DNA from: an uncultured Oscillospiraceae bacterium | Lineage (GTDB): Bacteria > Bacillota > Clostridia > Oscillospirales > Oscillospiraceae | NCBI GenBank assembly: GCA_947626905.1 | Contig: CANQUE010000003.1 | Coordinates: forward strand, 17,660-81,659 | DNA: 64,000 nucleotides | Direction of reading: 5' to 3' | In this document: piece after piece, positions 1-64,000 of the stretch | Numbering within the stretch: position 1 is the first letter of the stretch | Layout of the letters: each line of letters starts with the position of its first letter | Program-made: the position numbers and the translations under genes | Notes under the pieces: generated by a model | What the model was told of the DNA's origin: nothing | The model's input: only the letters and a program-made list of their open reading frames with translations | Database searches by the model: none

Positions 1-707
1 TCCAGCGCCACGGGCACGCCCTGGTCGAATTCCAGGGTTATGTAGGTGGGCGCATCCGGGGCCTGCAGCGGGCTGACGCCCATCTCCAAAAAGCCGGGCT
101 TTTCATACTGGGGCTCGTTGCCCGTATCCTCCAGATCCAGTCCCTCGTGGCTCAGATGCCACAGGTTCTTGTCCTTGGAATAGTTGCTCTGCCGGTCGAT
201 CCGCAGGGGCACATGGTGGGCCTCGGCGTAGTCGATCTCCTCTTCCCGGCTCTTGATGGACCACTCCCGCCAGGGGGCGATGATCTTCATGTCGGGGGCG
301 AAGTGCCGGATGGCCAGCTCAAAGCGGACCTGGTCGTTCCCCTTGCCGGTGCAGCCGTGGACGATGGCGTCCGCCCCTTCCTTCAGGGCCACCTCCACCA
401 GTCCCTTGGCGATGCAGGGCCGGGCATGGCTGGTGCCCAGCAGGTATTCCTCATACACCGCCCCGGCCTTCATGGTGGGGATGATGTACTCGTTCACGTA
501 CTCCTCCGTCAGGTCCAGCACATACAGCTTGGACGCGCCGGTGGCCAGGGCCTTTTCCTCCAGGCCCTCCAGCTCGTCCGCCTGGCCCACGTTCCCGGCC
601 ACGGCGATGACCTCACAGTTATTATAATTCTCCTTCAGCCAGGGGATGATGATGGATGTGTCCAGCCCCCCGGAGTAGGCCAGCACGACTTTTTTGATCT
701 CGGACAT
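1..707 (-). CDS. argG: argininosuccinate synthase, N-terminal ~235 aa (rest of gene outside window)
   Basis: Minus-strand reading from ATG 707 gives [28 protein letters not shown]...[14 protein letters not shown] (PP-loop SGGLDTS and GKGNDQ signatures). It is absent from the ORF track because there is no stop in the window. The + ORFs 147-734 and 253-627 are its antisense shadow. Confidence 0.9.
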
Positions 708-846
708 ATTGTTGCCTCCTGTTTTTCGCAGTAAGCGTATCATACTCCTGCCCGGGATGAATATCAATACTTATATTCACAAAAATAATGAATATTTTCA
801 ACCCGACCAACCAAAAGCCCGGGGGCGTCTGCCCCCGGGCTGCGAT

Positions 847-1692
847 TCACTTCTTGTCCGCCGTTTCCATGGGCGGTCTGTACTTATCCTTCCGCTGGGG
901 CGTGGGCACCAGCCGCTCCACCAGGCTTTTGGAGCGGCGGCTGCTGTACTTCACGTAAAAATACCCCAGCGTGGAGAACACCACCGCGCCGATGAAGTTG
1001 ACGAACAGGTCCTCCATGGTGTCGATCAGGCCGATGTCCAGATACCCGCCCAGGCCCAGGCTCCGGCCGTTCACCGCCACGTCGGTGATGCCCCGCACCG
1101 GCACGGCGATGTTGCTGCGGGTGGGGTCCAGCATGGTGGAGGCGAAGGCGTGGACCACCGTGTCCTTCTGCATGTCCAGGGCGAAGAATTTGTCCATGGC
1201 GAACTCGAAAAACTCCCACAGCACCCCGATGGTCATGGAGAAGCAGAAGGCCACCAGCGCCATGAAAAAGGGGGACAGATCGAAGGTCAGCCGCCGGGAC
1301 CGGTTCAGGATGTCCACCAGCGAAAAGCCGATCACCGCGCAGAAGAACCCGTTCAGGGTGTGCATCACCATATCCCAGTTGGGCACCAGGATATAAAACG
1401 CGCCGATCTCCCCCAGGATCTCCGTGGCGAAGATGAACAGCAGCATCACGATCTCCAGCAGGGACGGGAACTCCACCTTGAACGTCACCTGCAGCACGCT
1501 GGGTACGATCATCAGCGCCAGGGTCACGATCCCCAGGAACACATTCTCCCAGTTCCGATTGATGACCTGCAGGACGATGACCACGATCACCAGCAGCCGC
1601 AGCACCGAGTAGACGATGAACGTCTTCCGGTTCTCCCTCAGCTCGTATTTCACCTGTCCCCAGAATTCTTTGAATGCGCGGCGTCTTTTCAT
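847..1692 (-). CDS. conserved multi-pass integral membrane protein, function unknown
   Basis: 281-aa ORF with ATG start and GGGGAGG RBS. Several hydrophobic helices (LLVIVVIVLQVI, IVTLALMIVPSVL, FFCAVIGFSLV, FFMALVAFCFSMTIGVLW). No family recognised with certainty. Confidence 0.75.
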   Translation of the reverse strand: MKRRRAFKEFWGQVKYELRENRKTFIVYSVLRLLVIVVIVLQVINRNWENVFLGIVTLALMIVPSVLQVTFKVEFPSLLEIVMLLFIFATEILGEIGAFYILVPNWDMVMHTLNGFFCAVIGFSLVDILNRSRRLTFDLSPFFMALVAFCFSMTIGVLWEFFEFAMDKFFALDMQKDTVVHAFASTMLDPTRSNIAVPVRGITDVAVNGRSLGLGGYLDIGLIDTMEDLFVNFIGAVVFSTLGYFYVKYSSRRSKSLVERLVPTPQRKDKYRPPMETADKK

Positions 1693-1827
1693 CCTTTTCC
1701 TCCCCTTTTCCCCATTATAGCGCGCTCCGCGCCCCGCCGCAAGGCGTTTTTGCGGCTCTACTTTGCGTAGGTATACATTTCCGGCGGGCGGTGGTATACT
1801 TTTCCCCGTCGAAAGGGGGGCTTGGAT

Positions 1828-2580
1828 ATGAATCAGGCCAAGATAGGCGCCTTCATCGCCCAGCGGCGAAAGCAGCTGGGACTCACCCAGGCCCAGCTTG
1901 CGGAGCGGCTGGCGGTGACGGACAAGGCGGTGAGCAAATGGGAAACGGGCCGGGGCCTGCCCGACGCGTCGCTTTTCCAGCCCCTCAGCGAGGCGCTGGG
2001 CGTGTCGCTGGGCGAGCTCTTCGCCGGGGAAACGGTGCCGCCGGCGGATCTGGCGGAGCGCACGGAGCAGGCCGCCATCGGCCTGTTCGCCCTGGCCCAG
2101 GAGTGGCTGCGCCAGAGAAGGCTCATCAACACCGCGTTCTTCCTCGTGCTGGCGCTGGATGTGCTGCTGCCCACTAATGCCTTATTCCTGGGCTGGCCGG
2201 ACTATGACACCGCCCGCGCCCTCAGCGGGTGGATACCGTCGGTGAACCTCATGCTGCTGTTCTTCGGCGGCTCCTTCGCCCGGGCGAACCGGGACAGCCG
2301 CCCCATCCAATGGGCGTTCGCCGCGGCCGGGGCGGTGCTGCTCGCCTCCGCCGTCACGGCGCTGGTGCTGTGCGCTCTCTCCGGCGCGGGCAGCTTTTAC
2401 CGGGCCGACCCCCTCTATCTGGCGGGCCTGCGGGCGGGCTTTCCCTGCGAGTTTCTGTTCTGGGGCTTTTTCCGTCAGCATCTGGCCGGCGGGGCGGAGC
2501 TTTTCTTCCTGCTGATGGCCATACTGGCCCTGGTCTGCGTCGTCAGTGGGGTCCAGAGCCTGCGGGCCATGAAAAAGTAA
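1828..2580 (+). CDS. XRE-family HTH transcriptional regulator fused to a C-terminal membrane domain
   Basis: N-terminus IGAFIAQRRKQLGLTQAQLAERLAVTDKAVSKWETGRGLPD is a classic HTH_3 motif. The C-terminal half is hydrophobic. ATG 1828 sits 7 nt after the GGGGGG RBS; the track start 1822 is TTG. Confidence 0.85.
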   Translation: MNQAKIGAFIAQRRKQLGLTQAQLAERLAVTDKAVSKWETGRGLPDASLFQPLSEALGVSLGELFAGETVPPADLAERTEQAAIGLFALAQEWLRQRRLINTAFFLVLALDVLLPTNALFLGWPDYDTARALSGWIPSVNLMLLFFGGSFARANRDSRPIQWAFAAAGAVLLASAVTALVLCALSGAGSFYRADPLYLAGLRAGFPCEFLFWGFFRQHLAGGAELFFLLMAILALVCVVSGVQSLRAMKK

Positions 2581-2584
2581 AATG

Positions 2585-2611
2585 CGGACCGGGAGCGCCA
2601 GCCCCGGTCCG
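2585..2611. terminator. GC-rich hairpin between convergent genes
   Basis: CGGACCGGG-N9-CCCGGTCCG stem between the stops at 2580 (+) and 2638 (-). Confidence 0.55.
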
Positions 2612-2637
2612 TTAATATTATGTAAATTGAATTATGT

Positions 2638-3795
2638 CTACTTCCTAACGCCCCAGACCATCAGCGCCGCGCCGGCGGCGGCGCTGGCCGACGCCGCGGC
2701 CAGGGTCCAGCCCACGCCAGCCCCGTCCAGCAGCACCCCGCCCAGGGCGCTGGCGCAGATGTTGCCCACGGTGATCATGGCGGTGATCCAGGCCTGGGCC
2801 CGGTTCACCTGGTCCGGCCCGGCCATCTGTCCGGCCCAGCGCACGGAGGCGGGGATGAACAGCGCGTAGCTCAGCCCCTGGAAAAACATGGCCCCATACA
2901 GCCCCGCCATAGACCCGGCGGCCAGGGTCAGGGCGGTCTTTACCGCAAAAAATACCGCCGAGAACCGGAGCAGGCCTCCGGCGGAGAACCGCCGCAGCAG
3001 CCGCTCGAACAGCACCATCCCCGGCAGCTCCAGCACGGCGATATAGCCCGTCAGCAGGCCCATGTCCCCGCTGTCGCCGCCCACGTTCTCCACGATCTGG
3101 ATGGTGAAGCTGGACAGGATGGCGTGGGCGAAAAACAGCAGCGCCGTAGCGCCCAGCATCCTTGCGAACCGCCGGTCCGCCAGCAGCCGCCCGGCCGGAG
3201 CGGCGCCCTCTTCCTGTCTTTGCGCCGGGGCGGGCGGGCCCGCCCGGCTGAACAGCGCCGTCAGCGCCAGCATCACCGCCGCCGCCAGGACCCCTGTCAC
3301 CGGCACGGCGATCTCGCCCGTGTCCAGGACGATCCGGCCCAGCGCCGCCGCCAGCAGCCCGTAGGCCAGCGACCCCACCGCCCGGCACAGGCCGAAGGGC
3401 ACCTCCGTGCCCAGCCGCTCCAGATAATAGGCCAGGCCGTTCACCAGCGGCTGGAGCACGATCACCAGCGCCAGAAATCCCGCCGCCAGCAGTCCCACCG
3501 CCCAGCCCCTGCCGGGCAGCCACGCCAACGCGGCCGCGGCCAGGGCCACCGCCCCTGTCACGGCGCCGATCACCGCCAGCGGCGCCCGGGCCGACCGGTC
3601 CGCCAGGGCGGCCAGGACGGGCTGGAGCACCAGTCCCAGCACATGTCCCGCCGCCACGATGACCCCCAGCTGGCTGTTGGAATAGCCCCGGCCCAGGAGA
3701 AACACGCCGGTGAAGGAATAGGCCAGACAGCACAGCATCCAATATACGCCGTTCAGAGCCCCATAGGCCCCGTTCAGCACGCCGGGCCGCTTCAC
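2638..3795 (-). CDS. MFS-type transporter
   Basis: 385-aa protein, highly hydrophobic with about 12 predicted helices. GTG start preceded by GGAGG. The call rests on the general MFS-like layout only. Confidence 0.7.
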   Translation of the reverse strand: MKRPGVLNGAYGALNGVYWMLCCLAYSFTGVFLLGRGYSNSQLGVIVAAGHVLGLVLQPVLAALADRSARAPLAVIGAVTGAVALAAAALAWLPGRGWAVGLLAAGFLALVIVLQPLVNGLAYYLERLGTEVPFGLCRAVGSLAYGLLAAALGRIVLDTGEIAVPVTGVLAAAVMLALTALFSRAGPPAPAQRQEEGAAPAGRLLADRRFARMLGATALLFFAHAILSSFTIQIVENVGGDSGDMGLLTGYIAVLELPGMVLFERLLRRFSAGGLLRFSAVFFAVKTALTLAAGSMAGLYGAMFFQGLSYALFIPASVRWAGQMAGPDQVNRAQAWITAMITVGNICASALGGVLLDGAGVGWTLAAASASAAAGAALMVWGVRK

Positions 3796-4058
3796 GCTCG
3801 GCCACCTCCCCCCTGTCAGACGGCACGATTATAGCCCAACCGGGCCCGATTGTAAAGCGGGCCCGGCCTGTATCCGCCAGGCAAAAAGCGGCCGCCTTTC
3901 ATCGCGTCAGACGACCCCCTCGCGCGAAAGCGTTGACAGCCCCGGCGCGCCCTGCTATCATACAAAACGATCGGAAGCAAGCGGACCATCTCCGCCAAAG
4001 ACGGCCATAGGTCAGGCCGCCTGCCGAAAGATCATACAAAGCAAAAGGAGAAAACGCG

Positions 4059-5399
4059 ATGAAACGCAGCTTGAAGCGTTTGGCGGCCCTGATGCTGGCA
4101 GCGGCACTGTGCCTGGGTCTGGGCGCGACGGCCCTGGCGGCGGAGGACGGCGCCGATCCCCGGGCGCTCTTTGAGCAGGGGATGATGTATCTGAACGCGG
4201 ACAACGCGGCCGCCGCCGTGGGACCCATGACCCAGGCCGCGGAAGCAGGCCTGGCCGAGGCCCAGTTCTGTCTGGGCTCCATGTACTTCTATGGGGATGG
4301 CGTGGAAAAGGACGCCGCCCGGGCGTTGGAGCTGTACCAGCAGGCGGCGGACCAGGGCCTGGCCAGCGCCATATACGCCGTGGGCTTCCTCTATGTCGAG
4401 GGACTGGGCGTGGAGCAGGATCTCGATCGCGGTCTGGAGCTGATGACCGCCGCGGCGGAGCAGGGCTTTGCGGACGCCCAGAGCACCCTGGGCACCATAT
4501 ATTTCTACGGCGAGTGCGGCGTGGAGCAGGACTATGCCCAGGCGCTGGAGTGGCTCCGAAAGGCGGCCAAACAAGGCGCGCCGGGAGGCCAGGAGGCCGT
4601 GGGCGAGTACTACGAAGAGGGCTATGGCGTGGTGGACGTGGACTATGCCGAAGCGGCCGCGTGGTATGAAAAGGCCGCCGCCCAGGGCCATATAGAGGCG
4701 GCGTACCGCCTGGGACGGCTCTATGATCTCGGCTGGGGCGTGGAGCAGGACGGGGACCGGGCCGAAGAGCTATATACCCAGGCGTATGAGGCCATCACGG
4801 CGCTGGGCGATGAAGCCGATGGCGTCCAACGGCTCATCCTGGCGGAGATCTATCGGGGCGGCCGGATCGTGGAGAGGGATATGGACAAGGCCCTGGAGCT
4901 GTACGCCGCCTCTATCGAAGAGGGCAACCCCAAAGCGCCGGGGGTCCTGGGCTCCCTCTACTTCTTCGGCGACGGCGTGGAACAGGACATGGAGAAGGCG
5001 CTGGAGCTCTTCCAGGAGGGCGCGGAGCGGAACGACCGCGATGCCCTGTCCTGGCTGGGATACATGTATGTCACCGGCACCGGCGTGGAACAGGACCAGG
5101 AGAAAGCGTTCGGATTTTTCCGGCAGAGCGCGGAGCAGGGCGCCCTCTATTCCCAATCCTGGCTGGGATACATGTATGTCACCGGCACCGGTACAGAGCG
5201 GGATTACGGCTTGGCCCGCCATTGGTACGAGATCGCCGCCGCGGCGGGCGATGTCAGCGCCCTAACGAACCTGGCGGAGATGTACGAAAACGGCGAGGGC
5301 ATGGACGTGGACATGGATATGGCCAGAGAGCTCTATGAAAAAGCGGCCGCCCTGGGCGGCGAGGAGGCCCGGATGCGCCTCGGCGCCCTGGGAGAATGA
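4059..5399 (+). CDS. secreted/lipoprotein Sel1-like (SLR) repeat protein
   Basis: Signal peptide MKRSLKRLAALMLAAALCLGLGA. Roughly 10 repeats of the pattern A..WY.KAA.QG...AQ..LG.MY..G.GV..D. AAAGGAG RBS. Confidence 0.85.
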   Translation: MKRSLKRLAALMLAAALCLGLGATALAAEDGADPRALFEQGMMYLNADNAAAAVGPMTQAAEAGLAEAQFCLGSMYFYGDGVEKDAARALELYQQAADQGLASAIYAVGFLYVEGLGVEQDLDRGLELMTAAAEQGFADAQSTLGTIYFYGECGVEQDYAQALEWLRKAAKQGAPGGQEAVGEYYEEGYGVVDVDYAEAAAWYEKAAAQGHIEAAYRLGRLYDLGWGVEQDGDRAEELYTQAYEAITALGDEADGVQRLILAEIYRGGRIVERDMDKALELYAASIEEGNPKAPGVLGSLYFFGDGVEQDMEKALELFQEGAERNDRDALSWLGYMYVTGTGVEQDQEKAFGFFRQSAEQGALYSQSWLGYMYVTGTGTERDYGLARHWYEIAAAAGDVSALTNLAEMYENGEGMDVDMDMARELYEKAAALGGEEARMRLGALGE

Positions 5400-5426
5400 T
5401 CTCTCCTGCGCAGAAAAGGGACCGGG

Positions 5427-5463
5427 AGCGGGGCCGTTTTTGAAACAGCTCCGCTCTTTTTTG
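5427..5463 (+). terminator. rho-independent terminator after the Sel1-repeat gene
   Basis: 9-bp stem GAGCGGGGC/GCTCCGCTC followed by TTTTTT. Confidence 0.7.
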
Positions 5464-5541
5464 ACCCATCGGCCATGTTGTCCTCCTGGCGGAAACGGGC
5501 CGGACAAGAACGGCCCGACACAGCTTGTATGCCTGGCCCGG

Positions 5542-5570
5542 TTGACACCCGCCGGACAAAATGGTATAGT
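5542..5570 (+). promoter_or_regulatory. sigma-70/SigA-type promoter upstream of the (split) tRNA-Ser locus
   Basis: TTGACA (5542-5547), 17-nt spacer, TATAGT (5565-5570). Confidence 0.65.
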
Positions 5571-5650
5571 ATGGAGGCCACGGAGAGCGATCCAAGCGCC
5601 GTCGCGGGCCCGGTCCCCGATCCTCTTCGCCTCCGGGCACGACCAAATAC

Positions 5651-5691
5651 GGAAGCGTATCGAAGTGGTCATAACGGGCCTGACTCGAAAT
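5651..5691 (+). pseudogene. 5' half of a disrupted tRNA-Ser(CGA) gene (acceptor 5' strand, D arm, anticodon stem/loop)
   Basis: GGAAGCGTATCGAAGTGGTCATAACGGGCCTGACTCGAAAT is near-identical in layout to the 5' half of the intact tRNA at 5822. Its acceptor strand pairs 7/7 with CGCTTCC at 14141-14147. No T arm follows it. Confidence 0.7.
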
Positions 5692-5706
5692 CTAAACCCA
5701 TCAGCT

Positions 5707-5741
5707 TATATGAAGCTATATGAGCTTATATGAAGTTACAT
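5707..5741 (+). repeat. left-arm short direct repeats (putative integrase arm-type sites)
   Basis: CTTATATGAAG CTATATGAG CTTATATGAAG TTACAT. The same ATATGAAG(N)TA(T/C)AT motif recurs at 13974-14072 in the same orientation. Confidence 0.6.
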
Positions 5742-5821
5742 CGGGTTTTCGCCGATCTGCTTCCACAACAGCACAACAAAATAGCGATGTTTAAGCCGGT
5801 CACACCGGTTTGAATATACAT

Positions 5822-5912
5822 GGAGCGGTATCGAAGTGGACACAACGAGCTCGACTCGAAATCGAGTTGCCGGTGAAACGGCACGTGGGTTCGAATCCCA
5901 CCCGCTCCGCCA
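5822..5912 (+). tRNA. tRNA-Ser (anticodon CGA), class II with long variable arm, CCA encoded
   Basis: Acceptor GGAGCGG/CCGCTCC. Anticodon stem CTCGA/TCGAG with loop CTCGAAA. Variable arm GCCG-GTGAAA-CGGC. T arm GTGGG-TTCGAAT-CCCAC. Discriminator G, then CCA. Confidence 0.9.
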
Positions 5913-5923
5913 GTTTTAAAAAA

Positions 5924-5960
5924 CCCACTTCAAACCCCATCTGAAGTGGGTTTTGCTCTT
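5924..5960 (+). terminator. rho-independent terminator after the tRNA
   Basis: CCCACTTCA-N9-TGAAGTGGG followed by a TTTTGCTCTTTT run. Confidence 0.7.
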
Positions 5961-5971
5961 TTATGAACAAA

Positions 5972-6003
5972 TCCAATCATAATCAGGTCCAATCATAATC
6001 AGG
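5972..6003 (+). repeat. perfect tandem 16-bp repeat x2
   Basis: TCCAATCATAATCAGG TCCAATCATAATCAGG. Confidence 0.9.
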
Positions 6004-6011
6004 GGTATACT

Positions 6012-6131
6012 ATGACTATCGAAGAAAACGAGCACACTGAATTCTGGACAAAACTTATCCATCGGCTGCAGGAAACGCAAAATGACCTCAACAACCTCAG
6101 TCCGGCCACACGGCAGAGGGTCCAATCGTAA
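6012..6131 (+). CDS. possible 39-aa small protein
   Basis: ATG 6012 preceded by AGGGG. Translation MTIEENEHTEFWTKLIHRLQETQNDLNNLSPATRQRVQS. No recognisable family and too short to judge coding potential. Confidence 0.25.
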   Translation: MTIEENEHTEFWTKLIHRLQETQNDLNNLSPATRQRVQS

Positions 6132-6207
6132 GGGCAGGCTGTTTTGAGGGCCTGTACCTTAGCCGACGCGATTGCGATGATCCAACGCTTTAGCCAGCAA
6201 TAAAACT

Positions 6208-6321
6208 CCATATTCACCCAGAAGACCTGAGAACACACGCTTTCAGGTCTTCTTTTTATCCACTCACAGCAGCAGAACATCCTATAATGGACACAAACTT
6301 AATAAGGAGGATGACCCCATG
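6208..6321 (+). repeat. integrase leader (terminator-like hairpin, TATAAT box, RBS), copy A of a ~113-bp direct repeat
   Basis: CCATATTCACCCAGAAGACCTGA...TCAGGTCTTCTTTTT...CCTATAATGGACACAAACTTAATAAGGAGGATGACCCCATGAG aligns with only a few mismatches to 14149-14260. Confidence 0.85.
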
Positions 6322-7500
6322 AGCATTCAACCGCGTCAAGTAAAGAACAAGAAGGATGAAAACCACGTCCCCACCCACAAGCCCGGCACCGTATACGACG
6401 TCTTCATCTCATACAAAGATGCCAACGGCAACAGGCACACCTATGGCAAACGGGGCTTTGCCACCAAAAGTCTTGCTATGCAGCATGAGGCAGAGATGTT
6501 CGTCACATTGAGCCGCAGCGGCTCCCACAAGTATTACAATGCGACCCTTGGTGAGTATTTGCAGGACTGGCTGGCAGAATATGCCTACAATTATCTGGCC
6601 CCATCTACATATCAGGGGTATCTAAGTTGCTTCCGGCAGCACATCATGCCGTCCATCGGATCGGTCAAGTTGCGCAAGCTGGCAGCCTCTGATATAGATA
6701 AGGTCTGTACGGAGATGATGCGCCAAGGTTATGCTGTTTCCTCTCAAAGGCACGCATACCGTGTGTTGAGCGTTTCCCTGGAACACGCGAGAAAGCACGG
6801 GTATATCGATGTGAACCCCGTGCGAAACAGCTTTGCAAGATTCAAAATCACGAAGAGGACAGATGAGCCATATTCGATCTCCGAAGTACGGAAACTCCTG
6901 GACGTCGTTTCCGATCCACAGATGCATTTTATCGTCATGCTGGCTGCACTATACGGTCTGCGCCGCGGCGAGATATATGGTCTTCAGATACAGGACATCG
7001 ATTTGGAAAACCATTGCTTCACCGTGTCACAGCAGCTGGCTTGCTGTGCGGAACGAAAGCGTACCGGCAGCATACTCGCCCCGCTCAAGACAAGTACCTC
7101 CTATCGCACATTGCCTATCACCGACCTTACCTATCCCTGTTTCGCCAAGCAGGTAGAAATGCGCGGCGGGAGCAACGCCGTGGGCCTCCTTATAACCCAG
7201 CCGGATGGACAGCCATATAGCGTTTCTCACTTATCGGAGCACTTTCCTCTACTGCTTGAGTCGCTGCAATTTCGGAAGATCCGCTTTCATGACCTGCGCC
7301 GGTCTGCCGCCACCAATATGCATGAGCTTACCGGCGATTATCTGACCATTGGGGCTATCCTCGGCCACTCCTTCAAAGGCATCACCGTTGCACTGGACAT
7401 CCCCGTTTGCGTCCCCGAGATCACCGGCCAGTATATAACCCTCAAGGATTCCCGAAAGCAGTATGTTCTGGAAATGTATCACAAGGCAGTATATAGCTGA
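6319..7500 (+). CDS. int: tyrosine integrase (phage-integrase family) with N-terminal AP2-like arm-binding domain
   Basis: 393 aa. Catalytic set visible: LRRGE (Arg), LKTSTSYRTLP (Lys), FHDLRRS (His-x-x-Arg), LGHS (His), TGQYIT (Tyr). The N-terminal segment GTVYDVFISYKDANGNRHTYGKRGFATK is typical of Tn916/ICE-type Int. AAGGAGG RBS. Confidence 0.9.
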   Translation: MSIQPRQVKNKKDENHVPTHKPGTVYDVFISYKDANGNRHTYGKRGFATKSLAMQHEAEMFVTLSRSGSHKYYNATLGEYLQDWLAEYAYNYLAPSTYQGYLSCFRQHIMPSIGSVKLRKLAASDIDKVCTEMMRQGYAVSSQRHAYRVLSVSLEHARKHGYIDVNPVRNSFARFKITKRTDEPYSISEVRKLLDVVSDPQMHFIVMLAALYGLRRGEIYGLQIQDIDLENHCFTVSQQLACCAERKRTGSILAPLKTSTSYRTLPITDLTYPCFAKQVEMRGGSNAVGLLITQPDGQPYSVSHLSEHFPLLLESLQFRKIRFHDLRRSAATNMHELTGDYLTIGAILGHSFKGITVALDIPVCVPEITGQYITLKDSRKQYVLEMYHKAVYS

Positions 7501-7546
7501 CACCCATTCGGTCCCATACGACGAATGCCCAAATTTAACTTTAATA

Positions 7547-7593
7547 TTGACATTTAACATCTGTTAAGTTAATATAGTATTAACCAAAGTTAA
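7547..7593 (+). promoter_or_regulatory. promoter with two palindromic operator-like sites upstream of the AbiE-like pair
   Basis: TTGACA (7547-7552), 17 nt, TAATAT (7570-7575). TTAAC-N4-GTTAA occurs at 7554-7567 (inside the spacer) and again at 7580-7593, centres 26 bp apart. Confidence 0.6.
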
Positions 7594-7606
7594 ATGGGGC
7601 GCTGTC

Positions 7607-8569
7607 ATGGATTATATCACGCAGACATTGGGCATTCCTGTCCACCGCAGCAAATGGGAACGAGCAGCGGAGCTTCCTTTTTACCTGACCAATTCCTATT
7701 CTCTTGAAAGCGCGGAATTGGGGGATCGCCACGCCCTCTTCCTGACGCCTGTTGGTAAATTGGGAACAATCGGCACCATCAAAAAGCACATCGCCCGGCT
7801 GGAGACTATCTGTCCCTGGCCGGTCGTGCTGGAACTGCCCGCCCTCAGCCGTCAGCGGAAGAGTTCCCTCATCGCGGAAAGGATCCCCTTTGTGGTGCCC
7901 GGAAAGCAGCTCTATCTTCCTTTTCTTGGCGCCGTCCTCTCCGAAAGAAATGACGTTGAAGCTGCCCCAGAGCCGATAGATAAACTGCTTCCTTCCGCGC
8001 AGATGCTGCTTTTCGCATTTATCCTTGGCGGCAATAAACTGATCTTTCTCAGCGATATGACAAAGCGATTCCACTGCGCCGCGATGACCATGTCCCGCGC
8101 CGCGCAGCAGCTTGTCCAGGCGGGGCTGTTGGACCGGAGTACACAAGGAGTGCAGATCCTTCTCAGCTCAGACTTAACGCCATGGGCGCTATATCAGACC
8201 GCTCTTCCCCATCTGATATCCCCGGTGCGAAAGACTGTGTACATTGACCGTGCCGAACTTCCGAAAGATGTGTTTTCCGCCGGACTGAGCGCTCTTTCCG
8301 AACAGGCGTTTATCAATCCCCCATTTGTGGAGTCCTGGGGAACTGTCGCGCAAGAGAAATCGTTCACTACGAAGAGCATGCTTTTGGTAGACACCACAAA
8401 GCAATGTGCCGTCGAGTTTTGGAAATACGATCCCAGGCTGGTCAGCGGAAGCCTATACGTTGACCCCCTCTCTCTCGCTGCCAGTTTGAGCGATACAAGT
8501 GATGAGCGCGTAGAACAGTCTGTAGATACTCTTCTCAGGGAGGCATTGCAGAATGGTCACCGGATTTGA
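7607..8569 (+). CDS. putative winged-helix regulator; candidate AbiEi-like antitoxin by position (function uncertain)
   Basis: 320-aa ORF whose stop overlaps the start of the nucleotidyltransferase gene by 17 nt. The central segment LSDMTKRFHCAAMTMSRAAQQLVQAGLLDR looks like wHTH. CDS confidence is high; the functional call is weak. Confidence 0.5.
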   Translation: MDYITQTLGIPVHRSKWERAAELPFYLTNSYSLESAELGDRHALFLTPVGKLGTIGTIKKHIARLETICPWPVVLELPALSRQRKSSLIAERIPFVVPGKQLYLPFLGAVLSERNDVEAAPEPIDKLLPSAQMLLFAFILGGNKLIFLSDMTKRFHCAAMTMSRAAQQLVQAGLLDRSTQGVQILLSSDLTPWALYQTALPHLISPVRKTVYIDRAELPKDVFSAGLSALSEQAFINPPFVESWGTVAQEKSFTTKSMLLVDTTKQCAVEFWKYDPRLVSGSLYVDPLSLAASLSDTSDERVEQSVDTLLREALQNGHRI

Positions 8570-9308
8570 GAGTTTTAAAGAATGGTTCGCTGGCTACAGC
8601 GACCAATTTGCCATCATCGGCGGCACGGCATGCGACCTTCTGATGAGCGAGGAAGGCGAAGACTTCCGGGCAACCAAAGATATCGATATGGTCCTCATCG
8701 TGGAGAGCCTTACGCCGGAATTTGGACTGCATTTCTGGCAATACGTCAAAGCCGCCGATTATAAGCATCGGCGCAGCAGCAACGGACAGCCGCAGTATTA
8801 CCGCTTTACCCACCCCCGCGGCCGGGAGTACCCCTATATGATCGAGCTGTTCAGCCGCAAGCCGGACGCTATTTCTCTGCCGGAGGATGCCGTGCTGACC
8901 CCAATGCCGCTGGATGATGACCTGTCCAGTTTGTCCGCCATTTTGCTGGATGACGATTATTATCAGCTTCTTCTCACCGGCAAACACGTTGTGGATGGCG
9001 TCCCCATTGTAGGCGCGGAACAACTCATCCTGTTCAAAGCAAAAGCATGGCTCGATCTCACCCGTCGTAGGAATGCAGGCGAAGCCATAGATTCCCGTGA
9101 TATCCGCAAGCACAAAAACGACGTCTTCCGCTTATCGCTTCTTCTGACGCTAACATCAAAACTCGCCGTTCCGCAAAGCATCTACCAGGATCTTCAGCGC
9201 TTCCTTGCTGCGATGGAGACTGAGTCAATCGATCTGAAGCATCTGGGGATACATATGGATAAGGACACGATTCTTAACCTGTTGAAAAATACATATTCAC
9301 AAGAATGA
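8553..9308 (+). CDS. nucleotidyltransferase, AbiEii/AbiGii (DUF1814)-like toxin candidate
   Basis: 251 aa. The N-terminal IIGGTACDLL...RATKDIDMVLIV matches the GG(S/T)A...DxD NTase signature. C-terminal RDIRKHKNDVFRL. GGGAGG RBS. Assigned from motif memory only. Confidence 0.6.
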   Translation: MVTGFESFKEWFAGYSDQFAIIGGTACDLLMSEEGEDFRATKDIDMVLIVESLTPEFGLHFWQYVKAADYKHRRSSNGQPQYYRFTHPRGREYPYMIELFSRKPDAISLPEDAVLTPMPLDDDLSSLSAILLDDDYYQLLLTGKHVVDGVPIVGAEQLILFKAKAWLDLTRRRNAGEAIDSRDIRKHKNDVFRLSLLLTLTSKLAVPQSIYQDLQRFLAAMETESIDLKHLGIHMDKDTILNLLKNTYSQE

Positions 9309-9367
9309 CCGACAAACCAATTATATTCTAGATTTATAAATCACATTTTAGAAGAAAGGGACATCAA

Positions 9368-12300
9368 ATGAGTCTAGAGGCAGGCGGACGAGCAGACAAA
9401 GGGGGAAATAGATATGAGAACCGCTTTTTAGCTAAACTTTGGATAGATCTAATCCGGGAGCGTCTTACCTCTATAGAAGTAGAACCCCTTGGTGACGAAG
9501 GCCGGGGAGTGGAATTCATCACAACCACTGCAGATGGTAAGCGCGAGTACTATCAATGCAAATCATCCAATGGTATAGAAAATTACTGGCGCCCCAGCGA
9601 TTTGGGTGCCTACTCTGTTTTCCAAATTGCAAAAATACATCTTCAAAGCGGAAGCGACTGTATGTATCACTTTGTTTCACCGCTCCCTTATGATGAATTG
9701 GATAGTTTATGCGACCGTGCTCGAACAGCTTCCGACCTTGACAACTTCCTAAGTTTTCAGTTGTCCAATGACAAATTAAGGAATTGGTGGAACAAATGTA
9801 AACAGTATTTTTGTGAAGATGACGCGCAAACACTATCTCTTCTTTCACGGTGTCACTTTGATCAAATTCCCGATAATCACGAGCGAATATATGAATTAGA
9901 AACGCTAATCGAACTTTTGTTCGTTAAAGATAATTCAGGAACTCCCGCTTCCATTCGCATAGAATTAGAAGCATTCGCAAATGATGAGAAACGCTGGGGC
10001 AGACCAATCAACGCCGGAGAAGTATTGGCCTATCTGGAGGAGCACGGATTCCAGCAGCGCCTTCTTGTCCACGACGAGCGAACTCTCACCCAAATCAAAA
10101 CTCTCAATCAGGCGTATGTTGAAAGCTTTCACCCTATTGGCTCCTCGCTCTTTCACCGCTGCGAGGCTGACAAAATAATGGAATGCATTCACGACGGTAA
10201 GTCAGCCTTGATTCTGGGAAAAGCCGGTTCAGGAAAAAGCGGCTGTATCCATGAAGTAATTGAACAACTTGAAGCCGAGGGGATCACTCACTTGGTCCTT
10301 CCTCTTGATAAGCGTCAGCCAACCGGATTTGCTGATCATTACGGGAGATCCCTTGGACTGTTATGCTCCCCTGTGCTGTGTCTACATAGTCTTTCAGGCG
10401 GACGCCCATGTGTTTTGATCTTCGATCAACTGGATGCCTTACACTGGACAAACAGTTCTACCTCTACATCTCTAAGCATCTGCAAAGAAATGATCGATCA
10501 GGTGGAGCATTTGAATCACCTGGAAAACGGAAAGATCCGTTGTATTTTTGTCGTTCGATCATTTGACTATCAAACTGACCCGACCATACATAGGATGTTT
10601 GAACCTACTGATGGTTCCCGGTCAAGTTGGGAAAAAATCGAAGTCGATCTTCTCTCGTCTGAGGATGTTCACAAGCTAATTGGAGACTCCTATTATTCAC
10701 TATCCCCTAGACTTCATGCCTTACTTCAAACGCCCTCCAATCTCTACATCTGGGAAAAACTGTCCCCCAGTTCCAAACCCTTGATCGAAAACCTCCGACA
10801 GTTAATGGAAACTTGGTGGTCACAGGTAAGAAACCGTTGTATTGAAAATAGTCTGAACGCGCAGAGAATTGATGACTGCCGCAATCGGATCGTATCTATA
10901 ATGCAACAACGAGAAGTGTTGTCTCTCCCTGACATGCTGTTTCAAGACGAACATAATGAAATAGATATCCTAAGATCATACGGCGTTTTACAAAAGGCCG
11001 GAAATAGCATTTCCTTTGTCCACCAAAGCCTGTTCGATTTCTTTTCTGTCAAATCATATATTGACAGCATTTATGACAAATCCATGCATCTTCCGGATGT
11101 GTTCTGTGATACGGACAGGCAGACGCCAGACGTTCGCTATCAGTTCCTGATGCTGTTACAGTATTTGGTCGATGCTGATACTGCGACTTTTATATCCGAG
11201 GCAAAGTATAGTTTGGCATCTTCAAATATCCGTTACTATTTCAAATGTTGTATTTTTGAGGTTATTGGTCAGAAAGCATCTCTTGCTGAAGTATTTTGGC
11301 CAACAATCGACGCGTATTATAATGATCCAGAATGGAACCAGTATATTGTCCACATGGTTCTCAGCAGTCACTCAGAATTTGTCCAGCTATTTTGCCGATC
11401 TCATCCTGAACATGAATGGCATGAAGAAACTGGATGTAATATACTTCGTTCTGTTATCTGTCAAGAACCGAACCTCGCACTGGACATCATATATAATTAT
11501 GGCCCCGATAAATTTGATGATAATACTCTATATTCGATCCTTTGCTCTATATCGCCTGATGATTCTGAAAAAGCCGCTGTTTTACGACTTAAGCTATTAG
11601 AGAAAAATCATCTTTTATTTCTTAATAATTTTGAGTTGGAAAAAACAATAGAGTCAGGATCTATCTGGGCCGTCCCCATGCTTAGACTTATAATCGAAAT
11701 GGACCCATCTGTTAGACAAAACGTGCGGTTTATCACGCTTGAGCATACAAACTTATTTGTAGAGAAGCATGCTAGGCAGATAGTCGGCCAGTTGCTTGAC
11801 CCTCTCATTCAGACAGTTACATCTGAAACTGCACAAAACAAATATAGTACTGCCTGGAACACAAATTATGATGATGCCACCATTGAACAAGCTCTTGTTC
11901 ATATTGTTCAGGCTGCACTTTCGCGGGTCGCATCAAACAACCCTGTCGAATTTCTCCAATACCTAAACCACCAAAGCTCTAATTCGTCTATAGAGAGATA
12001 TCTCCGGATCCACGCGGCAGAAAACTTGCCTACCGACTATTCTGATCAGGTAATAATATGGCTTATTTCCGATTTTGACAATAGGGCTTTTGAGAGATTT
12101 AGCAGTGAATCGACTTCGCTATCCTGCTGCCAACGCATAATCAGACGATTCTCTCCATATTGTAGCGTCGATACCTTCAAGCAACTAGAAAAACTTCTAT
12201 GCCAGTGGTCTCCTCCTGCTGATCATATGCGTGCTATACTCCAGTGGCGAATCGATTCTCTGCATAAAGCAGGCAATAGGGATTGCTATATTGCTTTCTG

Positions 12301-13843
12301 GGGCAATCTTCAAAACATCCTATTGCCGGCGCTTGATCCGACGAGAATCTCAAGTTACACAATGCGTTTAATCGCTGTTCTAGATCGTCGGTTCACAGAT
12401 GGAAATCATATGTTTGACCTTTCTCCGCAAATTGAGTCTCATGTAGTTACTTCGCCCGTTGACGCTCATGTCGATCGTCTAAGTGATAGAAGCTGGCTTA
12501 AACTCATTGCCGACATGAGTTTCTCCACCCCACATATAAGGAAACATGATTGGCACACTGGTACAGAGTCTTCACCTCAAATGTTTTCTCAGAGTCTGGC
12601 CTATGCAGCAAAAAAAGAGCCTGTTCGCTTTGCCAATTTGGCGTTGCTCTTTCCAGATGGAACTGCAGAGTCCTTTATTGATGCGATACTTACCGGCCTT
12701 CAATCATCAGATGTCCCCCTTGACTTGACGTGTGACATCCTGCGGCGGTTCTGTCAGAACCCATCCCGAAATATCGCCATTTCATATGCACATGTTCTAG
12801 AGCACCGCTCTCAGGAAGCATGGCCAATCGATATTCTGAATGGATTAATTGATATTGCTGCGCATCATGCCGATCCACTTCCAAAGGAGTTGCCTATATA
12901 TAAAATTGATGAAGAGACCGTAGACTGTGGCACTTTACGTCAGTGCGCAATCAACTGTGCAAGAGGCTATGCGTTATTCGCAATCAGTGACATTTTGTGG
13001 GAACACCCGGAACTGTTTGAAACGTTTCGCGAAGTTACTGCATCTGCCGTTGAAGATGAAAATCCCGCCGTTCTGTTTTCTGCCATGCGTTGCCTTGCCC
13101 CTTGGTACAATGTTGATAGAGAATTCTCAAAGGCTCTATTCCATCGGCTGTTGGAACGGGATATTCGCGTTTTGGGTGCCTATGACGCATGGCAGATCCT
13201 ATCCCGGTGTTATAGCGATAATCCATCATACTACTGTGACAAATTGCTGTCGGCGTTCCGCTCTGAAATCAAAGACCTGAGTGAACATGCACTGGAGATG
13301 ATGACAATAATCGCAACTACAAATAGTCAAATGCTCGATGTTTTGCTTTCGCTGCACTTAAGCAAACAGCAGGCACAGGTTGTTTGCCGTCAATCCGTCC
13401 GTTGCTTCAAATACGATGACAGGCGTATGCAAAGCCGAGTCATTTTATGCCATATCATAGATATATGTGATGATCTGCCGCAACTGGATCAACTATTTTA
13501 TCAGAAACTCATCGATCCTCAAAGAGATAAAGAATTCCTGCTCAAGCTGGTTTCCCGTGGCAATATGAGGCGCATGGCATATTATTTTATAAAATATCTG
13601 AAGGAATACGATGGGGATATTGTCGCCTATACAGACGTAATACTCGAATTCGTAAAAGCACTATTTCTTCCAGGAACGACATACTATGACTTTGATGAGC
13701 TTATCATATGCATCGCCCGGTTGTTTCATCAGGGAAAGGAAGATATACAGATTCGCAGGGTATGCCTCGATATGTGGGATATCATATATCATAACCGTCC
13801 TTGGGCAATCAAGCCATTTGCAGAATTGATTGATCATCTATAA
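9368..13843 (+). CDS. 1491-aa PD-(D/E)xK-like nuclease / P-loop NTPase / long helical-repeat protein (STAND/Avs-like defence candidate)
   Basis: N-terminus GGRADKGGNRYENRF...IEVEPLGDEGRGVEF...YYQCK. Walker A GKAGSGKS (aa 284-291, nt 10217-10240). Walker B VLIFDQLD (aa 349-356, nt 10412-10435). About 1100 aa of helical, repeat-like C-terminus without TM segments. AT-rich codon usage unlike the host. Confidence 0.8.
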   Translation: MSLEAGGRADKGGNRYENRFLAKLWIDLIRERLTSIEVEPLGDEGRGVEFITTTADGKREYYQCKSSNGIENYWRPSDLGAYSVFQIAKIHLQSGSDCMYHFVSPLPYDELDSLCDRARTASDLDNFLSFQLSNDKLRNWWNKCKQYFCEDDAQTLSLLSRCHFDQIPDNHERIYELETLIELLFVKDNSGTPASIRIELEAFANDEKRWGRPINAGEVLAYLEEHGFQQRLLVHDERTLTQIKTLNQAYVESFHPIGSSLFHRCEADKIMECIHDGKSALILGKAGSGKSGCIHEVIEQLEAEGITHLVLPLDKRQPTGFADHYGRSLGLLCSPVLCLHSLSGGRPCVLIFDQLDALHWTNSSTSTSLSICKEMIDQVEHLNHLENGKIRCIFVVRSFDYQTDPTIHRMFEPTDGSRSSWEKIEVDLLSSEDVHKLIGDSYYSLSPRLHALLQTPSNLYIWEKLSPSSKPLIENLRQLMETWWSQVRNRCIENSLNAQRIDDCRNRIVSIMQQREVLSLPDMLFQDEHNEIDILRSYGVLQKAGNSISFVHQSLFDFFSVKSYIDSIYDKSMHLPDVFCDTDRQTPDVRYQFLMLLQYLVDADTATFISEAKYSLASSNIRYYFKCCIFEVIGQKASLAEVFWPTIDAYYNDPEWNQYIVHMVLSSHSEFVQLFCRSHPEHEWHEETGCNILRSVICQEPNLALDIIYNYGPDKFDDNTLYSILCSISPDDSEKAAVLRLKLLEKNHLLFLNNFELEKTIESGSIWAVPMLRLIIEMDPSVRQNVRFITLEHTNLFVEKHARQIVGQLLDPLIQTVTSETAQNKYSTAWNTNYDDATIEQALVHIVQAALSRVASNNPVEFLQYLNHQSSNSSIERYLRIHAAENLPTDYSDQVIIWLISDFDNRAFERFSSESTSLSCCQRIIRRFSPYCSVDTFKQLEKLLCQWSPPADHMRAILQWRIDSLHKAGNRDCYIAFWGNLQNILLPALDPTRISSYTMRLIAVLDRRFTDGNHMFDLSPQIESHVVTSPVDAHVDRLSDRSWLKLIADMSFSTPHIRKHDWHTGTESSPQMFSQSLAYAAKKEPVRFANLALLFPDGTAESFIDAILTGLQSSDVPLDLTCDILRRFCQNPSRNIAISYAHVLEHRSQEAWPIDILNGLIDIAAHHADPLPKELPIYKIDEETVDCGTLRQCAINCARGYALFAISDILWEHPELFETFREVTASAVEDENPAVLFSAMRCLAPWYNVDREFSKALFHRLLERDIRVLGAYDAWQILSRCYSDNPSYYCDKLLSAFRSEIKDLSEHALEMMTIIATTNSQMLDVLLSLHLSKQQAQVVCRQSVRCFKYDDRRMQSRVILCHIIDICDDLPQLDQLFYQKLIDPQRDKEFLLKLVSRGNMRRMAYYFIKYLKEYDGDIVAYTDVILEFVKALFLPGTTYYDFDELIICIARLFHQGKEDIQIRRVCLDMWDIIYHNRPWAIKPFAELIDHL

Positions 13844-13973
13844 CGAGGCATATCATGTTGAGAGGCTATCACCATCCTGCACTTTAATAAAAATGGATGA
13901 CTATATCTTCTAAATAAATCCCGCAAAAGTATTATAATCGTGTGAAATTGTTGAAATCCTCTCCCAAGCACCG

Positions 13974-14072
13974 AATATGAAGTTACATAGCGATATATGA
14001 AGATATATCATTTTCTTCTTTTTGCGGGCATTTTGCCATGAGCGGGATATGAAGATATATGAGGATATATCG
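13974..14072 (+). repeat. right-arm short direct repeats (putative integrase arm-type sites)
   Basis: AATATGAAGTTACAT (13974-13988), GATATATGAAGATATATCA (13992-14010), GGATATGAAGATATATGAGGATATATCG (14045-14072). Same motif and orientation as 5707-5741. Confidence 0.6.
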
Positions 14073-14094
14073 CGTTTTCCTCGTTATTTTTGTT

Positions 14095-14151
14095 CTCGAA
14101 ATGCGGTTGTCCATTCTGGGCACGTGGGTTCGAATCCCACCGCTTCCGCCA
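14095..14151 (+). pseudogene. 3' half of the disrupted tRNA-Ser(CGA) gene (anticodon loop to CCA)
   Basis: CTCGAAATGCGG TTGTCCATTCTGGGCAC GTGGGTTCGAATCCCAC CGCTTCC G CCA. The variable arm GTCCA/TGGGC and the T arm are intact. The acceptor strand matches 5651-5657, not the tRNA at 5822. Confidence 0.75.
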
Positions 14152-14260
14152 TATTCACCCAGAAGACCTGAGAGCACATGCTTTCAGGTCTTTTTTATCC
14201 TGACACAGCAGCAGAAAACTCTATAATGGACACAAACTTATTAAGGAGGATGACCCCATA
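14149..14260 (+). repeat. copy B of the integrase-leader repeat; start codon decayed (ATA) and no integrase ORF follows
   Basis: Aligns to 6208-6321 through the hairpin, the TATAAT box and the AAGGAGG RBS. ATG is replaced by ATA at 14258-14260 and similarity ends a few nt later. Confidence 0.8.
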
Positions 14261-14433
14261 AGTACTACAAAAGCAGACGTTTTCCAAACGGCTTCGATAA
14301 GGCTTGGATCACAAGAGCACGGGACAGTTTACTGTTCCGTGCTCTTGCTTGAGATAGCTGGAAGCGGCCGGCGTAGTCCCCAAAATGCTTTTATCTTTAT
14401 TTTGCCAGCCGCGCCCTTTGATGTGTCAAGTCA

Positions 14434-14955
14434 TCATTCCGCTGAAGACCAGTCAATGTAATGGTGCCGGATATCGCTGAGAACCTTTTCCAGTTGATAT
14501 ACACTCAAATCCAATGCCCTGGAAGCCTCCTGTTTACCATACCCGGACATCCGAAGGAGGACGATCTGCCTCTCATCATCGGTCAGGGACGATATGAACT
14601 CGGCCACTGACAGCCTGCTGAAATCGGAAAGATATGAGCGTAAGATACCATATCCATTGACGCCATCATCTTCTGCGCCGGTGATGATCGCATCCAGCGA
14701 GAAATGTCCAAACCGCATGGAAGGCGTCTTTAGGTTCAGCCTGTCCATATACTCGGAAAAATAGCCCCAGTAGTCTTTGAAGAAATGGCCGGTCGTCAGC
14801 GGCATGGAGCGAAGCATCACAACAAAAAACAGCAGCGCCTCGGCGACCCTGTCCTCATATTCCAGGTTGAGCCATCTCCCCTGGCAAAGGACTCTTATAA
14901 TTGGAAGGGCGGCCGAAACGATCCTGTCCTCTGCCGTTTCACCTGCGCTTGCCAT
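14434..14955 (-). CDS. small sigma-70-like protein (region 4 HTH), mobile-element regulator type
   Basis: 173 aa. The C-terminus LTDDERQIVLLRMSGYGKQEASRALDLSVYQLEKVLSDIR is a sigma region-4/LuxR-like HTH. Overlaps the upstream gene by 17 nt. Confidence 0.7.
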   Translation of the reverse strand: MASAGETAEDRIVSAALPIIRVLCQGRWLNLEYEDRVAEALLFFVVMLRSMPLTTGHFFKDYWGYFSEYMDRLNLKTPSMRFGHFSLDAIITGAEDDGVNGYGILRSYLSDFSRLSVAEFISSLTDDERQIVLLRMSGYGKQEASRALDLSVYQLEKVLSDIRHHYIDWSSAE

Positions 14956-15367
14956 CCCTCAGCTCCTTTAGGATGCTCTCCTCTGCAGACTTGCTGATCT
15001 TCCGGGGATTTTTGGCGGGCGGGCGTCTTTTCATCGTCGGGGTCTGAAGTTCAGCGATCCAGACGCCACCCTCCCTTCGCATGATGTACCGAGCGGGAAG
15101 AATGATGCCTGCGGATACGATGTGTTTGATCAGTTCTGGCCTGGTCACCGCGCCGCTCTTGGGAAGCGTATACCCGGATGCAGGGTCCTCCATGACACAA
15201 ACAGTCTTGCCATCCGGCAGTATGCCGATCTTGATGTTGGGCGGCAGTGCCTCCCGGGCCGGGCGATTGAACGTAAAGCCGCCGGTTTCCGACACGTTGA
15301 TCACCATCTCTGGCGGTTTCGGGCTCAAATCGAACCAAACAAATTCTTCTAAATTAATCCTATCCAT
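14939..15367 (-). CDS. hypothetical protein co-transcribed with the sigma-like gene
   Basis: 142-aa ORF with ATG start and a basic C-terminal tail. No family recognised. Confidence 0.6.
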   Translation of the reverse strand: MDRINLEEFVWFDLSPKPPEMVINVSETGGFTFNRPAREALPPNIKIGILPDGKTVCVMEDPASGYTLPKSGAVTRPELIKHIVSAGIILPARYIMRREGGVWIAELQTPTMKRRPPAKNPRKISKSAEESILKELRDGKRR

Positions 15368-15593
15368 TATTATTTCCCTTTCTTTGGGGACCGGAAGAAT
15401 TATAGCGGAAAATGGCTGGGAGATAAAGGTGCGCCAATTTTTGATTCTTCCGTGTCAAGCACCTTGAGCGACACCTATTTTTTAAGTTTGCCGTTCTAAC
15501 GCCCGTTTTGCGAGCGGGATCCGGACCAAAAACTTTTAAACCTTTTCACTCCTCGTGACGATATAATAGATGTGCGCACAAAGGAGGCTTTCG

Positions 15594-16121
15594 ATGTTAG
15601 AGCTACATAGAAAAAGTACCGTCGACCCAAATTTTCTGATACGCGAATACGGCCATGAGCTCTATCGGTTCTGCCGCCGCATCACCTTTAACAGGGAGGA
15701 TGGAGAGGATCTCTTTCAAAACACCTTCCTTATCATTATGGCTAAAGCCGAAGACGCCGCACCCCGTTCAGATATCCGGCAGCTCTTGTATTCCACCGCT
15801 CTGTCCTGCTGGAAGGATCAAAAGCGAAAGTACGCCCGCCGCGAGAGGATCGCCCCGCGCATACCTTTTGAGGAAAACGCGGACGCGCTAGGCGGCGATG
15901 CGGAAGAAGAATTGCTGAACAGAGAAGAAAAACTGCTCATACGGAGCATCGTTTCTTCCCTGCCGGAGCAATACCGTTTGCCGACTGTGCTGTACTATGG
16001 CGCCGAGATGAAACTCAAAGACATCGCAGAAACACTGTCACTGCCGGTCGGGACGGTGAAGAACCGTCTTTTCACCGCCCGACAAATGGTGAAGGAGGAA
16101 TTATTGAAATATGAAACATAA
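15594..16121 (+). CDS. ECF-type RNA polymerase sigma factor
   Basis: 175 aa from ATG 15594, with an AAAGGAGG RBS and TATAAT at 15562-15567. Region 2 YRFCRRITFNREDGEDLFQNTFL; region 4 LKDIAETLSLPVGTVKNRLFTARQ. Confidence 0.85.
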   Translation: MLELHRKSTVDPNFLIREYGHELYRFCRRITFNREDGEDLFQNTFLIIMAKAEDAAPRSDIRQLLYSTALSCWKDQKRKYARRERIAPRIPFEENADALGGDAEEELLNREEKLLIRSIVSSLPEQYRLPTVLYYGAEMKLKDIAETLSLPVGTVKNRLFTARQMVKEELLKYET

Positions 16122-17745
16122 CTATGACGACTATGACTATATCGACCGGATGCTTCGCCGTGCCTATAATGAGGATCATGTCCCTACAAGCGCATTTTTG
16201 GCACATGTGGAAGCGGTCATGAGGGAAGCGGACCGTCTGCCGAAAAACAGCTCTCCCCGCCCCGCAGGCGTCCACGCCGCTCCCCACCGGAAGCGCTATG
16301 CCCGCAGGGCTCTCGCTGCCACCATCATAGCGGCCACGAGCATACTGCTGGGCGTGACGGCCTATGCCGTATACCAGGCCCGGGTACAGGACTATCTGCT
16401 GCCGGAGAGCGCAGCGGCCGATGACGCCGGCGGCCAGGTGACCGCCGCTCCCCGGGCCAACCTGTCCATGGTGGGCTATCAGGGCACGCCGGAATATGAG
16501 GCCTATGTGGCGTGGGAAACCTATCTGGCGAACTGCGATCCGGTAGACTATACCGCCATGGGAGTGGACGATATCTGGCACGAAACGCCGGACAACTATG
16601 CGTTTATCTATGGCGCTGTCACAGCGGAGCAGGGGCAGAGGCTGGAGAAGATCATGACCCAATACGGTCTGAAGCCCCACACCGACATAGCCACCGTCTA
16701 TGACATACAAAAACTCTATGACGCCCTGGGGACGAAGGGCTTCTTCCTCCGACCCCTGTCCGACGACGGCAGCGGCTATGTCTATGACGACGGCACCTTC
16801 AAGCTGGAGAGCCTTACGATGGATATGGCCGATGGGACAGAATGGGGATTCGGCATATTCGTCAGCGCCAAGGGCTCCTTTTCCCGTATCCGCGCCTTTC
16901 AGGACGGGGACTATGAGGAGTGGAGCTATGCCGCCGCCGGAAACCAGGCCGTAGAGCTGGCCGCCAGCGGCGACAGGGCCCTCATCCTGGCGGAAACCGA
17001 GGGGGCTTACATCTATATCGACATGGAGAGCGGCCCCAACGCCGCCATTACCCGGGAGCAACTGGAAACCTTCGCCAACAACGTGGACTTCGCCGCTTTC
17101 GCCAAGGTCTATGGCAATGAAAAAGTCGATCTGACGGACAAGATAGAAACGCTGAAGGCGGCAGCCGAGGAATACGAAACCGTGACGGTGCCGGAGCAGA
17201 GCCGCCGGGAGCTGCGGGCATACTGGGACGATTTCACCGGCTATGTGGCGGATGAGCTAGGTGCCACGCTGACGATCACGCCCCCCGAGGGCTTCCTGCA
17301 GGTGTGGACTGACGCCGTTTACGTCAGCGGCGAGGCCATGCTCGCCCCCGGTTTCACCACGGAGGAAGATGTGTCCCTGCCTTATGCGCTTCTGGAGAAC
17401 ATCTATGTGCCCGACGATGTGGCCGGCAGCCTGATGGACGAGTATGGCATGTACGACCCGCCCGAAGATCCGGACTTCGACGCCTTGTATTTCAGCTACG
17501 AGCGGCTGGAGGACGCGGCGGGCCAGTTCGCCGTCGCCCTGGCCAAGGCGGAGCAAACCGTCGCCGTGGCCGGACAGAGGGGTATCATCACCACCGGCTC
17601 TGACTGGGGCGGCGGTGACAGGCCGGAGGGGCTCACCTCCCTCACCTGGTATGACCCGGCCCGGGATATGATTCTGGCGATACGCTCCAACTTCCTGACG
17701 GTGGATGACCTGGTCGCCCTGGCGGACACCGTCACAGCGGCGTGA
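16111..17745 (+). CDS. putative anti-sigma factor: single-pass membrane protein with a large extracytoplasmic domain
   Basis: The start overlaps the sigma gene stop by 11 nt. One TM segment (LAATIIAATSILLGVTAYAVY) after a short cytoplasmic N-terminus. GAAGGAGG RBS. Confidence 0.7.
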   Translation: MKHNYDDYDYIDRMLRRAYNEDHVPTSAFLAHVEAVMREADRLPKNSSPRPAGVHAAPHRKRYARRALAATIIAATSILLGVTAYAVYQARVQDYLLPESAAADDAGGQVTAAPRANLSMVGYQGTPEYEAYVAWETYLANCDPVDYTAMGVDDIWHETPDNYAFIYGAVTAEQGQRLEKIMTQYGLKPHTDIATVYDIQKLYDALGTKGFFLRPLSDDGSGYVYDDGTFKLESLTMDMADGTEWGFGIFVSAKGSFSRIRAFQDGDYEEWSYAAAGNQAVELAASGDRALILAETEGAYIYIDMESGPNAAITREQLETFANNVDFAAFAKVYGNEKVDLTDKIETLKAAAEEYETVTVPEQSRRELRAYWDDFTGYVADELGATLTITPPEGFLQVWTDAVYVSGEAMLAPGFTTEEDVSLPYALLENIYVPDDVAGSLMDEYGMYDPPEDPDFDALYFSYERLEDAAGQFAVALAKAEQTVAVAGQRGIITTGSDWGGGDRPEGLTSLTWYDPARDMILAIRSNFLTVDDLVALADTVTAA

Positions 17746-17773
17746 GCATATTGAAAACAAGAGATACTAGCAG

Positions 17774-17806
17774 AAAGGAACGACGGCATTTTGCCGTCGT
17801 TCCTTT
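17774..17806. terminator. strong hairpin terminator
   Basis: AAAGGAACGACGGCA-TT-TGCCGTCGTTCCTTT, a perfect 15-bp stem. Confidence 0.75.
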
Positions 17807-17811
17807 CATTG

Positions 17812-17918
17812 ATGTACACTTTTAAACTATGGCCGAAGCGTTCCACCGCCATATCGATTTGACCGCAGTAGGCCAGAATATGCTCCAAAATACGCAGATC
17901 ACGCTCTGGTACGTTCAT
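17812..17918 (-). pseudogene. truncated HepT (DUF86)-like toxin remnant, first ~35 codons only
   Basis: MNVPERDLRILEHILAYCGQIDMAVERFGHSLKVY starts 20 nt before the MntA stop, the typical overlap. The HepT-like sequence then stops at the terminator hairpin. The open frame beyond (track ORF 17496-18143) is antisense of the anti-sigma gene. Confidence 0.55.
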
Positions 17919-18198
17919 AAAGCAATACCTCATCCGGGCGGATCGTTTCAAGGAATCTCTGATCCATGCCTGCCGTGGAAACAAGATCGACCGGCATTTT
18001 GAGCGCGTCCTCCAAATCACCAAGCAGATACGCAAATTGCAGGCCGTGAATAGCGCCCTTGTCAATACGCAGATCAATATCGCTGCCGCTGTGCATATCA
18101 CCCCGCGCGTAGGAACCAAAGAGATACACACGATCTGCTCCATAACGCTGCGCCAGAGGACTGACTATGGCTCGCAATTCTGAAATCGTATATGGCAT
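17899..18198 (-). CDS. minimal nucleotidyltransferase, MntA-type antitoxin
   Basis: 99 aa. RVYLFGSYARGDMHSGSDIDLRID is the GS-x9-DxD pol-beta NTase signature. GGAGG RBS. Confidence 0.85.
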   Translation of the reverse strand: MPYTISELRAIVSPLAQRYGADRVYLFGSYARGDMHSGSDIDLRIDKGAIHGLQFAYLLGDLEDALKMPVDLVSTAGMDQRFLETIRPDEVLLYERTRA

Positions 18199-18549
18199 AG
18201 CAGCACCTCCTTCGAATTTCTACGGATAGTATAACATATCCTCGCCAGAAGTAAAAGGGCGTTTTATCGCCATACCACCTGGATTTCCATTATATATGAA
18301 CAAAGGCTATTATGATCATCATATTTCGCGCCCTTGTTGAAATTCCGCAACTATTTGTAACCTCCATAATGGTTTGAATTACCCTGTGCTCCAACCATTC
18401 TGGCTGATTACAAACGCCGAGGGAAACAGCTTCTTTGCGAAGTGTTTCCCTTGCGGGATGGACTTGTTTTATGGATCTTGGAGTGAGATCCGTCCCCACG
18501 GCGGGCCGCGCCAAAAAAGCCCTCCTGACGCCGGAGAGCATCCCGGCGC

Positions 18550-19428
18550 TCACCGGATCTGGCGCTCCTTCCAGCGCTGTGCGTATTCCTTGGGGGACAT
18601 ATCGTATTCCGTGCGAAAGGCCCGGTAGAAGCTGGTATAGTCGTTGAAGCCGCAGGCGGCCGCCGCCTTTTGGGGCGTGATCCCCTCCATCAGCATCTGG
18701 CAGGCGACAGAGAGCCGCTTTTTCCGCACGTACCTGCACAGGCTTATGCCCGTTTCCCGGCTGAACACCCGGCTGAGGTGATATTTGCTAACGTAAAATT
18801 GCTCTGACAACCGGCTCAGGGAAAGTACTTCGTCGTAATGTTGGGCAATATAAGAGATGACCTGGGAGACCAGCTCGTTGTTGTAGGCCGTTTCTTCCTG
18901 GGTGTTGTTCTCGGAAAGCGACATGTTGAGCAGGACCAGGATGCAGCATATGACGGAGGCGGGAAAGATGTCCGCGCCGTACGCGGATTCGGTGCAGTTG
19001 TTATAGAGCATCTCCATCAGGTCGGTGACGTAGTTTTTGTATACGTCCTGCAGCCGGACCAGGTTCCTGGTCTTTCGGCCCCGGATGTCCACAAAGCACC
19101 GGGTCAGATCGGTCCTCTGGGAGGAGAGCCTGCAGACCAGCTCCTCGGACACCCACAGCATATACCGCTCATAGGAAACTGTGCCGGTCTGGATGAACAC
19201 CTGATGGGATTCATAGGGGTTGATGATGAGCACGTCGCCGGTGCGGAGCTTGTAGATCTTATCTTCGATCACATAGGTAACGTCGCCGGACAGCAACAGA
19301 TCGATTTCATAAAAAGCATGGTGATGCAGACCGACATTTGTCAGGTTCGTGTCGATTTTGTGGGCAATCTCAAAATCAGGATGGAGCATCTCCTGTCTCG
19401 GATCAAAAGATTGCAGCTTTCTGCGCAT
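18550..19428 (-). CDS. AraC-family transcriptional regulator (cupin sensor plus HTH)
   Basis: 292 aa. N-terminal cupin-like HHHAFYEIDLLLSGDV. C-terminal dual HTH LSRLSEQFYVSKYHLSRVFSRETGISLCRYVRKKRL...GFNDYTSFYRAFRTEYDMSPKEY. Confidence 0.9.
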   Translation of the reverse strand: MRRKLQSFDPRQEMLHPDFEIAHKIDTNLTNVGLHHHAFYEIDLLLSGDVTYVIEDKIYKLRTGDVLIINPYESHQVFIQTGTVSYERYMLWVSEELVCRLSSQRTDLTRCFVDIRGRKTRNLVRLQDVYKNYVTDLMEMLYNNCTESAYGADIFPASVICCILVLLNMSLSENNTQEETAYNNELVSQVISYIAQHYDEVLSLSRLSEQFYVSKYHLSRVFSRETGISLCRYVRKKRLSVACQMLMEGITPQKAAAACGFNDYTSFYRAFRTEYDMSPKEYAQRWKERQIR

Positions 19429-19775
19429 GCCGTGTTCTCCGTTCCCCGCAAAAATGCAGCTCGTCCGTGACCTAAAACCCTATAGTACTCTTATATTTTA
19501 CCAAATTTCCGGTTCTGATAATATGATTTTATTGCTGGAATGCACAGATATTAGAGCAAGGATTGCAATGTTCTACAGCAACCAGCACCATGTTCATGTT
19601 TGTGCATATCCGATATAATTATGCCATCGTTACCATTTTGAAGTGTAGCTTATCACTAACGCGACACACTGCCGGGGGAAATGCACGTATTTGACCGCAG
19701 CGCGGTCAACCATGGGCGCGCCGGAGGCGTCCGGCCCGGGATGGGACAAGCACGGCGGGAGAGGAGGAGCCACGG

Positions 19776-20324
19776 ATGAAGGCGGACCGGTTGGAATTTG
19801 AGCTATGCAAGGGGCGGAGCGCTTTTTTGCTGTCGCTGACGGACCGGGTGCTGAACACCAAGCGGATATCGCTCACCGCCCTCGCCTCCGCCGCCATGAC
19901 CGCCGCGCTGGCCCTGAACTGGGGCAGCAGCGACGCCACGGCGCCGCTGGTCATCTTCAGCGGGTTGATCACGCTCCTGTTCCTGGCGCTGCTCTTGTAC
20001 GTATGCCGGACCAAGCCGAAGATCCGGCGCCAGATCCATCTGGACGAGGAGCAGGGCGGCGCCATTTCCTTCGGCGACGAGAGTTTCACCCTGACTCTGG
20101 GCGGCAAGACCTATCCGGACATATCCCTCCGGGATATCCGCGGGCAGTATTGGTCGGGAGAGAACTACGCGCTGTATGTGGACCATGACGATCTGAAGTC
20201 CATGATCTGCATCGCCGTCGACGCCGGGAGTTTTGACGACCTCTATGCGCTGGCCCAGCGGCTGGTGCGCCGCAAGATCAAATTCGTACAGGTAAAACAA
20301 AAAAGCAACGGACAAGGAGGGTAG
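19776..20324 (+). CDS. small membrane protein (two TM segments plus a soluble tail; YcxB-like?)
   Basis: 182-aa ORF with GAGGAGGAG RBS. Hydrophobic pair LTALASAAMTAALAL / LVIFSGLITLLFLALLLYV. Confidence 0.6.
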   Translation: MKADRLEFELCKGRSAFLLSLTDRVLNTKRISLTALASAAMTAALALNWGSSDATAPLVIFSGLITLLFLALLLYVCRTKPKIRRQIHLDEEQGGAISFGDESFTLTLGGKTYPDISLRDIRGQYWSGENYALYVDHDDLKSMICIAVDAGSFDDLYALAQRLVRRKIKFVQVKQKSNGQGG

Positions 20325-20326
20325 CT

Positions 20327-20797
20327 ATGAAAGAAAAAATACTGTCCAGGATGCACAAGATCGTGGCGGTCCTGCTGTTGCTCGTGGGCGTCTTCGCGCT
20401 GGTCGTGGCGCTGAAGGATCTTCGCATCGGCACCTTTGCCAAGCCCCAGGGCGGGCTGGCCCCCATGGTGTTCTCCATCGGGCTGATCTTTTTCTCGGTG
20501 ATCAACCTCTTCATCGAGCTGAGGAAGGAAAACAGCATCCCCGACGGGCTGAAGGACATCAACTGGAAAAAATTCGCGCTGTATGTGGTGATCTGCTGCG
20601 CGTATGTGTTCCTCATCAGCAAGATCGGATTCATTTTCGACACCTTCGTGTGTCTGTTCGCGATGATCAAGATCACGGGAGAAAAAAAGTGGCTGCGGCC
20701 GCTTCTCATTTCGGTGGTCTTCAGCGTCGTGCTGTGGGCCCTGTTCAAATACGCGATGAACGTCCCGCTGCCCAAGGCGGGCTGGCTTAGGAGGTGA
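20327..20797 (+). CDS. tctB: tripartite tricarboxylate transporter, small membrane subunit TctB-like
   Basis: 156 aa with 4 hydrophobic helices, immediately upstream of the TctA-like gene. Confidence 0.7.
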   Translation: MKEKILSRMHKIVAVLLLLVGVFALVVALKDLRIGTFAKPQGGLAPMVFSIGLIFFSVINLFIELRKENSIPDGLKDINWKKFALYVVICCAYVFLISKIGFIFDTFVCLFAMIKITGEKKWLRPLLISVVFSVVLWALFKYAMNVPLPKAGWLRR

Positions 20798-20801
20798 GCA
20801 A

Positions 20802-22316
20802 ATGCTGCAAACATTGACTCTGCTGGGCCAGGGCTTTCTTGAGTGCCTGACGGTGGGCAACATCTTCTGCGCCATCATCGGCTGCCTGTTGGGCTCGCTG
20901 ATCGGCGTCCTCCCCGGCCTGGGCATATCCGGGACGGTGGCGATCCTGCTGCCCATCACCTACGGCATGTCGCCCCTGAGCGCCCTCATCATGATCTCTG
21001 GCATTTATTTCGGCTCCCAATACGGCGGCGCCATCACCTCCATCCTGGTGAACATCCCCGGCGAGGCGACCAGCATCGTCACCTGCTTCGACGGCCACCC
21101 CCTGGCCAAGAAGGGACAAGCCGGCAAGGCATTGAGCATAGCGGCGATCTCCTCCTTCTGCGGCGGCTTCATCGGGATGCTGGGCCTCACCTTCGCGGCC
21201 TCCGCTCTGGCAAAGGTGGCTCTGGGATTCGGAAAAGTAGAGTTTCTGGCCATCGTCCTGTTCGGCCTCATCCTGCTCACCACCCTCTCCAAGAAGAGCC
21301 AGCTGAAGGGTCTGATCGTGGTGTGCCTGGGCGTGCTGCTGGGCTGTGTAGGACTGGACGGGCTTTATGGCACCCTCCGCTATACCTTCGGCGTCGTGAA
21401 GCTGTACAGCGGCATCAACTTTGTCATCTTCATCATGGGCGTTTACGGCATCACCGAGCTGCTGGGCGCCATATGCGGCCCCGAGGAAAAGGGCGAGGTG
21501 ACAGCGTTCAGCCTCAAGGAGCAGATCGTCACCGGCAAGGAGCTGAAAAAGCTGAGCAAGACCATCGCCCGCTGCGGCCTGCTGGGCTTTGGCGTCGGTC
21601 TGGTGCCCGGAGCCGGCTCCACCCTGGCCACCTTCTTCGCCTATGGCATGGAGCGCTCCCTGAGCAAGCACCCGGAAGACTTTGGCACCGGCCTGCTGGA
21701 GGGCGTGGCCGCGCCGGAAGCGGCCAACAACGCCGCCATGTACGCCAGCATGGTCCCGCTGCTGAGTTTAGGCATCCCCTTCACCAGCTCCATGGCCCTG
21801 CTGATGAGCGCCTTCATCGTCCACGGCGTCACGCCCGGTCCTCTGTTCATCTATGAGCATGCGGATCTGTTCTGGGGCCTGATCGCCAGCCTCTTCATCG
21901 GGAACATCATCCTGCTCATCATCAACCTCCCCCTGGTGGGGATCTGGGCCAGTCTGCTGCGGGTCGATTTCAACATCCTGATGCCCCTGATCACGTTCAT
22001 CACCTTTGCCGGCGGTTACGCCATCAACTACAGCGTGTTCGAGATGGGGATCATGGTGGTCTGCGGCGTGTGCGGATTCTTTATGAGCGCCTGCGGCTAC
22101 AACATGGCCGCGCTGGCCATAGGACTATTCCTAAGTTCCACATTGGAGGACGCGTTCCTCGGGACGATGACCCTATACAAGGGGAATCTTTTGGCGGCCC
22201 TGATAGACCGCCCGGTCGCGGCAGTGATTTTTGGAGCGGCGATCTTGGTACTGGTCGTATCCGTGTCCAAAAATATATTGCAATATATCAAATCTAAAGG
22301 AAGGGAAAAAGAATGA
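20802..22316 (+). CDS. tctA: tripartite tricarboxylate transporter, large permease TctA-like
   Basis: 504-aa polytopic protein. The N-terminal GCLLGSLIGVLPGLG... and GAAPEAANNAA motifs are typical of TctA. Confidence 0.8.
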   Translation: MLQTLTLLGQGFLECLTVGNIFCAIIGCLLGSLIGVLPGLGISGTVAILLPITYGMSPLSALIMISGIYFGSQYGGAITSILVNIPGEATSIVTCFDGHPLAKKGQAGKALSIAAISSFCGGFIGMLGLTFAASALAKVALGFGKVEFLAIVLFGLILLTTLSKKSQLKGLIVVCLGVLLGCVGLDGLYGTLRYTFGVVKLYSGINFVIFIMGVYGITELLGAICGPEEKGEVTAFSLKEQIVTGKELKKLSKTIARCGLLGFGVGLVPGAGSTLATFFAYGMERSLSKHPEDFGTGLLEGVAAPEAANNAAMYASMVPLLSLGIPFTSSMALLMSAFIVHGVTPGPLFIYEHADLFWGLIASLFIGNIILLIINLPLVGIWASLLRVDFNILMPLITFITFAGGYAINYSVFEMGIMVVCGVCGFFMSACGYNMAALAIGLFLSSTLEDAFLGTMTLYKGNLLAALIDRPVAAVIFGAAILVLVVSVSKNILQYIKSKGREKE

Positions 22317-23404
22317 AGAAGATCTTAGCGTTTATGCTGGCTGTCGTCATGGTGCTGTCCCTGGCCGCCTGTGGCGGCGGCAGCAGCCAGGCCACAGCGC
22401 CTACGGAAAAGCCCACAGAGGCACCCAAGGCGGAAGAACCCGCCGCGCCGGAGGAGCCCGGGACGGAGGGCTCTGCGGAAGAGGCTCCCCCTGAGGAAGA
22501 GCCCGCCTGGGAGCCCACCGAGGACGTGACCCTCATCATCGCCTACAGCCCCGGCGGCGGCTCCGACCTGCTGGCCCGTACCTTCGTCAATGAGGGCGCG
22601 GACAACTTCGCCACCACGCTGATCCCCACCAACATCCCCGGCGGCAGCTGCGCTCTGGGCTACACCGAGCTGATCAACGCAGAGCCGGACGGGCTGACCA
22701 TCGGCAACACCAACACCTCCGCGGTGGTCAACGGCCTGAGCGAGGGCGCCCCCTATGTGTATTACAAGGAGCTGCAGCCCCTCTGCCAGATCGGCAGCGC
22801 CCCCTACGTGGTCTATGTTCCCAGCAGCAGCGACATCATGGATCTGGACGATCTGAAGGAAGCCATCCTGTCCCGGGACGTGATCTCCGCCGCGGCCGGA
22901 CGTGGCAGCAACACCCACTGGGAGATGGAATACTTCGCCCTGAAGGCCGGCGGCGACGTCACCTCCGTGATCTATGACGGCGGCGCTCCCTGCGTGGCCG
23001 CGCTGCTGGGCGGACACGCCGATGTGACCGTTCAGACGCCTGCCGACGGCGCGGAATATGTCCGCTCCGGCGACCTGCGCGCCATCGCGGTGCTGTACGA
23101 CGAGCGGCTCCAGACCGAGGAGTTCAAGGACGTGCCCACCTCCGTGGAGCAGGGCTATGACTGGCTGGTGAACTACACCTTCCACGGCTATGCCGCTCCC
23201 AAGGGCGTGAGCGAAGACGTGATCACCTATTACGAGAACGCCTTCAAGGCCTGCCTGGACACGGACGTGGTGCGGGAGGCCATCGAGAACTACGGCTTCA
23301 CCGTCGCTTTCGAGGACAGCGAGGGCTTTGGCGAGATCTGGAACAACTATGCCGACTATATCACCGATGTGAAGACGCAGCTCGGCGACCGGCTGGATGA
23401 GTGA
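22313..23404 (+). CDS. tctC: TctC/Bug-family substrate-binding lipoprotein
   Basis: Lipobox LSLAAC, a Pro/Glu/Ala-rich linker, then IIAYSPGGGSDLLAR..., typical of TctC. The start overlaps the tctA stop by 4 nt. Confidence 0.8.
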   Translation: MKKILAFMLAVVMVLSLAACGGGSSQATAPTEKPTEAPKAEEPAAPEEPGTEGSAEEAPPEEEPAWEPTEDVTLIIAYSPGGGSDLLARTFVNEGADNFATTLIPTNIPGGSCALGYTELINAEPDGLTIGNTNTSAVVNGLSEGAPYVYYKELQPLCQIGSAPYVVYVPSSSDIMDLDDLKEAILSRDVISAAAGRGSNTHWEMEYFALKAGGDVTSVIYDGGAPCVAALLGGHADVTVQTPADGAEYVRSGDLRAIAVLYDERLQTEEFKDVPTSVEQGYDWLVNYTFHGYAAPKGVSEDVITYYENAFKACLDTDVVREAIENYGFTVAFEDSEGFGEIWNNYADYITDVKTQLGDRLDE

Positions 23405-23438
23405 CAGATCACCCCGGCCTGCGAAAGGGAGAACTTTT

Positions 23439-25148
23439 ATGAGAAACGATCATGGAGCCGATTTTGCCATCCGGGGCCTGGAGACCCACAGCACCGCTGT
23501 GTGGGACTATGACTGGATCATGGAGCTGATGGACACCATCACGACGCTGGACATGAACACCCTTGTCCTGCACCGCAACGATTTCATCGATGAGCTCACC
23601 TGGCCCGGCAAGTATTTCGGGTATCAGAAAAAGCCCGGCGACCGCTCCTATTTCGACATCTACAACCAGACCTATCTCACCCTCTATAAGTACACGCCCG
23701 TTCGCAGGCCCATCCCCTTCCAGAAAGGCGGATATCTCAAGCGCATCCTTGAGCAGGCGCGGCGGCGGAACATCCAGGTCTATATCGAGAACAAAGAGCT
23801 GTATTTCCCGGACATCATCCTGGAGCTCCACCCGGAGCTGGTCCACGACGGCCACATCTGCGCCAACGACCCGTTCTGGCCGGAATTCTTGAAGGAAAAA
23901 TACCGGGAGTTCTTCTCCGAGTATCCCCAGGTGGCGGGGATCATCACATCCCCCGCCACCGGCGAGAGCAAGGTCTCCATCATGTCGAACCGCTGCCAGT
24001 GCCCCCGGTGCCAGCGCACGACCAAGGGCGAATGGTTCCGGAGCATCCTCACGGCCATGTACGAGGTGACCCATGAGATGGGAAAGAAGCTGGTCGTGCG
24101 GGACTTCGTGTTCGACCCCGCCGCCCAGCAGCAGATCGCCTCCGTGATGGAGAGCCTGCCGGAGGACGTGGTCATCTCCCTGAAAAACACCCCTCATGAC
24201 TACTATCCCACATTCCCGGAAAACCCCCGTATCGGGAACGTGGGGGACCATGAGCAGTGGCTCGAGTTCGACACCATGGGCCAGTATTTCGGGTGGGGGC
24301 TCGGCGTCAGCGACATGATGGAGGATTACCGGGCCCGCCTGCGCTCGGCCAAGCAGAAGGGCGCCAGCGGCGCCATATTCCGCCTGGACTGGGAGGGGCT
24401 GGACAGCCACTCCTCCTTCCAAACACCCAACAAAATCAACGTCTATTCCGGCGCGATGCTCTCAAAAGATACCCAGACCCCGCCGGAGGACATCTATTCC
24501 ACCTTCCTCCGCCGGGAGGGCTGGCTCAGCGGAAAGGGGGACGAAGCGGAGGCGGCGGCCTGGATACGCTCCATCCTGGGGCGCACATGGCCCATCACCG
24601 CCAAGACCGTCTTCATCAACGGCTGTGTCTTTTCCGACTCCAGCTTGATCCCCGTGTCCATGGAGCACGCCCTCTGGCTGTCGGAGGAGAAGAACTCCCT
24701 GAAGGATTGGGACAGCTCCAAAGCGGATTCCCTTCTGCCCAAGCGGCAGAGCGTGGAAGCCTGCATCCAGGAAAAGCAGTGGGCCCTCGCCCAGCTCGAC
24801 CAGCTGTGCCAGGACAGCCGGGAATGGCCGGACAGCATCTCCGACGACAAAGCGGACCACCTCAGTCAGTGGTTCGGTCTGGACCGGGAATATCTGCTGA
24901 TGTTCCGCGACGTGGCGGAGGCCACCATGATCGCCCGATACCTGCTGTACACCGAGGAGCAGGACGAGAGCTATCGCCAGGAAAAGAAGGCGCAGCTGCA
25001 AACCGTGCTGGAGGACCTCCGGCAAATGGAGGAGCGCTTCCGCCAGCTTTTCCGCCAGACCGATCACACGCCTTGGACGGTCTACACCCTGCTGGACCCG
25101 GAGCATGTGAACTGCTTCCGCCGGAACATCCAGCAGCTTCCCCTGTAA
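23439..25148 (+). CDS. 569-aa conserved hypothetical enzyme (TIM-barrel glycoside-hydrolase-like?)
   Basis: ATG 23439 with GGGAGA RBS. Cytoplasmic (no signal peptide). Contains a CQCPRC motif. Family not recognised. Confidence 0.6.
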   Translation: MRNDHGADFAIRGLETHSTAVWDYDWIMELMDTITTLDMNTLVLHRNDFIDELTWPGKYFGYQKKPGDRSYFDIYNQTYLTLYKYTPVRRPIPFQKGGYLKRILEQARRRNIQVYIENKELYFPDIILELHPELVHDGHICANDPFWPEFLKEKYREFFSEYPQVAGIITSPATGESKVSIMSNRCQCPRCQRTTKGEWFRSILTAMYEVTHEMGKKLVVRDFVFDPAAQQQIASVMESLPEDVVISLKNTPHDYYPTFPENPRIGNVGDHEQWLEFDTMGQYFGWGLGVSDMMEDYRARLRSAKQKGASGAIFRLDWEGLDSHSSFQTPNKINVYSGAMLSKDTQTPPEDIYSTFLRREGWLSGKGDEAEAAAWIRSILGRTWPITAKTVFINGCVFSDSSLIPVSMEHALWLSEEKNSLKDWDSSKADSLLPKRQSVEACIQEKQWALAQLDQLCQDSREWPDSISDDKADHLSQWFGLDREYLLMFRDVAEATMIARYLLYTEEQDESYRQEKKAQLQTVLEDLRQMEERFRQLFRQTDHTPWTVYTLLDPEHVNCFRRNIQQLPL

Positions 25149-25193
25149 AAAACAGCCGGCCCCATATCCTGCGCCGGGGCGCAAACAGAAAAA

Positions 25194-25242
25194 CCGCAGT
25201 GACGATGGCATGGCCTTGAAGGCCATGCCATTGTTACTGCGG
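25194..25242. terminator. long imperfect palindrome between convergent genes
   Basis: CCGCAGTGACGATGGCATGGCC-TTGA-AGGCCATGCCATTGTTACTGCGG. Confidence 0.6.
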
Positions 25243-25267
25243 TCGATATGATGCTGTTTGAAAAGCG

Positions 25268-26113
25268 CTACGCGCCCCAGCCGACGGAGAGCTGTTCCTC
25301 GTCCAGCTGACGCTCCAGGGCCTGCTCCACCAGCAGGGCCACGTTGTCCTCTATGGCCTTCCGGCGGGCCAGGTACAGCCGCCGCAGGCACCGGGGATTT
25401 CCCTTCTCCACCGGCACCTTCGCCAGCACGCACAGATCCCGGATAGAGCTGGTCACATAGGTCCGGTCCATGGGCGCCCTGTCCTTCGTTAAAAACAGGG
25501 GTCCCTCCTGTATCCCGTTGCGCCGGGCGTAGTCCAAAAGCTCCCGGCACAGGCATCGGGGTAGCCGGACGTTCCTCCTGCCTCCCCCCTCGCCGATCAC
25601 CGCCTGGCCCGCCTGGGCGGCCTGCACGGTGATCTTCGTCAGCTCCTGTACCGGCAGATCCGCGCTGGCGAACAGCTTGATCAGCAGATAGCTCCTCTCC
25701 CTCTCCAAAAGCCGGGCCGTCTGCAGCAGGTGGATATACTCATTTCTCGTCAGCTCCGGGGCCAGCTTCTTCTCCGCCTCCAGCCCGTCCAGCAGCTGAT
25801 ACTCCCGGTGGCCCATATAGGCCACATAGGAATTGGCGGAGGCGATGTATACGTTCACCGTCCGGGGCGCGTAGCCGGCGTTGAGCAGCGCCTGCCGGTA
25901 TTTGATCAGCGTGCCCCTGCGGACATACCGCTCCTCCGGCAGCAGTTCGATCAGCTTTCGCAGGTTCCGCCGGTACCGTTCCACCGTATCCGGCGTGCGC
26001 CCTCTCCGGGTCAGATCCTCCAGGAACCCCTGGACGCTGTCCTCCGTTATGGGGACTGCCGCCCCCCGCTGGGATGTCTTCGGGGGCAGCGCTGTCGTTT
26101 CGAGCGTAACCAT
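25268..26113 (-). CDS. tyrosine-recombinase-like protein with degenerate active site
   Basis: 281 aa from ATG 26113. The N-terminal SAM-like core-binding domain is present (FLEDLTRRGRTPDTVERYRRNLRKL...TVNVYIASANSYVAY). Box I Arg is absent (ASADLPVQEL), H-x-x-R is replaced by RCLRR, and there is no GH...Y tail. Confidence 0.7.
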   Translation of the reverse strand: MVTLETTALPPKTSQRGAAVPITEDSVQGFLEDLTRRGRTPDTVERYRRNLRKLIELLPEERYVRRGTLIKYRQALLNAGYAPRTVNVYIASANSYVAYMGHREYQLLDGLEAEKKLAPELTRNEYIHLLQTARLLERERSYLLIKLFASADLPVQELTKITVQAAQAGQAVIGEGGGRRNVRLPRCLCRELLDYARRNGIQEGPLFLTKDRAPMDRTYVTSSIRDLCVLAKVPVEKGNPRCLRRLYLARRKAIEDNVALLVEQALERQLDEEQLSVGWGA

Positions 26114-26135
26114 GCCGTCACCCTCTCGTTTTGTT

Positions 26136-26170
26136 TTCAAAAAGGGAGCAGGGGAAATCCCTGCTCCCTT
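26136..26170 (-). terminator. rho-independent terminator of the surface protein gene
   Basis: Hairpin AAGGGAGCAGGG-GAAA-TCCCTGCTCCCTT, followed on the minus strand by TTTTTGAAAAC. Confidence 0.75.
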
Positions 26171-26202
26171 CGGTGCGTTTGGTCGATTTGGTCCGCTTCG
26201 GA

Positions 26203-28893
26203 TCACTGCTTGACGTAGTTCTTGAAGTCGCCCCAACCGTCGGTGTAGGTGCACTTGCCGCCATGGCCGTTGGTCCGAGTCTCGAACCAGCCGATGCTGC
26301 CGGCGCCATAGCCGTTGTCGTCGATGATCTTCTGCCAGCCCTTGAGCATCATGCCGATGCAGTTATCGGACCGGTTGGACTCCTGCAGGTAGTACCAGCC
26401 GTTGCCCCAGGAGGCGTCGGTGATGTAGGTCAGGCCGGTATCCATGACGCCGGAGGCGCTCATGTGGTACCACAGGCCACGGGTGGACATGACCCACTGG
26501 TTCTTGACCATCTGGCCGTTCTTGTAATAGTAGAAGTCACCGTTGGCGGCCTGTACCCAGCCGTCCTTCACGGTCTTCAGCGCGCCGATGGCGGCCAGCA
26601 GAGCGGAGGCGGCGGCGTCGATCTTGGACTGCGCGGCGTTCTCCTTCTCCAGGATGGCCTCGGCGGCCACCAGGGCCTCCTTCACAGCGGCCACGGCAGA
26701 GGGATCATAGTTGCCGGTATCCAGATCGGAGGGAACAGCAGCGATGGCCTTCTCCAGAGCGGTCTTGTCGGCCTCCTTCACCACCAGAGCCTCAATGGCA
26801 TCCAGGATGGCCTTAGCAGCGCCGGCCGCGTCGCCGGAGCCAGCCTTCACGATGGCCTCGCCGGCCTTGACGGCATCCTGCAGCTCAGTCCAGCCCTCGG
26901 AATAGTCGTCCTCGCTCAGAGCCTTCGCGTCGGCGATGGCAGCCTCCAGGGCGGTCATATCGGTGGGCTCCTCCAGGTTCTTCAGCGCAGCCACAAGATC
27001 CTTGCTCATAGTGTCCACTGCCGTCCGGTTGGCGTTGGTGTTGGGGGTCTTGTCGGCGGCGGCTACCAGAGGCTCGGCATACTTGGTCATCAGCCGGCCC
27101 AGGATCTCCTGATAGTAGCTGGTGGTCTTACCGGCAGCTTTTTTGGCGATCAGGGTCTCATAATCGCCGGCGGCCGCGATCACGGCCTCCAGGTTGTTAT
27201 AGCCGGTGGGGTTATCCGTGAGCACGGTCAGCTTGGCGGCCAGGTCCTTGGCCTTGGCCAGCGCCTCGCTGTGGTCGGTGCCTTTATACTCGCTGACAGC
27301 GCCGATCTTAGCGGTCACGGTGCCGCGGCTGACCTCGGTGGCCTGCGCGCCGCCCTGAGGCACTTCCTTGACGAACAGCTCGAAGGTGTACTCGCCCACG
27401 GCCAGATCCGCGGCGGCGATGCCCGTCACGTTCACGGACTTGGTGGTGACACCGGTCATCTCCTTGACTTCCTTGCCGCTGGCGTCGGTCACCACGATCC
27501 GGGCGCTGGTGTAACGGGCACTATCGTAGTCGGCCTGCGCCTTGTCCAGAGTGACGACGAACTGGTCAGTGCTCGTCGTGTCCCACTTGGCTTCCACCAG
27601 CTTGGGGCCGTTGTAGTCGCCCACGGTGTAGTCCAGCGTGGCAACGACCGTTTCCTTGCCCTCGCTGTCAACCGTGCTCAGGGTGATGGTGACCACGTCT
27701 CCGATCTTAAACTTGGTCTCGCCGTCGCCGGACTTTTTGATGTCGTCATACTTGAAGGTATGCGCGGCGGCGGTAGTGGCGGCGTCAGCGCCGATGCCCT
27801 TGGAGGTGAGGCTGGAGTAAGTAGCCTCGGCCTTGCCGCCGGCCAGGACGGCCGTCACCACATACTTGTTGTCGTCAGCCTGTTCGGCGGTCTTGCCGTC
27901 GGTGATGGTGACGGTCAGCTGGGTGTAACCACTGTTCATCGCTACGGGGCCGATCTTCAGGCCGGCCACGTTCTCTGCCAGGCCCTTGACCTTCTCGGCG
28001 ATGTTCTTCAGCGCCTGGTTGACTTGCTTCAGCGTGGTGGTGTCTTTCAGTCCGTAGGGGCCGTTCCGGTCCACATAGCCGTTGGCGGTGGACAGCTCGG
28101 AGCTCAGAGCGGAAACGCTCGTGGAGCCGTACTTGCCGCTGTCGATCAGGGCCTGGGCGTCGGCGATGGCCTCGGTCAGGGCATCGGCGTCGTCCTTATC
28201 GGGGGCCTTCGCGGCAGTTTCTTCCTTGGCCAGGACCGCGAAAGCCTCGACCAGGTCGGCGATGGCCTGGTGGGTGCCGTTCTTGCCCTTCTTGGTCAGG
28301 GCTTCCTTCTGCGCGATAAGATCGGCGGCCTTGGCCAGATACTCGGGCTGATACTCCAGCTTGGCGTCATCCGTGGAGGGATCGGCCGGAGTCGTCGCCA
28401 GGCCGGCCAGAGTGGTCTCCACATCGTACTGCGTGGCCTTGGCGGTGAACTTCTCCGCCTTCGCGCCCTCGCCGATGTAAGGAGCCAGAGCCTGGGTCTT
28501 CGGCGTGATCTCAGAATCCTTCACCTTGGTGGTGGTGTCTTCGATCTTGGTGAGCAGGTCCTTGGCCTCGTTCAGCGCCTTCTCAAAGGCGGTGAGCTCC
28601 GTCTCGGGGCTGGTGTTGGCCCCGGTGTCGTAAGTATAGACGCCGCTCTTCAGGTTGGCCTCGATGGCCTCGGCCTCGGCGACGGCCGCCTTCAGATCTT
28701 CGACAGCCTTCTGGGCGGTCTCGTCCTCGGGCTTCTCCAGCGCGATGGGCGCGGGTTCTTCCACCGCAATGACTTCCGGCGCGTCCTCGGAGTCGGTCAC
28801 AGGCTCTGCCGCTTCAGCCGCGAGGGCCGGGACGCACAGAGACAGAACCATGACCAGCGCCAGAAGCAAGCTCAGTACACGTTTTCTTGTCAT
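26203..28893 (-). CDS. 896-aa secreted surface protein: signal peptide, long Ala/Lys/Glu/Thr-rich helical region, C-terminal cell-wall-binding (CW_binding_1-type) repeats
   Basis: Signal peptide MTRKRVLSLLLALVMVLSLCVPALAAEA. C-terminus GWVQAANGDFYYYKNGQMVKNQWV...GLWYHMSASGVMDTG...GWYYLQESN...KGWQKIIDDNG... AGGAGG RBS. Confidence 0.9.
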   Translation of the reverse strand: MTRKRVLSLLLALVMVLSLCVPALAAEAAEPVTDSEDAPEVIAVEEPAPIALEKPEDETAQKAVEDLKAAVAEAEAIEANLKSGVYTYDTGANTSPETELTAFEKALNEAKDLLTKIEDTTTKVKDSEITPKTQALAPYIGEGAKAEKFTAKATQYDVETTLAGLATTPADPSTDDAKLEYQPEYLAKAADLIAQKEALTKKGKNGTHQAIADLVEAFAVLAKEETAAKAPDKDDADALTEAIADAQALIDSGKYGSTSVSALSSELSTANGYVDRNGPYGLKDTTTLKQVNQALKNIAEKVKGLAENVAGLKIGPVAMNSGYTQLTVTITDGKTAEQADDNKYVVTAVLAGGKAEATYSSLTSKGIGADAATTAAAHTFKYDDIKKSGDGETKFKIGDVVTITLSTVDSEGKETVVATLDYTVGDYNGPKLVEAKWDTTSTDQFVVTLDKAQADYDSARYTSARIVVTDASGKEVKEMTGVTTKSVNVTGIAAADLAVGEYTFELFVKEVPQGGAQATEVSRGTVTAKIGAVSEYKGTDHSEALAKAKDLAAKLTVLTDNPTGYNNLEAVIAAAGDYETLIAKKAAGKTTSYYQEILGRLMTKYAEPLVAAADKTPNTNANRTAVDTMSKDLVAALKNLEEPTDMTALEAAIADAKALSEDDYSEGWTELQDAVKAGEAIVKAGSGDAAGAAKAILDAIEALVVKEADKTALEKAIAAVPSDLDTGNYDPSAVAAVKEALVAAEAILEKENAAQSKIDAAASALLAAIGALKTVKDGWVQAANGDFYYYKNGQMVKNQWVMSTRGLWYHMSASGVMDTGLTYITDASWGNGWYYLQESNRSDNCIGMMLKGWQKIIDDNGYGAGSIGWFETRTNGHGGKCTYTDGWGDFKNYVKQ

Positions 28894-28953
28894 TGTCTCT
28901 TTTCCTCCTAATAATAAATGGTAGAATCAGGTGTATGCCGGACCCCCGCAATT

Positions 28954-28977
28954 ACTACAGACTATACATTCTGTGGT
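28954..28977. repeat. recombinase-type site L (8-bp arm / 8-bp centre / 8-bp arm)
   Basis: ACTACAGA CTATACAT TCTGTGGT. The arms are mutually inverted half-sites. Confidence 0.7.
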
Positions 28978-29205
28978 GAAAACGGGCCAATCATCCTTAC
29001 ATACCCAGCTTTACGCTGTCAAGTATACTCTCCCTTGCTAAAAAAAGCAATAGAAATTTCAAAAAAGTTAAAATTCTTATTCCGGCGGAGCGGATCATGG
29101 GTCCCCGGCGGGGGCCGAATGAAACGGCGTCACGGTCTCCGCCGGCGGCGGGACCTCAAAAGCGGGCTTTCCGGCCGCCTTTTCCTCCGGCGGCCGGGCC
29201 GGAAT

Positions 29206-29229
29206 ACTACAGAATGTATATTCTGTGGT
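29206..29229. repeat. recombinase-type site R, central spacer inverted relative to site L
   Basis: ACTACAGA ATGTATAT TCTGTGGT. The reverse complement of the centre (ATATACAT) matches the site L centre in 7/8 positions, against 5/8 in direct orientation. The site ends 6 nt from the recombinase stop codon. Confidence 0.7.
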
Positions 29230-29234
29230 ATTTT

Positions 29235-30080
29235 TCATATCCTGACCAATCCCAGCTTGTCCATCTGCCGGCGCTGCTCTTCGCCGCTGTGCATGGTATA
29301 GATCCGGGTCGTTTCGATGCTGGAGTGGCCCAGGATGTCCGCCAAGCGGACGATGTCCTTGTTTTCCCTGTAATACGTGGCGGCGAACAGGTGCCGGAAG
29401 TTGTGGGGGAACACCTTCGCCGGGTCCACCCCGGCCTTTTCGGCCAGGCGCTTATACATCTTCCAGATGTTGCTCCGATTCAGGGGCTTGCCGCTGCGGG
29501 TGACGAAGACCGGCCCGGAGGTGATGTTCCGCCGCCGGCAGTAATCCTCCAGCTTTTTCCGGAGCAGATCGGGAATTAGTACCTCCCGGGTCTTGCCTTT
29601 GCAGGCGATCACGCTCCGGCCGGCCCTGACCCCCTCCACCGTGACCATCTCGTACTCGCTGACCCGCACCCCCGTGCCGCCGCCGGTCTCCAGCAGCATC
29701 ACCATGCGCTCGTCCCCGCTGTCCCGGGCGGTCTGCACCAGTTTGCGGAACTCCTTTTCCGTCAGCTCCCGATCCGGGTCCCGGAAGCTCCGGCGCTGGA
29801 CCCGCAGGGTCCGCAGCCGCCACTGCCCATACCCGCAAAACTGGAGGAACGTATTCACCGCCACCACCGCCCCGTTCACCGTGCCGGGCGCCAGGCCTCT
29901 CTCCCGCAGCTCCGCCTTGAACGCCAGCAGCGCGTCCTTGTCCCTCACCTCCCCGCCCGCGTGATCGAGCAGCATCCCCAGGATGCGGGAATACTTCCTC
30001 TTGGTGGCGGGCGCGTACTCCCGCTGGTCCATCTCCCGCCGGAAAAGCTCCAGCGCCTGTTTGTCCATTGTCAGCCTCAT
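29235..30080 (-). CDS. site-specific tyrosine recombinase (Xer/phage-integrase family), catalytically complete
   Basis: 281 aa with GVRVSE (Arg), KGKTREV (Lys), HNFRHLF (H-x-x-R), LGHSSIETTRIY (His, Tyr). GGGAGGG RBS. Confidence 0.9.
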   Translation of the reverse strand: MRLTMDKQALELFRREMDQREYAPATKRKYSRILGMLLDHAGGEVRDKDALLAFKAELRERGLAPGTVNGAVVAVNTFLQFCGYGQWRLRTLRVQRRSFRDPDRELTEKEFRKLVQTARDSGDERMVMLLETGGGTGVRVSEYEMVTVEGVRAGRSVIACKGKTREVLIPDLLRKKLEDYCRRRNITSGPVFVTRSGKPLNRSNIWKMYKRLAEKAGVDPAKVFPHNFRHLFAATYYRENKDIVRLADILGHSSIETTRIYTMHSGEEQRRQMDKLGLVRI

Positions 30081-30321
30081 GGCAGCGACCCTCCCTACAT
30101 TTATATATGGTATGCAAAAACAGCCGCAGGGCCGTGAGAAAAGTCACGCCCTGCGGCTGGTATATTATAGTATATTCTCCGCGGCGCGAAAAGCCCTTTA
30201 TGCCGCCCTTTTTCTCCGCGCCCCGCCGCCGATACAGCTTGCGCTTTCGGCGGCGGGGTGCTATTATCATATCGTCCGGACAAGGGACAGTCTAGTCTAT
30301 GATAAAAGGAGCATCACAGCC

Positions 30322-30894
30322 ATGATGAAGGATTTCGGGGTCAAGCCCTATCTCTATCCCATGCCCACCTATATGATCGCCACCTACAACGAGGACGGGA
30401 CCGTGGACGCCATGATGATGGCCTGGGGCGGGATCTGCGCCGAGGATATGGTGGCGCTGAACCTGGAGGCCAGCCACAAGACCGTGGCCAACCTGCGGGC
30501 CCGGGGGGCGTTCACCCTCTCCGTGCCCGGCGCCGACACCCTGGCCCCCTCGGATTACATGGGCATCGCCTCCGCCAACGACACCCCCGACAAGTTCGAG
30601 CGCACCGGCCTGCACGCGGTGAAGAGCACCCGGGTGGACGCCCCCGTCATCCAGGAGTATCCCCTGACCCTGGAGTGCACCGTGGAGCGGTTCGAGGACG
30701 AGCCCTATGGCCTGCGGGTGCTGGGCCGCATCCAGAACGTGATGGCCGACGAGAAGGTGCTGGACGAGCTGGGCCGCATCGACGCGGGCAAGCTGAACGC
30801 CTTCGCCTTCGACCAGATGCGCAACGGCTATTACGCCGCCTCCGAAAAGGTGGGCCAGGCCTGGAATTCCGGCGCGGGCTACCTCAAGAAATAA
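30322..30894 (+). CDS. flavin reductase-like FMN-binding protein (flavoredoxin family)
   Basis: 190 aa from ATG 30322 with AAAGGAG RBS. PMPTYMIATYNEDGTVDAMMMAWGG is typical of the flavin reductase split-barrel family. Confidence 0.75.
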   Translation: MMKDFGVKPYLYPMPTYMIATYNEDGTVDAMMMAWGGICAEDMVALNLEASHKTVANLRARGAFTLSVPGADTLAPSDYMGIASANDTPDKFERTGLHAVKSTRVDAPVIQEYPLTLECTVERFEDEPYGLRVLGRIQNVMADEKVLDELGRIDAGKLNAFAFDQMRNGYYAASEKVGQAWNSGAGYLKK

Positions 30895-30920
30895 GATCGT
30901 ATATCGGGAAAGGACGCTCC

Positions 30921-31313
30921 ATGGAAAAGGTATATCAGTTTTTGAAACAGGCCGGGACCTATTACCTGGCCACAGTGGACGGGGACCAGCCCCGGGTGCG
31001 CCCCTTCGGCACCGTGCACATCTTCGAGGGGAAGCTGTACATCCAGACCGGCCGGAGCAAGGACGTGTCAAAGCAGCTGGCCGCCAACCCCAAGGCGGAG
31101 ATCTGCGCGTTCAAGGACGGCGTCTGGCTCCGGGTGGCCGGCGAGCTGGTGGAGGACGACCGGGTGGAGGCCCGCAAGAGCATGCTGGACGCCTATCCCA
31201 ACCTGCGGGGGATGTATGACGAGAACGACGGCAATACCCAGGTGCTGTATCTCCGCAACGCCGTGGCCACCTTCTCCTCCTTTACCGCGCCTGCGGAAAC
31301 CGTCCGGTTTTAA
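30921..31313 (+). CDS. pyridoxamine 5'-phosphate oxidase-family FMN-binding protein
   Basis: 130 aa; GTYYLATVDGDQPRVRPFGT...KLYIQTGRSKDVSKQLAANPKAEI. Confidence 0.75.
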   Translation: MEKVYQFLKQAGTYYLATVDGDQPRVRPFGTVHIFEGKLYIQTGRSKDVSKQLAANPKAEICAFKDGVWLRVAGELVEDDRVEARKSMLDAYPNLRGMYDENDGNTQVLYLRNAVATFSSFTAPAETVRF

Positions 31314-31402
31314 TCGTTATGTAAACTAAATTATGTAAATGATCTCCCGGCCCCACGGCCGGGAGATCATGATCTTATATCCGCGCCCGGGATCTGTTTC
31401 CG

Positions 31403-31975
31403 TCACGCCGCCCACAGCATACACAGCCCCATCGCCAGCACCGGCACAGCGCTGCCCCCGATGAGCTGGCCGGGACTGTGCCTGTCCAGGCTCCGGCTGG
31501 CCCACATCACCGCGCCCAGCAGGATATAGCCCAGCAGAAACCAGGGACTGACATACACCGCCAGCAGCATGATGGGCCCGGAACAGCCGCAGGCGTGGGC
31601 GCTGGCCCGAAAGTGGGCCAGGGTGCATATCGCCAGACCCAGCCCGGAGACCAGATAGGTCCCGTAGATCAGCCTCTCCATCGCCGTCCCGCCGGTCAGC
31701 CGGCAGAAGGCCGCCCCGCAGACATACCCCGCCACGGAGAAGATGAGCCCCATGTTCCGCTCCGCCTTCCTCCCCTTTTCCCGCAGGGCCGGCACCGCGG
31801 CGCACACCGGATAGCTGAGCACCGGCAGCACCCCCAGAAAGAACACCGCCGCCAAAAAATGCCCCGGCGAGGAGAAGGCCCCCTCCGTGCGGGCGTACAG
31901 GATGACGCACAGCAGCCCGGCGAACACCGGCGGCACCGTGACCACGCGGATGGCTTTGGCCAGCTTTTGTTTCAT
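31403..31975 (-). CDS. PAP2-superfamily membrane phosphatase
   Basis: 190 aa from ATG 31975, with AAAGGAG 10 nt upstream. C-terminal SAH...SRSLDRHSPGQLIGG resembles PAP2 motifs C2/C3. Confidence 0.65.
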   Translation of the reverse strand: MKQKLAKAIRVVTVPPVFAGLLCVILYARTEGAFSSPGHFLAAVFFLGVLPVLSYPVCAAVPALREKGRKAERNMGLIFSVAGYVCGAAFCRLTGGTAMERLIYGTYLVSGLGLAICTLAHFRASAHACGCSGPIMLLAVYVSPWFLLGYILLGAVMWASRSLDRHSPGQLIGGSAVPVLAMGLCMLWAA

Positions 31976-32129
31976 AATGGACACGCTCCTTTTCGATAAG
32001 GTCTGTATCCATCATACCCAAAAACCGCAAAGAGTCACCCCACGTTCCCGATTTCCCGCTCTACCTGTGGAACGATCCCCTTCCCCCGCCGAGAGAGAGG
32101 CTCTCTCCCGGCGGGGGAAGGGGATCTTG

Positions 32130-32513
32130 TCACTTCTCCGCCCGCAGCTTTTTCAGTATCTCCCCATCCGCCGGGCAGAACGGATACAGGGGGATCTGCT
32201 CCGCCGTGATCCAGGCCAGCGCGTTGTGCTCCAGCAGGACCGGCTCCCCGGCGGCGACGGCGGCGTTATAGAGAGTCAGATGGACCGTGATGTCCGGATA
32301 GGCGTGGACCACGTCCATGAACACCTCCCCCACCGCCAGCTCTATGCCCAGCTCCTCCCGGCATTCCCGGACCAGCGCCTGGGGCCCGGACTCCCCCGGC
32401 TCCACTTTGCCGCCCACGAACTCCCACAGCATCCCCCGGGCCTTATGGGCCGGACGCTGGCAGATCAAAAACCGCTCTCCCTCCCGGATGAGCGCCGCTA
32501 CCACCTCTACCAT
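32130..32513 (-). CDS. NUDIX hydrolase (MutT-like nucleoside triphosphate pyrophosphohydrolase)
   Basis: Nudix box GGKVEPGESGPQALVRECREELGI. ATG 32513 sits 8 nt after GGAGG. Confidence 0.85.
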   Translation of the reverse strand: MVEVVAALIREGERFLICQRPAHKARGMLWEFVGGKVEPGESGPQALVRECREELGIELAVGEVFMDVVHAYPDITVHLTLYNAAVAAGEPVLLEHNALAWITAEQIPLYPFCPADGEILKKLRAEK

Positions 32514-32787
32514 GCCGTATACCTCCGCCGTTTTCTCCCCACAGTATAGCACATCCCGGCCCGAAATTCACGCCCCGGCGGAAGCGGGAACGGGCAAGGA
32601 GGATTATGTTGTTATGTAAATAATATTATGTAAATATAAGACGGCCTCAGATCTTTTCTGCTCCCACAGGGCCATTTCTCTTGACTAATAAATATAAAGT
32701 ATGCTATAGTTGCCCGCGGCGCGGCCGCCACAGCCGCTCCATCACGCGCATATCCCGCCGGACGGGCAGCAAGCAAGGAGAACCGCC

Positions 32788-34161
32788 ATGCAGACCTCAC
32801 AGGAAAACCAGATCGTCGAGGGAGTCATCTGGAAACAGCTGCTGATCTTTTTCTTCCCCATTCTGATCGGCTCCTTTTTCCAGCAGCTTTACAATACCGT
32901 GGACACGGTCATCGTGGGCCAGTATGTGGGCAAGCAGGCCCTGGCAGGCGTGGGCAGTACCGGGACGGTCATCAACCTGTGGCTGGGCTTCTTCATCGGC
33001 CTGGCCGGAGGCGCGTCGGTGATCATCTCCCAGTACTACGGCGCCAACGACGCGGACGGGCTTTCCAAGGCGGTGCACACCTCCGTGGCCCTGGCTCTGG
33101 CGGGCGGCGCGGTGCTGACGGCCGTGGGCCTGTCCACCGCAAAGGTGTCCCTGGAGATCCTGGACGTGGCGGAGGAGGTCATGGACGAGGCCATGACGTA
33201 CATAACCGTGTTTTACACGGGCATGATCGCCACGGTGATCTACAACGTGGGCACCGGCATCCTCCGGGCCATCGGGGACTCCCGGCGGCCGCTGTATATC
33301 CTCATCGCCTGCTGCGGGGTGAACATCGTGCTGGACCTGCTGTTCGTGGTGGCGTTCCACTGGGACGTGTTCGGCGTGGCCCTGGCCACGGTGATCGCCC
33401 AGATCGTGAGCGCGGCGCTGATCATGCTCCGGCTCATCCGGGTGCAGGCCGCTTACCGGGTCCGGCTGAGGCTGGTGCGCTTTCACGGACCTACGCTGAA
33501 AAAGGTGATACGCCTGGGTCTGCCCACCGGGATGCAGTCGGTGCTCTATTCCATCTCCAACCTGGTGATCCAGGCGGCGGTGAATTCCTTCGGCACGGAC
33601 GCCATGGCCAGCTGGGCGGCGGTGAGCCGGATCGACGGCTTCGTGTGGATGATCATGGGCGCCTTCGGCATCTCGGTGACCACCTTCGTGGGCCAGAATT
33701 TTGGCGCGGGCCGCTATGACCGGGTGCTGCGGGGCACCCGGGTGTGCCTGGCCATGACCGTGGGGACCATATCCACTCTCAGCGTGCTGGAGATCCTCTT
33801 CGCCGGGCCCATACTGCGCATCTTCACCGGGGACGAAACGGTGGTGACCATGGGCGCCGCCTTCGTGCGGGTGTGGGCGCCGGCCTATACCGCCTATGTG
33901 TTCATCGAGATCTTCTCCGGGGCCGTCCGGGGCGTGGGCGAGGCCATCCAGCCCATGGTGATCACCATTTTCGGCGTGTGCGTGCTGCGGCTCATCTGGA
34001 TCTGGGGCGTGCTCCCCTTCCACCGCAGCCCCGCCATGGTGGCGGCCAGCTACCCGGTCACCTGGGGCATCACGGCGGTGGTGTTCATCGTGTACTACCT
34101 GCGGAAAAACTGGCTGAAACGCCACATCCCGCCCCAGCGGGAGCTGCCCGCCAGCTCATAA
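32788..34161 (+). CDS. MATE-family efflux transporter
   Basis: 457 aa from ATG 32788 with AAGGAG RBS. N-terminus LLIFFFPILIGSFFQQLYNTVDTVIVGQYVGKQALAGVG is typical of MATE. 12 helices. Confidence 0.85.
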   Translation: MQTSQENQIVEGVIWKQLLIFFFPILIGSFFQQLYNTVDTVIVGQYVGKQALAGVGSTGTVINLWLGFFIGLAGGASVIISQYYGANDADGLSKAVHTSVALALAGGAVLTAVGLSTAKVSLEILDVAEEVMDEAMTYITVFYTGMIATVIYNVGTGILRAIGDSRRPLYILIACCGVNIVLDLLFVVAFHWDVFGVALATVIAQIVSAALIMLRLIRVQAAYRVRLRLVRFHGPTLKKVIRLGLPTGMQSVLYSISNLVIQAAVNSFGTDAMASWAAVSRIDGFVWMIMGAFGISVTTFVGQNFGAGRYDRVLRGTRVCLAMTVGTISTLSVLEILFAGPILRIFTGDETVVTMGAAFVRVWAPAYTAYVFIEIFSGAVRGVGEAIQPMVITIFGVCVLRLIWIWGVLPFHRSPAMVAASYPVTWGITAVVFIVYYLRKNWLKRHIPPQRELPASS

Positions 34162-34255
34162 GAGCCTCAGCGCAAGATCCGCGCCCTTTCCTCCTGGAAA
34201 GGGCGCGGATCTCGTTTCGGCGGGCCATGGGGCCCCCGTCATATCGCCCGCGCTG

Positions 34256-36253
34256 TTATTCTTCCGCGCTGTGGTCCTCCAATACGGCGCCCGCCCGGTA
34301 AGCCTCCAGCAGGTCCCGCAGATCACCGATCCGGCTCTGCAGGCGGCGGCCCTCGTCCGTTCCCGCCACCAGCATCCGCCGCTCCAGGTTGGATACCACC
34401 TGGCTCTTGGAGGTGATGTCGAAGTTTTCCTTGACCGCCTTCTCCTTTCCGGCGAAGGGCTGGTGGGCGATGATGCGCAGGCATTGGGAGTTGAAGGTGA
34501 GGGTATAGCCGGCGATGCCGCTGGTGGCCTGATAGGCCTTGCAGAAGCCGCCGTCGATGACGATCAGCTTCCCGCCGCACTTCACAGGGCTCTCTCCCTT
34601 CCCCGCCTTCACCGGCACGTGGCCGTTGATGATGTGGCTGTCCGGCCCCTCCAGGCCGAACTCCCGGAGGATGGCCTGACAGACGGCGGGATCGTTATAC
34701 AGGGCGTAATAGGGATTTTTCGGCTCCGCCCAGGCGGACTCGTCGGCAATGAGCCGACGCTCAAAGGTGGTCATCCGGTCCCGGCCGAAGATGGGGCTGT
34801 TGCGCCCGGCCCAGAGGAACCACAGAAAATCCATCTCCAGCTGCCGCTCCTTGGAGTCCAGGGGCAGATAATAGGCCCGGCGGGCGGCGGCGTCCGCCCA
34901 GTCCAGGAACTCCCGGCCCCGGCGGGCCTTGCCCCCCACGTTGAAGGTGAGAAAACCGCCGTCGGCATCCAGGGGGATGCAGCCGTGATATAGAAGGTTG
35001 CCGTTGTAGATCTTATAGAGGCTGCCCTTGGTATACAGGAACCGCACATGGCGCTGGAGCTTTTCGCTGTGCAAAAACGACGCGGTGAGCTGGTTGATGA
35101 CCGCGTCCTCCTCCGCCGTGAGGGCGTAGGGGTCCGCCCGGTCCACCGTGGGAAAATCGCAGTCCTCCAGGCGATACTTTTTCCCGTCGATCACCACGGA
35201 ACTGTCCGCATAGTCGATCTTGTCCAGCAGCAGCCGGTCGTTCATACCGTAGGAGGGGTGGCGCATGATCTTCTGCCCCTCCAGCTTGAACAGGATCACG
35301 GTGATGGCCTTGTGCATCCGGGCGGAGAGCAGCTTGTCCTTCTCCGAATACTGGGCGGCGCTGTCCCCGGTGAGCTTCACGGCGAAGCGGGACACATCGC
35401 ACTCCCGGTACACCTCGTTGGCGAACACGCTCAGCGGCCGCAGGGAAATGCCGTAGCCGGTCTCCACCACTTCCAGGTTGTTGTAGTGGATACAGTTGGC
35501 CAGCACCGTGGCCACCAGGGTCCGGGACCCGGAGGCGGCGCCCATCCAGAGGATGTCGTGGTTGCCCCACTGCACATCCACGCTGTGATGGGCCAGCAGG
35601 GAATCCATGATGATATCCGCCCGGGGGCCCCGGTCGAAGATATCCCCCACCAGGTGCAGCCGGTCCACGCTCAGCCGCTTGATCACGGTGCTGATGGCGG
35701 CGATCAGGGCGGGCGCCTGGCCCGTTTCGATGACGGAGGCGATGATGGTCTCAAAATAGCGGCGCTGATCCGGGTCCTCCCGGTGGGTCTGGAGCAGCTC
35801 CTCGATCACATAGGCGTGGTCTGCGGGCAGCGCCTGGCGCACCCTGGCCCGGGTATAGCGCACGGACACCAGCCGGCACAGCTCCACCAGCCGGTGGATG
35901 GCGATGGAACACCACTCGTCCATGTCCTCCACCTTTTTGCGCAGGTCCGCCAGTTTTTCCTCCGGGTAATAGATCACCGTGGCCAGCTCCTCCAGCTCCG
36001 CACGGGTCATGGCCGTGCCGAACAGGTCCCGGAGCTTTTCCTTCACCACCCCGGAGCAGGAGTTGAGCACATGCAAAAACGCCTCGTATTCCCCGTGCAC
36101 GTCGGAGATGAAGTGCTCGCATCCCTTGGGCAGCTCCAGCAGGGCCTGCAGGTGGGTGATCTCCCGGCTGGCGGCCTGGATGGTGGGGAATTGCTTTGCC
36201 AGCAGTCCCAGATAGCGCAGCTGTTCCCGGTCAAATTCTCGCTCGCCGGCCAT
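34256..36253 (-). CDS. fbp: fructose-1,6-bisphosphatase class 3
   Basis: 665 aa. LRYLGLLAKQFPTIQAASREITHLQALLELPKGCEHFISDVHGEYEAF matches the Firmicute-type FBPase III N-terminus and metallophosphatase motif. Confidence 0.9.
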   Translation of the reverse strand: MAGEREFDREQLRYLGLLAKQFPTIQAASREITHLQALLELPKGCEHFISDVHGEYEAFLHVLNSCSGVVKEKLRDLFGTAMTRAELEELATVIYYPEEKLADLRKKVEDMDEWCSIAIHRLVELCRLVSVRYTRARVRQALPADHAYVIEELLQTHREDPDQRRYFETIIASVIETGQAPALIAAISTVIKRLSVDRLHLVGDIFDRGPRADIIMDSLLAHHSVDVQWGNHDILWMGAASGSRTLVATVLANCIHYNNLEVVETGYGISLRPLSVFANEVYRECDVSRFAVKLTGDSAAQYSEKDKLLSARMHKAITVILFKLEGQKIMRHPSYGMNDRLLLDKIDYADSSVVIDGKKYRLEDCDFPTVDRADPYALTAEEDAVINQLTASFLHSEKLQRHVRFLYTKGSLYKIYNGNLLYHGCIPLDADGGFLTFNVGGKARRGREFLDWADAAARRAYYLPLDSKERQLEMDFLWFLWAGRNSPIFGRDRMTTFERRLIADESAWAEPKNPYYALYNDPAVCQAILREFGLEGPDSHIINGHVPVKAGKGESPVKCGGKLIVIDGGFCKAYQATSGIAGYTLTFNSQCLRIIAHQPFAGKEKAVKENFDITSKSQVVSNLERRMLVAGTDEGRRLQSRIGDLRDLLEAYRAGAVLEDHSAEE

Positions 36254-36296
36254 AGAACGGCCTCCTTTCTCTCCCCCGGTCCGACCCGGCGGACGC

Positions 36297-37523
36297 TCAG
36301 CCTCCGAACACGCTCAGGAAAAAGCCCGCGGCGATGGCGGAGCCGATGACTCCCGCCACGTTGGGGCCCATGGCGTGCATGAGCAGGTAGTTGGTCTTGT
36401 TGTATTTCCGGCCCACGTCCTGGCTCACCCGGGCCGCCATAGGCACCGCGGACACGCCGGCGGAGCCGATGAGCGGGTTGATCTTCCCGCCGCTGAGCCG
36501 GTACATCACCCGGCCGCCCAAAAGGCCGCCCGCCGTGGATACCGCGAAGGCCGCCAGGCCCAGAAACACGATCTTGATGGTGTCCAGGCTCAAAAACCGC
36601 TCCGCCACCATGGTGGCCCCTACGCTGGTGGCCAGGAAGATGGTCACGATGTTCATCAGGGCGTTCTGGGCCGTGTCGCTGAGCCGGTCGGTGACGCCGC
36701 ACTCCCGCAGCAGATTGCCCAGCATCAGGCAGCCGATCAGCGGCGCCGTGGAGGGCAGAAGCAGGATCACGAAGGCGCTCACCGCGATGGGGAAGATGAT
36801 CTTCTCCGTCTTAGAGACCTCCCGGCTCTGCTCCATTTTCACCTTTCGCATGGCCGGGGTGGTCATGAATTTCATGATGGGCGGCTGGATCATGGGGATC
36901 AGGGCCATGTAGGAATAGGCCGCGATGGCGATGGGGCCCAAAAGCCAGGGCGCCAGCTTGGTGGTCTGGAAAATGGCGGTGGGGCCGTCTGCGCCGCCGA
37001 TGATGCCGATGCAGGCCGCCTCCGGGCCGGTGAAGCCCAGCAGCACGGCCCCGAAGAAGGCCACGAACACCCCCAGCTGGGCCGCCGCGCCCAGCAGCAG
37101 GCTCTTGGGATTGGCCAGCAGAGGGCCGAAATCCGTCATGGCGCCCACTCCCAGGAAGATCAGGGAGGGGTATATCCCCGCCTTTACGCCGATATAAAAG
37201 ATATCCAGCAAGCCGCCCTCGTGGATGATGGTGGTGAAGGTGATGTTCTCGATGACCTCCCCCGCCGCGGTGGTATAGGGGGTGCCCGCCACATAGGCGT
37301 CCCACATGTCCAGGTGGTACAGCCCCGCCCCGGGCAGGTTGGTGAGAAGGCATCCAAAGGCAATGCCCACCAGCAGCAGCGGCTCGAACTTCTTCACGAT
37401 CCCCAGGTACAGCAGCACGCAGGCGATGGCGATCATGATGAGGTTCTTCCAGCCCCCCGCCGCCAGGAACCCGGCGAAGCCTGACTCAGAGGCCAGCTTG
37501 CCGAGGGTGTCCAGTATGTTCAT
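36297..37523 (-). CDS. oadB: Na+-translocating decarboxylase beta subunit (OadB/GcdB/MmdB family)
   Basis: 408-aa polytopic protein. NLIMIAIACVLLYLGIVKKFEPLLL...GAMTDFGPLLANP is typical of the family. Confidence 0.85.
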   Translation of the reverse strand: MNILDTLGKLASESGFAGFLAAGGWKNLIMIAIACVLLYLGIVKKFEPLLLVGIAFGCLLTNLPGAGLYHLDMWDAYVAGTPYTTAAGEVIENITFTTIIHEGGLLDIFYIGVKAGIYPSLIFLGVGAMTDFGPLLANPKSLLLGAAAQLGVFVAFFGAVLLGFTGPEAACIGIIGGADGPTAIFQTTKLAPWLLGPIAIAAYSYMALIPMIQPPIMKFMTTPAMRKVKMEQSREVSKTEKIIFPIAVSAFVILLLPSTAPLIGCLMLGNLLRECGVTDRLSDTAQNALMNIVTIFLATSVGATMVAERFLSLDTIKIVFLGLAAFAVSTAGGLLGGRVMYRLSGGKINPLIGSAGVSAVPMAARVSQDVGRKYNKTNYLLMHAMGPNVAGVIGSAIAAGFFLSVFGG

Positions 37524-37536
37524 CCCCGGTCCTCCC

Positions 37537-37932
37537 TCACGCGATGACCGCCAGAGTGGTCCCGGTCTCCACCACGGTCCCCTTGGTCACCAGGACCTGG
37601 GCCACGGAGCCGTCCTTGGGCGCCACGATCTCGTTTTCCATCTTCATGGCCTCCAGGACCATGATCGCCTCTCCCTCCCGGACCTGCTGGCCGGGGGTCA
37701 CCAGGACCTTCAGGATGTTGCCGGGCATAGGAGCGGTCACGGCCGTTCCGGCCACGGGGGCCGGAGCCGGGACGGCGGCCGCCACGGGGACAGGGGCCGC
37801 CGCAGGCGCGGGGGCCGGGGCGGCGGGGACAGGGGCCGGCGCATAGGCCTCGTACTCGTCCACCAGCATGGCCTTGTCGGTATCCACCTCCACCTCGTAG
37901 GTCCGGCCGTTGAGCGTCACTTTGTATTTCAT
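37537..37932 (-). CDS. stand-alone biotin carboxyl carrier protein of the decarboxylase
   Basis: 131 aa. Ala/Pro linker, then the biotinyl domain with EAMKMENEI. Confidence 0.85.
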   Translation of the reverse strand: MKYKVTLNGRTYEVEVDTDKAMLVDEYEAYAPAPVPAAPAPAPAAAPVPVAAAVPAPAPVAGTAVTAPMPGNILKVLVTPGQQVREGEAIMVLEAMKMENEIVAPKDGSVAQVLVTKGTVVETGTTLAVIA

Positions 37933-38285
37933 TTCTCCTCTACCTCCCTGATGGACCGGAACCGCAGCTCGTTGACGGGCCGGCCCAGCTTGTGGGCCAC
38001 GATGGCCATGACGAGCGCCGCGTCCCGCTCGGATACGTTATACAGTTTCAGCTGGCCTGCGGTACCCTTCGCGACGGGCCTTTCCGCAGGCGCGGGGGCC
38101 GGGACCTCCGGCACGGCAGGGGCGGGCGCCGCCTTCTTCCGGGAGGCCACCATGACCTTTCCCATGACGGCCACCACGGCCAGCAGCATCACCAGGCCCA
38201 AAAACACCACCGCGTAGCCCATCGCGGCCACTAGCCCCGCCGTTCCCACGGTGGGATGGAGCAGAGCTTCCGATAATCCTGTCAT
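37929..38285 (-). CDS. oadG: OadG-like small membrane subunit
   Basis: 118 aa. One N-terminal TM segment, an Ala/Pro-rich linker, and position between the alpha and biotin-carrier genes. Confidence 0.65.
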   Translation of the reverse strand: MTGLSEALLHPTVGTAGLVAAMGYAVVFLGLVMLLAVVAVMGKVMVASRKKAAPAPAVPEVPAPAPAERPVAKGTAGQLKLYNVSERDAALVMAIVAHKLGRPVNELRFRSIREVEEK

Positions 38286-38297
38286 CTTTGCGCCTCC

Positions 38298-39677
38298 TCA
38301 CATTTCCTCGATGGTGTATCGCACCACATTCTCCTCCGCGGCCTGACGGTCGGCAAAGAACTTCTCCGCCAGCTGGGGAAACGCGATGTAGCTGAGCACG
38401 TCCTCGTCGGAGCGGGCCGTATCCCCCAGCTGGGCCTTGGTCTTTTCAAAGGCCGGCTCCAGGGTGTCGGCGTACCGGCCGGTGAGGGGCTGCTCGTCCC
38501 CCAGGATCTGCTTCTGCACCGCCGGGTCGATGGGCGCCGGGGTCTTGCCGTACTCGCCCCGGCAGTAGGCCTTCACCTCGTTGGAGACCTTCTTGTACCG
38601 CTCGCCCTGGAGCACGTTGGTCACCGCCTGTACCCCCACCATCTGGCTGGTGGGCGTCACCAGGGGCGGATAGCCCAGGTCTTTGCGCACCCGGGGCGTT
38701 TCCGCCAGGGCCTCGTCCAGCCGGTCCAGGGCGTTCATGGCCTTGAGCTGGCTGAGAAGGTTGGACAGCATCCCCCCGGGCACCTGATAGGTCAGGCACT
38801 GGGTGTCCGTGGCCATGCTCTTGGGCATGAGCGTGCCGTCGGCGATGAAGCCGTCCCGGACAGGCTTGAAATAGTCCGCCACCGCTTTGAGCACGGCGTC
38901 GTCCAGGTCCACCTGATAGCCCAGCTGCCGCAGGGCGTAGGCCAGGGTGTCGGTGGACGCCTGAGAGGTGCCTCCGGAGAAGGGGGAGGTGGCCGTGTCG
39001 ATGATGTCCGCGCCCGCCTCCACGGATTTGAGCAGCGTCATGAACGCCAGGCCTGTGGTGCAGTGGGTGTGCACATCCACCGGCAGGTCCACCGCGTCCT
39101 TGATGGCGCTGACCAGGTCATAGGCCTCCTGGGGCCCCATGATGCCCGCCATATCTTTGATGCAGATGGTGCTGCAGCCCATGGCCGCCAGCTCCTTCAC
39201 CATCTTCACATAGTTTTTCAGCGTATGCACCGGCGAGGTGGTATAGCTGATGGCGCCGGAGGCCACGGCCCCCCGCTTCACCGTTTCCTCCACGGCCACC
39301 TTCAGGTTGTCCGTGTCGTTGAGGGCGTCGAAGATGCGGATGATGTCAATGCCGTTTTTCACGGAGTGCTCCACGAATTTGCGCACCACATCGTCCGGAT
39401 AGTGTTTGTAGCCCAGGATGTTCTGGCCCCGCAGGAGCATCTGCAGCTTGGTATTGGGCATTTTGGCCCGGATCTTCCGGAGCCGCTCCCAGGGGTCCTC
39501 GTTCAAATACCGCAGGCACACGTCGAAGGTAGCGCCGCCCCAGCACTCCACGGCGTAATAACCCGCCTTGTCCATGGTCTCCAAAATGGGCTCAAATTTG
39601 GCATAGGGCAGCCGGGTCGCCATCAGCGACTGGTTGGCGTCCCGCAATACCGTTTCCACAAATTGCACGCGCTGCAC
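38298..39677 (-). CDS. oadA: oxaloacetate decarboxylase alpha subunit, carboxyltransferase domain (no fused biotin domain)
   Basis: 459 aa. VETVLRDANQSLMATRL...ECWGGATFD...LLRGQNILGYKHYPDDVV is the PYC_OADA/HMGL-like signature. GTG start. Confidence 0.85.
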   Translation of the reverse strand: MQRVQFVETVLRDANQSLMATRLPYAKFEPILETMDKAGYYAVECWGGATFDVCLRYLNEDPWERLRKIRAKMPNTKLQMLLRGQNILGYKHYPDDVVRKFVEHSVKNGIDIIRIFDALNDTDNLKVAVEETVKRGAVASGAISYTTSPVHTLKNYVKMVKELAAMGCSTICIKDMAGIMGPQEAYDLVSAIKDAVDLPVDVHTHCTTGLAFMTLLKSVEAGADIIDTATSPFSGGTSQASTDTLAYALRQLGYQVDLDDAVLKAVADYFKPVRDGFIADGTLMPKSMATDTQCLTYQVPGGMLSNLLSQLKAMNALDRLDEALAETPRVRKDLGYPPLVTPTSQMVGVQAVTNVLQGERYKKVSNEVKAYCRGEYGKTPAPIDPAVQKQILGDEQPLTGRYADTLEPAFEKTKAQLGDTARSDEDVLSYIAFPQLAEKFFADRQAAEENVVRYTIEEM

Positions 39678-39753
39678 GATGATTCAAACCTCCCTTTCGA
39701 TTTCCGCCGGGCGGCAGCGCCGGCGGCTGCGATCCTGCCGGACTGTTTCCGGC

Positions 39754-41439
39754 TTATTTCAGCTTGAGAGAATACGCCTCCAGGATGGCCGGGCTCTGAT
39801 CCTGCTCCGGTACGGCGTGGGACACGGTCACCGTGTCCCCCACGTCCAGCACGATCACGTTCCGGTCCTGGGCGGCGGAGAGGGCGTAAAACACATCCTC
39901 CCCCTCCAGACGGATATAGTACCAGCTGGTGCCGTCCAGCACCGCCGTGCGGATCTCCGCCACCGTGCCCTGGCTCTCCTCCTGGGTGTCGGGCAGATCC
40001 GTGTCATGGACCACCCCCCGGTCGGCCAGCATGGCCACATAGGTCCGCTCGCAGTCCGCCACGGTGGCCCCGGTGGCCACGATCTGATACTGGGCCACGT
40101 TCACCATGGCGTAGCTCTTCACCAGGTTGGTGGCGTCCATCAGGGGGATGAAATAGGAGGGCTGGCCGGAGATGTTCAGCAGCAGCGGGAAGGTGGACAC
40201 ATAGCCCAGGTCCTGGACCACGCCCTCGGCGGAGGCCCGGGCGGCGGCCTCGGTGGCGCCGGGGGCCACATAGTATTTGGTTTCCTTGGTGCGCATGTTG
40301 CACAGCAGGAAGCCCAGGTTGGACTGGTCCGCGTTGGCGCTGGTCACGCCGGTATACACATATACGTCGTCGTTCATGGCGATGTAGTTGTACCCGTCGG
40401 TGGTCATGGTCACGTCCCGCTGGCCCAGGATGGAGTTGATGAAGCCGTTGACCAGGGTGCCGTGATAATCGTACTGCTCCATGATGAGGGCGGGGGTATA
40501 CAGAGTGTCCACCCAGGTGGGCACCGTTTCATAGTACTGGCTCTCGCCGGTGACCGCGTCCAGCAGCACCGCCCCCTGGATATCCCGGCCGCCGAACAGG
40601 CCGATGGTCTTCACCAGCCGGGGCGCCACCCACCAGGGATGGCCGTCCTCGTCGATCTCAAATTCCGGCTGGGAGAACATCATGGTGGGATACTGGAACC
40701 GGAGGTGGCGCATCACGTTCCGGTTCAGCGGTTCGGAAAAGGAATACTTCATCCCCTCCGTCAGCCGCACCACCTGGGCCTGCTGGGTCACCATGTCCAC
40801 CACCACATAGGCGGGCAGGCCGCCCTTGCGGTTGGTGAGCCACTTGAACAGATCCGCGTACCCGATGGGGGCTACCCGCACGGGCCGGCCCTGGTAGTTG
40901 ATCTGGGTGGAGTCGTTGGAATATTCAAACTGACTGACCATGTCGGAGAGGGTGCCCATCTGCCGGTCCCCCAGGTAGTTGGCGCTGGTCCGGTCCAGAG
41001 TGGGGATCTCGCTGAAGGAGATTTGGGCCACATCCTGGGCGAAGTCCCCGGTCTGCACGTCCAGCAGCTGGCGGTAAGCTCCCGCCCGGAACATGGGCAG
41101 GGAGATGAGCTTGCCCACCACGGCGGACGCCAGCACCAGCGCCAGCAGGATGCCCACAGGCAGGCAGTTTTTCTTTACGAACGAGATGCCGTCCCGCACC
41201 TTCTGCTGGGGCGTGCGGACCTCCCTGGCCCGCTCCCGGACGGTGGTCAGCGCCACGCAGGCGATATACACCGCGCACAGGAAGATCAGGAACACATAGA
41301 ACTCCCCGTCCTGGAAGTTGACGGCTGGCAGCGCCAGATAGAAGTACAGGAACCCCGCCAGGGCGGTGATCACAAGGCAGAACAGGGTCTGGCCCAGCCG
41401 GCCCTTGGGCAGACGGAGCTTTCGCTTCTTTTCCTCCAT
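39754..41439 (-). CDS. conserved membrane-anchored protein with a large extracytoplasmic domain, function unknown
   Basis: 561 aa with three N-terminal hydrophobic segments. AGGAGG RBS. No family recognised. Confidence 0.7.
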   Translation of the reverse strand: MEEKKRKLRLPKGRLGQTLFCLVITALAGFLYFYLALPAVNFQDGEFYVFLIFLCAVYIACVALTTVRERAREVRTPQQKVRDGISFVKKNCLPVGILLALVLASAVVGKLISLPMFRAGAYRQLLDVQTGDFAQDVAQISFSEIPTLDRTSANYLGDRQMGTLSDMVSQFEYSNDSTQINYQGRPVRVAPIGYADLFKWLTNRKGGLPAYVVVDMVTQQAQVVRLTEGMKYSFSEPLNRNVMRHLRFQYPTMMFSQPEFEIDEDGHPWWVAPRLVKTIGLFGGRDIQGAVLLDAVTGESQYYETVPTWVDTLYTPALIMEQYDYHGTLVNGFINSILGQRDVTMTTDGYNYIAMNDDVYVYTGVTSANADQSNLGFLLCNMRTKETKYYVAPGATEAAARASAEGVVQDLGYVSTFPLLLNISGQPSYFIPLMDATNLVKSYAMVNVAQYQIVATGATVADCERTYVAMLADRGVVHDTDLPDTQEESQGTVAEIRTAVLDGTSWYYIRLEGEDVFYALSAAQDRNVIVLDVGDTVTVSHAVPEQDQSPAILEAYSLKLK

Positions 41440-41646
41440 AGCCGTTCCTCCTGAAAAATCAAAATAAAACTTATTCTAATAATAAGTGTATCATATCACA
41501 TTTGCCACCCCATTACAACCGCGGCACGGGGCAAAAAAGGATCTTTCTTCCCCTGCGGCCTTGACGGCGGGGAAGCCTTGTTATATCCTGTTGACAGGGT
41601 CCGGTCTGCCCGGGTCCTGCCACTCACGTTTTGGGAGGTATGGATC

Positions 41647-42312
41647 ATGCCTGTGTTTATACTGATCCTGGAGATCATCGGTACGGCTGCCTTCGCGGTA
41701 TCCGGAGCGCTGCTGGCGGCGAGAAAGCGGATGGACATCTTCGGCGTGTGCACCATGGGCCTTGTGGCCGCCTGCGGCGGCGGCGTGGTCCGGGACATAC
41801 TGCTGGGGCGGCTGCCTCCCATGATGTTCCGCACCCCAATATACGCCGTGATCGCGGTGGTGATGTCGGCGCTGGTGTTCACCTCCCGGGTGCACCGGCT
41901 GCTGGAGAAAAGAGAGCGGCTGTATGAGTACGCCATGCTGTACGCCGATGCGCTGGGCCTGGGCATTTTCACCGCGGTGGGCGTCACCGCCGCCGTGGAG
42001 ATGGGATATGGGGACAGCTTCTTTTTCTCCGTGTTCCTGGGGGTGATCACCGGCGTGGGCGGCGGTGTGATGCGGGACATCATGGCCCAGGTCCCGCCCT
42101 ACATATTCGTCAAGCATATCTACGCCTGCGCCTCCCTGGTAGGGGCCATGCTGTGCGTGTGGCTGTGGCCGCTGGTGGGCGAGATGGCGGCCGTGCTCGT
42201 CTGCTGCGGAACGGTGACCGTCATACGGCTGTTGGCCGCCCATTACCACTGGAGCCTGCCCAAGGCCGCGTACGAAGGCGGTCTGGGCATGGACAGCGAG
42301 GACGACGAGTGA
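41647..42312 (+). CDS. trimeric intracellular cation channel (TRIC/UPF0126, YadS-like) membrane protein
   Basis: 221 aa from ATG 41647 with GGGAGG RBS. Duplicated motif GTAAFAVSGAL...GGGVVRD and GIFTAVGV...GGGVMRD. Confidence 0.8.
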   Translation: MPVFILILEIIGTAAFAVSGALLAARKRMDIFGVCTMGLVAACGGGVVRDILLGRLPPMMFRTPIYAVIAVVMSALVFTSRVHRLLEKRERLYEYAMLYADALGLGIFTAVGVTAAVEMGYGDSFFFSVFLGVITGVGGGVMRDIMAQVPPYIFVKHIYACASLVGAMLCVWLWPLVGEMAAVLVCCGTVTVIRLLAAHYHWSLPKAAYEGGLGMDSEDDE

Positions 42313-42422
42313 CTCCCTGCGCCGGGGCCGCCGGGAGAAAACTTTCCCGGGCGGGTTGCCAACAGGCAAGAATTGGTATACAATGATCCCATTCCCGATC
42401 CCATCCAAAGGAGAAGCAAACC

Positions 42423-43937
42423 ATGAACAAGATCCTCAGGCGCGTATTCACTGTGATCCCGGCCGTGGCGCTGCAGCTGGTATGGCTGCGCCTGCTGATG
42501 ACCTGGCTGGCCCCCTGGGCGGGCCTCATCGGCCTGGCGCTGTCCGTGCTGTCGTTTCTGCTGGTGCTGTACATCATCACCAAGCGGGACGAGGGGACCT
42601 ATAAGATCATCTGGCTTCTCCTGGTCCTCACCTTCCCCCTCCCGGGGGCGCTTTTATACCTCATTTTCGGCAACAAGCGCACCACCCGTCCCCTGCAAAA
42701 AAAGCTGGCCCAGGCAATGCCCCTGCCCCCCGTCCGGGACGCCAGCGCCCCGCTCTATGAGGCGCTGGAGGCGGAGAACAAGCGCCTGGCCCAGACCTTC
42801 CGCTCCGTCCAGGCCATGACGGGTTTTATCCCCCATGCCAACCTGGCGGCGGATTACTACCCCCTGGGGGACGACATGTTCCCAGTGATGCTCGCGGAGC
42901 TGGAGAAGGCGGAAAAATTCATCTTCGTGGAATACTTCATCGTCCAGGACGGCCTGATGTGGGACTCCATCACGGAGATCCTGGCCCGGAAAGCCGCCCA
43001 GGGCGTGGATGTGCGGGTGCTGTACGACGATCTGGGCAGCATCGGCACCTACTCCAACGCCAACGCCCAGCGGCTGCGCCAAAAGGGCATCCGCATCGCC
43101 GCCTTCAACCCCCTGGTGTTCATCAAGGGCACCCTCAACTGCCGGGACCACCGGAAGATGCTCATCATCGACGGGAAGGTGGCTTTTTCCGGGGGCGTGA
43201 ACCTGGCGGACGAGTACATCAACCACATCCAGCGCTTCGGCCACTGGAAGGACATCGGCTTTCGCATCGCCGGCCCGGCGGTGGACAACTATACCCGCAT
43301 GTTCGCCGCGTTCTGGAACGCCTTCGCGGACGCGCCGCTGCCGGCGGGATACCTGCTCCCGCCGGAGAGCCCGGCGGAGCCCGGCGAGCCGGACGGACTG
43401 GTGCTCAGCTATTACGACTCCCCCCTCGGCCCCGACGCGGTGAGCAACGAGCTGTTCATCGACCTGCTCGGCCAGGCGAAGGAATCCGCCTGGTTTTACA
43501 CCCCCTATCTCATGCCCGGGGACGCGCTGCTGGACGCCTTCGTCCGGGCGGCCCGCCGGGGCGTGGACGTGCGGATCATCATGCCCGGCATCCCGGACAA
43601 AAAGCTGGTCTACCGCATGGGCCGCAGCTTCTATCCCGTGCTTTTGGAGGCGGGGGTGAAGATCTACGAGTATACCCCCGGCTTTGTCCACGCCAAGGCC
43701 AGTCTGATCGACGGCGTGGCCGGCACGGTGGGCACGGTGAACCTGGATTACAGGAGCCTGTTTTTGCACTTTGAGAACAACTCCCTCTTCTATAAGGCGT
43801 CCCTGCTGGACAGCCTGCGGGCCGACTTTCTCGCCACCCAGGCCCAGTGCCGCCAGCGGACGCTGGACAACATCGACAAGGGCTTCTGGCACTGGCTGGT
43901 AGACGGCGTGCTGCGCATCTTCGCGCCCCTGTGCTGA
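42423..43937 (+). CDS. cls: cardiolipin synthase
   Basis: 504 aa. Two N-terminal TM segments and two HKD motifs (HRKMLIIDGKVAFSGGVNL and HAKASLIDGVAGTVGTVNL). Confidence 0.9.
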   Translation: MNKILRRVFTVIPAVALQLVWLRLLMTWLAPWAGLIGLALSVLSFLLVLYIITKRDEGTYKIIWLLLVLTFPLPGALLYLIFGNKRTTRPLQKKLAQAMPLPPVRDASAPLYEALEAENKRLAQTFRSVQAMTGFIPHANLAADYYPLGDDMFPVMLAELEKAEKFIFVEYFIVQDGLMWDSITEILARKAAQGVDVRVLYDDLGSIGTYSNANAQRLRQKGIRIAAFNPLVFIKGTLNCRDHRKMLIIDGKVAFSGGVNLADEYINHIQRFGHWKDIGFRIAGPAVDNYTRMFAAFWNAFADAPLPAGYLLPPESPAEPGEPDGLVLSYYDSPLGPDAVSNELFIDLLGQAKESAWFYTPYLMPGDALLDAFVRAARRGVDVRIIMPGIPDKKLVYRMGRSFYPVLLEAGVKIYEYTPGFVHAKASLIDGVAGTVGTVNLDYRSLFLHFENNSLFYKASLLDSLRADFLATQAQCRQRTLDNIDKGFWHWLVDGVLRIFAPLC

Positions 43938-43991
43938 CAATATTATGTAAACTTTCTGAATGGCAGACTCCCGCGGGAGAGAGGAAGGACT

Positions 43992-44774
43992 ATGGATCTG
44001 TTTTTGACGCTGGCGTTTTTGTTTTTTATCGGTTCGGTATGCGGATGGGTGCTGGAGCTGTTTTTCCGGCGATTCATCTCCGCCGCCAATCCGGAGCGAA
44101 AATGGATCAACCCCGGCTTCTGCACGGGGCCCTATGTGCCGCTGTACGGCTTCGGCCTGTGCATCCTGTTTTTGATCGCCAGCCTGGAGGACACCGGCTG
44201 GATCTCCGATCCCTTTCTGGAAAAGGCCCTGCTGTTTTTGTGGATGGCGGTATGCATGACGGCCATCGAATATATCGCGGGAATTCTGATGATCCGGGTG
44301 GCCAAGGTGCGCCTGTGGGACTACAGCGACGAGTGGGGCAACATCCAGGGGATCATCTGTCCCAAGTTCTCTTTCTTCTGGGCCGTGTTGGGGGCGGCGT
44401 ATTACTTCCTCATCCACCCTCACATCCTGGGCGCCCTCCACTGGCTGGCCCAAAACCTGGCCTTCTCCTTTGTGATCGGCATGTTCTACGGGATATTCCT
44501 GATCGACCTGTGTCACTCCGTGAACCTCACGGCCAAGCTGAAGGCCTTCGCCGAGGAGAACGACGTGATCATCCGCTACGAGAACCTGAAGGCCCATCTG
44601 CGCTCCGTCCAGGAGCGCAGCGCCCAGAAGTACCGCTTCTTCCGGCCGTTCCACGGTCATATGCCTCTCACCGACCACCTGCGGGAGCGGATGGAGCAGA
44701 TGGAGCAGGCCATCCGGGAGGGAAAGGATCTGGTCTTCCTGCCCCGGCACACAAAAAATCGGCCCGGGAAATGA
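43992..44774 (+). CDS. polytopic membrane protein (putative ABC-transporter type IV / DUF1113-like)
   Basis: 260 aa; FFIGSVCGWVLELFFRRF...PGFCTGPYVPLYGFG... The family call is from memory. Confidence 0.6.
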   Translation: MDLFLTLAFLFFIGSVCGWVLELFFRRFISAANPERKWINPGFCTGPYVPLYGFGLCILFLIASLEDTGWISDPFLEKALLFLWMAVCMTAIEYIAGILMIRVAKVRLWDYSDEWGNIQGIICPKFSFFWAVLGAAYYFLIHPHILGALHWLAQNLAFSFVIGMFYGIFLIDLCHSVNLTAKLKAFAEENDVIIRYENLKAHLRSVQERSAQKYRFFRPFHGHMPLTDHLRERMEQMEQAIREGKDLVFLPRHTKNRPGK

Positions 44775-44782
44775 CCTTACCG

Positions 44783-44811
44783 CAAAAAAGAAACGCGCCT
44801 TTCGGCGCGTT
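44783..44811 (-). terminator. terminator downstream of the radical SAM operon
   Basis: Hairpin AACGCGCC-TTTC-GGCGCGTT, followed on the minus strand by CTTTTTTGCG. A second hairpin (GGCCGCCGGTCA...TGACCGGCGGCC) lies at 44833-44866. Confidence 0.6.
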
Positions 44812-44871
44812 CTCATAAGACAGCACGACATGCTGAGGCCGCCGGTCAACTCTGACCGGCGGCCTTCCATA

Positions 44872-46233
44872 TCATACCGGCGGATGCTCCGCTTTCCAGT
44901 CCTCAAATGTGGCCAGAATAATCCGCCGGAGCCGAAGACCCATCTCCGCCCGCTCGATGGGGGAGCAGCGTTCCGTGCGGGTCACGCACTCCTTCAGCCG
45001 GACGCACTGGGGATAGAGCAGGCACGTCTTGCAGACTTCCTCCGCCGGCCGGCGCTCCCGCCACCGGCGGAGCACCTGCTCGTCCCGGTCGTCGGAGAAC
45101 ACGCTGCCCCAGAGGCCCTTGTCGATGTGGGACTCGCACCGGCCCAGCCGGCCCTCCGGGGTGATGGTGGCGGCGTGCGGCGAGTCCGACCGGCAGGAAT
45201 AGAGCACCAGCTGCTGCTGCCGTTCCCACTCACTCGCTATACCCTTTTCGTCCAGATAGGCCCACATGGCCTGGGCCTTCTCCGCCAGGGAGAAGCGCTC
45301 CCCCTCCGTGTAGGCGGTTGGCTTCACGCCCTTATTCTCCACCAGCACCCGGCAGCGGACGCCGAAGCCGGGCCGCCCCCCGAACCGCTCCGCCAGCTGG
45401 TCTACCAGGGCGTACAGGTCCCCTTCGTTCTCCCCGTCCATGTTCAGGCGAGCCACGACCCGAATGCCCGCGTCCAGCAGCAGGCCGATGTTCCGGAGCA
45501 CCCGCTGGAAGGGACTGCCCTCCGGGTGGACATATGCCTTCCGCTGGTTATAGACCGCCTCCGTGCCGTCCAGGGTGATCTGGGCCAGTTCCAATTTCCA
45601 TCTGTCCTTAGCCCGCCGAACCATCGTCTCATCAAAGAGATAGCCGTTGGTAGTGATACTGGCATGGAACACCGTGCCCCGCTGCACCAGAACGTCCGTG
45701 ATGACGTCGATGGCCCGGGTGTTCACCAGGGGCTCCCCCCCGAACCAGAGCAAGTCCACCGGTTTCCCGCCGCAGTGGTCCGCGATATAGGCCCCCGCCG
45801 CCCGAGCGGTGTCCTCTGTCATGGTGATTTTTTTGATCCCCGCCTCAAAGCAGTAAAAGCACCGGGCGTTGCAGGCCGTGGTGGTGAAGATCATGTAGTC
45901 CGTCAGAGCGCCGTCATTTCTGTTCAGCTGCCAGGCGATCTGCCGCACCTGGTCCGCCAGGGCCATATCGTCCGTCCCCCGGGGCACAAGAAACCGCTTG
46001 GAAACAAGCGCCTCCAGGGCCGGGGAAACAGAGCCGGACAGGCCATCAAGCTCTTCCGCCTCTTCATAGCTTAGGCGCAGAAGCTCCCCGGTCAGGGTGT
46101 GGTACAGCAGCACCCACTCCGGCTGCTCCACCCGCAGACAGTGGGTGGTAAGCCGGTATGAGGTCCCCTCGCCCACTTTTTGTTGTCCCAGTATCTTTTG
46201 TGCCAAAACGATGGGCGGAACGATCTGCTCCAT
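44872..46233 (-). CDS. radical SAM/SPASM peptide maturase, paralogue 2
   Basis: 453 aa. CNARCFYC (CxxxCxxC). C-terminal 7-Cys SPASM-like pattern (C-x13-GRLGRC ... CKTCLLYPQCVRLKEC ... C). N-terminal about 100 aa are RRE-like. AAGGAG RBS. Confidence 0.85.
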   Translation of the reverse strand: MEQIVPPIVLAQKILGQQKVGEGTSYRLTTHCLRVEQPEWVLLYHTLTGELLRLSYEEAEELDGLSGSVSPALEALVSKRFLVPRGTDDMALADQVRQIAWQLNRNDGALTDYMIFTTTACNARCFYCFEAGIKKITMTEDTARAAGAYIADHCGGKPVDLLWFGGEPLVNTRAIDVITDVLVQRGTVFHASITTNGYLFDETMVRRAKDRWKLELAQITLDGTEAVYNQRKAYVHPEGSPFQRVLRNIGLLLDAGIRVVARLNMDGENEGDLYALVDQLAERFGGRPGFGVRCRVLVENKGVKPTAYTEGERFSLAEKAQAMWAYLDEKGIASEWERQQQLVLYSCRSDSPHAATITPEGRLGRCESHIDKGLWGSVFSDDRDEQVLRRWRERRPAEEVCKTCLLYPQCVRLKECVTRTERCSPIERAEMGLRLRRIILATFEDWKAEHPPV

Positions 46234-46262
46234 GTTCTTTTCTCCTTATATCGGGCCGCCGG

Positions 46263-47621
46263 TCAGACGTGACCGGCGGCTTTTTGCTCTTCGTAAGCCC
46301 CGAGAACGGCCCGGCGCAGCCTCTCCTCTCGGATCGAGCGCTCAATAGAAGAGCAGCATTCTGAATCCCTCGGGCATTTTTTGAGCCGCAGGCACTGGGG
46401 ATAGATGGGACAGGTCTTGCATCCCTCCCACGGCGCACAGCGTTCCTTCCACTGCCGGAGCACATTCTCGTCCGCCGCATCGGTATAAATGCTCCCCCAG
46501 ATGGCGCCGTCCTCACATGACGTGCATCGGCCCAGCCGCCCCTCCGGCGTGACGGTGGTGTATTTGCAGTCATCGGCAGAACAGGCATTGATCGTAAATC
46601 TGCGCTTCAGCGGCACCCGCTCCAGCAGCCCCTTGCTTTGAATATGGGCCAACAGCGCCATACGCTTTTGGACGTATGCGCGACGCTCCCCCTCCGTGTA
46701 GCTGTGGGGATCGCTTCCTGCATTTTCAAAAAGCACCGTAGCATAGATGCTAAAGCCCGGTTTCCCCCCGAATCGTTCCGCCAGCTCGTCAACAAGGGCG
46801 TACAGATCCCGCTCGTTATCCCTGTCCATGTTCAGACGCACTTTGACTTTGATACCCACATCCAGCAGCAGGTCGATGTTCCGCAGCACCCGCTGGAATG
46901 GACTGCCCTGGGGATGCACATATGCCTTGCGCTGGTTATAGACTTCCTCCGTGCCGTCCAGGGTGATCTGCACCTGCTCCAGGGCCCAGTCATCCTTTGC
47001 CCGGCCCGCCAGCGCCTCGTCAAAAAGATAGGCGTTGCTCGTCATCTCGGAGCGGAACGGCACACCCTGCTGGCGCAGGCTGTCGGTGATGATGTCGATA
47101 GCCCGAGCGTTCACCAGGGGCTCCCCCCCGAACCACTCCAAATGGACTGGCTTGCCGCCTCGGTGGGCCGCGATGTAGGCCGCCGTGTCCCGGGCGGTCT
47201 GCTCCGTCATGGAGCTTTTTTCCCAGCCCGTCTCGAAGCAGTAAAAACACCGGGCGTTGCAGTCCATGGTGGTTAAGATCCTGTATTTTGTCAGGGCAGT
47301 TTCTTTTTTCCCAAAGCGCGACCCGATTTGCAACACCTGATCCGCCAGGGCCATGTCGTCCGCGCCGTCGGGACGCAAAAACCACCGGGGGATCAACTCT
47401 TCCAGCGCCGGAGAAACGGGGCCAGGGAGCTTCTCCAAAAGCGCCGCCTCTTCATGGGACAGCAGGAGCAGCTCCCCGGTCAGGGTATGGTAAAGCAGGG
47501 CCCCCTCCGGCCGCCCTGCCCGCAGGCAGTGGGCGGTCAGCCGGTACGAGGCCCCCTCGTCTGTCTTTTGTTCCCCTAGTATTTTCTGGACGATAGAGAT
47601 CGGCGGAAGAACCTGATGCAT
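46263..47621 (-). CDS. radical SAM/SPASM peptide maturase, paralogue 1
   Basis: 452 aa. CNARCFYC. The C-terminal region has 11 Cys (CSADDCKYTTVTPEGRLGRCTSC...CAPWEGCKTCPIYPQCLRLKKCPRDSECC). GGGAGGG RBS. Confidence 0.85.
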   Translation of the reverse strand: MHQVLPPISIVQKILGEQKTDEGASYRLTAHCLRAGRPEGALLYHTLTGELLLLSHEEAALLEKLPGPVSPALEELIPRWFLRPDGADDMALADQVLQIGSRFGKKETALTKYRILTTMDCNARCFYCFETGWEKSSMTEQTARDTAAYIAAHRGGKPVHLEWFGGEPLVNARAIDIITDSLRQQGVPFRSEMTSNAYLFDEALAGRAKDDWALEQVQITLDGTEEVYNQRKAYVHPQGSPFQRVLRNIDLLLDVGIKVKVRLNMDRDNERDLYALVDELAERFGGKPGFSIYATVLFENAGSDPHSYTEGERRAYVQKRMALLAHIQSKGLLERVPLKRRFTINACSADDCKYTTVTPEGRLGRCTSCEDGAIWGSIYTDAADENVLRQWKERCAPWEGCKTCPIYPQCLRLKKCPRDSECCSSIERSIREERLRRAVLGAYEEQKAAGHV

Positions 47622-47697
47622 ATCGTACCCTCCCGTCTGTTATCTCTGTTATCGTTCAGGTCATGGGCTATTCGCGGCAGGGATATCCGAGGGCTCT

Positions 47698-47796
47698 TTA
47701 TCTATTAGCTTCTGTGCATATGCCGCTGGCAAAAATGATGTCATCCGCGTCGATCTCTATGATCTCAATCACGGGGCTCTCATAGGTTTCCTTCAT
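47698..47796 (-). CDS. candidate 32-aa RiPP precursor peptide
   Basis: ATG 47796 sits 8 nt after GGGAGG. Translation MKETYESPVIEIIEIDADDIIFASGICTEANR, ending 77 nt upstream of maturase 1. An acidic, beta-prone leader-like N-terminus and a single Cys near the C-terminus. The longer track ORF 47698-47943 is an upstream extension without an RBS. Confidence 0.6.
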   Translation of the reverse strand: MKETYESPVIEIIEIDADDIIFASGICTEANR

Positions 47797-48075
47797 GGTC
47801 TTTTCCTCCCTTGCTATGATCAGACTTTTTCTTGTACAGACGGACGCTCTTCCATGGTCCCCCCTGCGCCGTCCCCCAGACGGCGCGTGGGCACAAAAGC
47901 AGAAAATCGTCACCAGCCAGATGGCAAAGAAGTTCGAGCCCAAGCGTCAAAATGCTATTGCATTTTGGCCTGTGATTTGCTATAATTACTTCACTATTTG
48001 ATGCGATCCAACGGTTTTTTGCATGTAAGCTGTCTGGGGACGAGCCTCTACTTTTTTCTCCAGACATATCTTTTT

Positions 48076-48124
48076 AACAACAGACAGCGGATGGTGCTAA
48101 AATGCACCATCCGCTGTCTGTTGT
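48076..48124. terminator. long perfect hairpin separating the RNA-repair-like operon from the RiPP locus
   Basis: AACAACAGACAGCGGATGGTGC-TAAAA-TGCACCATCCGCTGTCTGTTGTT. Confidence 0.65.
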
Positions 48125-48233
48125 TCGATCCCGATCCCGTAAGGCGGCTGCCGACTGTATCATCCGTGGACCGCCAGTCCGCTGTCGGGGCAATAAATAA
48201 GCGGCGGGTCCTGCCTCCGGACGGGACCCGCTC

Positions 48234-49323
48234 TTATACACTTATCCAGCGAACTTCCTCCGCCTCGGTGAGAAGCGGCGGCTCAAGGCTCCGCAGCATC
48301 CGGGCCACGACGCTCTCCGGCACGCTGTCCCGCCGGGACAGGTTCCGACGGCAGCGCTCCTCCCAGCCGGTCTCCAGGTACTCTATCCGCACCGCCGCGC
48401 CGTAGCGGTGGAAGAGGTCTGTCCACCGGCCCCGGTTGGCCGCAGACAGGTTGGTGGCGTTGAAGACGAAGGGCCGCCGCTCCCGCAGGAGCGCACGGGC
48501 CTGCTCCCTGGCCCGGCGTATCACCGCGCCTCCCCCGTCGTCGGGGGCGGCTCCCAGCTCCCGGCGCACCTGGTCCAGAGAGACCATGGGCAGGCCGCCG
48601 TAATGGGCGGCGATGTACGTGTCCTTGCCCGTGCCGGGCAGACCGCTCACCATGACCACCGTGCCCCAGGCGGCATCGTAGACCTTCTGACCGGGTACCA
48701 CAGCTTTGCCGGTCATATCCGCCCAGCGGCTGGGGGCGTCAGGATAGGGAAACGGCCCCCGCAGACAGCCGGCTTCCTCCGCCAAGGCGCGGAACAGCGC
48801 CACGTCCTCCAGCCGCTCCGCCCGGTCGGGGCAGATCCGGCCCCGGATGTCCGCCTCGGCCAGCACCGCCAATTTCTCCAGCGTGAAAGCCGATGTCAGC
48901 CCCCCCGCCGACGCCATCTGCCGCAGGAACCGGGCCGGGTCGTCCCTCTCAAAGATATGCAAGGGCCGCATGTGCCAACGTACAAGCAGGCAGACCGCCT
49001 CCCGCAGACATATGGCCTCCGGCGTGCCGGCCAGGCCCAGCCCGGTCATCAGTTTTTCCCGTGCCATCTTCGCGCCGGCGGCGCAGTGGCCGGGAGCGGT
49101 CCACCGGCCGTCCTCCCACACGGTGCACCGAGCCTTGCCCAGGTCGTGGAGAAGCCCGGCGGCCAGCAGCATCTGCTGGTCGTTCCGATCCAGCGCGAGG
49201 AACGACGGCTGCTCCGCCATGCTCGCCGCCACCAGCCGGGTATGGGCCAGCGCGTCCCCCTCCCCGTGCCAGACCGGGTCCTGCCGCACGCCCGCCAGGT
49301 CTGCCAGGACCGGCTCCAAAGCC

Positions 49324-49352
<29 letters not shown>
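48234..49352 (-). CDS. HD-domain phosphohydrolase fused to a P-loop polynucleotide-kinase-like domain
   Basis: 372 aa. HD motifs GDALAHT ... GLLHDLGK. The C-terminal half has Walker A VSGLPGTGKDT and ...FVFNATNLS..., as in T4 Pnk-like kinases. Track start is TTG 49352; the alternative is ATG 49337. Overlaps the ligase stop. Confidence 0.8.
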
Positions 49353-50133
<781 letters not shown>

Positions 50134-50135
50134 GG

Positions 50136-50900
50136 CTATGCCTCCTCGCCTATGGCGGCTATAAGGGTGAGATGGCCCGGTACGCCGCCGAAATGCAGCC
50201 GGTCGCACCCGGCGTTTTGGAAAAGCTCCGTCAGCACCTGCTTGGTGAGCAGGTGGATGTGCTCTGGGTTATCGTCCTCTTTGCTGGGTACCGTCACGGC
50301 CACATACCGCCGGGCGATGCGCACCGCCGCCGTCACGGCGGCCTGCACGTCCGGGATGTGCTCCAGCACCTCCAGCATGGTCACCACGTCCACGCTCTTC
50401 TCCGGCGCCGGCCAGGCGCAGATGTCCGCCCGCAGGGCCGTGAGCCGGTCCACGCCGCCCCGGCGGATGTCCTCTAAAAAATCCACCCGGTGATCCAGCA
50501 GGTCCAGGCTGGTCACCGGCGTCCCGGGAAAGGCGTCCAGAAACGGAAAGAGAAACACGCCCCGGCCGCTGCCCACGTCCAGAAGGCTCTCCGGCTGGAC
50601 GGCCCGGAAAAAGCCCAATATCTGCTTTACCCGCGGCATGTCCTCATGGCCCCGCTTGAAGCGGTAGAGCTTCACGCCCCAGGCGCGCCCCATATCCAGC
50701 AGGGCCGCGACGTCCTGCTCCGTCAGCGCCTCCAGGGGCTTGGACCCCAGTGCCGGGGGAAGGGCCCTCCCCTCCCGGGCGGCAAAGCCCCGCACCGCCG
50801 CCGCGGCCAGGCGCTCATACATCCCGCCCTGTGTCACCATCCCTCTTCCTCCGCAGCTGGGCAGCAGGGCTCCCTCGTTTGCAAACGCCTTTTTAAACAT
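50136..50900 (-). CDS. class I SAM-dependent methyltransferase
   Basis: 254 aa. Motif I LLDVGSGRGVF. Later DVVTMLEVLEHIPD. The start overlaps the upstream stop (ATGTTTAA). Confidence 0.8.
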   Translation of the reverse strand: MFKKAFANEGALLPSCGGRGMVTQGGMYERLAAAAVRGFAAREGRALPPALGSKPLEALTEQDVAALLDMGRAWGVKLYRFKRGHEDMPRVKQILGFFRAVQPESLLDVGSGRGVFLFPFLDAFPGTPVTSLDLLDHRVDFLEDIRRGGVDRLTALRADICAWPAPEKSVDVVTMLEVLEHIPDVQAAVTAAVRIARRYVAVTVPSKEDDNPEHIHLLTKQVLTELFQNAGCDRLHFGGVPGHLTLIAAIGEEA

Positions 50901-52011
50901 CGGCCCTTCCCTCCGGCCGGTAGGTCATGGCGATATACTTGCTCTCCCATACCGGGTCGCACCGGTCCTCGTCGTCCACCTGGCAGTCCTTCCACAGGTC
51001 CTCCGCCACCTCTTCGATCACGTCCCGCAGCTCCAGCTTGTCCAAGTACTTTTGCGGGATGGCGCCATAGCCCAGGGCGGCGCCCAGGATGTTCCCGGTC
51101 AGCGAGCCGGTGGAGTCGCTGTCGCCGTCGTGGTTCACCGCGGCGACCACGCCCTTTTCAAAATCGTCGGCGTATCTCATCGCGCAGTATACGGCGATGG
51201 CCAGGGCCTCGTCCCCCACCCAGCCCTCGCCCAGCCGGCGGATGGCAGTCAGATCGTCCGTGTCCGATCCGGCCAGGTCCGCCGCCTCTCCGATCAGGGC
51301 CAGCAGCTGGTCCAGATGCCTGGCCCGCGGAAAAACAGCCGGCATGGCCGCCATGGCGTCCCGGACCGCCGCCGGGACCGTGTCGCCATGGCCGGCTATC
51401 CGGGAGATGATGTGGGCCAACATGGCCGCGGGGAGATACCCCAGCTCATGGCCGTGGGTCAGCACCGCCGCCTTGGCTCCGATGCGGTCGATCTCCCCCT
51501 GGGTGCAGGGCCGGTCGTTGAAGTACAGGCCGATGGGTGCGGCCCGCATGACGCCGCCGCAGCCCCGGCTGTGGTTCAGGGGCGCATCCAAGGTGCCGTT
51601 CCCGCCCGCCGCCAGGGCGGACATGCAGGTATTTCCCGGCGCCCGGAGGCTGAACAGCCCGGGCACGTTCACCAGCCAGGAGAAGTGATGCCCCTTCGGC
51701 AGGGGATACCGCTCCGTCTGGGTCCTGTACCAGTCCAGATAGCTGGACATGATGTAGTCCTCATAGCCGCCCATGATGCCCCGGGTCATCCCCCGGGTGG
51801 AGCCCAAGAGCAGACCCGTGGCGGTGAACAGGGTCATCTGGGTGTCGTCGGATATCTCCGCCACGCCGCGGCGGAGCGCATACTCCCGTATCCCGCCCCG
51901 GCCGTATTTCTGAAATATGGCGGCAGCGGGCATGAATTCCACCGGATAGCCCAGGGCGTCCCCCACCGCGCCGCCCACCAGACAGCCCTTGAATCTGTTC
52001 AGCTCACGCAT
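50893..52011 (-). CDS. ADP-ribosylglycohydrolase family protein
   Basis: 372 aa. GCLVGGAVGDALGYPVEF...ISDDTQMTL...NHDGDSDSTGSLTGNILGA are the two metal-binding signatures of the DraG/ARH family. GAGGAGG RBS. Confidence 0.85.
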   Translation of the reverse strand: MRELNRFKGCLVGGAVGDALGYPVEFMPAAAIFQKYGRGGIREYALRRGVAEISDDTQMTLFTATGLLLGSTRGMTRGIMGGYEDYIMSSYLDWYRTQTERYPLPKGHHFSWLVNVPGLFSLRAPGNTCMSALAAGGNGTLDAPLNHSRGCGGVMRAAPIGLYFNDRPCTQGEIDRIGAKAAVLTHGHELGYLPAAMLAHIISRIAGHGDTVPAAVRDAMAAMPAVFPRARHLDQLLALIGEAADLAGSDTDDLTAIRRLGEGWVGDEALAIAVYCAMRYADDFEKGVVAAVNHDGDSDSTGSLTGNILGAALGYGAIPQKYLDKLELRDVIEEVAEDLWKDCQVDDEDRCDPVWESKYIAMTYRPEGRADV

Positions 52012-52345
52012 CCGTATCCTCCTCGAAGCACTTCCGCTCGTTTATCTTCCTCCAGCAGGGCGCCGCCGGGCCGCTCCCATTCCACCTTCAGCCGGATCAC
52101 GCGCGCGCCCCTTCCCCCATTTCTTTTCCCTATTCTAGTCTGCCTTGCCGGATAGTGTCAAGTACGCGATCTGCGTAAAGATTATGAAAGGGAAAACCCT
52201 CTATTTCAAAGTAAGGGGGCGGGAAAATGTCTGATCTTATGACCATACTGGCCTCCCTGCAGGATCAGGGTGTGGACACATCTGCCGAGATGCTGCTTCT
52301 GCGGCAGAGGGAAAAAGCGGCGAGCGACAGGGACGGTATGAGCTT

Positions 52346-52732
52346 ATGGACAACACCAGATTTTACGGCATAGACATAGGCGACGGCGAAACCGCCGCCG
52401 CCTGGGTATCTGCGGATGCCGCTCTTCTCCCCCGCGTCGTCACGCTGGGGAGCACAAAGAGCATGCTCTCCGTGGTGGGCGCCCTGAACGGGAAGCCGGT
52501 CGTCGGGGATCAGGCGCTGCTCCAGCCCGGCGTGGCAGACAGAAAGGCCCGCTTCAAGAGCCGTTACCTCACGGACCCCGCCGCGGGTCAGACAGTGTCC
52601 CTGTTCGCTCAAGGCCTGTACGAGCACGTAAAGGGCGATATGGCAGGCGCCTCAGAGGTCCACACGGCACTGGGCCTGGCCATCGGCGCGTCCCTTTTCC
52701 TATGTCCCAGCCTTATGCCAACGACCGGATGA
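52346..52732 (+). pseudogene. N-terminal fragment of an Hsp70/actin-fold ATPase-like gene
   Basis: FYGIDIGDGETAAAW (phosphate-1-like motif) ...VVGDQAL... Only about 95 aa of family-like sequence, then the frame runs into the convergent pdxK gene. Confidence 0.4.
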
Positions 52733-53549
52733 GCCCCGGCAGGCAGGACTCGAACTTGACCCCGTACCAGTGCTCCTGCCGGTCCGGCATCGTGGCCTGG
52801 ATGCAGTCCACGGTGTAGTCCACCGCGATGCGCAGCGCGTCCTGCATGCTCTTGCCCAGCACCACGGCCCCCGCCAGCGCGGAGGTGAACACATCCCCGG
52901 TCCCATGGAAGGACACGTCGATGTTCTCCCGGAAGTACTGGAAAAACGTTCCGCTGGCCGCGTCGTACGCCACCGCCCCCTGCCGGGCGGGATCATACAC
53001 CACGCCAGTCACCACCGCCACCCGGCAGCCCAGTGCCGCCAGCCGGCGCAGCAAGCCGTGGATATACGCCTCATCATAGCCGGAGGGGACGTATTCCTCC
53101 CCCAGCATGAAGCTGGCCTCCGTCAGGTTCGGCACGATCACGTCGGCCATGCCGCACAGCTTGGCCATCCCGGCGGCATAGGCCCCGTCAAAGGCGGGAT
53201 AGAGCCGCCCGTTGTCCGCGAATACCGGGTCCACGATCTTCACCGCCCCCGGGAACAGGCGAAAGTAATCGGCCACCATGCCGATCATCTCCTGGCTGCC
53301 CAGGTACCCGGTGCTGAAGCCGTCGAAGGTCAGCCCCTGGCTCTTCCAGTGGGCCGCGATGGCGGGCAGATCGGCAGCCAGATCCCGGAACGTCCAGTCC
53401 TTGAACCCGGCTGTGTGGGTGGACAAAATGGCCGTAGGCACCGGACACACCTCCAGCCCCATGGCGGACATGATGGGATGGGCCACCGTCAGAGAGCATT
53501 TACCAAAGCAGGAGAGGTCCTGGATGGTCACGATCCGTTTCTGTTTCAA
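52713..53549 (-). CDS. pdxK: pyridoxal/pyridoxamine kinase
   Basis: 278 aa. IQDLSCFGKCSLTVAHPIMSAMGLEVCPVPTAILSTHT and C-terminal GTGDVFTSAL. TTG start 8 nt after AGGAGG. Confidence 0.85.
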   Translation of the reverse strand: MKQKRIVTIQDLSCFGKCSLTVAHPIMSAMGLEVCPVPTAILSTHTAGFKDWTFRDLAADLPAIAAHWKSQGLTFDGFSTGYLGSQEMIGMVADYFRLFPGAVKIVDPVFADNGRLYPAFDGAYAAGMAKLCGMADVIVPNLTEASFMLGEEYVPSGYDEAYIHGLLRRLAALGCRVAVVTGVVYDPARQGAVAYDAASGTFFQYFRENIDVSFHGTGDVFTSALAGAVVLGKSMQDALRIAVDYTVDCIQATMPDRQEHWYGVKFESCLPGLIRSLA

Positions 53550-53746
53550 ATCCTGCGCCTCCTATCTAAGGATGTTATAACACAAATATAGCACAAATTG
53601 GTTCTATGAAAATATCCAGATCGATATAATAATATAATACCAGTCAAGCCGCGATGAGCGCAGAAAGCCCGGAGCCGAAAGGCTCCGGGCTCCCCCTGAG
53701 GGGGCAAAATAAAGGAGAGAGAGAAACACTCGCCGGAAGGGGACGA

Positions 53747-56700
53747 TCAGTCCCCGTTGCAGCTCTTTTCCAGCCGGACGTATGTCTTGTACCGCTCCTC
53801 CGCCTGGCGCTGGGCCTCGGCAAAGAGGGCCTCCGCCCTTTCCGGATACTTGACCCGCAGTCCCGCATAGCGGACCTCCCCGTCCAAAAAATCGCTGACC
53901 GGGCGGCTGGGAGCCTTGTAGTCCAGGGAGAAGGGCTTTTCCGCCTTGTCCGGGTTGTAGCGGTACAACGGCCACAGGCCGCAGTCCACGGCCTTTTTCA
54001 TCTCCGCCTGGACGCTCTGCATCCCGGCCTTGATGCCGTGGTTGATGCAGGGGGCGTAGGCGATGACGATGGAGGGTCCCTTGTGCTCCACCGCCTCGGT
54101 GACGGCCTTGACCAGCTGGCCCGGATTGGCGCCCATGGCCACGGAGGCCACGTACACGTTGGGATAGGTCATCATCAGCCGGCCCAGGTCCTTCTTGGCG
54201 GTCTTCTTGCCGCTGTCGGCGAATTTGGCCGACGCGCCCACAGGGGTGGCCTTGGAGGACTGGCCGCCGGTGTTGGAGTACACCTCCGTGTCCACCACGA
54301 ACACGTTGATGTCCTCGCCGGAGGCGATCACGTGGTCCAGGCCGCCGTAGCCGATATCATAGGCCCAGCCGTCGCCGCCGAACAGCCATACCACCTTCTT
54401 GCCCAGCTGGTCCTTGTCCAGGAGGATGGCGTCCTTCAGCTGTGCCGCCTGGCCGGTCAGCTGGGCGCTCTCCAGGGCCGATACCAGCGCCCGGGCGTCG
54501 GCGTCGTTCCTGTCCAGATCCTCAAAGCTGGCCAGCCACGCCTGCGCGGCGGCCTCCACCGGCGTATCGGCTGCCAGGGGCAGCAGCGCCTCCACCTTCT
54601 GGCGGACAGCGCCCCGGCGCTGCTTCACCGCCAGCACCACGCCCAGGCCGTTCTCCGCCTGGTCCTCGAAGAGCGTTCCGTAGAACGCCGGGCCCCGGCC
54701 CTCCTTGTTCTTGGTGTAGGGCAGGGATGGGAACGCTCCGGCCCAGGCCAGGGAGCAGCCCACGCCGTTGACCCAGTAGGTCTTCTCGCCGTAAAGCTGG
54801 GTGATGAGCTTGGCATAGGGGGTCTCGCCGCAGCCGGCGCAGGCTCCGGAGAACTCCACCAGGGGCTGATAGAACTGGCTGCCCTTGAGGGTCTTCCGGT
54901 CGAACACGCCCGGCTTGTCGCTGAGGGACAAGGCGTAATTCCAACAGGATTCGTCGTACATGGTATTGTCCGCCGGCCGCATGGTCAGAGCCTTGTCCTT
55001 GGCAAGGCAGGAGGCGGCGCAGCTGCCGCAGCCGGTGCAGTCCATGGTGCTGACCTGCAGCCGGTAGCGCAGGCCCGGCGCACCCTTTGCCGGGACCGTT
55101 TCAAAGCCGGCGGGGGCGCCCACCGCCTCCGCGGCGCTGACGAGATAGGCCCGGATGGCGGCGTGGGGACAGACGAAGGTGCACTGGTTGCACTGCAGGC
55201 ACTTGGTCGCATCCCAGCTGGGCAGGCTGGCGGCGATGCCCCGCTTGTCATACTTGGAGGTGCCCAGCGGATAGGTGCCATCCTGGTGGGGCAGGAACAC
55301 GGACACGGGCAGATCGTCGCCCCGCTGGCGGTTGCAGGGCACCACGATGCTCTTCACCACCTGGGGCAGGCTCTCGTCCACGGTCCGCTCGTCCCTGGCC
55401 TCATGCCAGGCGGCGGGCACCGCCACCTTCACGGGGCTGTTGATGCCCGCGTCCACGGCGGCCTGGTTCATGGCCACCACCTTTTCGCCCTTCTTGGCGT
55501 AGGTCTTTTGGGCGGCCTCTTTCATATAACGGACGGCGTCGTCCACAGGCATGACGTTGGCCAGCTTGAAGAAGGCGGCCTGGAGGATCAGGTTGGCGTG
55601 GTTGCCCAGGCCCAGCTCACGGGCGATGCGGTTGGCGTCCACGATGTAGAACTGCACGTTGTGATCGGCGATGTACTTCTTCACGTCGCCGGGCAGCTCC
55701 CTGTCCAGCTCCTCCTCGGTCCAGGAGGTGTTCAAAAGGAACGTGCCGCCGTCCTTCACCTCGTGGATCATGTCATAGCGGCCGATATAGGACTGGCTGT
55801 GGCAGGCTAGGAAATCCGCCGCCTTGATAAGGTACGTGGAGCGGATGGGGTCCTTGGAGAAGCGCAGATGGCTCTTGGTGATGCCATAGGACTTCTTGGA
55901 GTCATACTCAAAATACGCCTGGGTATACATGCCCGCGTGGTCGCCGATGATCTTGGCGGAATTCTTGTTGGCGCCCACGGTGCCGTCGCTTCCCAGGCCC
56001 CAGAACTTGCAGGAGACCGTGTCGGCGGACTCGGTGATCAGCGGCTCGTGCACGTCCAGGCTCAGGTGGGTCACGTCGTCCACCACGCCGATGGTAAACA
56101 GCTTCTTCGGCCGGTCGGAGAGCATGTTGTCATATACGGCCTTGATCTGAGCGGGGGTCACGTCCTTGGAGGCCAGGCCGTACCGGCCGCCGTAGATCAC
56201 CGGCGCGTCGGGGTCGTTGGCATAGGCCGCGCACACGTCCAGATAGACGGCCCCGGCGATGGCGCCCGGCTCCTTGGACCGGTCCATGGCGGTGACATAC
56301 TTCACCGTCTTGGGCATGGCGTTCAGGAAATACTTCACGTCGAAGGGCCGGAACAGGTGGATCTGCAAAAGGCCCACCTTCCCGCCCCGGGCGTTCAGAT
56401 AGTCCACCACTTCCCTGATCGCCTCGCAGGCGGAGCCCATGGCCACGATGACCCGCTCCGCGTCGGGCGCGCCGTAGTAGTTGAAGATGTGGTAGTCCCG
56501 GCCGGTGATGGCGTTGATGCCCTGCATATATCCTTCCACGATACCGGGGATCGCCGCGTAATCCTGGTTGTTGGCCTCCTGGGACTGGTAATATACATCC
56601 GGTCCCTGGACCGTGGTGCGCTGCAGGGGATGCTCCGGGTTCATGGCAATGTCGTGGTACGCCTTCAGCGCCTGCCGGTCCAGGAGCGCGCCCAGCTTGT

Positions 56701-57268
56701 CCAGGTCCATGACCTCGATCTTCTGGATCTCATGGCTGGTGCGGAAGCCGTCGAAGAAGTGCAGGAAGGGCACCCGGGTCTTCACGGTGGTCAGATGGGC
56801 CACCCCCGCCAGATCCATCACCTCCTGGACGGAGGCGGTGCACATCATGGTCACGCCGGTGGTCCGGCAGGTCATCACGTCCTGGTGGTCGCCGAAGATG
56901 TTGTTGGCGTGCTGGGCCACGGACCGGGCCGCCACATGGAACACCGCGGGCATCCGGTGCCCGGCCATGATGTACAGGTTGGGGATCATCAGCAGCAGGC
57001 CCTGACTGGATGTGAAGGTGGTGGCCATGGCGCCGGCTTCCGCCACGCCGTGCAGCGCCCCGGAGGCGCCGCCCTCGGACTGCATCTCCACCAGGGTCAC
57101 CTGCTGGCCGAACATGTTCTTCCGGCCGCCGGCGGCCCACTCGTCCACGTGCTCGCTCATGGGTGAGGACGGGGTGATGGGGAAGATCCCCGCCACGTCG
57201 GTAAAATGGTAGGCGACGTAGGCGCAGGCCTCGTTGCCGTCCATCGTCCTCATGATCTTCTCACTCAT
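53747..57268 (-). CDS. nifJ: pyruvate:ferredoxin (flavodoxin) oxidoreductase
   Basis: 1173 aa. N-terminus MDGNEACAYVAYHFTDVAGIFPITPSSPM. Internal 2x[4Fe-4S] CLQCNQCTFVCPHAA / CTGCGSCAASC. The TPP motif GGDGWAYDIGYGGLDH. Confidence 0.95.
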   Translation of the reverse strand: MSEKIMRTMDGNEACAYVAYHFTDVAGIFPITPSSPMSEHVDEWAAGGRKNMFGQQVTLVEMQSEGGASGALHGVAEAGAMATTFTSSQGLLLMIPNLYIMAGHRMPAVFHVAARSVAQHANNIFGDHQDVMTCRTTGVTMMCTASVQEVMDLAGVAHLTTVKTRVPFLHFFDGFRTSHEIQKIEVMDLDKLGALLDRQALKAYHDIAMNPEHPLQRTTVQGPDVYYQSQEANNQDYAAIPGIVEGYMQGINAITGRDYHIFNYYGAPDAERVIVAMGSACEAIREVVDYLNARGGKVGLLQIHLFRPFDVKYFLNAMPKTVKYVTAMDRSKEPGAIAGAVYLDVCAAYANDPDAPVIYGGRYGLASKDVTPAQIKAVYDNMLSDRPKKLFTIGVVDDVTHLSLDVHEPLITESADTVSCKFWGLGSDGTVGANKNSAKIIGDHAGMYTQAYFEYDSKKSYGITKSHLRFSKDPIRSTYLIKAADFLACHSQSYIGRYDMIHEVKDGGTFLLNTSWTEEELDRELPGDVKKYIADHNVQFYIVDANRIARELGLGNHANLILQAAFFKLANVMPVDDAVRYMKEAAQKTYAKKGEKVVAMNQAAVDAGINSPVKVAVPAAWHEARDERTVDESLPQVVKSIVVPCNRQRGDDLPVSVFLPHQDGTYPLGTSKYDKRGIAASLPSWDATKCLQCNQCTFVCPHAAIRAYLVSAAEAVGAPAGFETVPAKGAPGLRYRLQVSTMDCTGCGSCAASCLAKDKALTMRPADNTMYDESCWNYALSLSDKPGVFDRKTLKGSQFYQPLVEFSGACAGCGETPYAKLITQLYGEKTYWVNGVGCSLAWAGAFPSLPYTKNKEGRGPAFYGTLFEDQAENGLGVVLAVKQRRGAVRQKVEALLPLAADTPVEAAAQAWLASFEDLDRNDADARALVSALESAQLTGQAAQLKDAILLDKDQLGKKVVWLFGGDGWAYDIGYGGLDHVIASGEDINVFVVDTEVYSNTGGQSSKATPVGASAKFADSGKKTAKKDLGRLMMTYPNVYVASVAMGANPGQLVKAVTEAVEHKGPSIVIAYAPCINHGIKAGMQSVQAEMKKAVDCGLWPLYRYNPDKAEKPFSLDYKAPSRPVSDFLDGEVRYAGLRVKYPERAEALFAEAQRQAEERYKTYVRLEKSCNGD

Positions 57269-57335
57269 TGCAACTCCTCCTATATATGATCGCTGCCATC
57301 CGCCGGGACAGAGCCCGGCCCGATGGAAGCCAATG

Positions 57336-57364
57336 TTGACATGATCGCAGATTTCCGTTATAAT
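57336..57364 (+). promoter_or_regulatory. consensus SigA-type promoter of the IclR gene
   Basis: TTGACA (57336-57341), 17 nt, TATAAT (57359-57364). Confidence 0.7.
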
Positions 57365-57443
57365 AATGGTTGTGCTCTATTCTTTATTGCTGAACTCATT
57401 TCATCTTTATCGAATAAATAGCCAAAAAGCGGGAGGTCATCGT

Positions 57444-58220
57444 ATGGCTACGACAAAAAACATTCAATCCATAGAACGGGCCATGGCTGTGCTGGAGCTG
57501 TTCCAGCAGACGGGCAGCAGCGAGCTGAGCGTAAAGGCCATCGCGGGGCATCTGAACCTGAACAAGAGCACCGCCTTCGGCATCATCAACACGCTGACCA
57601 ACCTGGGCTGCCTGCAGCAGAATCCCCACAACCAAAAATACATGCTGGGACTGAAGCTGCTGAGCCTGGCCAGCACGGTCCAGCTGCAGAACATCATCAT
57701 CCTGTCCGTCCACAGCTATCTGGAGCTGCTCAACCGCCGCTACGACGAAACGGTCCACTGCGCCATGCCCAACGGTAACAGCGTGGTGTATGTGGACAAG
57801 GTGGAGGCCGGGTCCATCCATATCAGCACCCGGATCGGCTCGCAAAACGAGCTGCACTGCACCGGCGTGGGAAAATGCGTTCTGGCCTGGATGCCCGAGG
57901 AGGCCCGGGAGCGGGTCCTGGAGGGGAACATGCGCTCCATGACCTACAACACCATCACCAACGCCCACCGGCTCCGGGAGGAGCTGGCGACCATCCGCCG
58001 CCAGGGCTACGCCATGGACAACGAGGAGATCTCCATCGGGCTGAGCTGCGCCGCGGTGCCGGTTTTTTCCGGGCCGGACAACGTGGTCTGCGCCATCAGC
58101 GTGTCAGGCATGACCGCGCGCATCCGGGTGGCCCTGGAAAACGGTCTGATACAGGACCTGAAACAGACCGCCGCCGCCATCTCCCGGGAGGTGTTCGATT
58201 ACACCTACGATGTGACCTGA
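57444..58220 (+). CDS. IclR-family transcriptional regulator
   Basis: 258 aa from ATG 57444 with GGGAGG RBS. IQSIERAMAVLELF...LSVKAIAGHLNLNKSTAFGIINTL and a C-terminal effector domain. Confidence 0.9.
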   Translation: MATTKNIQSIERAMAVLELFQQTGSSELSVKAIAGHLNLNKSTAFGIINTLTNLGCLQQNPHNQKYMLGLKLLSLASTVQLQNIIILSVHSYLELLNRRYDETVHCAMPNGNSVVYVDKVEAGSIHISTRIGSQNELHCTGVGKCVLAWMPEEARERVLEGNMRSMTYNTITNAHRLREELATIRRQGYAMDNEEISIGLSCAAVPVFSGPDNVVCAISVSGMTARIRVALENGLIQDLKQTAAAISREVFDYTYDVT

Positions 58221-58280
58221 CGGGAGAGCTTCAACACAGCGGAGGAACGGTCGGTTCCTCCGCTGTTTTTTCTCCGGCGG

Positions 58281-59393
58281 TCACTTGAACACAGGGCCGG
58301 CGGGGAAATCGGTCAAAAATTCCGGGCCGTCCTTGGTGATCAGGATGGTATCGGTGATGCGCGGGCCGCCGGTCTGGGGCACGAACAGCGTGGGCAGCAG
58401 CAGATCCACCACCATGTTCTCCCGGAGGGGAACGGCGCTGTCCCGGGCGATGATGGGATAGAACTCCGACTGGCGGATGCCCACGCCGTAGCCGATGTGG
58501 TGCACGATCCAGTGCTTGCCATATCCCTGCTCCTGCATGAACTTTTCCACCGCGGCGAACACCTCGCCGCAGGTGACGCCGGGCTTCAGCATCCCGGCGG
58601 CCAGGGTCTGCGCCTGCTTCAGCAGCTCATAGATCTGCACGGACTGCTCCTGGGGCTTGCCCAAAAACACCGTCCGGCACATCTTCGCCACATACCCGTC
58701 GCAGGACGCCCCCAGGTGGATGACCAGCGGGCCGTTGTCCTCGATGGGGGTGCGGCTGGCATAGGGGTGCAGCTGCATCTGGCGGCTGTGGGTGAGCACC
58801 TGCATACGGAAGGACGAGCCCATGGACCCGGCCTTGGCCATGGCGTATTCCGCCTCGGCCAGCACCTCGGTCTCCAGCATGCCCGGCTTGGCGCAGGCAA
58901 TGGCGGCCTCCATGCCGGCGGCCACGGCTTTGCCGGCGGCGCGCATCCGCTCCAGCTCCTCTTCGTCCTTCACGCTGCGCAGTTCATAGCACACCCCGGC
59001 GATGTCGCATACCTCCATGTCCGGGGCCGCTTCCCGCAGGCACTGATAGTCCTTCAGACTGATGAAATACCGGGTGAAGCCCAGCCGGGGCGCTTTCCAC
59101 CCCTGGTCCTTCAGCCATGCGGCCATGGCAGTGCTCTGGCTCTCGCCCTTGGGGAACATAAACGGCGTCACCTTGGCGATGCCGCTGACGGAGCGGATAT
59201 ACCCCACCTCCGCCCACAGGCAGAACAGCTCCGGCTCTCCCTCGGCGGGCACCGCCAGCGCCCCGCCCTCCAGGTCATCCAGCCCGGCGAAATAGATCAG
59301 ATTCTCCCGGTCATAGATCATGGCCGCGTCAATGTGCAGTTCCCGCAGCCTTTCCTGCAGGGCCGCGATCCGTCCGGGGATGCGTTCTTTCAT
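58281..59393 (-). CDS. M24-family metallopeptidase-fold hydrolase (Xaa-Pro peptidase / creatinase-like)
   Basis: 370 aa from ATG 59393. Creatinase-type N-domain (RIAALQERLRELHIDAAMIYDRENLIYFAG) and a pita-bread C-domain (HHIGYGVGI...). Confidence 0.8.
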   Translation of the reverse strand: MKERIPGRIAALQERLRELHIDAAMIYDRENLIYFAGLDDLEGGALAVPAEGEPELFCLWAEVGYIRSVSGIAKVTPFMFPKGESQSTAMAAWLKDQGWKAPRLGFTRYFISLKDYQCLREAAPDMEVCDIAGVCYELRSVKDEEELERMRAAGKAVAAGMEAAIACAKPGMLETEVLAEAEYAMAKAGSMGSSFRMQVLTHSRQMQLHPYASRTPIEDNGPLVIHLGASCDGYVAKMCRTVFLGKPQEQSVQIYELLKQAQTLAAGMLKPGVTCGEVFAAVEKFMQEQGYGKHWIVHHIGYGVGIRQSEFYPIIARDSAVPLRENMVVDLLLPTLFVPQTGGPRITDTILITKDGPEFLTDFPAGPVFK

Positions 59394-59472
59394 GGGATAA
59401 AACTCCTTTCTCGGGACCGAAGGCGGAGCCGCGGGCGCGGCTCCGCCCCCTTTCATTGCGTCAGAGCCGGTA

Positions 59473-60702
59473 TCAGCCCTCGTTCTTGCCGGAAGCGAAG
59501 TCCTTCGGCTCGGTGATCAGGGAAACCACCACGCCGACGACCAGCGCCCAGAAAGCGCAGCCGACCTTCAGGATGGTGATGCCGGACACGCCCACGCAGA
59601 AGGCGCAGAACGCGCCGATGCGGAACTTGCCGGTGGAGAAGCCGCTCTTCAGGCAGTTGATCAGCACGTTCATCATGGCCAGGCCCGCCAGGGTGTTGAC
59701 CAGGGTGCTGGGCACAAAGCTGACGAAGCTGATGGCATACACCGCGAACAGGCCGAAAGCGGCGAAGGTGATGCCGTTGACCACGGAGGCCACATAGCGG
59801 CCCTCCTTGGGGCCGGCGTCCTCGGAGGCGCAGATGGCGGTCATGGGGCCGGCGATGTTGGCGTTGTGGGCGCCGAACAGGCCGGAAACGATGCCGCCGA
59901 TGCCGGAGGCGATGGTCATGGTGTTGGCAGGCACGTCGTAGCCGGTGGCCCGCAGCACGCCCATGGCCTGGGCGTTCTCAGCGCCCATGACCAGCGCGGC
60001 CAGGGGGATGGAGCAGGAGAAGATCAGCGTGCCGTTGAACTTGGGCGCCACGATCCGGGGCCCTATGTACGTGATGGCGCCGGCGTCGCCGGAGAATTTC
60101 CCCGTTACCGCTGCCACCACCACGCCGACCACCAAGGCGGCCACCACGCCCGGGATCTTCTTTGTGAACCGGGGCAGGATCAGGAAGGCCAGCACCGCAG
60201 CGCCGCACACCAGCCAGTCCGCCTGGACGCTGGTGACGATGCCGGTGCCGAATCTCAGCATGGCGCCGCCCACCATCGCCATGACGATCTCCAGGGGCAG
60301 CACTTTCATGATCTTGCCGATGAGGCCCGTCATGCCGATGATCAACACGATCACGCCCGCTATGATGAACGCGCCGGCGGCCTCGTTGAAGGTGTAGCCG
60401 GCCAGGGCCGTGCCCATCAGGGTGGCGCCGGGGATGGAATAAGCGCCGGAGATGGGGACTTTGTAATACAGCGCCAGGATCGTGCCCAGCAGGCCGCCGA
60501 ACACATAAATGCCGAAGATCCAGGTGACGGTGTCCGCCAGAGTGAACCCTGCGGTGTTGGCGGCGGCGATGGTCACAAGGCAGGGGCCGGTGCAGCCGAA
60601 GATGGTGGATACCAACGCGGAGCCGATCGTCTGCCCGTTCAGATGCTTGGGCAGATCAGCCAGGCCGGACTTAAAGCCGGGGCCTTTTTCCAAAAGCTTC
60701 AT
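59473..60702 (-). CDS. BenE-family (benzoate/H+ symporter-like) transporter
   Basis: 409-aa polytopic protein. The N-terminus GSALVSTIFGCTGPCLVTIAAA...GAYSIPGATLM is as in BenE-type permeases. Confidence 0.75.
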   Translation of the reverse strand: MKLLEKGPGFKSGLADLPKHLNGQTIGSALVSTIFGCTGPCLVTIAAANTAGFTLADTVTWIFGIYVFGGLLGTILALYYKVPISGAYSIPGATLMGTALAGYTFNEAAGAFIIAGVIVLIIGMTGLIGKIMKVLPLEIVMAMVGGAMLRFGTGIVTSVQADWLVCGAAVLAFLILPRFTKKIPGVVAALVVGVVVAAVTGKFSGDAGAITYIGPRIVAPKFNGTLIFSCSIPLAALVMGAENAQAMGVLRATGYDVPANTMTIASGIGGIVSGLFGAHNANIAGPMTAICASEDAGPKEGRYVASVVNGITFAAFGLFAVYAISFVSFVPSTLVNTLAGLAMMNVLINCLKSGFSTGKFRIGAFCAFCVGVSGITILKVGCAFWALVVGVVVSLITEPKDFASGKNEG

Positions 60703-60770
60703 TTTTGATCTCCTTTTCTGTTTTCTTCTTGATCTGCAGTGTTATTGCCGGATATCCGGCGGCGGATGGA

Positions 60771-62237
60771 TCAGCCTTTCAGCCGCTCCAGCACGGACAT
60801 GTCCACGCCCCGCTGGCGGAACCACTTGGGCATGAGCTCCTTCTCCACCAGCTCGCTGACGGCGGGGGCCTTCTCGATGAGCAGCTTCGCCAGGGACTCG
60901 GAGCAGTTCAGTCCGCCCATGGCGCCGTCGAAGATGATGACCTTGTCGGTGCCGGTGACGTTATAGGCGAACTCCATGGCCTGCTCGGTGGTCTTGGCGA
61001 TGACGGCGTGGTCCATGTACTTCAGGTTCATGGGCTCGGTATCGAACATCTTGGCCTGCTCCGCGCCTACCACCACGGTGGGGATGTGCTCGGAGAAGAA
61101 CGCGGAGGGATAGCCGGTCCAGGCGTAGTTGTGCACGCACATCTTGATGGCCGGGTTCAGCGGCGGGGTCTGCTTCAGGAAGGGCTTGCCCTGCTTGTTA
61201 TAGAACGCCTCGGTGTACCATGTGTAGGGCGGCAGAGGCGTGCCCTCCATGTCGTACAGGTCCGCGTTGGCGCCGACAAAGTTGGCGTAGATCACGCCGG
61301 CGGAGAACACGTAAGGCACCGGGCAGGGGAAGTCCAGCACGGCGATGCACTCGTCGATCTTGCCGAACAGGGTCATCACCTTGCCGTACAGCTGGCAGCC
61401 GATGAAGGTCGCCCGGTCGTTGATGGCGTACAGATCGTTATCCGCGTCCACGCCGATGACGCCGTGAGGGCCCACGCTGAGGAACGCGCCGAAGGCGAAT
61501 TTGCTCTGCACGAACTTGGACTCAAAGATGGCCCGGGCGGTGAAGTTGGCGGCCCGGGGGCCCAGGTTCTGGTGATAGGTGGAGCGGGACTCGATGCGGG
61601 CGTAGGACATGGAGAAGGGCTTCACGGCCTTGTCGATCTGGCGGTGGAAGTGGACTTCCCGCACGTCGGTATGGTGGGCGTGGATGATCCAGTCCGCGTC
61701 ATAGATGGCCTTGATGCCGTACAGGGTGCCGATCTCGGTCTCGATGGGGATGCCCTCGTCGATGGGGGCCACGCCCTTGGCCTTGCCCTCATAGTACTCG
61801 TCCAGGCCGTAGCGCTTGATGTACTCCTCGGTCTCTCTGAAGCGCATGCCCACGCCGGCCCGCAGACGCACGTTCTTGCAGCCGGTCTTCTCGATCACGA
61901 TGTCCCGGATGGCCTTGAGCAGGATGGCGTAGGGCTGGCCGCCCAGCAGGGTGAAGCCGTGGTGGGACGCCAGCACGTTCACCGACTGGTCGGGCTTGAT
62001 CATACTCATGTCCACTTTCCGCAGCTCTTCCTTGGCCAGCTCATACAGCCGGTCCAGCGCCCCCTCCGGGCCGGGATAGATAACCTCGGGCAGGTCGGGG
62101 AACAGCTCCTGCAGCCGCACGGAAACCATGCCGGGCATCTCGGCCACTCTCTTTTTCACCAGAGCGGGGTCGATGCCGTACTGTGACGGCTTGGCCGCGA
62201 TCGGCATGATGGGAGGATGCATCAGCTTGTTATCCAT
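60771..62237 (-). CDS. 488-aa conserved protein of unknown function (possibly LarA/DUF2088-like)
   Basis: ATG 62237 lies 1 nt after the ferredoxin stop. The His-rich core ASHHGF...IIHAHHTDVREVHFHRQIDK is vaguely reminiscent of LarA-type folds. The product call is weak; the CDS is well supported. Confidence 0.55.
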   Translation of the reverse strand: MDNKLMHPPIMPIAAKPSQYGIDPALVKKRVAEMPGMVSVRLQELFPDLPEVIYPGPEGALDRLYELAKEELRKVDMSMIKPDQSVNVLASHHGFTLLGGQPYAILLKAIRDIVIEKTGCKNVRLRAGVGMRFRETEEYIKRYGLDEYYEGKAKGVAPIDEGIPIETEIGTLYGIKAIYDADWIIHAHHTDVREVHFHRQIDKAVKPFSMSYARIESRSTYHQNLGPRAANFTARAIFESKFVQSKFAFGAFLSVGPHGVIGVDADNDLYAINDRATFIGCQLYGKVMTLFGKIDECIAVLDFPCPVPYVFSAGVIYANFVGANADLYDMEGTPLPPYTWYTEAFYNKQGKPFLKQTPPLNPAIKMCVHNYAWTGYPSAFFSEHIPTVVVGAEQAKMFDTEPMNLKYMDHAVIAKTTEQAMEFAYNVTGTDKVIIFDGAMGGLNCSESLAKLLIEKAPAVSELVEKELMPKWFRQRGVDMSVLERLKG

Positions 62238-62238
62238 A

Positions 62239-62859
62239 TCAGTCGCCCTCCTTTTCAGCGCCTTGCTTGACGATCCTGTCCAGCAGCTCCCGGTCCTCAT
62301 CGAAATAGAAGCCCCGGGAATTGTACTTTTCCTTCACTTCCTGGGGGAAGTCCCAGGCGGTGGTGGTCACGCCGTACCACTGCCAGCCGTTGGGATTGGG
62401 ATGCAGCTCGTTGCCGGCTGCCTCCACCAGCCGCAGCAGGGGCTGGATGCACTCGATGGTGCAGCCCGTGCGCATACCGGTCATGGAGGAAACCTCCTCC
62501 GGGGTGGTGGCGCCCATCAGCAGCGCGGCGGCGGCCTCCTCCGCCCGCACGCCTACGCAGTAGCACAGCACCTGCTCCGGGTTCACGTGAGCCTTCTCGC
62601 ACAGCGCGCGGATCTTGCTGTAATCCACCTTCGACACGTCCACGCCCACATCGAAGGGATCGTCCCGCTCCACCATCTTGATGGCGTAACGGGGGCAGCG
62701 GTCAGCGCAGTTGGCGCAGCCCCGGCATTTTTTGTCGTCCTGCACGGTCGCCTTCCGGTCCACCACAGAAATGGCGTATACCGGACAAACCTTTTCGCAG
62801 ATCCGACAACCGACGCACAGGTCTTTGTCAACGACCGCTTTGAGGGTTACTCTTTTCAC
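62239..62859 (-). CDS. 2x[4Fe-4S] ferredoxin domain fused to a BFD-like [2Fe-2S] domain
   Basis: CVGCRICEKVCP and CRGCANCADRCP motifs, then CYCVGV...CTIEC. GTG start 7 nt after AGGAGG. Confidence 0.8.
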   Translation of the reverse strand: MKRVTLKAVVDKDLCVGCRICEKVCPVYAISVVDRKATVQDDKKCRGCANCADRCPRYAIKMVERDDPFDVGVDVSKVDYSKIRALCEKAHVNPEQVLCYCVGVRAEEAAAALLMGATTPEEVSSMTGMRTGCTIECIQPLLRLVEAAGNELHPNPNGWQWYGVTTTAWDFPQEVKEKYNSRGFYFDEDRELLDRIVKQGAEKEGD

Positions 62860-62905
62860 TGTTCGACCTCCTATTTGTTATTTTTTCCGGCCTCGGCCGG
62901 GTCGA

Positions 62906-63679
62906 TCACACGAACTTCACGCTCACGCTGCCCAGGCCCGTGAAGCTGGCGGTGACAAAGTCGCCCGCGGCCACGGGAACGGCGGCGGTCAGGGCCCCGG
63001 CCAGCACGATGCTCCCGGCAGGGATCTCCACGTCATAGGCCGCCAGGGCGTTGCCCAGCCAGGCCACGGCCGCGGCGGGATTGCCCCAGACCTCGGCGGT
63101 GGTGCCGCTGTTGACCAGCTCCCCGTTCTTCTCCAGGGTCATGCCGGTCAGGCGCATATCCACCTTGTGGATCGGGGTCATCCGGCTGCCCACCACCAGC
63201 CGGGCGGAGGAGCCGTTGTCGGCGATGGTGTCCACGAGCTTGATCTTCCAATCCTTGATCCGGGAGTCCACGATCTCCAGCGCCGGGACCACATAGTCCG
63301 TGGCGTCGTACACATGGGCCACCGTCAGACCAGGGCCTTTCAGCGCCTTTTTCAGGCAGAACGCCAGCTCTCCCTCCACCTTGGGCTGGATCAGCCGGGC
63401 GCTGTCGCAGCTCTGCCCCTCCAGCAGGAGCATCCGGTCCGTCAGATGGCCGTAGTCGGGCACGTCCACCCCCAGCAGCTGCTGCATGCCCTTGCTGGTC
63501 AGGCCGATCTTCATGCCCACCAGTTTCTCGCCCTGGTCCAGCCGCCGGCGGATGTTCTCCAGCTGGATGGCATAGGCGTCGTCCACCGTCATGTCCGGGT
63601 CCTGCTGGCTGAGCATGGGGATCTGATACGCCCCCTCCTCCGCCTCATACAGGACCTGTGCCGCTTTTTGGATGTCCAT
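62906..63679 (-). CDS. 2-keto-4-pentenoate hydratase / 2-oxohepta-3-ene-1,7-dioate hydratase family (MhpD/HpcG-like)
   Basis: 257 aa from ATG 63679, 8 nt after GGAGG. DDAYAIQLENIRRRLDQGEKLVGMKIGLTSKGMQQLLGVDVPDYGHL is typical of the family. Confidence 0.75.
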   Translation of the reverse strand: MDIQKAAQVLYEAEEGAYQIPMLSQQDPDMTVDDAYAIQLENIRRRLDQGEKLVGMKIGLTSKGMQQLLGVDVPDYGHLTDRMLLLEGQSCDSARLIQPKVEGELAFCLKKALKGPGLTVAHVYDATDYVVPALEIVDSRIKDWKIKLVDTIADNGSSARLVVGSRMTPIHKVDMRLTGMTLEKNGELVNSGTTAEVWGNPAAAVAWLGNALAAYDVEIPAGSIVLAGALTAAVPVAAGDFVTASFTGLGSVSVKFV

Positions 63680-63723
63680 TTCGCTCACCTCCATAAAATA
63701 TCGATCAGATGCTTGCGCATCGG

Positions 63724-64000
63724 TCAGTTGACATGATAGCCGTGGTGATGGCCCGGGTTGGCGGCGCGCCACTTCTCCCCCAGCAGCGCCGCCAGGGTGT
63801 CGGCGATCCGGCCGATGGGCTGTCCCTCGTCCAGCATCCGCACCAGCACCGGCGCGGTCATCTCCACCTCGTCGTGGGGCCCGGGAAGGGTGACCAGGGT
63901 GGTCAGGCCCTCCCGGCCCACCGCCACCCGCACGCCGTCCTTCACATGGCGGCCCTGCCCCTTCTCATAGCGCACCACATAGGGCGCCGCCGTTTCGCCG
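63724..64000 (-). CDS. C-terminal part of an unidentified protein (gene continues beyond window)
   Basis: The open frame runs to the window edge and ends ...LGEKWRAANPGHHHGYHVN. Co-directional with and 45 nt upstream of the hydratase gene. Confidence 0.5.
   Translation of the reverse strand, partial: GETAAPYVVRYEKGQGRHVKDGVRVAVGREGLTTLVTLPGPHDEVEMTAPVLVRMLDEGQPIGRIADTLAALLGEKWRAANPGHHHGYHVN

What the first reader, a model, noticed from the sequence alone, without database searches (positions are those of the whole stretch)
9368..13843. 1491-aa nuclease / P-loop NTPase / helical-repeat protein on an integrative island: candidate single-gene STAND (Avs-like) antiphage system
Seen in the sequence: one uninterrupted AT-rich ORF (25/60 G+C in 11161-11220) in an otherwise GC-rich genome. 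It is the last cargo gene of an integrase-bearing island.
- The N-terminal ~200 aa contain GGRADKGGNRYENRF...IEVEPLGDEGRGVEF-x11-YYQCK. This is an acidic cluster followed about 20 residues later by QxK, the layout of Mrr/Cap4(DUF4297)-like PD-(D/E)xK nucleases. I assigned this from motif memory, not from a search.
- aa 284-291 GKAGSGKS is a Walker A motif and aa 349-356 VLIFDQLD is a Walker B motif.
- The remaining ~1100 aa have no TM segments and look like all-helical HEAT/TPR-type repeats.

Established knowledge: effector domain, then STAND/AAA-type NTPase, then a large repeat sensor is the architecture of Avs/AVAST and related antiviral ATPases. Such genes cluster with Abi/TA modules on mobile islands.

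Inference: this is a phage-sensing, DNA-cleaving defence protein. Whether it falls in a described family or defines a new one cannot be decided from the sequence alone.
Basis: partly seen in the sequence, partly recalled or inferred. Interest (0 to 1): 0.85.

Follow-up and report, generated by a model that had tools for sequence, protein, structure and literature searches.

The report
Avs7-like antiphage STAND nuclease gene
This 1491-residue gene on a tRNA-inserted island of an Oscillibacter-like gut bacterium encodes a one-protein phage sensor (DNA-cutting domain, ATP switch, large helical sensor) that is a distant, untested relative of the recently solved capsid-sensing Avs7 protein, so it is a real defence-type gene but of a known kind.

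Summary
ORF 9368-13843 (+) encodes 1491 aa, has 43% G+C in a 63% genome, and is the last gene of an 8.2-kb tRNA-Ser/integrase island with attL and attR. A profile of 115 full-length homologues hits the solved SeAvs7 structure (PDB 9N00/9N01/9YIX; Lee et al., Nature 2026) at E 2.7e-23. Profile-profile alignment is co-linear over residues 30-1460 (E 3.7e-31, 17% identity). Taken separately, the Cap4 nuclease (P 6e-10), the NTPase (P 7e-22) and the last ~480 aa of the sensor (P 9e-11) are homologous to SeAvs7. The first ~340 aa of the sensor are not (P 0.59). All SeAvs7 nucleotide-site residues and one capsid-contact residue (N1204 = N1196) are invariant. The EF-Tu interface is not conserved. The sensor family is large (2,178 clusters at 50% identity), mostly from Bacillota where named, sits next to recombinases and defence genes, and shows signs of effector swapping. 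Its NTPase clade already has a seed sequence in the published STAND census. Verdict: a new, uncharacterised member of a known kind (Avs, Avs7-related). The trigger is unknown, with the major capsid protein as the best guess. Interest is moderate.

The parts
5822..5912 (+). tRNA-Ser(CGA). Its 3' 33 nt (5880-5912) form the attL core of the island.
   Evidence: ARAGORN, Rfam tRNA at 55 bits, direct repeat D5.
6319..7500 (+). Tyrosine integrase of the island (393 aa).
   Evidence: Pfam Phage_integrase, Phage_int_SAM_3 and Arm-DNA-bind_4.
7607..8569 (+). 320-aa protein with a weak winged-helix HTH. It is a possible AbiEi-like antitoxin or regulator. Its end overlaps the start of the next gene by 17 nt.
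   Evidence: Pfam MarR at E 9.8e-4, below cut-off. No PDB relative. A 320-aa gene sits at the same position in the related island L005; their sequences were not compared.
8553..9308 (+). 251-aa nucleotidyltransferase-fold protein, AbiEii-like (weak).
   Evidence: Pfam AbiEii at E 2e-3, below cut-off. The motifs IIGGTACDLL and TKDIDMVL are visible in the translation.
9296..9324 (+). Promoter-like site 44 nt upstream of the ATG. This is a consensus match only.
   Evidence: TTCACA-17-AATTAT, 9 of 12.
9368..10117 (+). Cap4-type PD-(D/E)xK nuclease effector domain (aa 1-250). Key residues are E17, E39, E49 and Q63-C64-K65.
   Evidence: hhalign against the SeAvs7 Cap4 domain, P 6.1e-10. Invariant residues. 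AF2 alpha-beta-beta-beta-alpha-beta core. Family member P0403 hits Pfam Cap4_nuclease in register at E 1.3e-3.
10151..11227 (+). STAND NTPase (nucleotide-binding, helical and winged-helix domains; aa 262-620). Key residues are K290/S291, D353/D356, R397 and H552.
   Evidence: hhalign against SeAvs7, P 6.7e-22. Foldseek matches to Avs3 at 4.5e-15, Avs4 at 6e-10, and NLRC4, NLRP3 and Apaf-1. PADLOC PDC-M54A at 1.4e-17. Residue map.
11228..12307 (+). First ~360 aa of the helical sensor (aa 621-980). The ~340 aa tested separately (640-980) show no detectable relative outside the family.
   Evidence: AF2 model is all-helical with pLDDT ~90. hhalign against the equivalent SeAvs7 region gives P 0.59, no better than the reversed control.
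12308..13840 (+). C-terminal ~510 aa of the sensor (aa 981-1491). It is homologous to the C-terminal part of the SeAvs7 sensor and contains the invariant N1196.
   Evidence: hhalign probability 97%, P 9e-11, over 443 columns. Reversed control P 0.22. Swapping the two sensor halves against each other gave P >= 0.056. N1196 aligns with the SeAvs7 capsid-contact residue N1204, and both are (near-)invariant.
14119..14151 (+). attR: a 33-nt repeat of the tRNA-Ser 3' end that closes the island.
   Evidence: 91% identity to 5880-5912.

Best explanation
**What it is.** The gene encodes a single-protein antiviral STAND (Avs) receptor. It belongs to an uncharacterised family, mostly from Bacillota where members are named, that is distantly related to Avs7.

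**Proposed mechanism, by homology with SeAvs7, SeAvs3 and EcAvs4.**
1. In uninfected cells the protein is an ADP-bound, autoinhibited monomer. The winged-helix His552 holds the ADP.
2. During infection the ~870-aa helical sensor clamps around a folded phage protein.
3. This releases the closed NTPase and ADP is exchanged for ATP. The residues involved are K290/S291, D353 and R397.
4. The NTPase domains oligomerise, probably into a tetramer.
5. Oligomerisation brings the N-terminal Cap4-type PD-(D/E)xK domains together (E39, E49, Q63-x-K65) into an active dsDNA endonuclease. Indiscriminate DNA cutting then aborts the infection.

**What is shown here.** The domain architecture, the homology to SeAvs7 of the nuclease, the NTPase and the sensor's C-terminal part, the conservation of all nucleotide-site residues, and the mobile-element and defence context.

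**What is inferred.** The defence function, the oligomeric state and the DNA-cleavage output.

**The trigger is a guess.** The major capsid protein is most likely (about 0.3-0.35), because the homologous sensor part keeps the SeAvs7 capsid-contact Asn. EF-Tu recruitment is not expected.

The gene works alone. It arrived on a tRNA-Ser integrative island and differs in base composition even from the rest of that island.
For: **Homology to SeAvs7**
- The family profile hits PDB 9n00/9n01/9yix (SeAvs7) at E 2.7e-23.
- hhalign against 101 Avs7 sequences is co-linear over query 30-1460 and SeAvs7 29-1487, with E 3.7e-31.
- By region: nuclease P 6.1e-10, NTPase P 6.7e-22, sensor C-terminal part P 9e-11. 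Reversed-sequence controls give P >= 0.2.

**Residue map**
- SeAvs7 K291, T292, D358, R395 and H545 correspond to K290, S291, D353, R397 and H552. All are (near-)invariant in both families.
- N1204 corresponds to N1196, which is invariant in our family and near-invariant in Avs7.

**Structure**
- The AF2 model of aa 1-620 has pLDDT 88.9. Its best PDB folds are Avs3, Avs4, NLRC4, NLRP3 and Apaf-1, and Cap4 (6vm6) also matches.
- The sensor model has pLDDT 87 and is all-helical.

**Family properties**
- Purifying selection is evident: 31 invariant columns across 115 sequences at 26-87% identity.
- Effector swapping on the same sensor is suggested by a Trypsin_2-like N-terminus in P0314 and a different N-terminal module in P0294, P0346 and P0385.

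**Context**
- The window has a tRNA-integrase island with an AbiE-like gene pair.
- Homologues sit next to integrases or serine recombinases, a MobL relaxase with a methylase and Vsr, HTH+AbiEii, a KAP NTPase and an AEP-TOTE helicase, and RloB+AAA_21 with reverse transcriptases.

**Published mechanism.** The SeAvs7 mechanism comes from Lee et al. 2026.
Against: - There is no experiment on any member of this family.
- The first ~340 aa of the sensor show no similarity to SeAvs7 (P 0.59), so the ligand-binding cavity is only half comparable.
- Two of the three SeAvs7 capsid-contact residues named in the paper (Y1289, N1361) are not conserved here. The paper reports that mutating three of these contact residues (N1204, Y1289, N1361) did not abolish defence, so N1196 is weak evidence for a capsid trigger.
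- The EF-Tu interface residues Q999, D1003, H1048 and D1059 are not conserved.
- Overall identity to SeAvs7 is 17%.
- The defence-context evidence comes from seven neighbourhoods read by eye, not from an enrichment statistic. One homologue, in Vagococcus, sits after a ribosomal-protein operon with only small unknown genes around it.
- No PADLOC model of a validated system matches. Only the NTPase part of the candidate PDC-M54A matches.
Confidence: 0.72

Rival explanations
1. The machine is the same (an Avs-type STAND nuclease) but the trigger differs. The sensor recognises a phage protein other than the major capsid protein, because its first ~340 aa are unrelated to the Avs7 sensor and reshape the binding cavity. 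This rival differs from the best explanation only in the trigger, so the two confidence values overlap and should not be summed.
For: - The first part of the sensor has no detectable similarity to SeAvs7 (P 0.59).
- Y1289 and N1361 are not conserved.
- The NTPase is only 27% identical to the SeAvs7 seed but 40% identical to a separate census seed.
- Lee et al. show that unrelated Avs sensors have evolved for at least 14 different phage proteins, and that similar targets are reached by dissimilar sensors.
Against: - The C-terminal ~480 aa of the sensor are homologous and co-linear with SeAvs7 (P 9e-11).
- The capsid-contact Asn is invariant in both families.
- The sensor length is nearly identical (~870 aa).
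- Lee et al. report that Avs7-type sensors keep capsid specificity even when fused to unrelated effectors such as Dsr1.
Confidence: 0.4
2. The protein is one component of a multi-gene system, like the PADLOC candidate PDC-M54, and needs a partner encoded nearby. On this reading the adjacent 320-aa and 251-aa genes are partners rather than an independent toxin-antitoxin pair.
For: - The best PADLOC hit is PDC-M54A, the A protein of a multi-gene candidate (E 1.4e-17).
- In the window and in L005 the gene follows a 320-aa gene.
Against: - The PDC-M54A match covers only ~300 of 1621 profile positions, all within the NTPase.
- Neighbours of homologues differ completely between genomes, so no partner is conserved.
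- SeAvs7 works as a single gene.
- The Avs gene has a different base composition from its island neighbours.
Confidence: 0.08
3. The protein is not an antiphage protein. It could be a STAND-type regulator, or a selfish nuclease module that stabilises the island (an addiction system) or competes with other mobile elements.
For: - STAND clades switch between defence and non-defence roles (Lee et al.).
- The gene is always on or beside mobile elements.
- No phenotype is known.
Against: - There is no DNA-binding output domain typical of STAND regulators.
- The effector is a Cap4-type nuclease, and inactivating that domain in SeAvs7 abolishes both defence and toxicity.
- The effector appears to swap for a protease-like domain on the same sensor.
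- Defence genes lie in several neighbourhoods.
Confidence: 0.07
4. The window copy is a decaying or inactive gene.
For: - It lies next to a decayed second island (start codon ATG changed to ATA at 14149-14262).
- Its foreign base composition suggests recent arrival.
Against: - The 4476-nt ORF is uninterrupted.
- Every family-invariant residue is present.
- The identical protein is found on 7 independent metagenome contigs.
- It aligns full length with homologues.
Confidence: 0.03

Closest known systems
Avs7 (SeAvs7, WP_079981830.1; PDB 9N00/9N01/9YIX; Lee et al., Nature 2026)
   Same: - The size is similar (1491 vs 1523 aa), and the order of parts is the same: Cap4 PD-(D/E)xK nuclease, STAND NTPase, ~870-aa helical sensor.
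- The profile-profile alignment is co-linear over almost the whole length (E 3.7e-31).
- The nucleotide-site residues K, S/T, D, R and H are conserved.
- The last ~480 aa of the sensor are homologous, including N1204 = N1196.
- The nuclease shares the QCK motif.
   Different: - Overall identity is only 17%.
- The first ~340 aa of the sensor are not detectably related.
- The EF-Tu interface residues, R367, Y1289 and N1361 are not conserved.
- The NTPase is closer to a different census seed (WP_105177080.1, 40% identity) than to SeAvs7 (27%).
- Named members are mostly Bacillota, whereas the SeAvs7 relatives recovered here with an organism name are almost all Gamma- or Betaproteobacteria.
- SeAvs7 relatives hit the PADLOC LmuA (Cap4) model and this family does not.
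- Nothing here has been tested experimentally.
Avs3 / Avs4 (SeAvs3, EcAvs4; PDB 8DGC, 8DGF)
   Same: - They are the best structural matches in the PDB library for aa 1-620 (E 4.5e-15 and 6e-10).
- They share the same logic: an N-terminal nuclease, a STAND NTPase and a helical sensor.
- They form tetramers on binding a phage protein.
   Different: - There is no sequence-level match. PADLOC returned no validated-system model at E <= 1, which I take to include its AVAST models.
- The sensors are unrelated.
- Their triggers are terminase and portal.
PADLOC candidate PDC-M54A
   Same: It is the best PADLOC hit (E 1.4e-17). The related NTPase domain covers profile positions 310-612.
   Different: - Only about one fifth of the 1621-position profile matches.
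- The effector and sensor do not match, apart from a marginal hit to a third model (PDLC04701, E 0.017, aa 1199-1260).
- PDC-M54 is a multi-gene candidate, whereas no partner gene is conserved here.
Cap4 (CBASS effector, PDB 6VM6) and LmuA nuclease domains
   Same: - The PD-(D/E)xK fold has an N-terminal G-rich/YE helix and a QxK strand.
- 6vm6 appears among the Foldseek matches (E 2e-5).
- Family member P0403 hits Pfam Cap4_nuclease in register.
   Different: - Here the nuclease is fused to a STAND NTPase rather than to a SAVED domain or an SMC-type partner.
- The window protein itself does not reach the Pfam or PADLOC Cap4 models.
Dsr1 and other proteins that carry the Avs7-type sensor
   Same: According to Lee et al., the Avs7 sensor is a mobile module fused to many effectors. 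This sensor family likewise shows alternative N-termini.
   Different: - No SIR2 fusion was seen among the top 150 sensor-family representatives.
- Whether the weaker hits include Dsr1 could not be checked.

Membership tests
Avs (antiviral STAND) proteins in general | STAND NTPase core: Walker A, Walker B, sensor-1 Arg and a winged-helix His that contacts ADP | tested here: met
   K290/S291, D353/D356, R397 and H552 are invariant in 115 sequences and align with SeAvs7 K291/T292, D358, R395 and H545. Foldseek matches Avs3, Avs4, NLRC4, NLRP3 and Apaf-1.
Avs (antiviral STAND) proteins in general | N-terminal defence-type effector domain | tested here: met
   Cap4-type nuclease: hhalign P 6.1e-10 against the SeAvs7 Cap4 domain. 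E17, E39 and Q63-C64-K65 are invariant, and E49 is always E or D.
Avs (antiviral STAND) proteins in general | Large (>=400 aa) C-terminal repeat sensor | tested here: met
   The AF2 model of aa 571-1491 is all-helical with pLDDT 87. Its Foldseek matches are HEAT/ARM solenoids.
Avs (antiviral STAND) proteins in general | Association with defence islands or mobile elements | tested here: inconclusive
   Six of the seven homologue neighbourhoods examined, and the window's own island, contain recombinases, a relaxase, plasmid-partition genes or known defence genes. One does not. No enrichment statistic was computed.
Avs (antiviral STAND) proteins in general | Phage protection and trigger-dependent cell death | not testable with these tools
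   This needs an experiment.
Avs7 | NTPase homologous to that of SeAvs7 and within the Avs7 clades of the published tree | tested here: inconclusive
   Homology is clear (P 6.7e-22). However, the NTPase is 40% identical to a separate census seed (WP_105177080.1) and only 27% identical to the SeAvs7 seed. The clade tables are truncated in the held copy.
Avs7 | Avs7-type sensor, C-terminal part (SeAvs7 ~983-1487) | tested here: met
   hhalign on this region alone gives probability 97% and P 9e-11 over 443 co-linear columns. The reversed control gives P 0.22; swapping the two sensor halves against each other gave P >= 0.056.
Avs7 | Avs7-type sensor, first part (SeAvs7 ~650-982) | tested here: not met
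   hhalign gives P 0.59, the same as the reversed control. The length is similar (340 vs 333 aa). A fold comparison was not possible because 9N00 is evidently absent from the Foldseek library.
Avs7 | Capsid-contact residues N1204, Y1289 and N1361 | tested here: inconclusive
   N1204 corresponds to N1196, which is invariant in our family and near-invariant in Avs7. Y1289 and N1361 align to variable positions. The paper says these residues are individually dispensable.
Avs7 | EF-Tu interface (Q999, D1003, K1044, H1048, D1059) | tested here: not met
   The aligned positions are K/R, A/G, K/R/Q, T/N and A/G, all variable. The paper states that this interface is conserved in only one Avs7 clade, so it does not define the whole family.
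Avs7 | Activated by the phage major capsid protein | not testable with these tools
   No multimer prediction or experiment was available.
Avs7 | Listed in the authors' Avs7 tables (S7, S8) | not testable with these tools
   The tables are truncated in the held supplement, and none of the family's own accessions was found in the part that is held.
Avs1-5 (AVAST models that I expect PADLOC v2 to include; not confirmed from the tool description) | Match to the family profile | tested here: not met
   No AVAST model appears among the PADLOC hits at E <= 1.
PADLOC PDC-M54 | Full-length match to the A protein and presence of the partner gene(s) | tested here: not met
   Only profile positions 310-612 of 1621 match. 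The neighbouring genes scanned (the integrase, the two upstream island genes and six ORFs downstream of attR) have no PDC-M54 hit.

The most novel reading that the evidence does not exclude
This family is a distinct Avs lineage whose sensor is a mosaic. The C-terminal half is inherited in common with Avs7. The ~340-aa first half is unrelated and has retargeted the receptor, without EF-Tu, to a different phage protein or to a different class of capsid protein. If true, it would be a natural example of sensor-lobe exchange as a way for bacterial pattern-recognition receptors to evolve new specificities.
Probability: 0.3. Interest if true: 0.55.

Novelty: new member of a known kind. Interest (0 to 1): 0.38.

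Why it matters
**Annotation gap.** The family is large: 2,178 clusters at 50% identity share the sensor. Almost all members are annotated 'hypothetical', and neither Pfam, NCBIfam nor PADLOC v2 recognises them. Standard defence-system annotation of Bacillota and gut-anaerobe genomes therefore misses them. Linking the family to Avs7 gives these genes a testable mechanism and a short list of mutants: K65, K290, D353, R397, H552 and N1196.

**Specificity.** The half-conserved sensor offers a comparative handle on what determines trigger specificity in Avs7-type receptors, and on whether EF-Tu recruitment is a clade-specific add-on.

**Limits.** It does not change the current picture of bacterial immunity. 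The architecture and logic are those already established for Avs proteins, and the NTPase clade already has a seed sequence in the published STAND census.

Tried and rejected
**Searches that gave little**
- Direct Pfam and NCBIfam scans of the protein gave only sub-threshold AAA hits.
- Single-sequence phmmer against the PDB found nothing relevant. Only the family profile found SeAvs7.
- Foldseek of the sensor model gave only generic HEAT/ARM solenoids with TM ~0.2. I do not read these as homology.
- SeAvs7 (9N00) does not appear in the Foldseek PDB library even for the NTPase region, so a direct fold comparison of the sensors was impossible.
- phmmer of the two upstream island proteins against the PDB gave nothing.
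- Rfam found only the tRNA.
- Only three loci were found on IMG/VR viral contigs. The one I examined is bordered by a serine recombinase and an IS66 transposase rather than by phage structural genes. I do not call the gene phage-borne.

**Attempts to widen the Avs7 set**
- Searching the protein database with a 603-aa SeAvs7 fragment returned only fragments and shorter proteins (<=1055 aa), none full length. I obtained full-length Avs7 genes from genome loci instead.
- The metagenome scan added 72 more Avs7 sequences, but all came from the same clade at 55-80% identity. The negative result for the first sensor part therefore rests on an Avs7 profile of modest diversity (Neff ~3.9).

**Authors' membership tables**
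- Tables S2 and S4-S8 are truncated in the held supplement, and the Nature version has no held supplements.

**Considered and rejected**
- Membership of PDC-M54: only a partial NTPase match.
- Avs1-5: no hit.
- A pseudogene: the ORF is intact and every invariant residue is present.

Full report
**1. The observation**

The ORF is exactly as described: 9368..13843 on the + strand, ATG start, 1491 codons plus stop. The quoted 25/60 G+C for 11161-11220 is exact. The gene is 43.4% G+C with GC3 of 41%. The chromosome on either side is 63-64%. The three other island genes are 52-54% with GC3 of 60-63%. The gene is therefore compositionally foreign even within its own island.

All quoted motifs sit at the quoted residues. 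The one slip is the spacer between VEF and YYQCK, which is 10 residues rather than 11.

The motifs are not chance. The protein database holds 181 homologues. Of the 120 listed, 114 are 1400-1600 aa long and share only 26-87% identity with the window protein. In that alignment G6, G7, R8, D10, K11, G13, N14, E17, E39, Q63, C64, K65, G284, G287, G289, K290, G292, S334, D353, Q354, D356, R397, D400, S537, H552, Q553, Q585, G979, Q982, W1043 and N1196 are invariant.

**2. The island**

tRNA-Ser(CGA) lies at 5822-5912. A tyrosine integrase with an arm-binding domain follows at 6319-7500.

Next come two overlapping genes:
- a 320-aa protein with a weak winged-helix hit;
- a 251-aa protein with a sub-threshold AbiEii hit. 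Its translation shows the nucleotidyltransferase motifs IIGGTACDLL and TKDIDMVL.

The large ORF is the last gene. The 33-nt 3' end of the tRNA (5880-5912) recurs at 14119-14151 with 91% identity. The island is therefore about 8.2 kb and is bounded by attL and attR.

The host is an Oscillibacter-like member of the Oscillospiraceae. Its pyruvate:ferredoxin oxidoreductase is 84-87% identical to those of named Oscillibacter genomes. The identical Avs protein occurs on seven metagenome contigs with the same neighbours.

**3. What the protein is**

Library scans of the single sequence are almost blank. Pfam and NCBIfam give sub-threshold AAA hits. PADLOC gives a significant but partial match (E 1.4e-17) to the NTPase fifth of the candidate PDC-M54A.

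A profile of the family finds one solved relative: PDB 9n00/9n01/9yix at E 2.7e-23. This is Salmonella enterica Avs7 (Lee et al., bioRxiv 10.64898/2026.01.04.697583; Nature 2026, PMC13581612). SeAvs7 is a 1523-aa protein made of a Cap4 nuclease, a STAND NTPase and a bilobed helical sensor. It binds the phage major capsid protein, recruits EF-Tu, exchanges ADP for ATP, tetramerises and cleaves dsDNA.

I rebuilt the SeAvs7 sequence for residues 46-1523 from HMMER alignments. I then collected 28 full-length Avs7 genes from genomes and 72 from metagenomes, and ran profile-profile comparisons against the alignment of the window protein and its 114 homologues.

| Region (our residues) | hhalign result | Reversed control |
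|---|---|---|
| Whole protein | co-linear, query 30-1460 vs SeAvs7 29-1487, probability 99.9%, E 3.7e-31, 17% identity | P 0.68 |
| Nuclease (1-250) | P 6.1e-10 | P 0.20 |
| NTPase (250-620) | P 6.7e-22 | P 0.61 |
| Sensor, last ~480 aa (981-1460 vs 983-1487) | probability 97%, P 9e-11 | P 0.22 |
| Sensor, first ~340 aa (640-980) | P 0.59 | P 0.21 |

The table values come; the 17% identity figure is. An earlier run with fewer Avs7 sequences gave the same pattern. In that run, swapping the two sensor halves against each other gave P >= 0.056. The first ~340 aa of the sensor are indistinguishable from the controls.

**4. Structure**

An AlphaFold2 model of aa 1-620 is confident (pLDDT 88.9, pTM 0.85). 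It begins with an alpha-beta-beta-beta-alpha-beta unit, as expected for a PD-(D/E)xK nuclease. E17 lies on the first helix, E39 at the end of strand 1, E49 just before strand 2, and Q63-C64-K65 at the end of strand 3.

Its best PDB matches are Avs3 (8dgc, E 4.5e-15) and Avs4 (8dgf, 6e-10), followed by NLRC4, NLRP3, NLRP9, CED-4 and Apaf-1. Cap4 itself (6vm6) matches at 2e-5.

The model of aa 571-1491 is also confident (pLDDT 87.2) and almost purely helical. It matches only generic solenoids such as importins, CAND1 and SF3b at TM ~0.2.

SeAvs7 does not appear in either Foldseek list, even for the region where sequence homology is certain. The library evidently lacks that entry, so the sensors could not be compared by fold.

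**5. Functional residues**

- **Nucleotide site.** SeAvs7 K291/T292 (Walker A), D358 (Walker B), R395 (contacts the ATP gamma-phosphate) and H545 (contacts the ADP beta-phosphate) align with K290/S291, D353, R397 and H552. All are invariant or nearly so in both families. The ADP/ATP switch is therefore intact.
- **Capsid contacts.** N1204 aligns with N1196, which is invariant in our family and near-invariant in Avs7. Y1289 and N1361 align with variable positions.
- **EF-Tu interface.** Q999, D1003, H1048 and D1059 are nearly invariant in the proteobacterial Avs7 set but variable here. The paper says this interface is conserved in only one Avs7 clade. Its absence therefore argues against EF-Tu use here, not against kinship.
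- **R367** is not conserved.

**6. Family size, distribution and modularity**

A sensor-only profile (aa 621-1491, 8 sequences) was searched against 1.84 billion cluster representatives. It finds 2,178 proteins at E <= 1e-3, 1,653 at <= 1e-10 and 766 at <= 1e-30.

Most of the top 150 are ~1500 aa with the sensor starting near residue 622. By motif search, the full-length ones nearly all carry variants of the GG-x-x-(D/E)K-x-G-(N/D)-x-YE ... QCK nuclease signature. One of them, P0403, hits Pfam Cap4_nuclease in register at E 1.3e-3.

A minority have other N-termini:
- P0314 has a Trypsin_2-like domain (E 1.3e-3, positions 1-136 of the 144-position profile);
- P0294, P0346 and P0385 share a different module with an E...QAKFY motif;
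- P0306 has a ~470-aa extension.

These hits are below threshold. The pattern they suggest, one sensor with exchangeable effectors, is what Lee et al. describe for Avs7.

Named members come from Virgibacillus, Vagococcus, Clostridium, Paenibacillus, Cohnella, Desulfitobacterium, Lachnospiraceae and Peptococcaceae. This fits the low G+C of the window gene.

**7. Context of homologues**

- Virgibacillus: between two integrase genes.
- Cohnella and an IMG/VR contig: directly after a serine recombinase.
- A MAG: next to a MobL relaxase, a DNA methylase and Vsr.
- Another MAG: next to ParAB and followed by HTH+DUF6036, an AEP-TOTE/DEAD helicase, HTH+AbiEii and a KAP NTPase.
- A metagenome scaffold: between RloB+AAA_21, an AEP-TOTE reverse transcriptase, further reverse transcriptases and an AAA+S8 protease pair.
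- Vagococcus: after rplM-rpsI, with three small unknown genes.

No neighbour is conserved across these loci, so the gene acts alone. The defence and mobile-element association is clear to the eye, but I did not test it statistically.

**8. Relation to the published census**

Table S1 of Lee et al. lists the NTPase domains of their 656 seed STANDs. SeAvs7 is seed 299. Seed 368 is WP_105177080.1 from Clostridium cagae. It carries this family's motifs (HGKAGxGKSGC, ILDQLDALRWT, NLYIWE) and is 40% identical to the window protein's NTPase (E 3e-48). The SeAvs7 seed is only 27% identical (E 0.096).

The NTPase clade was therefore already in the census, represented by a variant with a shorter N-terminal domain. 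I could not read which clade, which sensor cluster or which Avs number the authors gave it, because the tables are truncated.

**9. Verdict**

The protein is an Avs-type, single-gene STAND receptor with a Cap4 nuclease effector.

It is not a member of Avs1-5, and it is not PDC-M54. It is a distant relative of Avs7. Three of its four parts are demonstrably homologous. The first part of the sensor is not, and the EF-Tu interface is absent. I therefore file it as 'works like Avs7; membership of Avs7 proper undecided'.

The most likely mechanism is phage-protein binding, then ADP/ATP exchange, then oligomerisation, then Cap4 dsDNA cleavage, then abortive infection (confidence about 0.7). The capsid protein is the best single guess for the trigger (about 0.3-0.35).

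Novelty is 'new member of a known kind'. Interest is moderate. A specialist would not be surprised by the architecture. The family is, however, large, unannotated and untested, and its half-conserved sensor is a useful comparison point for Avs7.

Noticed in passing
window 14149-14262 (compare 6208-6323): Immediately after attR there is a decayed copy (89-94% identity) of the integrase's promoter, 5' UTR and first codons, with the start codon changed from ATG to ATA. It looks like the remnant of a second island that once sat in tandem at the same tRNA. The region 14152-19500 is 54% G+C, compared with 63% for the genome.
   Followed up: partly
window 5708-5741 and 13975-14070: The 14-nt motif ATATGAAGWTAYAT occurs six times in the window (0.05 expected by chance). 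It is found only just upstream of tRNA-Ser (2 copies) and just upstream of the attR tRNA fragment (4 copies). The right end aligns like a degenerate copy of the whole tRNA locus. The motifs could be arm-type integrase binding sites or part of the tRNA promoter.
   Followed up: partly
window 6319-13843: The island is compositionally mosaic. The integrase and the two AbiE-like genes have GC3 of 60-63%, while the Avs gene has GC3 of 41%. This suggests the Avs gene was added to the island from a low-GC donor.
   Followed up: partly
window 14434-15367 (- strand); L005 15733-16666: A 173-aa plus 142-aa overlapping gene pair lies downstream of the island. The 173-aa protein has a weak sigma-70 region-4 HTH. 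A gene pair of the same sizes and arrangement sits downstream of the related Avs island in another genome (the P0003 locus); their sequences were not compared. Function is unknown.
   Followed up: no
window 17899-18198 (- strand): A 99-aa NTP_transf_2/Pol-beta nucleotidyltransferase gene. It is possibly the MNT half of a HEPN-MNT toxin-antitoxin pair, and it lies inside the putative older island.
   Followed up: no
window 46263-47621 (- strand): A radical SAM/SPASM peptide-maturase-like gene (NCBIfam TIGR04463 family, E 1.8e-42, below that model's cut-off). It suggests a RiPP biosynthesis locus.
   Followed up: no
proteins P0314, P0294, P0346, P0385 and P0306 (sensor-family representatives): The same sensor and NTPase are found behind other N-terminal domains: a Trypsin_2-like domain, an unassigned module with an E...QAKFY motif, and a ~470-aa extension with a second P-loop. 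These are candidate alternative effectors.
   Followed up: partly
L049 2922-4964 (- strand), IMG/VR contig: A second, unrelated STAND-like ATPase (679 aa, weak nSTAND3 and nSTAND6 hits) lies about 3 kb upstream of the Avs homologue, together with an IS66 transposase and a serine recombinase.
   Followed up: no

What the first reader, a model, noticed from the sequence alone, without database searches (positions are those of the whole stretch)
28894..29234. Candidate invertible promoter switch between a tyrosine recombinase and a cell-wall-binding surface protein gene
Seen in the sequence:
- Two 24-bp sites, 28954-28977 (ACTACAGA|CTATACAT|TCTGTGGT) and 29206-29229 (ACTACAGA|ATGTATAT|TCTGTGGT), bracket 228 bp of the leader of the 896-aa surface protein gene.
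- Each site has two mutually inverted 8-bp half-sites (AC[T/C]ACAGA) around an 8-bp centre.
- The asymmetric centres match 7/8 as reverse complements but only 5/8 as direct copies. The sites are therefore in inverted orientation.
- Site R ends 6 nt from the stop codon of a catalytically complete tyrosine recombinase (29235-30080).
- The bracketed segment contains an AT-rich core with minus-strand promoter-like boxes TTGCTT (29050-29045), 17 nt, TATACT (29027-22), and an adjacent TTGACA (29022-17). These currently point toward the surface protein gene.
- It also contains a GC-rich hairpin plus T run on the opposite strand (about 29162-29188). After inversion this would face the gene as a terminator.

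Established knowledge: tyrosine-recombinase-driven inversion of promoter or leader segments gives ON/OFF phase variation of surface proteins. Examples are the E. coli fim switch with FimB/FimE and the C. difficile cwpV switch with RecV.

Inference: this is an ON-oriented phase-variable switch.
Basis: partly seen in the sequence, partly recalled or inferred. Interest (0 to 1): 0.7.

Follow-up and report, generated by a model that had tools for sequence, protein, structure and literature searches.

The report
Invertible promoter switch, caught in both orientations
This is a real flip-flop DNA switch: a 244-bp promoter segment next to its own recombinase gene occurs in both orientations in otherwise identical gut-bacterial DNA, so a large surface protein is turned on or off; the kind of switch is well known.

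Summary
Two quasi-palindromic 24-bp sites (28954-28977, 29206-29229) lie in inverted orientation, against 0.01 such matches expected per window.

Eight independent metagenome contigs encode the identical recombinase. Three match the window exactly. Five are the exact in-silico inversion of 28970-29213, with 0 mismatches over 501 nt. SNP markers in the arms place the crossover in the 7-bp core TATACAT.

Six related Oscillospiraceae-type lineages keep the layout recombinase, site, about 230-250 nt, site, RBS, surface-protein gene. They occur in either orientation. Their site centres change together in both partner sites.

In the window it points at the surface gene, so the window is ON.

The recombinase is Xer-like and catalytically complete. 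It is not a FimB/FimE-family member.

Two further features emerged. The recombinase-proximal site plus a T-run looks like a terminator for transcripts leaving the switch in the OFF state. A conserved, catalytically dead recombinase paralogue lies downstream in the same unit.

Verdict: a new member of a known kind, probably the Clostridia inverton-invertase pairing already catalogued by read mapping.

The parts
29235..30080 (-). Tyrosine recombinase gene (281 aa), Xer-like, catalytically complete; the presumed invertase of the adjacent switch
   Evidence: PF00589, E 2e-25. R138, K160/162, H225, R228, H251 and Y260 are invariant in alignment A1. NCBIfam XerA/XerD/XerC-like hits fall below the equivalog cutoffs. 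Best PDB match is 4a8e, XerC-like.
29206..29229 (.). Site R, the recombinase-proximal recombination site: ACTACAGA|ATGTATAT|TCTGTGGT
   Evidence: The inner arm is exchanged in the inverted contigs. The site is conserved in L009, L010, L091 and L093-L097.
28954..28977 (.). Site L, the gene-proximal recombination site: ACTACAGA|CTATACAT|TCTGTGGT
28970..29213 (.). The DNA that actually inverts: both inner arms plus the 228-nt interior. Strand exchange occurs within the shared 7-bp core TATACAT of the two centres (28962-28969 and 29214-29221).
   Evidence: In-silico inversion of 28970-29213 reproduces L001, L002, L006, L007 and L008 with 0 mismatches over 501 nt. L003-L005 equal the window. The arm SNP (T/C at arm position 3) moves with the segment. 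The centre SNP next to the outer arm stays in place.
29022..29050 (-). Promoter P1: -35 TTGCTT (29050-29045), 17-nt spacer, -10 TATACT (29027-29022). It points at the surface-protein gene in the window.
   Evidence: Sequence. Conserved as TTGCTT-17-TATAAT in L009, L010, L091, L093, L095 and L096 once all are brought to one orientation. Not listed by the generic scan because it scores 8/12.
29051..29079 (-). A/T-rich block upstream of the -35 (…AACTTTTTTGAAATTTCTA), conserved and UP-element-like
   Evidence: Conserved columns. The UP-element function is an inference.
29004..29014 (-). Conserved block GTAAAGCTGGG, 8-18 nt downstream of the -10: the likely transcription start and first bases of the leader, inside the invertible segment
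29206..29239 (+). Site R hairpin followed by ATTTTTCATA: terminator-like on the strand that P1 would transcribe after inversion (towards the 3' end of the recombinase gene)
   Evidence: Flagged as terminator-like in the inverted contig L001 and in L009, L010, L091, L093 and L096. Not flagged in the window's own orientation. The fold gives a 10-bp stem followed by UAUUUUUCAU. An A-run between the stop codon and the proximal site is common in this subfamily.
28904..28909 (-). Ribosome-binding site AGGAGG of the surface-protein gene, in the fixed leader
   Evidence: Conserved as TAGGAGGA in all relatives.
26203..28893 (-). Controlled gene: 896-aa secreted or surface protein (signal-peptide-like N-terminus, FIVAR domain, weak choline-binding-type C-terminal repeats)
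   Evidence: Homologous N-termini occur downstream of the switch in L009 and L010.
26139..26170 (-). Strong intrinsic terminator after the surface-protein gene (13-bp stem plus U5), 25 nt before the next start codon
   Evidence: z = -4.9; sequence. The pattern scan did not list it.
25268..26113 (-). Catalytically inactive recombinase paralogue (281 aa), a conserved companion of this kind of switch
   Evidence: 29% identity to the recombinase, E 2e-26. A conserved family lacks R138, K160, H225, H251 and Y260. Syntenic in L010 and L093-L098, and present in 12 of 80 metagenome loci.

Best explanation
This is a promoter-inversion phase-variation switch (an inverton).

Mechanism. The Xer-like tyrosine recombinase encoded at 29235-30080 binds the two quasi-palindromic sites, which lie in inverted orientation. 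It exchanges strands within their shared 7-bp core (TATACAT) and so flips the 244 bp between them. The segment carries a sigma-70-type promoter (TTGCTT-17-TATACT) with an A/T-rich upstream block.

ON state (the window). The promoter fires through site L and a leader of about 120 nt into the 896-aa surface-protein gene.

OFF state. The promoter faces the 3' end of the recombinase gene. Its transcripts probably stop at the site-R hairpin plus T-run.

Shown: the sites, the natural inversion with exact break points, conservation of the sites, promoter and gene order, and an intact recombinase active site.

Inferred: that this recombinase does the flipping, that P1 is the active promoter, the ON/OFF assignment, and the terminator role of site R.
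For: (1) The site pair is far above chance.

(2) Eight contigs from other samples encode the identical recombinase. Three equal the window. Five equal the exact in-silico inversion of 28970-29213, with 0 mismatches over 501 nt. L008 has 0 and L006 has 1 mismatch outside the switch and both are flipped. L003 is identical to the window over 5.5 kb.

(3) Arm and centre SNP markers behave as expected for a crossover inside the centre.

(4) Relatives with 58-77% recombinase identity keep recombinase, site, about 230-250 nt, site, RBS and surface-protein gene. L009 has the window orientation. L010, L091 and L093-L097 are flipped.

(5) The centres co-vary between partner sites: TATACAT here and TCTACAT in L009/L010. 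In 45 of 80 more distant loci the N4-6 core differs between loci but is always reverse-complementary within a pair.

(6) The promoter, its upstream A/T block and the block just downstream are, besides a short GC-rich block (GCGGCCC) and the sites themselves, the only conserved parts of the interior. Near-consensus promoters sit at the equivalent position in distant family members.

(7) The catalytic residues R-K-H-R-H-Y are invariant.

(8) A second family member also shows both orientations: L066 against L023/L042.
Against: There are no transcript, reporter or read-level data, so promoter activity and ON/OFF are inferred from sequence.

P1's -35 hexamer matches consensus at only 3 of 6 positions, and the generic scan did not list it. 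The scan instead listed TTGGCC-18-TATAGT across site L (28990-28961). That candidate points the same way but is not conserved.

A role for an unlinked recombinase cannot be excluded.

Read-through from the recombinase gene could give basal expression in the OFF state, because no terminator was detected on the sense strand in either orientation.

The contigs come from different samples. They show polymorphism between populations, not switching rates within a clone.
Confidence: 0.85

Rival explanations
1. A cwpV-type switch. Transcription starts outside the segment (for example from the recombinase gene's promoter), and the invertible segment only provides a terminator in one orientation.
For: The recombinase gene is co-oriented and directly upstream. 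GC-rich hairpins exist in the distal half of the segment. In one relative, L093, the flipped orientation places a strong sense-strand terminator (13 pairs plus TTTTTCTTTT) before the surface gene.
Against: No terminator-like site is found on the sense strand of this locus in either orientation. The distal half of the segment is not conserved, whereas the promoter is. L096 and L010 lack such a terminator. In cwpV the inverted region contains no promoter (PMC2784873), unlike here.
Confidence: 0.07
2. The two orientations are an assembly artefact, or the two sites are ends or resolution sites of a mobile element (dif/IMEX-like) rather than a regulatory switch.
For: The recombinase is Xer-like. 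Each site has the dif-like plan of two inverted arms around a short centre. Inverted repeats can confuse assemblers.
Against: The repeats are only 24-28 bp, which I take to be shorter than the k-mers and reads typically used in such assemblies (my assumption; assembly parameters were not checked). The inner-arm SNPs move exactly as a real crossover predicts. Both orientations recur in eight independent assemblies and in different species. No contig lacks the segment. The pair is always inverted, never direct. It always lies between the recombinase gene and a co-oriented downstream gene.
Confidence: 0.03
3. Inversion is real but is carried out by another recombinase encoded elsewhere, as with RecV in C. 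difficile. The adjacent gene would then be incidental, or would serve another site.
For: In C. difficile one unlinked recombinase serves several switches (PMC2784873, PMC5386303). Catalysis was not tested here.
Against: In 45 of 80 distant relatives by a strict criterion, and in at least 8 more by looser scans, a site pair starts within a few to about 70 nt of the stop codon of this recombinase family. Arm sequences change with the recombinase clade: ACCACAGAAT, ACCACATAAT, GACAAAAT, ACGGAAT. The window holds no other active family member.
Confidence: 0.05

Closest known systems
E. coli type 1 fimbrial switch fimS with FimB/FimE
   Same: A promoter is carried on a short invertible segment flanked by inverted repeats. 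The tyrosine recombinase gene lies directly upstream and co-oriented with the controlled surface-structure gene. The result is ON/OFF phase variation (established knowledge).
   Different: The recombinase is not of the FimB/FimE family: NCBIfam invertase models score 24.7 and 21 bits against cutoffs of 221 and 222. There is one recombinase here, not two. The sites are 24-bp Xer-type sites with arms on both sides of the centre, rather than 9-bp repeats. No IHF or Lrp sites were examined.
C. difficile cwpV switch with RecV (PMC2784873)
   Same: The organism class is Clostridia. Inverted repeats flank about 200 bp upstream of a large cell-surface protein gene. A tyrosine recombinase gives ON/OFF expression.
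   Different: In cwpV the promoter lies upstream of the inverted region, and OFF is explained by terminator formation. Here the conserved promoter is inside the segment and no such terminator is found. RecV is encoded elsewhere and serves several switches, whereas here the recombinase abuts its switch. Sequence similarity to RecV was not tested.
Clostridia 'inverton group 139' linked to 'invertase group 35' in the hCom2 gut community (PMC11892184)
   Same: These are read-supported invertons, 32 of 33 of them from Clostridia, nearly all with a tyrosine recombinase gene nearby. One, in Intestinimonas butyriciproducens, has repeats separated by 228 bp as judged from its coordinates. That is the same spacing as here.
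   Different: The repeat motifs and recombinase sequences of that study were not available to me, so identity of the families is unproven. That study does not, in the text I read, describe the site anatomy, the crossover core, the terminator-like proximal site or the inactive paralogue.
Xer recombinases acting at dif (XerC/XerD, XerA, XerH)
   Same: These are the closest sequence relatives: XerA model 140.9 bits and PDB 4a8e, 5hxy and 1a0p. The site plan is the same: two inverted arms around a 6-8-bp centre where strands are exchanged.
   Different: The scores fall below every Xer equivalog cutoff. Here there are two sites in inverted orientation about 250 bp apart beside the gene, giving inversion rather than dimer resolution at a single chromosomal site.

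Membership tests
Recombinase-driven invertible promoter (inverton) | A pair of recombination sites in inverted orientation flanking a short segment | tested here: met
   The centre is 7/8 reverse-complementary, with an exact 6-bp core TATACA.
Recombinase-driven invertible promoter (inverton) | Both orientations exist in natural DNA, with break points in the repeats | tested here: met
   Three contigs match the window and five are its exact inversion, with 0 mismatches over 501 nt. The contigs are near-isogenic.
Recombinase-driven invertible promoter (inverton) | A promoter lies inside the segment and faces the controlled gene in one orientation | tested here: inconclusive
   A conserved TTGCTT-17-TATA(A/C)T element sits in all six related lineages and faces the gene in the window. 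Activity was not measured, and the generic scan did not list it.
Recombinase-driven invertible promoter (inverton) | A cognate site-specific recombinase with an intact active site | tested here: met
   PF00589. R138, K160/162, H225, R228, H251 and Y260 are invariant. The gene abuts the switch across the family.
Recombinase-driven invertible promoter (inverton) | Orientation-dependent ON/OFF expression of the downstream gene, and recombinase-dependent switching | not testable with these tools
   This needs RNA or reporter data and genetics.
FimB/FimE-type tyrosine DNA invertases | Protein matches the family models NF007370 / NF007371 above their cutoffs | tested here: not met
   24.7 and 21 bits against cutoffs of 221 and 222.
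Xer recombinases (XerC, XerD, XerA, XerS equivalogs) | Protein matches an equivalog model above its cutoff | tested here: not met
   XerA 140.9 against 220, XerD 101.9 against 329.6, XerC 98.6 against 335, XerS 65.9 against 267. It is a relative, not an equivalog.
cwpV-type switch (C. difficile) | The promoter lies outside the inverted region, and an intrinsic terminator forms in the OFF transcript | tested here: not met
   The conserved promoter is inside. There is no sense-strand terminator in the flipped form. The definition is taken from PMC2784873.
cwpV-type switch (C. difficile) | The recombinase is RecV or an orthologue | not tested
   No RecV sequence was available in the accessible collections.
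Inverton group 139 / invertase group 35 (PMC11892184) | Shared inverted-repeat motif and recombinase cluster | not testable with these tools
   The motif and sequences are not in the held text or supplements. Only taxon, adjacency and the 228-bp spacing agree.

The most novel reading that the evidence does not exclude
The switch may be more than a bare promoter flip. It could be a three-part unit with built-in insulation and feedback.

(a) The recombinase-proximal recombination site would double as an intrinsic terminator. It would stop OFF-state promoter transcripts before they run antisense into the recombinase gene.

(b) A conserved, catalytically dead recombinase paralogue would be made by read-through of the phase-variable transcript. 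It would bind the same or sister sites without cutting, and so lock or bias the switch, or silence sister switches. Such a directionality or exclusivity factor has not, to my knowledge, been described for tyrosine-recombinase invertons.
Probability: 0.25. Interest if true: 0.7.

Novelty: new member of a known kind. Interest (0 to 1): 0.45.

Why it matters
It gives a sequence-level, population-verified example of phase variation in an uncultured Oscillospiraceae-type gut bacterium. Such switches have so far been catalogued in this group mostly by read mapping, without anatomy.

The work defines several things for a recombinase family with thousands of members in gut metagenomes:
- the site plan (palindromic arms, an AAT-N4-ATT core, and a crossover within 7 bp);
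- the conserved promoter;
- the ON and OFF forms.

These definitions would let such switches be called from sequence alone, and the surface proteins, glycan loci and other genes they control be listed.

The inactive paralogue and the terminator-like site are cheap, testable leads on how a single-recombinase switch might be insulated or biased.

Tried and rejected
- Rfam search of the leader and switch (E up to 1) and of the whole window: nothing in the switch, only a tRNA at 5822-5909. A riboswitch-type leader is therefore not supported.

- The generic promoter scan listed TTGGCC-18-TATAGT across site L. I rejected it as the main promoter because its -35 hexamer is not conserved in relatives.

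- A 281-aa ORF at 847-1692 looked like a second copy of the recombinase by length. It is unrelated.

- Organism naming failed. The cluster look-up returned no names, and the exact-protein look-ups returned only ENA or Logan metagenome contigs. The nearest species representatives are rabbit-gut MAGs titled 'uncultured Oscillospiraceae bacterium'.

- I tried to obtain the repeat motif of the published inverton group 139 from the paper's supplements. It is not held there.

- A literature search for inactive recombinase paralogues in phase-variable loci found nothing relevant.

- The terminator scan missed the clear hairpin at 26139-26170. A fold confirmed it.

Full report
**Observation**

Site L is 28954-28977 (ACTACAGA|CTATACAT|TCTGTGGT). 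Site R is 29206-29229 (ACTACAGA|ATGTATAT|TCTGTGGT). The degenerate pattern ACYACAGA-N8-TCTGTRGT, allowing two mismatches, hits only these two places in 64 kb. Shuffles give a mean of 0.01 hits.

Each site is a near-palindrome, so over its full length the pair matches equally well as direct or as inverted repeats (21/24 either way). Only the asymmetric centre gives a direction: 7/8 as reverse complement, with an exact 6-bp core TATACA. It needed independent proof.

**Proof of inversion**

A look-up of contigs encoding exactly the same 281-aa recombinase returned eight contigs from other metagenome samples.
- Over a 501-nt stretch spanning the switch, L003, L004 and L005 are identical to the window.
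- L001, L002, L006, L007 and L008 are identical to an in-silico inversion of 28970-29213, with 0 mismatches.
- Outside the switch, L008 has 0 and L006 has 1 mismatch to the window, and L003 is identical over 5.5 kb. Near-isogenic DNA therefore differs only by the flip.

Two natural markers locate the exchange. The T/C difference at arm position 3 travels with the inner arms. The A/C difference at the first centre base, next to the outer arm, stays put. The crossover therefore lies within the 7-bp TATACAT, as expected for a tyrosine recombinase.

The repeats are only 24-28 bp, and I take them to be shorter than typical assembly k-mers (not checked for these assemblies). The arm markers also move as predicted. 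An assembly artefact is therefore very unlikely.

**Relatives**

Both keep recombinase, site, about 230 nt, site, RBS and a large protein with the same signal-peptide-like N-terminus. L009 has the window orientation and L010 is flipped.

Their centres have changed to TCTACAT in both partner sites. This covariation keeps the overlap identical between partners.

Further members at 58-61% identity (L091, L093-L097) have the same layout and are all flipped.

**The wider family**

The recombinase family is large: 7161 proteins at E ≤ 1e-20 among the candidates scored. Of 80 metagenome loci at 43-53% identity:
- 45 have an inverted pair of palindromic sites by a strict test, starting mostly within about 15 nt of the recombinase stop codon and 160-350 nt apart;
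- at least 8 more have such a pair by looser scans.

The general site is arm…AAT-N4-ATT…arm. The N4-6 core differs from locus to locus but is always reverse-complementary within a pair. A second member shows both orientations: L066 against L023/L042, 95% identical when flipped.

Downstream genes are diverse and typical of phase-variable loci. They include signal-peptide proteins with FIVAR, BspA-type LRR, Flg_new, SLH or VWA domains, a Wzz-type protein, DUF4379 proteins and recombinase-like proteins.

**Which orientation is ON**

I aligned seven switches from six lineages in one common orientation. Apart from the sites and one short GC-rich block (GCGGCCC), the only conserved interior blocks are:
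- an A/T-rich stretch (…AGTTTTTTTGAAA…);
- CTCTTGCTTTTTT;
- TATAAT exactly 17 nt after TTGCTT (TATACT in the window);
- ACGTAAAGTTGGGCTC just downstream.

The generic scan missed it because the -35 hexamer matches only 3 of 6 positions. The scan's own candidate across site L is not conserved.

Near-consensus promoters (TTGACA-17-TATAAT) sit at the equivalent position, 50-100 nt from one end, in distant family members. In most assemblies they face the recombinase.

In the window the promoter faces the surface-protein gene, so the window is in the ON form. This rests on sequence and conservation, not on transcripts.

**Terminators**

The stable fold is a different 9-bp stem without a U-run in either orientation. 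The scan finds no sense-strand terminator in either form. One relative (L093) does have a strong sense-strand terminator inside its flipped segment, but this is not conserved.

A different feature is conserved. The recombinase-proximal site followed by a T-run (window 29206-29239, + strand: site R then ATTTTTCATA) is flagged as terminator-like in L001, L009, L010, L091, L093 and L096. It was not flagged in the window's own orientation. It folds as a 10-11-bp stem followed by a U-run.

This is the strand that the promoter transcribes after inversion. I infer that OFF-state transcripts stop before entering the recombinase gene antisense. In the ON leader the site-L hairpin is weaker and has no U-run.

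**The recombinase**

It is PF00589 with an invariant R-K-H-R-H-Y set. Its closest models are Xer-type, all below the equivalog cutoffs. The FimB/FimE invertase models score about 10% of their cutoffs. The best solved relative is the XerC-like protein 4a8e. It works like FimB/FimE or RecV but is not a FimB/FimE-family member. Similarity to RecV could not be tested.

**A companion gene**

Downstream of the surface-protein gene lies a 281-aa paralogue (25268-26113, minus strand), 29% identical to the recombinase. It belongs to a conserved family of at least 491 proteins, many at 47-73% identity. Every aligned member lacks the equivalents of R138, K160, H225, H251 and the nucleophile Y260. A conserved acidic tail replaces the C-terminus.

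The gene order recombinase, switch, surface protein, paralogue recurs in L010 and L093-L097. In the isolate genome AP025583.1 the paralogue is the first gene after the switch, ahead of a glycan-synthesis operon (L098). It is also the first gene after the switch in 12 of 80 metagenome loci.

In the window a strong terminator (26139-26170) ends 25 nt before the paralogue's start codon, and no promoter was found there. The paralogue is therefore probably made at a low level by read-through of the phase-variable transcript. Its function is unknown. A non-catalytic site binder that biases or locks the switch is a testable idea, not a finding.

**Comparison with known systems, and novelty**

Promoter inversion by a tyrosine recombinase is textbook biology (fim). 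A switch before a clostridial cell-wall protein is known (cwpV, PMC2784873), although that one works by a terminator with the promoter outside the segment.

A 2025 survey of a defined gut community reports a Clostridia inverton group (139) that nearly always has a tyrosine recombinase gene nearby. It includes an Intestinimonas inverton with 228 bp between its repeats (PMC11892184). That is very probably the same kind, but I could not obtain its motifs to test this.

The finding is therefore a well-verified new member of a known kind. Interest is moderate. It is raised somewhat by the site-as-terminator arrangement and by the conserved inactive paralogue, neither of which I found described.

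Noticed in passing
window 25268-26113 (-); also L010 4605-5114, L093 7001-7846, L096 7001-7846, L098 7001-7822: A conserved, catalytically dead paralogue of the recombinase. It lacks the equivalents of R138, K160, H225, H251 and Y260 and has a conserved acidic C-terminal tail. It always lies downstream of the switch and is co-oriented with it. In some loci it is the first gene after the switch.
   Followed up: yes
window 26139-26170 (-): A strong intrinsic terminator (13-bp stem plus U5) lies between the surface-protein gene and the paralogue, only 25 nt before the paralogue's ATG. The pattern scan missed it.
   Followed up: partly
window 29206-29239 (+); L001 3875-3852, L093 3175-3148, L096 3510-3483, L091 3870-3841, L010 1164-1141, L009 4886-4861: The recombinase-proximal recombination site followed by a T-run is scored as terminator-like on the strand leaving the switch towards the recombinase gene. 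This holds in six relatives or variants, but not in the window's own orientation.
   Followed up: partly
L098 (AP025583.1, Oscillospiraceae bacterium CE91St41) 5821-13807: In a cultured isolate genome, a sister recombinase and a 335-nt intergenic region with inverted sites precede the inactive paralogue and a sugar-nucleotide / glycosyltransferase / ABC-transporter operon. This suggests phase-variable glycan synthesis.
   Followed up: partly
L066 2154-2437 versus L023 3332-3620 and L042 1591-1878: A distant family member (about 46% recombinase identity) is also present in both orientations in different metagenomes.
   Followed up: yes
It is absent from the window, L096 and L010.
   Followed up: partly
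L004, L005 (surface-protein gene region): These two window-orientation contigs show about 220 ungapped mismatches outside the switch and an 895-aa rather than 896-aa product. The likely cause is an indel or allelic variation in the surface-protein gene.
   Followed up: no
L088 1008-1871 (-) and 2315-3298 (+): Two active family recombinase genes lie back to back on one contig, which hints at several such switches per genome.
   Followed up: no
window 5822-5909 (+): A tRNA gene is the only Rfam match in the window.
   Followed up: no

What the first reader, a model, noticed from the sequence alone, without database searches (positions are those of the whole stretch)
44872..47796. RiPP-like locus: 32-aa single-Cys precursor candidate followed by two tandem paralogous radical SAM/SPASM maturases
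Seen in the sequence:
- The minus strand carries a short ORF with a strong RBS (GGGAGG, 8 nt, ATG 47796) encoding MKETYESPVIEIIEIDADDIIFASGICTEANR.
- 77 nt downstream come two genes of 452 and 453 aa that are clearly paralogous.
- Each has CNARCFYC (the radical SAM CxxxCxxC motif), a C-terminal Cys-rich SPASM-type domain, and an N-terminal ~100 aa resembling a PqqD-like RiPP recognition element (ALLYHTLTGELLLLSHEEAALLEKL).
- Hairpin terminators flank the locus (48076-48124 upstream, 44783-44866 downstream).
- No protease, transporter or immunity gene lies in the operon.

Established knowledge: RRE-rSAM-SPASM enzymes install thioether (sacti/ranthipeptide) or C-C crosslinks on small precursors encoded next to them. 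Two-maturase loci are known (for example thuricin CD) but there they go with two precursors.

Inference: the core is probably the C-terminal ~8-10 residues (GICTEANR). A Cys-to-acceptor crosslink is likely, with Thr, Glu or Asn as possible acceptors. One peptide with two maturases is unusual, and I do not recognise the peptide family.
Basis: partly seen in the sequence, partly recalled or inferred. Interest (0 to 1): 0.75.

Follow-up and report, generated by a model that had tools for sequence, protein, structure and literature searches.

The report
Phase-variable radical SAM peptide locus
This is a real but uncharacterised gene set for a small enzyme-modified peptide from a gut Clostridia bacterium (a 32-residue precursor plus two specialised radical SAM enzymes), and it sits behind a flippable DNA promoter that is switched off in this copy and on in other samples.

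Summary
On the minus strand lie a 32-aa ORF (47698-47796) and two radical SAM/SPASM genes (46263-47621 and 44872-46233), 60% identical to each other.

The short ORF is a genuine precursor. About 85 homologues share the leader MKExYxxPxxEIxxIDxxDIIFAS followed by a hypervariable core, and they sit next to homologous maturases. Here the core is GICTEANR.

The two enzymes belong to two old paralogue clades in a fixed order (A then B). One precursor with two maturases is therefore normal for this subfamily. Both keep every Fe-S cysteine. No curated family claims the enzymes or the peptide. The closest solved structure is CteB.

Glu is present in 82 of 82 cores, Cys in only 72. The chemistry is unproven; a Cys27-Glu29 thioether is my leading guess.

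Complete relatives add an HPr-kinase-like protein, PqqD, an S26-like peptidase, a nucleotidyltransferase and an ABC exporter. The window has none of these, so it is a satellite locus.

It is OFF here and found flipped at the same locus in other metagenomes. Related loci carry similar switches, some next to serine recombinases.

The parts
47698..47796 (-). Precursor peptide gene (32 aa): 24-aa leader MKETYESPVIEIIEIDADDIIFAS plus 8-aa core GICTEANR (Cys27, Thr28, Glu29)
   Evidence: ORF and RBS. Conserved family of about 85 peptides. Codon-position signature of protein-level selection. Called as a gene in 10 independent metagenome contigs.
47805..47810 (-). Shine-Dalgarno GGGAGG, 8 nt before the precursor ATG
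   Evidence: Read directly from the sequence.
47797..47890 (-). Conserved 5' untranslated leader between the gene-proximal inverted repeat and the ATG. It contains the GC hairpin GCGCCGTC-tgggg-GACGGCGC (47867-47887).
   Evidence: Nearly identical in the window, L002, L093 and L095-L098, although the downstream proteins of L002 are only 64-66% identical. The ON-state leader folds no better than shuffled sequence (z = -0.55). No Rfam family matches.
47891..47920 (+). Gene-proximal inverted repeat of the DNA switch (GCACAAAAGCAGAAAATCGTCACCAGCCAG). The outer 9 bp, AAAAGCAGA (47895-47903), hold the crossover.
   Evidence: The crossover position is deduced from the OFF/ON pairs.
47904..48046 (.). 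143-bp invertible segment carrying the promoter
   Evidence: Flipping exactly this segment in silico makes the window match the ON-state contig L092 at 259 of 259 positions. Flipping the equivalent 144 bp of L098 matches L095 at 566 of 566. Alignments.
47958..47986 (+). Promoter inside the switch: -35 TTGCAT (47958-47963), 17-nt spacer, extended -10 TGcTATAAT (47978-47986). It points away from the minus-strand operon, so this copy is OFF.
   Evidence: Sequence. The same elements are conserved in diverged switches (L002, L004, L006; L008 has TGCTATAAT) while the spacers differ. The consensus scan misses it because the -35 matches only 3 of 6.
48030..48059 (-). Gene-distal inverted repeat (AGAAAAAAGTAGAGGCTCGTCCCCAGACAG on the minus strand). 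The outer 9 bp are at 48047-48055.
   Evidence: In L004 the same sequence encodes the C-terminal GEKSRG of a serine recombinase. Here the recombinase gene is absent.
48076..48125 (.). Perfect 22-bp-stem hairpin at the far edge of the locus, with no U-tract. It is the first structure met by transcripts from the OFF-oriented promoter and is a likely insulator or terminator.
   Evidence: (I2). Not called as a terminator. It forms the distal flank shared by the same-locus contigs L095 and L098.
46263..47621 (-). Clade-A radical SAM/SPASM maturase (452 aa): N-terminal RRE-like domain (about residues 1-105), CxxxCxxC at C121/C125/C128, seven SPASM Cys, and an extra Cys369 typical of clade A
   Evidence: AlphaFold model with pLDDT 89. 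Foldseek top hit CteB over the full length. Domain model and RRE-type fold hits.
46254..46283 (-). Hairpin GCCGCCGGTCAcgtcTGACCGGCGGC spanning the stop codon of the clade-A gene
   Evidence: D10, I1. The same stop-spanning hairpin recurs at the A-gene end in L001, L006, L012, L014 and L015, among others.
44872..46233 (-). Clade-B radical SAM/SPASM maturase (453 aa). It has the same domain plan and all Fe-S Cys, plus the clade-B signature SCW..NAAT-ITPEGRLGRCESHIDKG (His369).
44781..44866 (-). End of the operon: a copy of the GCCGCCGGTCA...TGACCGGCGGC hairpin (44837-44866), then an intrinsic terminator (stem 44812-44791 plus T-run)

Best explanation
This is a compact 'satellite' operon of an uncharacterised family of ribosomally made, radical-SAM-modified peptides (RiPPs) from gut and rumen Clostridia and Bacteroidales.

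Shown:
- The 32-aa product has a conserved 24-aa leader and an 8-aa core, GICTEANR.
- Two paralogous maturases follow. They belong to two old clades kept in the order A then B.
- Each has a SAM-cleaving 4Fe-4S motif and a full 7-Cys SPASM motif.
- The N-terminal RRE-like domain was modelled only for the clade-A enzyme (rSAM-1) and is extended to the 60%-identical clade-B enzyme by inference.
- A 143-bp DNA segment upstream carries the only good promoter. It lies between imperfect inverted repeats and occurs in both orientations at this same locus in different samples. In the window it points away from the operon.

Inferred:
- Transcription is phase-variable and OFF in this copy. A serine invertase encoded elsewhere flips the switch. 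Related loci carry such a recombinase next to a switch with the same repeat motif.
- When ON, the leader docks on the RRE-like domains. The enzymes abstract a hydrogen atom in the core and form a small ring. The most likely product is a thioether from Cys27 to Glu29, the one residue invariant in all 82 known cores.
- A is probably the core enzyme, because a complete cluster exists with A alone. B is probably a partner or second-step enzyme, acting in a complex as shown for TrnC/TrnD of thuricin CD.
- Leader removal and export depend on genes outside the window: the S26-like peptidase and ABC exporter found in complete clusters.
For: Precursor:
- The family is conserved beside homologous maturases.
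- Its codon pattern shows protein-level selection.

Enzymes:
- They match RiPP-maturase models only.
- CteB is the best sequence hit (E 3e-20) and the best structure hit.
- All cluster-binding Cys are invariant in both clades.
- The N-terminal beta3-alpha3 domain has RRE proteins as its top fold hits: TbiB1, lasso B1, ThcOx, SuiB, PbtF, CteB, PqqD and MccB.

Paralogue clades and order. A complete cluster with A only: L010.

Core statistics:
- Glu in 82 of 82 cores and Cys in 72 of 82.
- The last Glu lies within 2 residues of the C-terminus in 66 of 82.
- It is preceded by Ala, Gly or Pro in 67 of 82.
- C-x(0-4)-E occurs in 56 cores, against 44.7 +/- 3.8 in shuffles.

Complete clusters: ScmC-like kinase, PqqD, S26-like peptidase, NTP_transf_5 and ABC exporter. 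None is in the window. Single MAGs hold both a complete and a stripped locus (L007+L009, L006+L008).

Switch:
- Opposite orientation in L002.
- Same-locus OFF and ON contigs.
- Exact in-silico inversion, 566/566 and 259/259.
- Contigs break inside the segment.
- Similar repeat-flanked promoters in L004, L008, L010 and L088; a serine recombinase adjoins related loci L004, L008, L010 and L088 and directly adjoins the switch where gene positions are known (L004, L008).
- Both tandem switches of the L088-type complete cluster are flipped in L101.

Against: - Nothing here shows chemistry.
- Ten of 82 cores have no Cys at all, so a Cys thioether cannot be the universal modification.
- The C-x(0-4)-E enrichment is modest.
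- The N-terminal domain has no sequence similarity to PqqD, and its fold hits are individually weak (best E 0.013, TM 0.35-0.47).
- The promoter has a poor -35 (3 of 6), was not called by the consensus scan, and has no experimental support.
- No invertase, peptidase or exporter lies in the 64 kb, so function in trans is assumed.
- Orientation differences are seen between samples, not between reads of one sample.
Confidence: 0.75

Rival explanations
1. The conserved Glu, not Cys, is the true target. At least one of the two enzymes would carry out a Cys-independent radical reaction on or next to Glu29, such as a C-C or C-O crosslink, epimerisation, or a backbone or side-chain change. A and B would then do two different chemistries rather than share one thioether.
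For: - Glu is in 82 of 82 cores. Ten cores lack Cys altogether, for example AGEPE, GGSEGYE, GVEAEGV and GGGDMQAEH.
- Loci holding a Cys-less core still carry two or three maturases. L014 has only the Cys-less core; L087 also has a second, untranslated precursor gene.
- The clades differ at a position next to an auxiliary-cluster ligand: Cys369 in 11 of 15 A sequences, His369 in 10 of 10 B sequences.
- The window core has only one Cys for two enzymes.
Against: - Both enzymes are 60% identical with the same Cys set. Such close paralogues usually share chemistry.
- The nearest characterised relatives (CteB, PapB, SCIFF-type) make Cys thioethers.
- 72 of 82 cores do have Cys, and C-x(0-4)-E is enriched.
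Confidence: 0.25
2. The locus is a decaying or silent remnant. It would have lost its recombinase, chaperone, peptidase and exporter, be locked OFF, and make no product in this organism.
For: - None of the five accessory genes, and no serine recombinase, is in the 64 kb.
- The promoter faces away from the operon.
- The distal repeat looks like the leftover 3' end of a recombinase gene.
Against: - All three ORFs are intact, with good ribosome-binding sites.
- Every catalytic Cys is kept.
- The identical precursor is found in 10 contigs from different samples, some with the switch ON at the same locus. An invertase is therefore still acting on it.
- Other MAGs keep stripped loci alongside complete ones.
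Confidence: 0.1
3. The two orientations are fixed differences between strains, or assembly artefacts, rather than active reversible switching.
For: - Each orientation comes from a different metagenome assembly.
- No single-sample read evidence was available.
- There is no invertase gene in the window.
Against: - The flanks on both sides are identical. The inversion is exact to the base between short repeats of 9-30 bp, which are too short to confuse an assembler.
- Several contigs end inside the segment, as expected for mixed orientations.
- The same architecture recurs next to serine recombinases.
- Two tandem switches of a related cluster are also found in both states.
Confidence: 0.1
4. The enzymes are not peptide maturases but SPASM enzymes of another kind (anaerobic sulfatase-maturase-like or cofactor biosynthesis), and the small ORF is incidental.
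For: anSME structures appear among the fold hits at rank 10 and below. Heme and molybdenum-cofactor rSAM models match weakly.
Against: - The small ORF is conserved and co-located across the family.
- Complete clusters contain PqqD, a peptidase and an ABC exporter.
- The best matches, both sequence and full-length structure, are RiPP maturases with an N-terminal recognition domain that anSME lacks.
Confidence: 0.03

Closest known systems
CteB / SCIFF-type and PapB-type thioether (ranthipeptide) maturases
   Same: - Three-part plan: N-terminal RRE, radical SAM core and SPASM domain with two auxiliary clusters.
- They act on a short Cys-containing precursor encoded next door.
- CteB is the best solved-structure match by sequence (E 3e-20) and by fold over the full length.
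- From my own knowledge: PapB links Cys to an acidic residue (Asp, and Glu when substituted). This resembles the C-x(1-4)-E pattern seen here.
   Different: - Scores fall far below the family cut-offs: TIGR03974 40 vs 425, PapB 71 vs 340.
- Leader and core are unrelated to SCIFF or freyrasin precursors.
- Cores are tiny (median 11 aa), and some have no Cys.
- Two specialised paralogues replace a single enzyme.
Thuricin CD TrnC/TrnD and ruminococcin C RumMC1/MC2 (two radical SAM enzymes in one sactipeptide cluster)
   Same: Two SPASM maturases are encoded together. For thuricin CD they form a tight complex, and only one enzyme's radical activity is essential (PMC12093266). This is a working model for the A/B pair.
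   Different: - Those clusters have two (thuricin CD) or five (ruminococcin C) long precursors with several Cys each. Here a single 8-residue core with one Cys is served by both enzymes.
- No sequence-family relationship was detected.
- Neither system has a reported invertible promoter, to my knowledge.
SynChlorMet cassette (NCBIfam ScmC / ScmE / ScmF) and other HPr-kinase-like + PqqD + radical SAM systems
   Same: Complete relatives of this locus carry an ScmC-like HPr-kinase-related protein (Pfam PF27840; TIGR04249 at E 1.6e-6), a PqqD chaperone, and two or more rSAM/SPASM proteins. ScmE matches the window enzyme weakly (E 3.7e-9).
   Different: - All scores are far below cut-off (27.7 vs 125 for ScmC; 35.9 vs 400 for ScmE).
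- That cassette is itself uncharacterised.
- The window has only the precursor and the two rSAM genes.
TIGR04463 family radical SAM/SPASM RiPP maturase
   Same: It is the best-scoring curated model for both enzymes, over nearly the full length (residues 38-411).
   Different: The scores are 146 and 133 bits against a cut-off of 525, so this is a distant relative and not a member.
Invertible promoters (invertons) of gut bacteria and Hin/Gin-type serine invertase switches
   Same: - A short promoter-bearing segment lies between inverted repeats.
- It is found in both orientations at one locus.
- Small serine recombinases (PF00239) adjoin related copies.
- One copy has no local invertase, as with globally acting invertases (from my own knowledge: Mpi in Bacteroides fragilis).
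   Different: - The cargo is a RiPP operon rather than surface structures. In the papers I could search, invertons were not linked to RiPP or radical SAM genes.
- In one strain the switch sits between two divergent precursor genes.
StsA (streptosactin) precursor family, NF045558
   Same: A distant family member's leader (KPEMEKIEFDAEDIITTSC) aligns weakly to the StsA model (E 0.037). Both are short leaders ahead of a Cys core modified by an rSAM enzyme.
   Different: The score is 14 against a cut-off of 42. The window peptide gives no hit at all. The maturases do not match streptosactin-type models among the top families.

Membership tests
Radical SAM/SPASM RiPP maturase (general class) | CxxxCxxC motif for the SAM-binding 4Fe-4S cluster | tested here: met
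   C121, C125 and C128 are invariant in 32 homologues and in both clades. Pfam Radical_SAM is above its cut-off for both proteins.
Radical SAM/SPASM RiPP maturase (general class) | C-terminal SPASM motif of seven Cys for two auxiliary clusters | tested here: met
   C347-x18-C366 ... C401-x2-C404-x5-C410-x5-C416-x6-C423 is conserved in both clades; only C423 departs in one clade-A sequence (Gly in L002_r1). The spacing CX5C replaces the textbook CX3C. Pfam's own SPASM model did not fire.
Radical SAM/SPASM RiPP maturase (general class) | RiPP recognition element (beta3-alpha3 winged helix) for leader binding | tested here: inconclusive
   The domain model (pLDDT 94) has strands 32-37, 40-45 and 51-54, then helices 56-62, 71-76 and 89-104. 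The top Foldseek hits are RRE proteins, but only at E 0.013-0.9 and TM 0.35-0.47. There is no sequence match to PqqD.
Radical SAM/SPASM RiPP maturase (general class) | Conserved small precursor gene adjacent to the enzyme | tested here: met
   The leader HMM finds a precursor beside the enzyme in about 55 of 84 loci. About 85 distinct peptides of the close subfamily exist.
Sactipeptide / ranthipeptide | Cys sulfur linked to the alpha-carbon (sacti) or a side-chain carbon (ranthi) of an acceptor residue | not testable with these tools
   This needs mass spectrometry or NMR of the modified peptide. Ten of 82 family cores lack Cys, so membership cannot be assumed for the whole family.
TIGR04463 rSAM_vs_C_rich | Score at or above the curated cut-off (525 bits) | tested here: not met
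   146 and 133 bits.
SCIFF maturase (TIGR03974) / PapB family (NF047865) | Score at or above the curated cut-off (425 / 340 bits) | tested here: not met
   40 and 35 bits for TIGR03974; 71 and 70 bits for PapB.
Invertible promoter (inverton) | Inverted repeats flanking a short segment that carries a promoter | tested here: met
   Repeats at 47891-47920 and 48030-48059 (20 of 29 positions matching by my own reading of the repeat sequences; outer 9 bp 8 of 9). TTGCAT-N17-TGcTATAAT lies inside.
Invertible promoter (inverton) | Both orientations observed at the same locus | tested here: met
   OFF: window, L089 and L098 (same distal flank shown); L090, L091 and L094 also OFF, their distal flanks not compared. 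ON: L095, with both flanks identical to the window locus, plus L092 and L097, whose contigs start inside the segment. In-silico flips give 566/566 and 259/259 identity. The evidence is between samples, not within one sample.
Invertible promoter (inverton) | A site-specific recombinase able to flip it | tested here: not met
   No homologue of the family's serine recombinases lies in the 64-kb window; tyrosine recombinases were not screened. Related loci L004, L005, L008, L010 and L088 have one beside the cluster, with the same repeat motif in L004.
Invertible promoter (inverton) | Orientation changes expression of the adjacent genes | not testable with these tools
   This needs reporter fusions, RNA-seq or 5'-RACE in both states.

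The most novel reading that the evidence does not exclude
Gut Clostridia may run a phase-variable, multi-locus peptide system.

- One serine invertase, encoded in a complete and mobile cluster, would flip matching promoters at several stripped satellite loci. In some strains it would toggle one promoter between two divergent precursor genes.
- A clonal population would then express different members of a hypervariable set of tiny acidic peptides.
- The conserved A/B maturase pair would install a Glu-centred crosslink of a type not yet described, present even in Cys-free cores.
Probability: 0.2. Interest if true: 0.85.

Novelty: new variant of a known kind. Interest (0 to 1): 0.68.

Why it matters
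Radical SAM peptide clusters are the most abundant predicted RiPPs in gut microbiomes, yet few have known products.

This locus defines a widespread family that no curated model covers. I found at least 517 homologous stretches in species-representative genomes, from Oscillospiraceae to Prevotella. The subfamily has three testable oddities:
- an obligatory pair of specialised paralogous maturases;
- cores as short as five residues whose only invariant residue is a near-C-terminal Glu;
- control by invertible promoters.

If the switch works as inferred, production of a secreted modified peptide is a bet-hedging trait. That would explain why such clusters are silent in culture and in heterologous surveys. 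It also gives a simple handle for turning them on: lock the promoter in the ON orientation.

The satellite and complete-cluster arrangement also warns that 'minimal' RiPP loci may depend on genes elsewhere in the genome.

Tried and rejected
- Curated libraries on the peptide: NCBIfam and Pfam gave no hit for the 32-aa peptide. Six distant family peptides gave only a weak StsA match, E 0.037.
- N-terminal domain versus PqqD: a profile-profile comparison against the family's stand-alone PqqD proteins gave 1% probability, so no sequence-level homology. An earlier attempt failed on a file-format error.
- Structured RNA: the Rfam scan of 44500-48400 returned only a chance miRNA-model hit on the 22-bp hairpin. 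The ON-state 5' leader folds no better than shuffles, z = -0.55. I therefore dropped the riboswitch/attenuator idea.
- Composition: the operon is 56-67% GC against 63-70% in the flanks, and the switch region is about 50%. This is too mild to argue for recent transfer.
- Maturase number versus Cys number: no consistent relation across the loci compared (cores and rSAM counts listed).
- Literature: searches on leader motifs, streptosactin, HPr-kinase + PqqD + rSAM, NCBIfam family names, ranthipeptides and invertons + RiPPs found no description of this family or of an inverton-controlled RiPP locus. The rSAM-RiPP atlas paper (10.1021/jacs.2c06497) is not held, so prior description there cannot be excluded.
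- Repeat motif elsewhere: the viral contig collection gave no match. The window holds only the two copies.
- Cluster-member look-up: it gave no accession or name for the window proteins.
I reran it with a 46-aa homologue first.

Full report
**1. What is in the sequence**

The minus strand of 44872-47796 carries three ORFs with strong ribosome-binding sites:
- a 32-aa ORF (47796 down to 47698; MKETYESPVIEIIEIDADDIIFASGICTEANR);
- after a 76-nt gap, a 452-aa gene (46263-47621);
- after a 29-nt gap, a 453-aa gene (44872-46233).

The two large proteins are 60% identical without gaps. Pfam sees only Radical_SAM and Fer4_12 in them. Both contain CNARCFYC.

In an alignment of 32 homologues the invariant Cys are C121, C125 and C128 (the SAM cluster) and C347, C366, C401, C404, C410 and C416. 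C423 is nearly invariant. Together these form a SPASM-type seven-Cys pattern.

A canonical terminator follows the second gene at 44812-44791. The upstream 'terminator' (48076-48125) is a perfect 22-bp hairpin, but it has no U-tract.

**2. The short ORF is a real, conserved precursor**

Contigs encoding homologues of the first enzyme carry a small gene just upstream. Its leader is the same and its C-terminus differs.

A leader HMM, iterated over 84 fetched loci, finds such a gene beside the enzyme in about 55 of them. These span Oscillospiraceae, Lachnospiraceae, Ruminococcus and even Prevotella and other Bacteroidales.

A profile search of the 5.8-billion-protein collection returns 85 peptides. 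Eighty-four belong to the close 'DIIFAS' subfamily.

Across 15 distinct leader DNA sequences, divergence is 0.17 and 0.18 per site at codon positions 1 and 2, and 0.41 at position 3. The invariant Ser24 is written as AGC, AGT and TCT. That is selection on a protein, not a chance ORF.

Conservation stops after ...DIIFAS.

**3. The enzymes**

NCBIfam places both proteins nearest to RiPP maturase models: TIGR04463, geopeptide, CefB, FlmE/OhkG, Clo7bot and PapB. All score far below the curated cut-offs (146 vs 525 for the best), so they belong to no named family.

The closest solved structure by sequence is CteB (E 3e-20 with the family profile). An AlphaFold model (pLDDT 89) matches CteB over its whole length, followed by TigE, SuiB, SkfB and anSME.

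The first 105 residues show no sequence similarity to PqqD. Modelled alone (pLDDT 94) they form three strands followed by three helices. Their best PDB matches are nearly all RiPP recognition elements: TbiB1, lasso B1, ThcOx, SuiB, PbtF, CteB, PqqD, MccB and LynD. Each match is weak, with best E 0.013 and TM 0.35-0.47. I read this as an RRE-like domain, supported at fold level only.

**4. Two maturases are the rule here, and they are specialised**

Most distant relatives have one enzyme per locus. The close clade (55% identity or more) has two or three in tandem.

A neighbour-joining tree puts the copies into two old clades. Clade A is always first and includes the window's rSAM-1. Clade B is always last and includes rSAM-2.

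Both clades keep every cluster Cys. They differ at a few fixed positions. One lies three residues after the auxiliary-cluster ligand C366: Cys in 11 of 15 A sequences and His in 10 of 10 B sequences. Clade B has a very uniform signature, SCW..NAAT-ITPEGRLGRCESHIDKG.

One complete cluster (L010) has A only, so A looks like the core enzyme and B an added partner.

A published precedent exists for partnership: TrnC and TrnD of thuricin CD work only as a tight complex, and only TrnC's radical activity is essential (PMC12093266). Whether A and B form a complex or act in sequence is not known.

**5. What the cores say about chemistry**

Eighty-two distinct cores of the subfamily are 5-24 residues long (median 11), acidic, and rich in Gly, Glu and Cys.
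- Glu is present in all 82. Cys is present in 72.
- The last Glu lies within two residues of the C-terminus in 66.
- That Glu follows Ala, Gly or Pro in 67.
- C-x(0-4)-E occurs in 56 cores, against 44.7 +/- 3.8 in shuffles.

In the window, Cys27 and Glu29 fit this pattern. By analogy with the nearest enzymes, a small Cys-to-Glu thioether ring is my leading guess, at roughly one chance in three.

Ten cores have no Cys, for example AGEPE, GGSEGYE and GGGDMQAEH. A Glu-centred, Cys-independent reaction is therefore a serious rival. No computation available here can settle this.

**6. The window holds a stripped 'satellite' locus**

Complete relatives have this order: an ScmC-like HPr-kinase-related protein, PqqD, an S26-type peptidase of about 150 aa (GxSMxP), one to three precursor genes, two or three rSAM genes, an NTP_transf_5 protein, and an ABC exporter. 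Some sit beside relaxase or recombinase genes.

None of these accessory genes has a homologue anywhere in the 64-kb window. The window's flanks are an AAA_33-domain gene on one side and a CmpB-like membrane protein and a cardiolipin synthase on the other.

Other stripped loci exist (L002, L008, L009). Single MAGs hold both a complete and a stripped locus: L007 with L009, and L006 with L008. It also implies that processing and export are supplied in trans. That implication is an inference.

**7. An invertible promoter controls the operon**

Aligning upstream regions showed that a segment of about 120 nt in the window is the exact reverse complement of the corresponding segment in L002, while both outer flanks are collinear.

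On the window + strand:
- the gene-proximal repeat is 47891-47920;
- the distal repeat is 48030-48059;
- the segment between the 9-bp outer repeats (AAAAGCAGA / TCTACTTTT) is 47904-48046.

Inside lies TTGCAT, a 17-nt spacer, and TGcTATAAT (47958-47986) on the + strand. This promoter points away from the minus-strand operon. No comparable promoter faces the genes.

Ten independent metagenome contigs encode the identical 32-aa peptide.
- Six have the window's orientation.
- L095 has the same distal flank (the hairpin arm) and the same 5' leader, but the segment is flipped.
- L092 and L097 begin inside a flipped segment.

Flipping the segment in silico turns L098 into L095 at 566 of 566 positions. 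It makes the window match L092 at 259 of 259. Repeats this short cannot mislead an assembler, and contigs that end inside the segment suggest mixed populations.

The architecture is a family trait:
- Repeat-flanked segments of 107-121 nt between the repeat arms. An extended -10 promoter inside was identified in L004 and L008; in L010 and L088 the promoter calls are weak or ambiguous.
- In L004 and L008 the switch lies between a small serine recombinase gene (PF00239) and the cluster; L010 and L088 carry a homologous recombinase nearby, though its position relative to the switch in L010 was not established.
- L004's left repeat (GAAAAAAGTAGAGG) is the window's distal repeat. There it encodes the recombinase C-terminus...GEKSRG.
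- In the L088-type cluster, two tandem switches are both flipped in sample DRR855150 (L101).
- In L096 the far side of the switch is a second, divergent precursor gene, MKEEYEPPVMEIVEIDEEDIIFASGC.... There the promoter would toggle between two operons.

The window has no such recombinase, so its switch must be flipped in trans. I conclude that the operon is phase-variable and OFF in this copy. The inversion is shown. The effect on expression is inferred.

**8. Comparison with what is known, and novelty**

In kind this is an rSAM/SPASM RiPP system. It works most like CteB- or PapB-type thioether maturases. It fails every curated membership threshold, and its precursor family is in no library I could search.

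The closest system-level analogue is the equally uncharacterised SynChlorMet cassette.

My literature searches found no description of this family, and no RiPP or radical SAM cluster under an invertible promoter. The held library is incomplete, and the main rSAM-RiPP atlas could not be read.

I rate it a new variant of a known kind. The chemistry class is familiar. The fixed A/B enzyme pair, the Glu-anchored micro-cores, the satellite organisation and the DNA-inversion control are not.

**9. Verdict**

| Claim | Estimated probability |
|---|---|
| RiPP operon | about 0.9 |
| Invertible segment | about 0.9 |
| ON/OFF meaning of the two orientations | about 0.7 |
| Cys27-Glu29 thioether | about 0.3 |

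Interest is 0.68. The enzyme class alone would be routine genome-mining fare. The phase-variable control and the unusual core rule make this a good experimental target.

Noticed in passing
window 46254-46283 and 44837-44866; also L001, L006, L012, L014, L015 at the ends of clade-A genes: A hairpin GCCGGTCA-nnnn-TGACCGGC(GGC) spans the stop codon of clade-A rSAM genes in many loci, just before the next gene's ribosome-binding site. In the window a second copy, 83% identical, follows the clade-B gene (D10). It is better conserved than the surrounding coding DNA. Its role (processing, stability or coupling) is unknown.
   Followed up: partly
L096 1-440 (ENA ERZ27249266): In this strain the invertible promoter lies between two divergent precursor genes: GICTEANR on one side and MKEEYEPPVMEIVEIDEEDIIFASGC... 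on the other, the latter matching P0138 (core GCTGNNAAEC). Inversion would swap which operon is expressed.
   Followed up: partly
L088 4759-5193 versus L101 (Logan DRR855150): A complete cluster has two tandem repeat-flanked segments between its serine recombinase and the ScmC-like gene. Both are inverted in one sample relative to five others. Several contigs end exactly at the first repeat.
   Followed up: partly
L004 2552-2702; window 48030-48067: In L004 the recombinase ORF runs through the left repeat into the invertible segment, so flipping would change its C-terminal tail. The window keeps the same repeat (reading ...GEKSRG...) but has no recombinase gene, as if the gene had been deleted.
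   Followed up: partly
window 47797-47920 versus L002 4124-4248: The 5' leader and repeats are nearly identical between the window and L002. Their maturases are only 64-66% identical and their cores differ. The cause could be strong constraint on the switch or exchange of the control region between loci.
   Followed up: no
L093 291-1026 and L002 3612-4362: The identical GICTEANR precursor also occurs in a different genomic context, next to a divergent SpoIIID gene, with the switch ON. The cassette has therefore moved between sites or strains.
   Followed up: no
window 48234-52011, minus strand: Upstream neighbours look like an RNA-repair-type set. There is an AAA_33 kinase-like protein with an HD-like N-terminal part (48234-49352). 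A protein with a KxDG ligase-type motif, EEKCDGAN (49324-50208), follows. Next come a methyltransferase-like ORF (50136-50900) and an ADP-ribosylglycohydrolase-like ORF (50893-52011). Only AAA_33 comes from a tool. The rest is my reading of the translations.
   Followed up: no
P0144, P0152, P0173, P0183, P0189, P0193, P0199, P0201, P0202, P0203 (family peptides): Ten subfamily cores contain no Cys (for example AGEPE, ADEPE, GDFEPE, GGSEGYE), yet where context is known they sit next to two or three rSAM genes. They are the best natural test of whether the chemistry needs Cys.
   Followed up: partly
L088 13105-15359; L004 1959-2624: Complete clusters lie beside MobA/MobL relaxase and large serine recombinase genes, suggesting carriage on a mobilisable element.
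   Followed up: no
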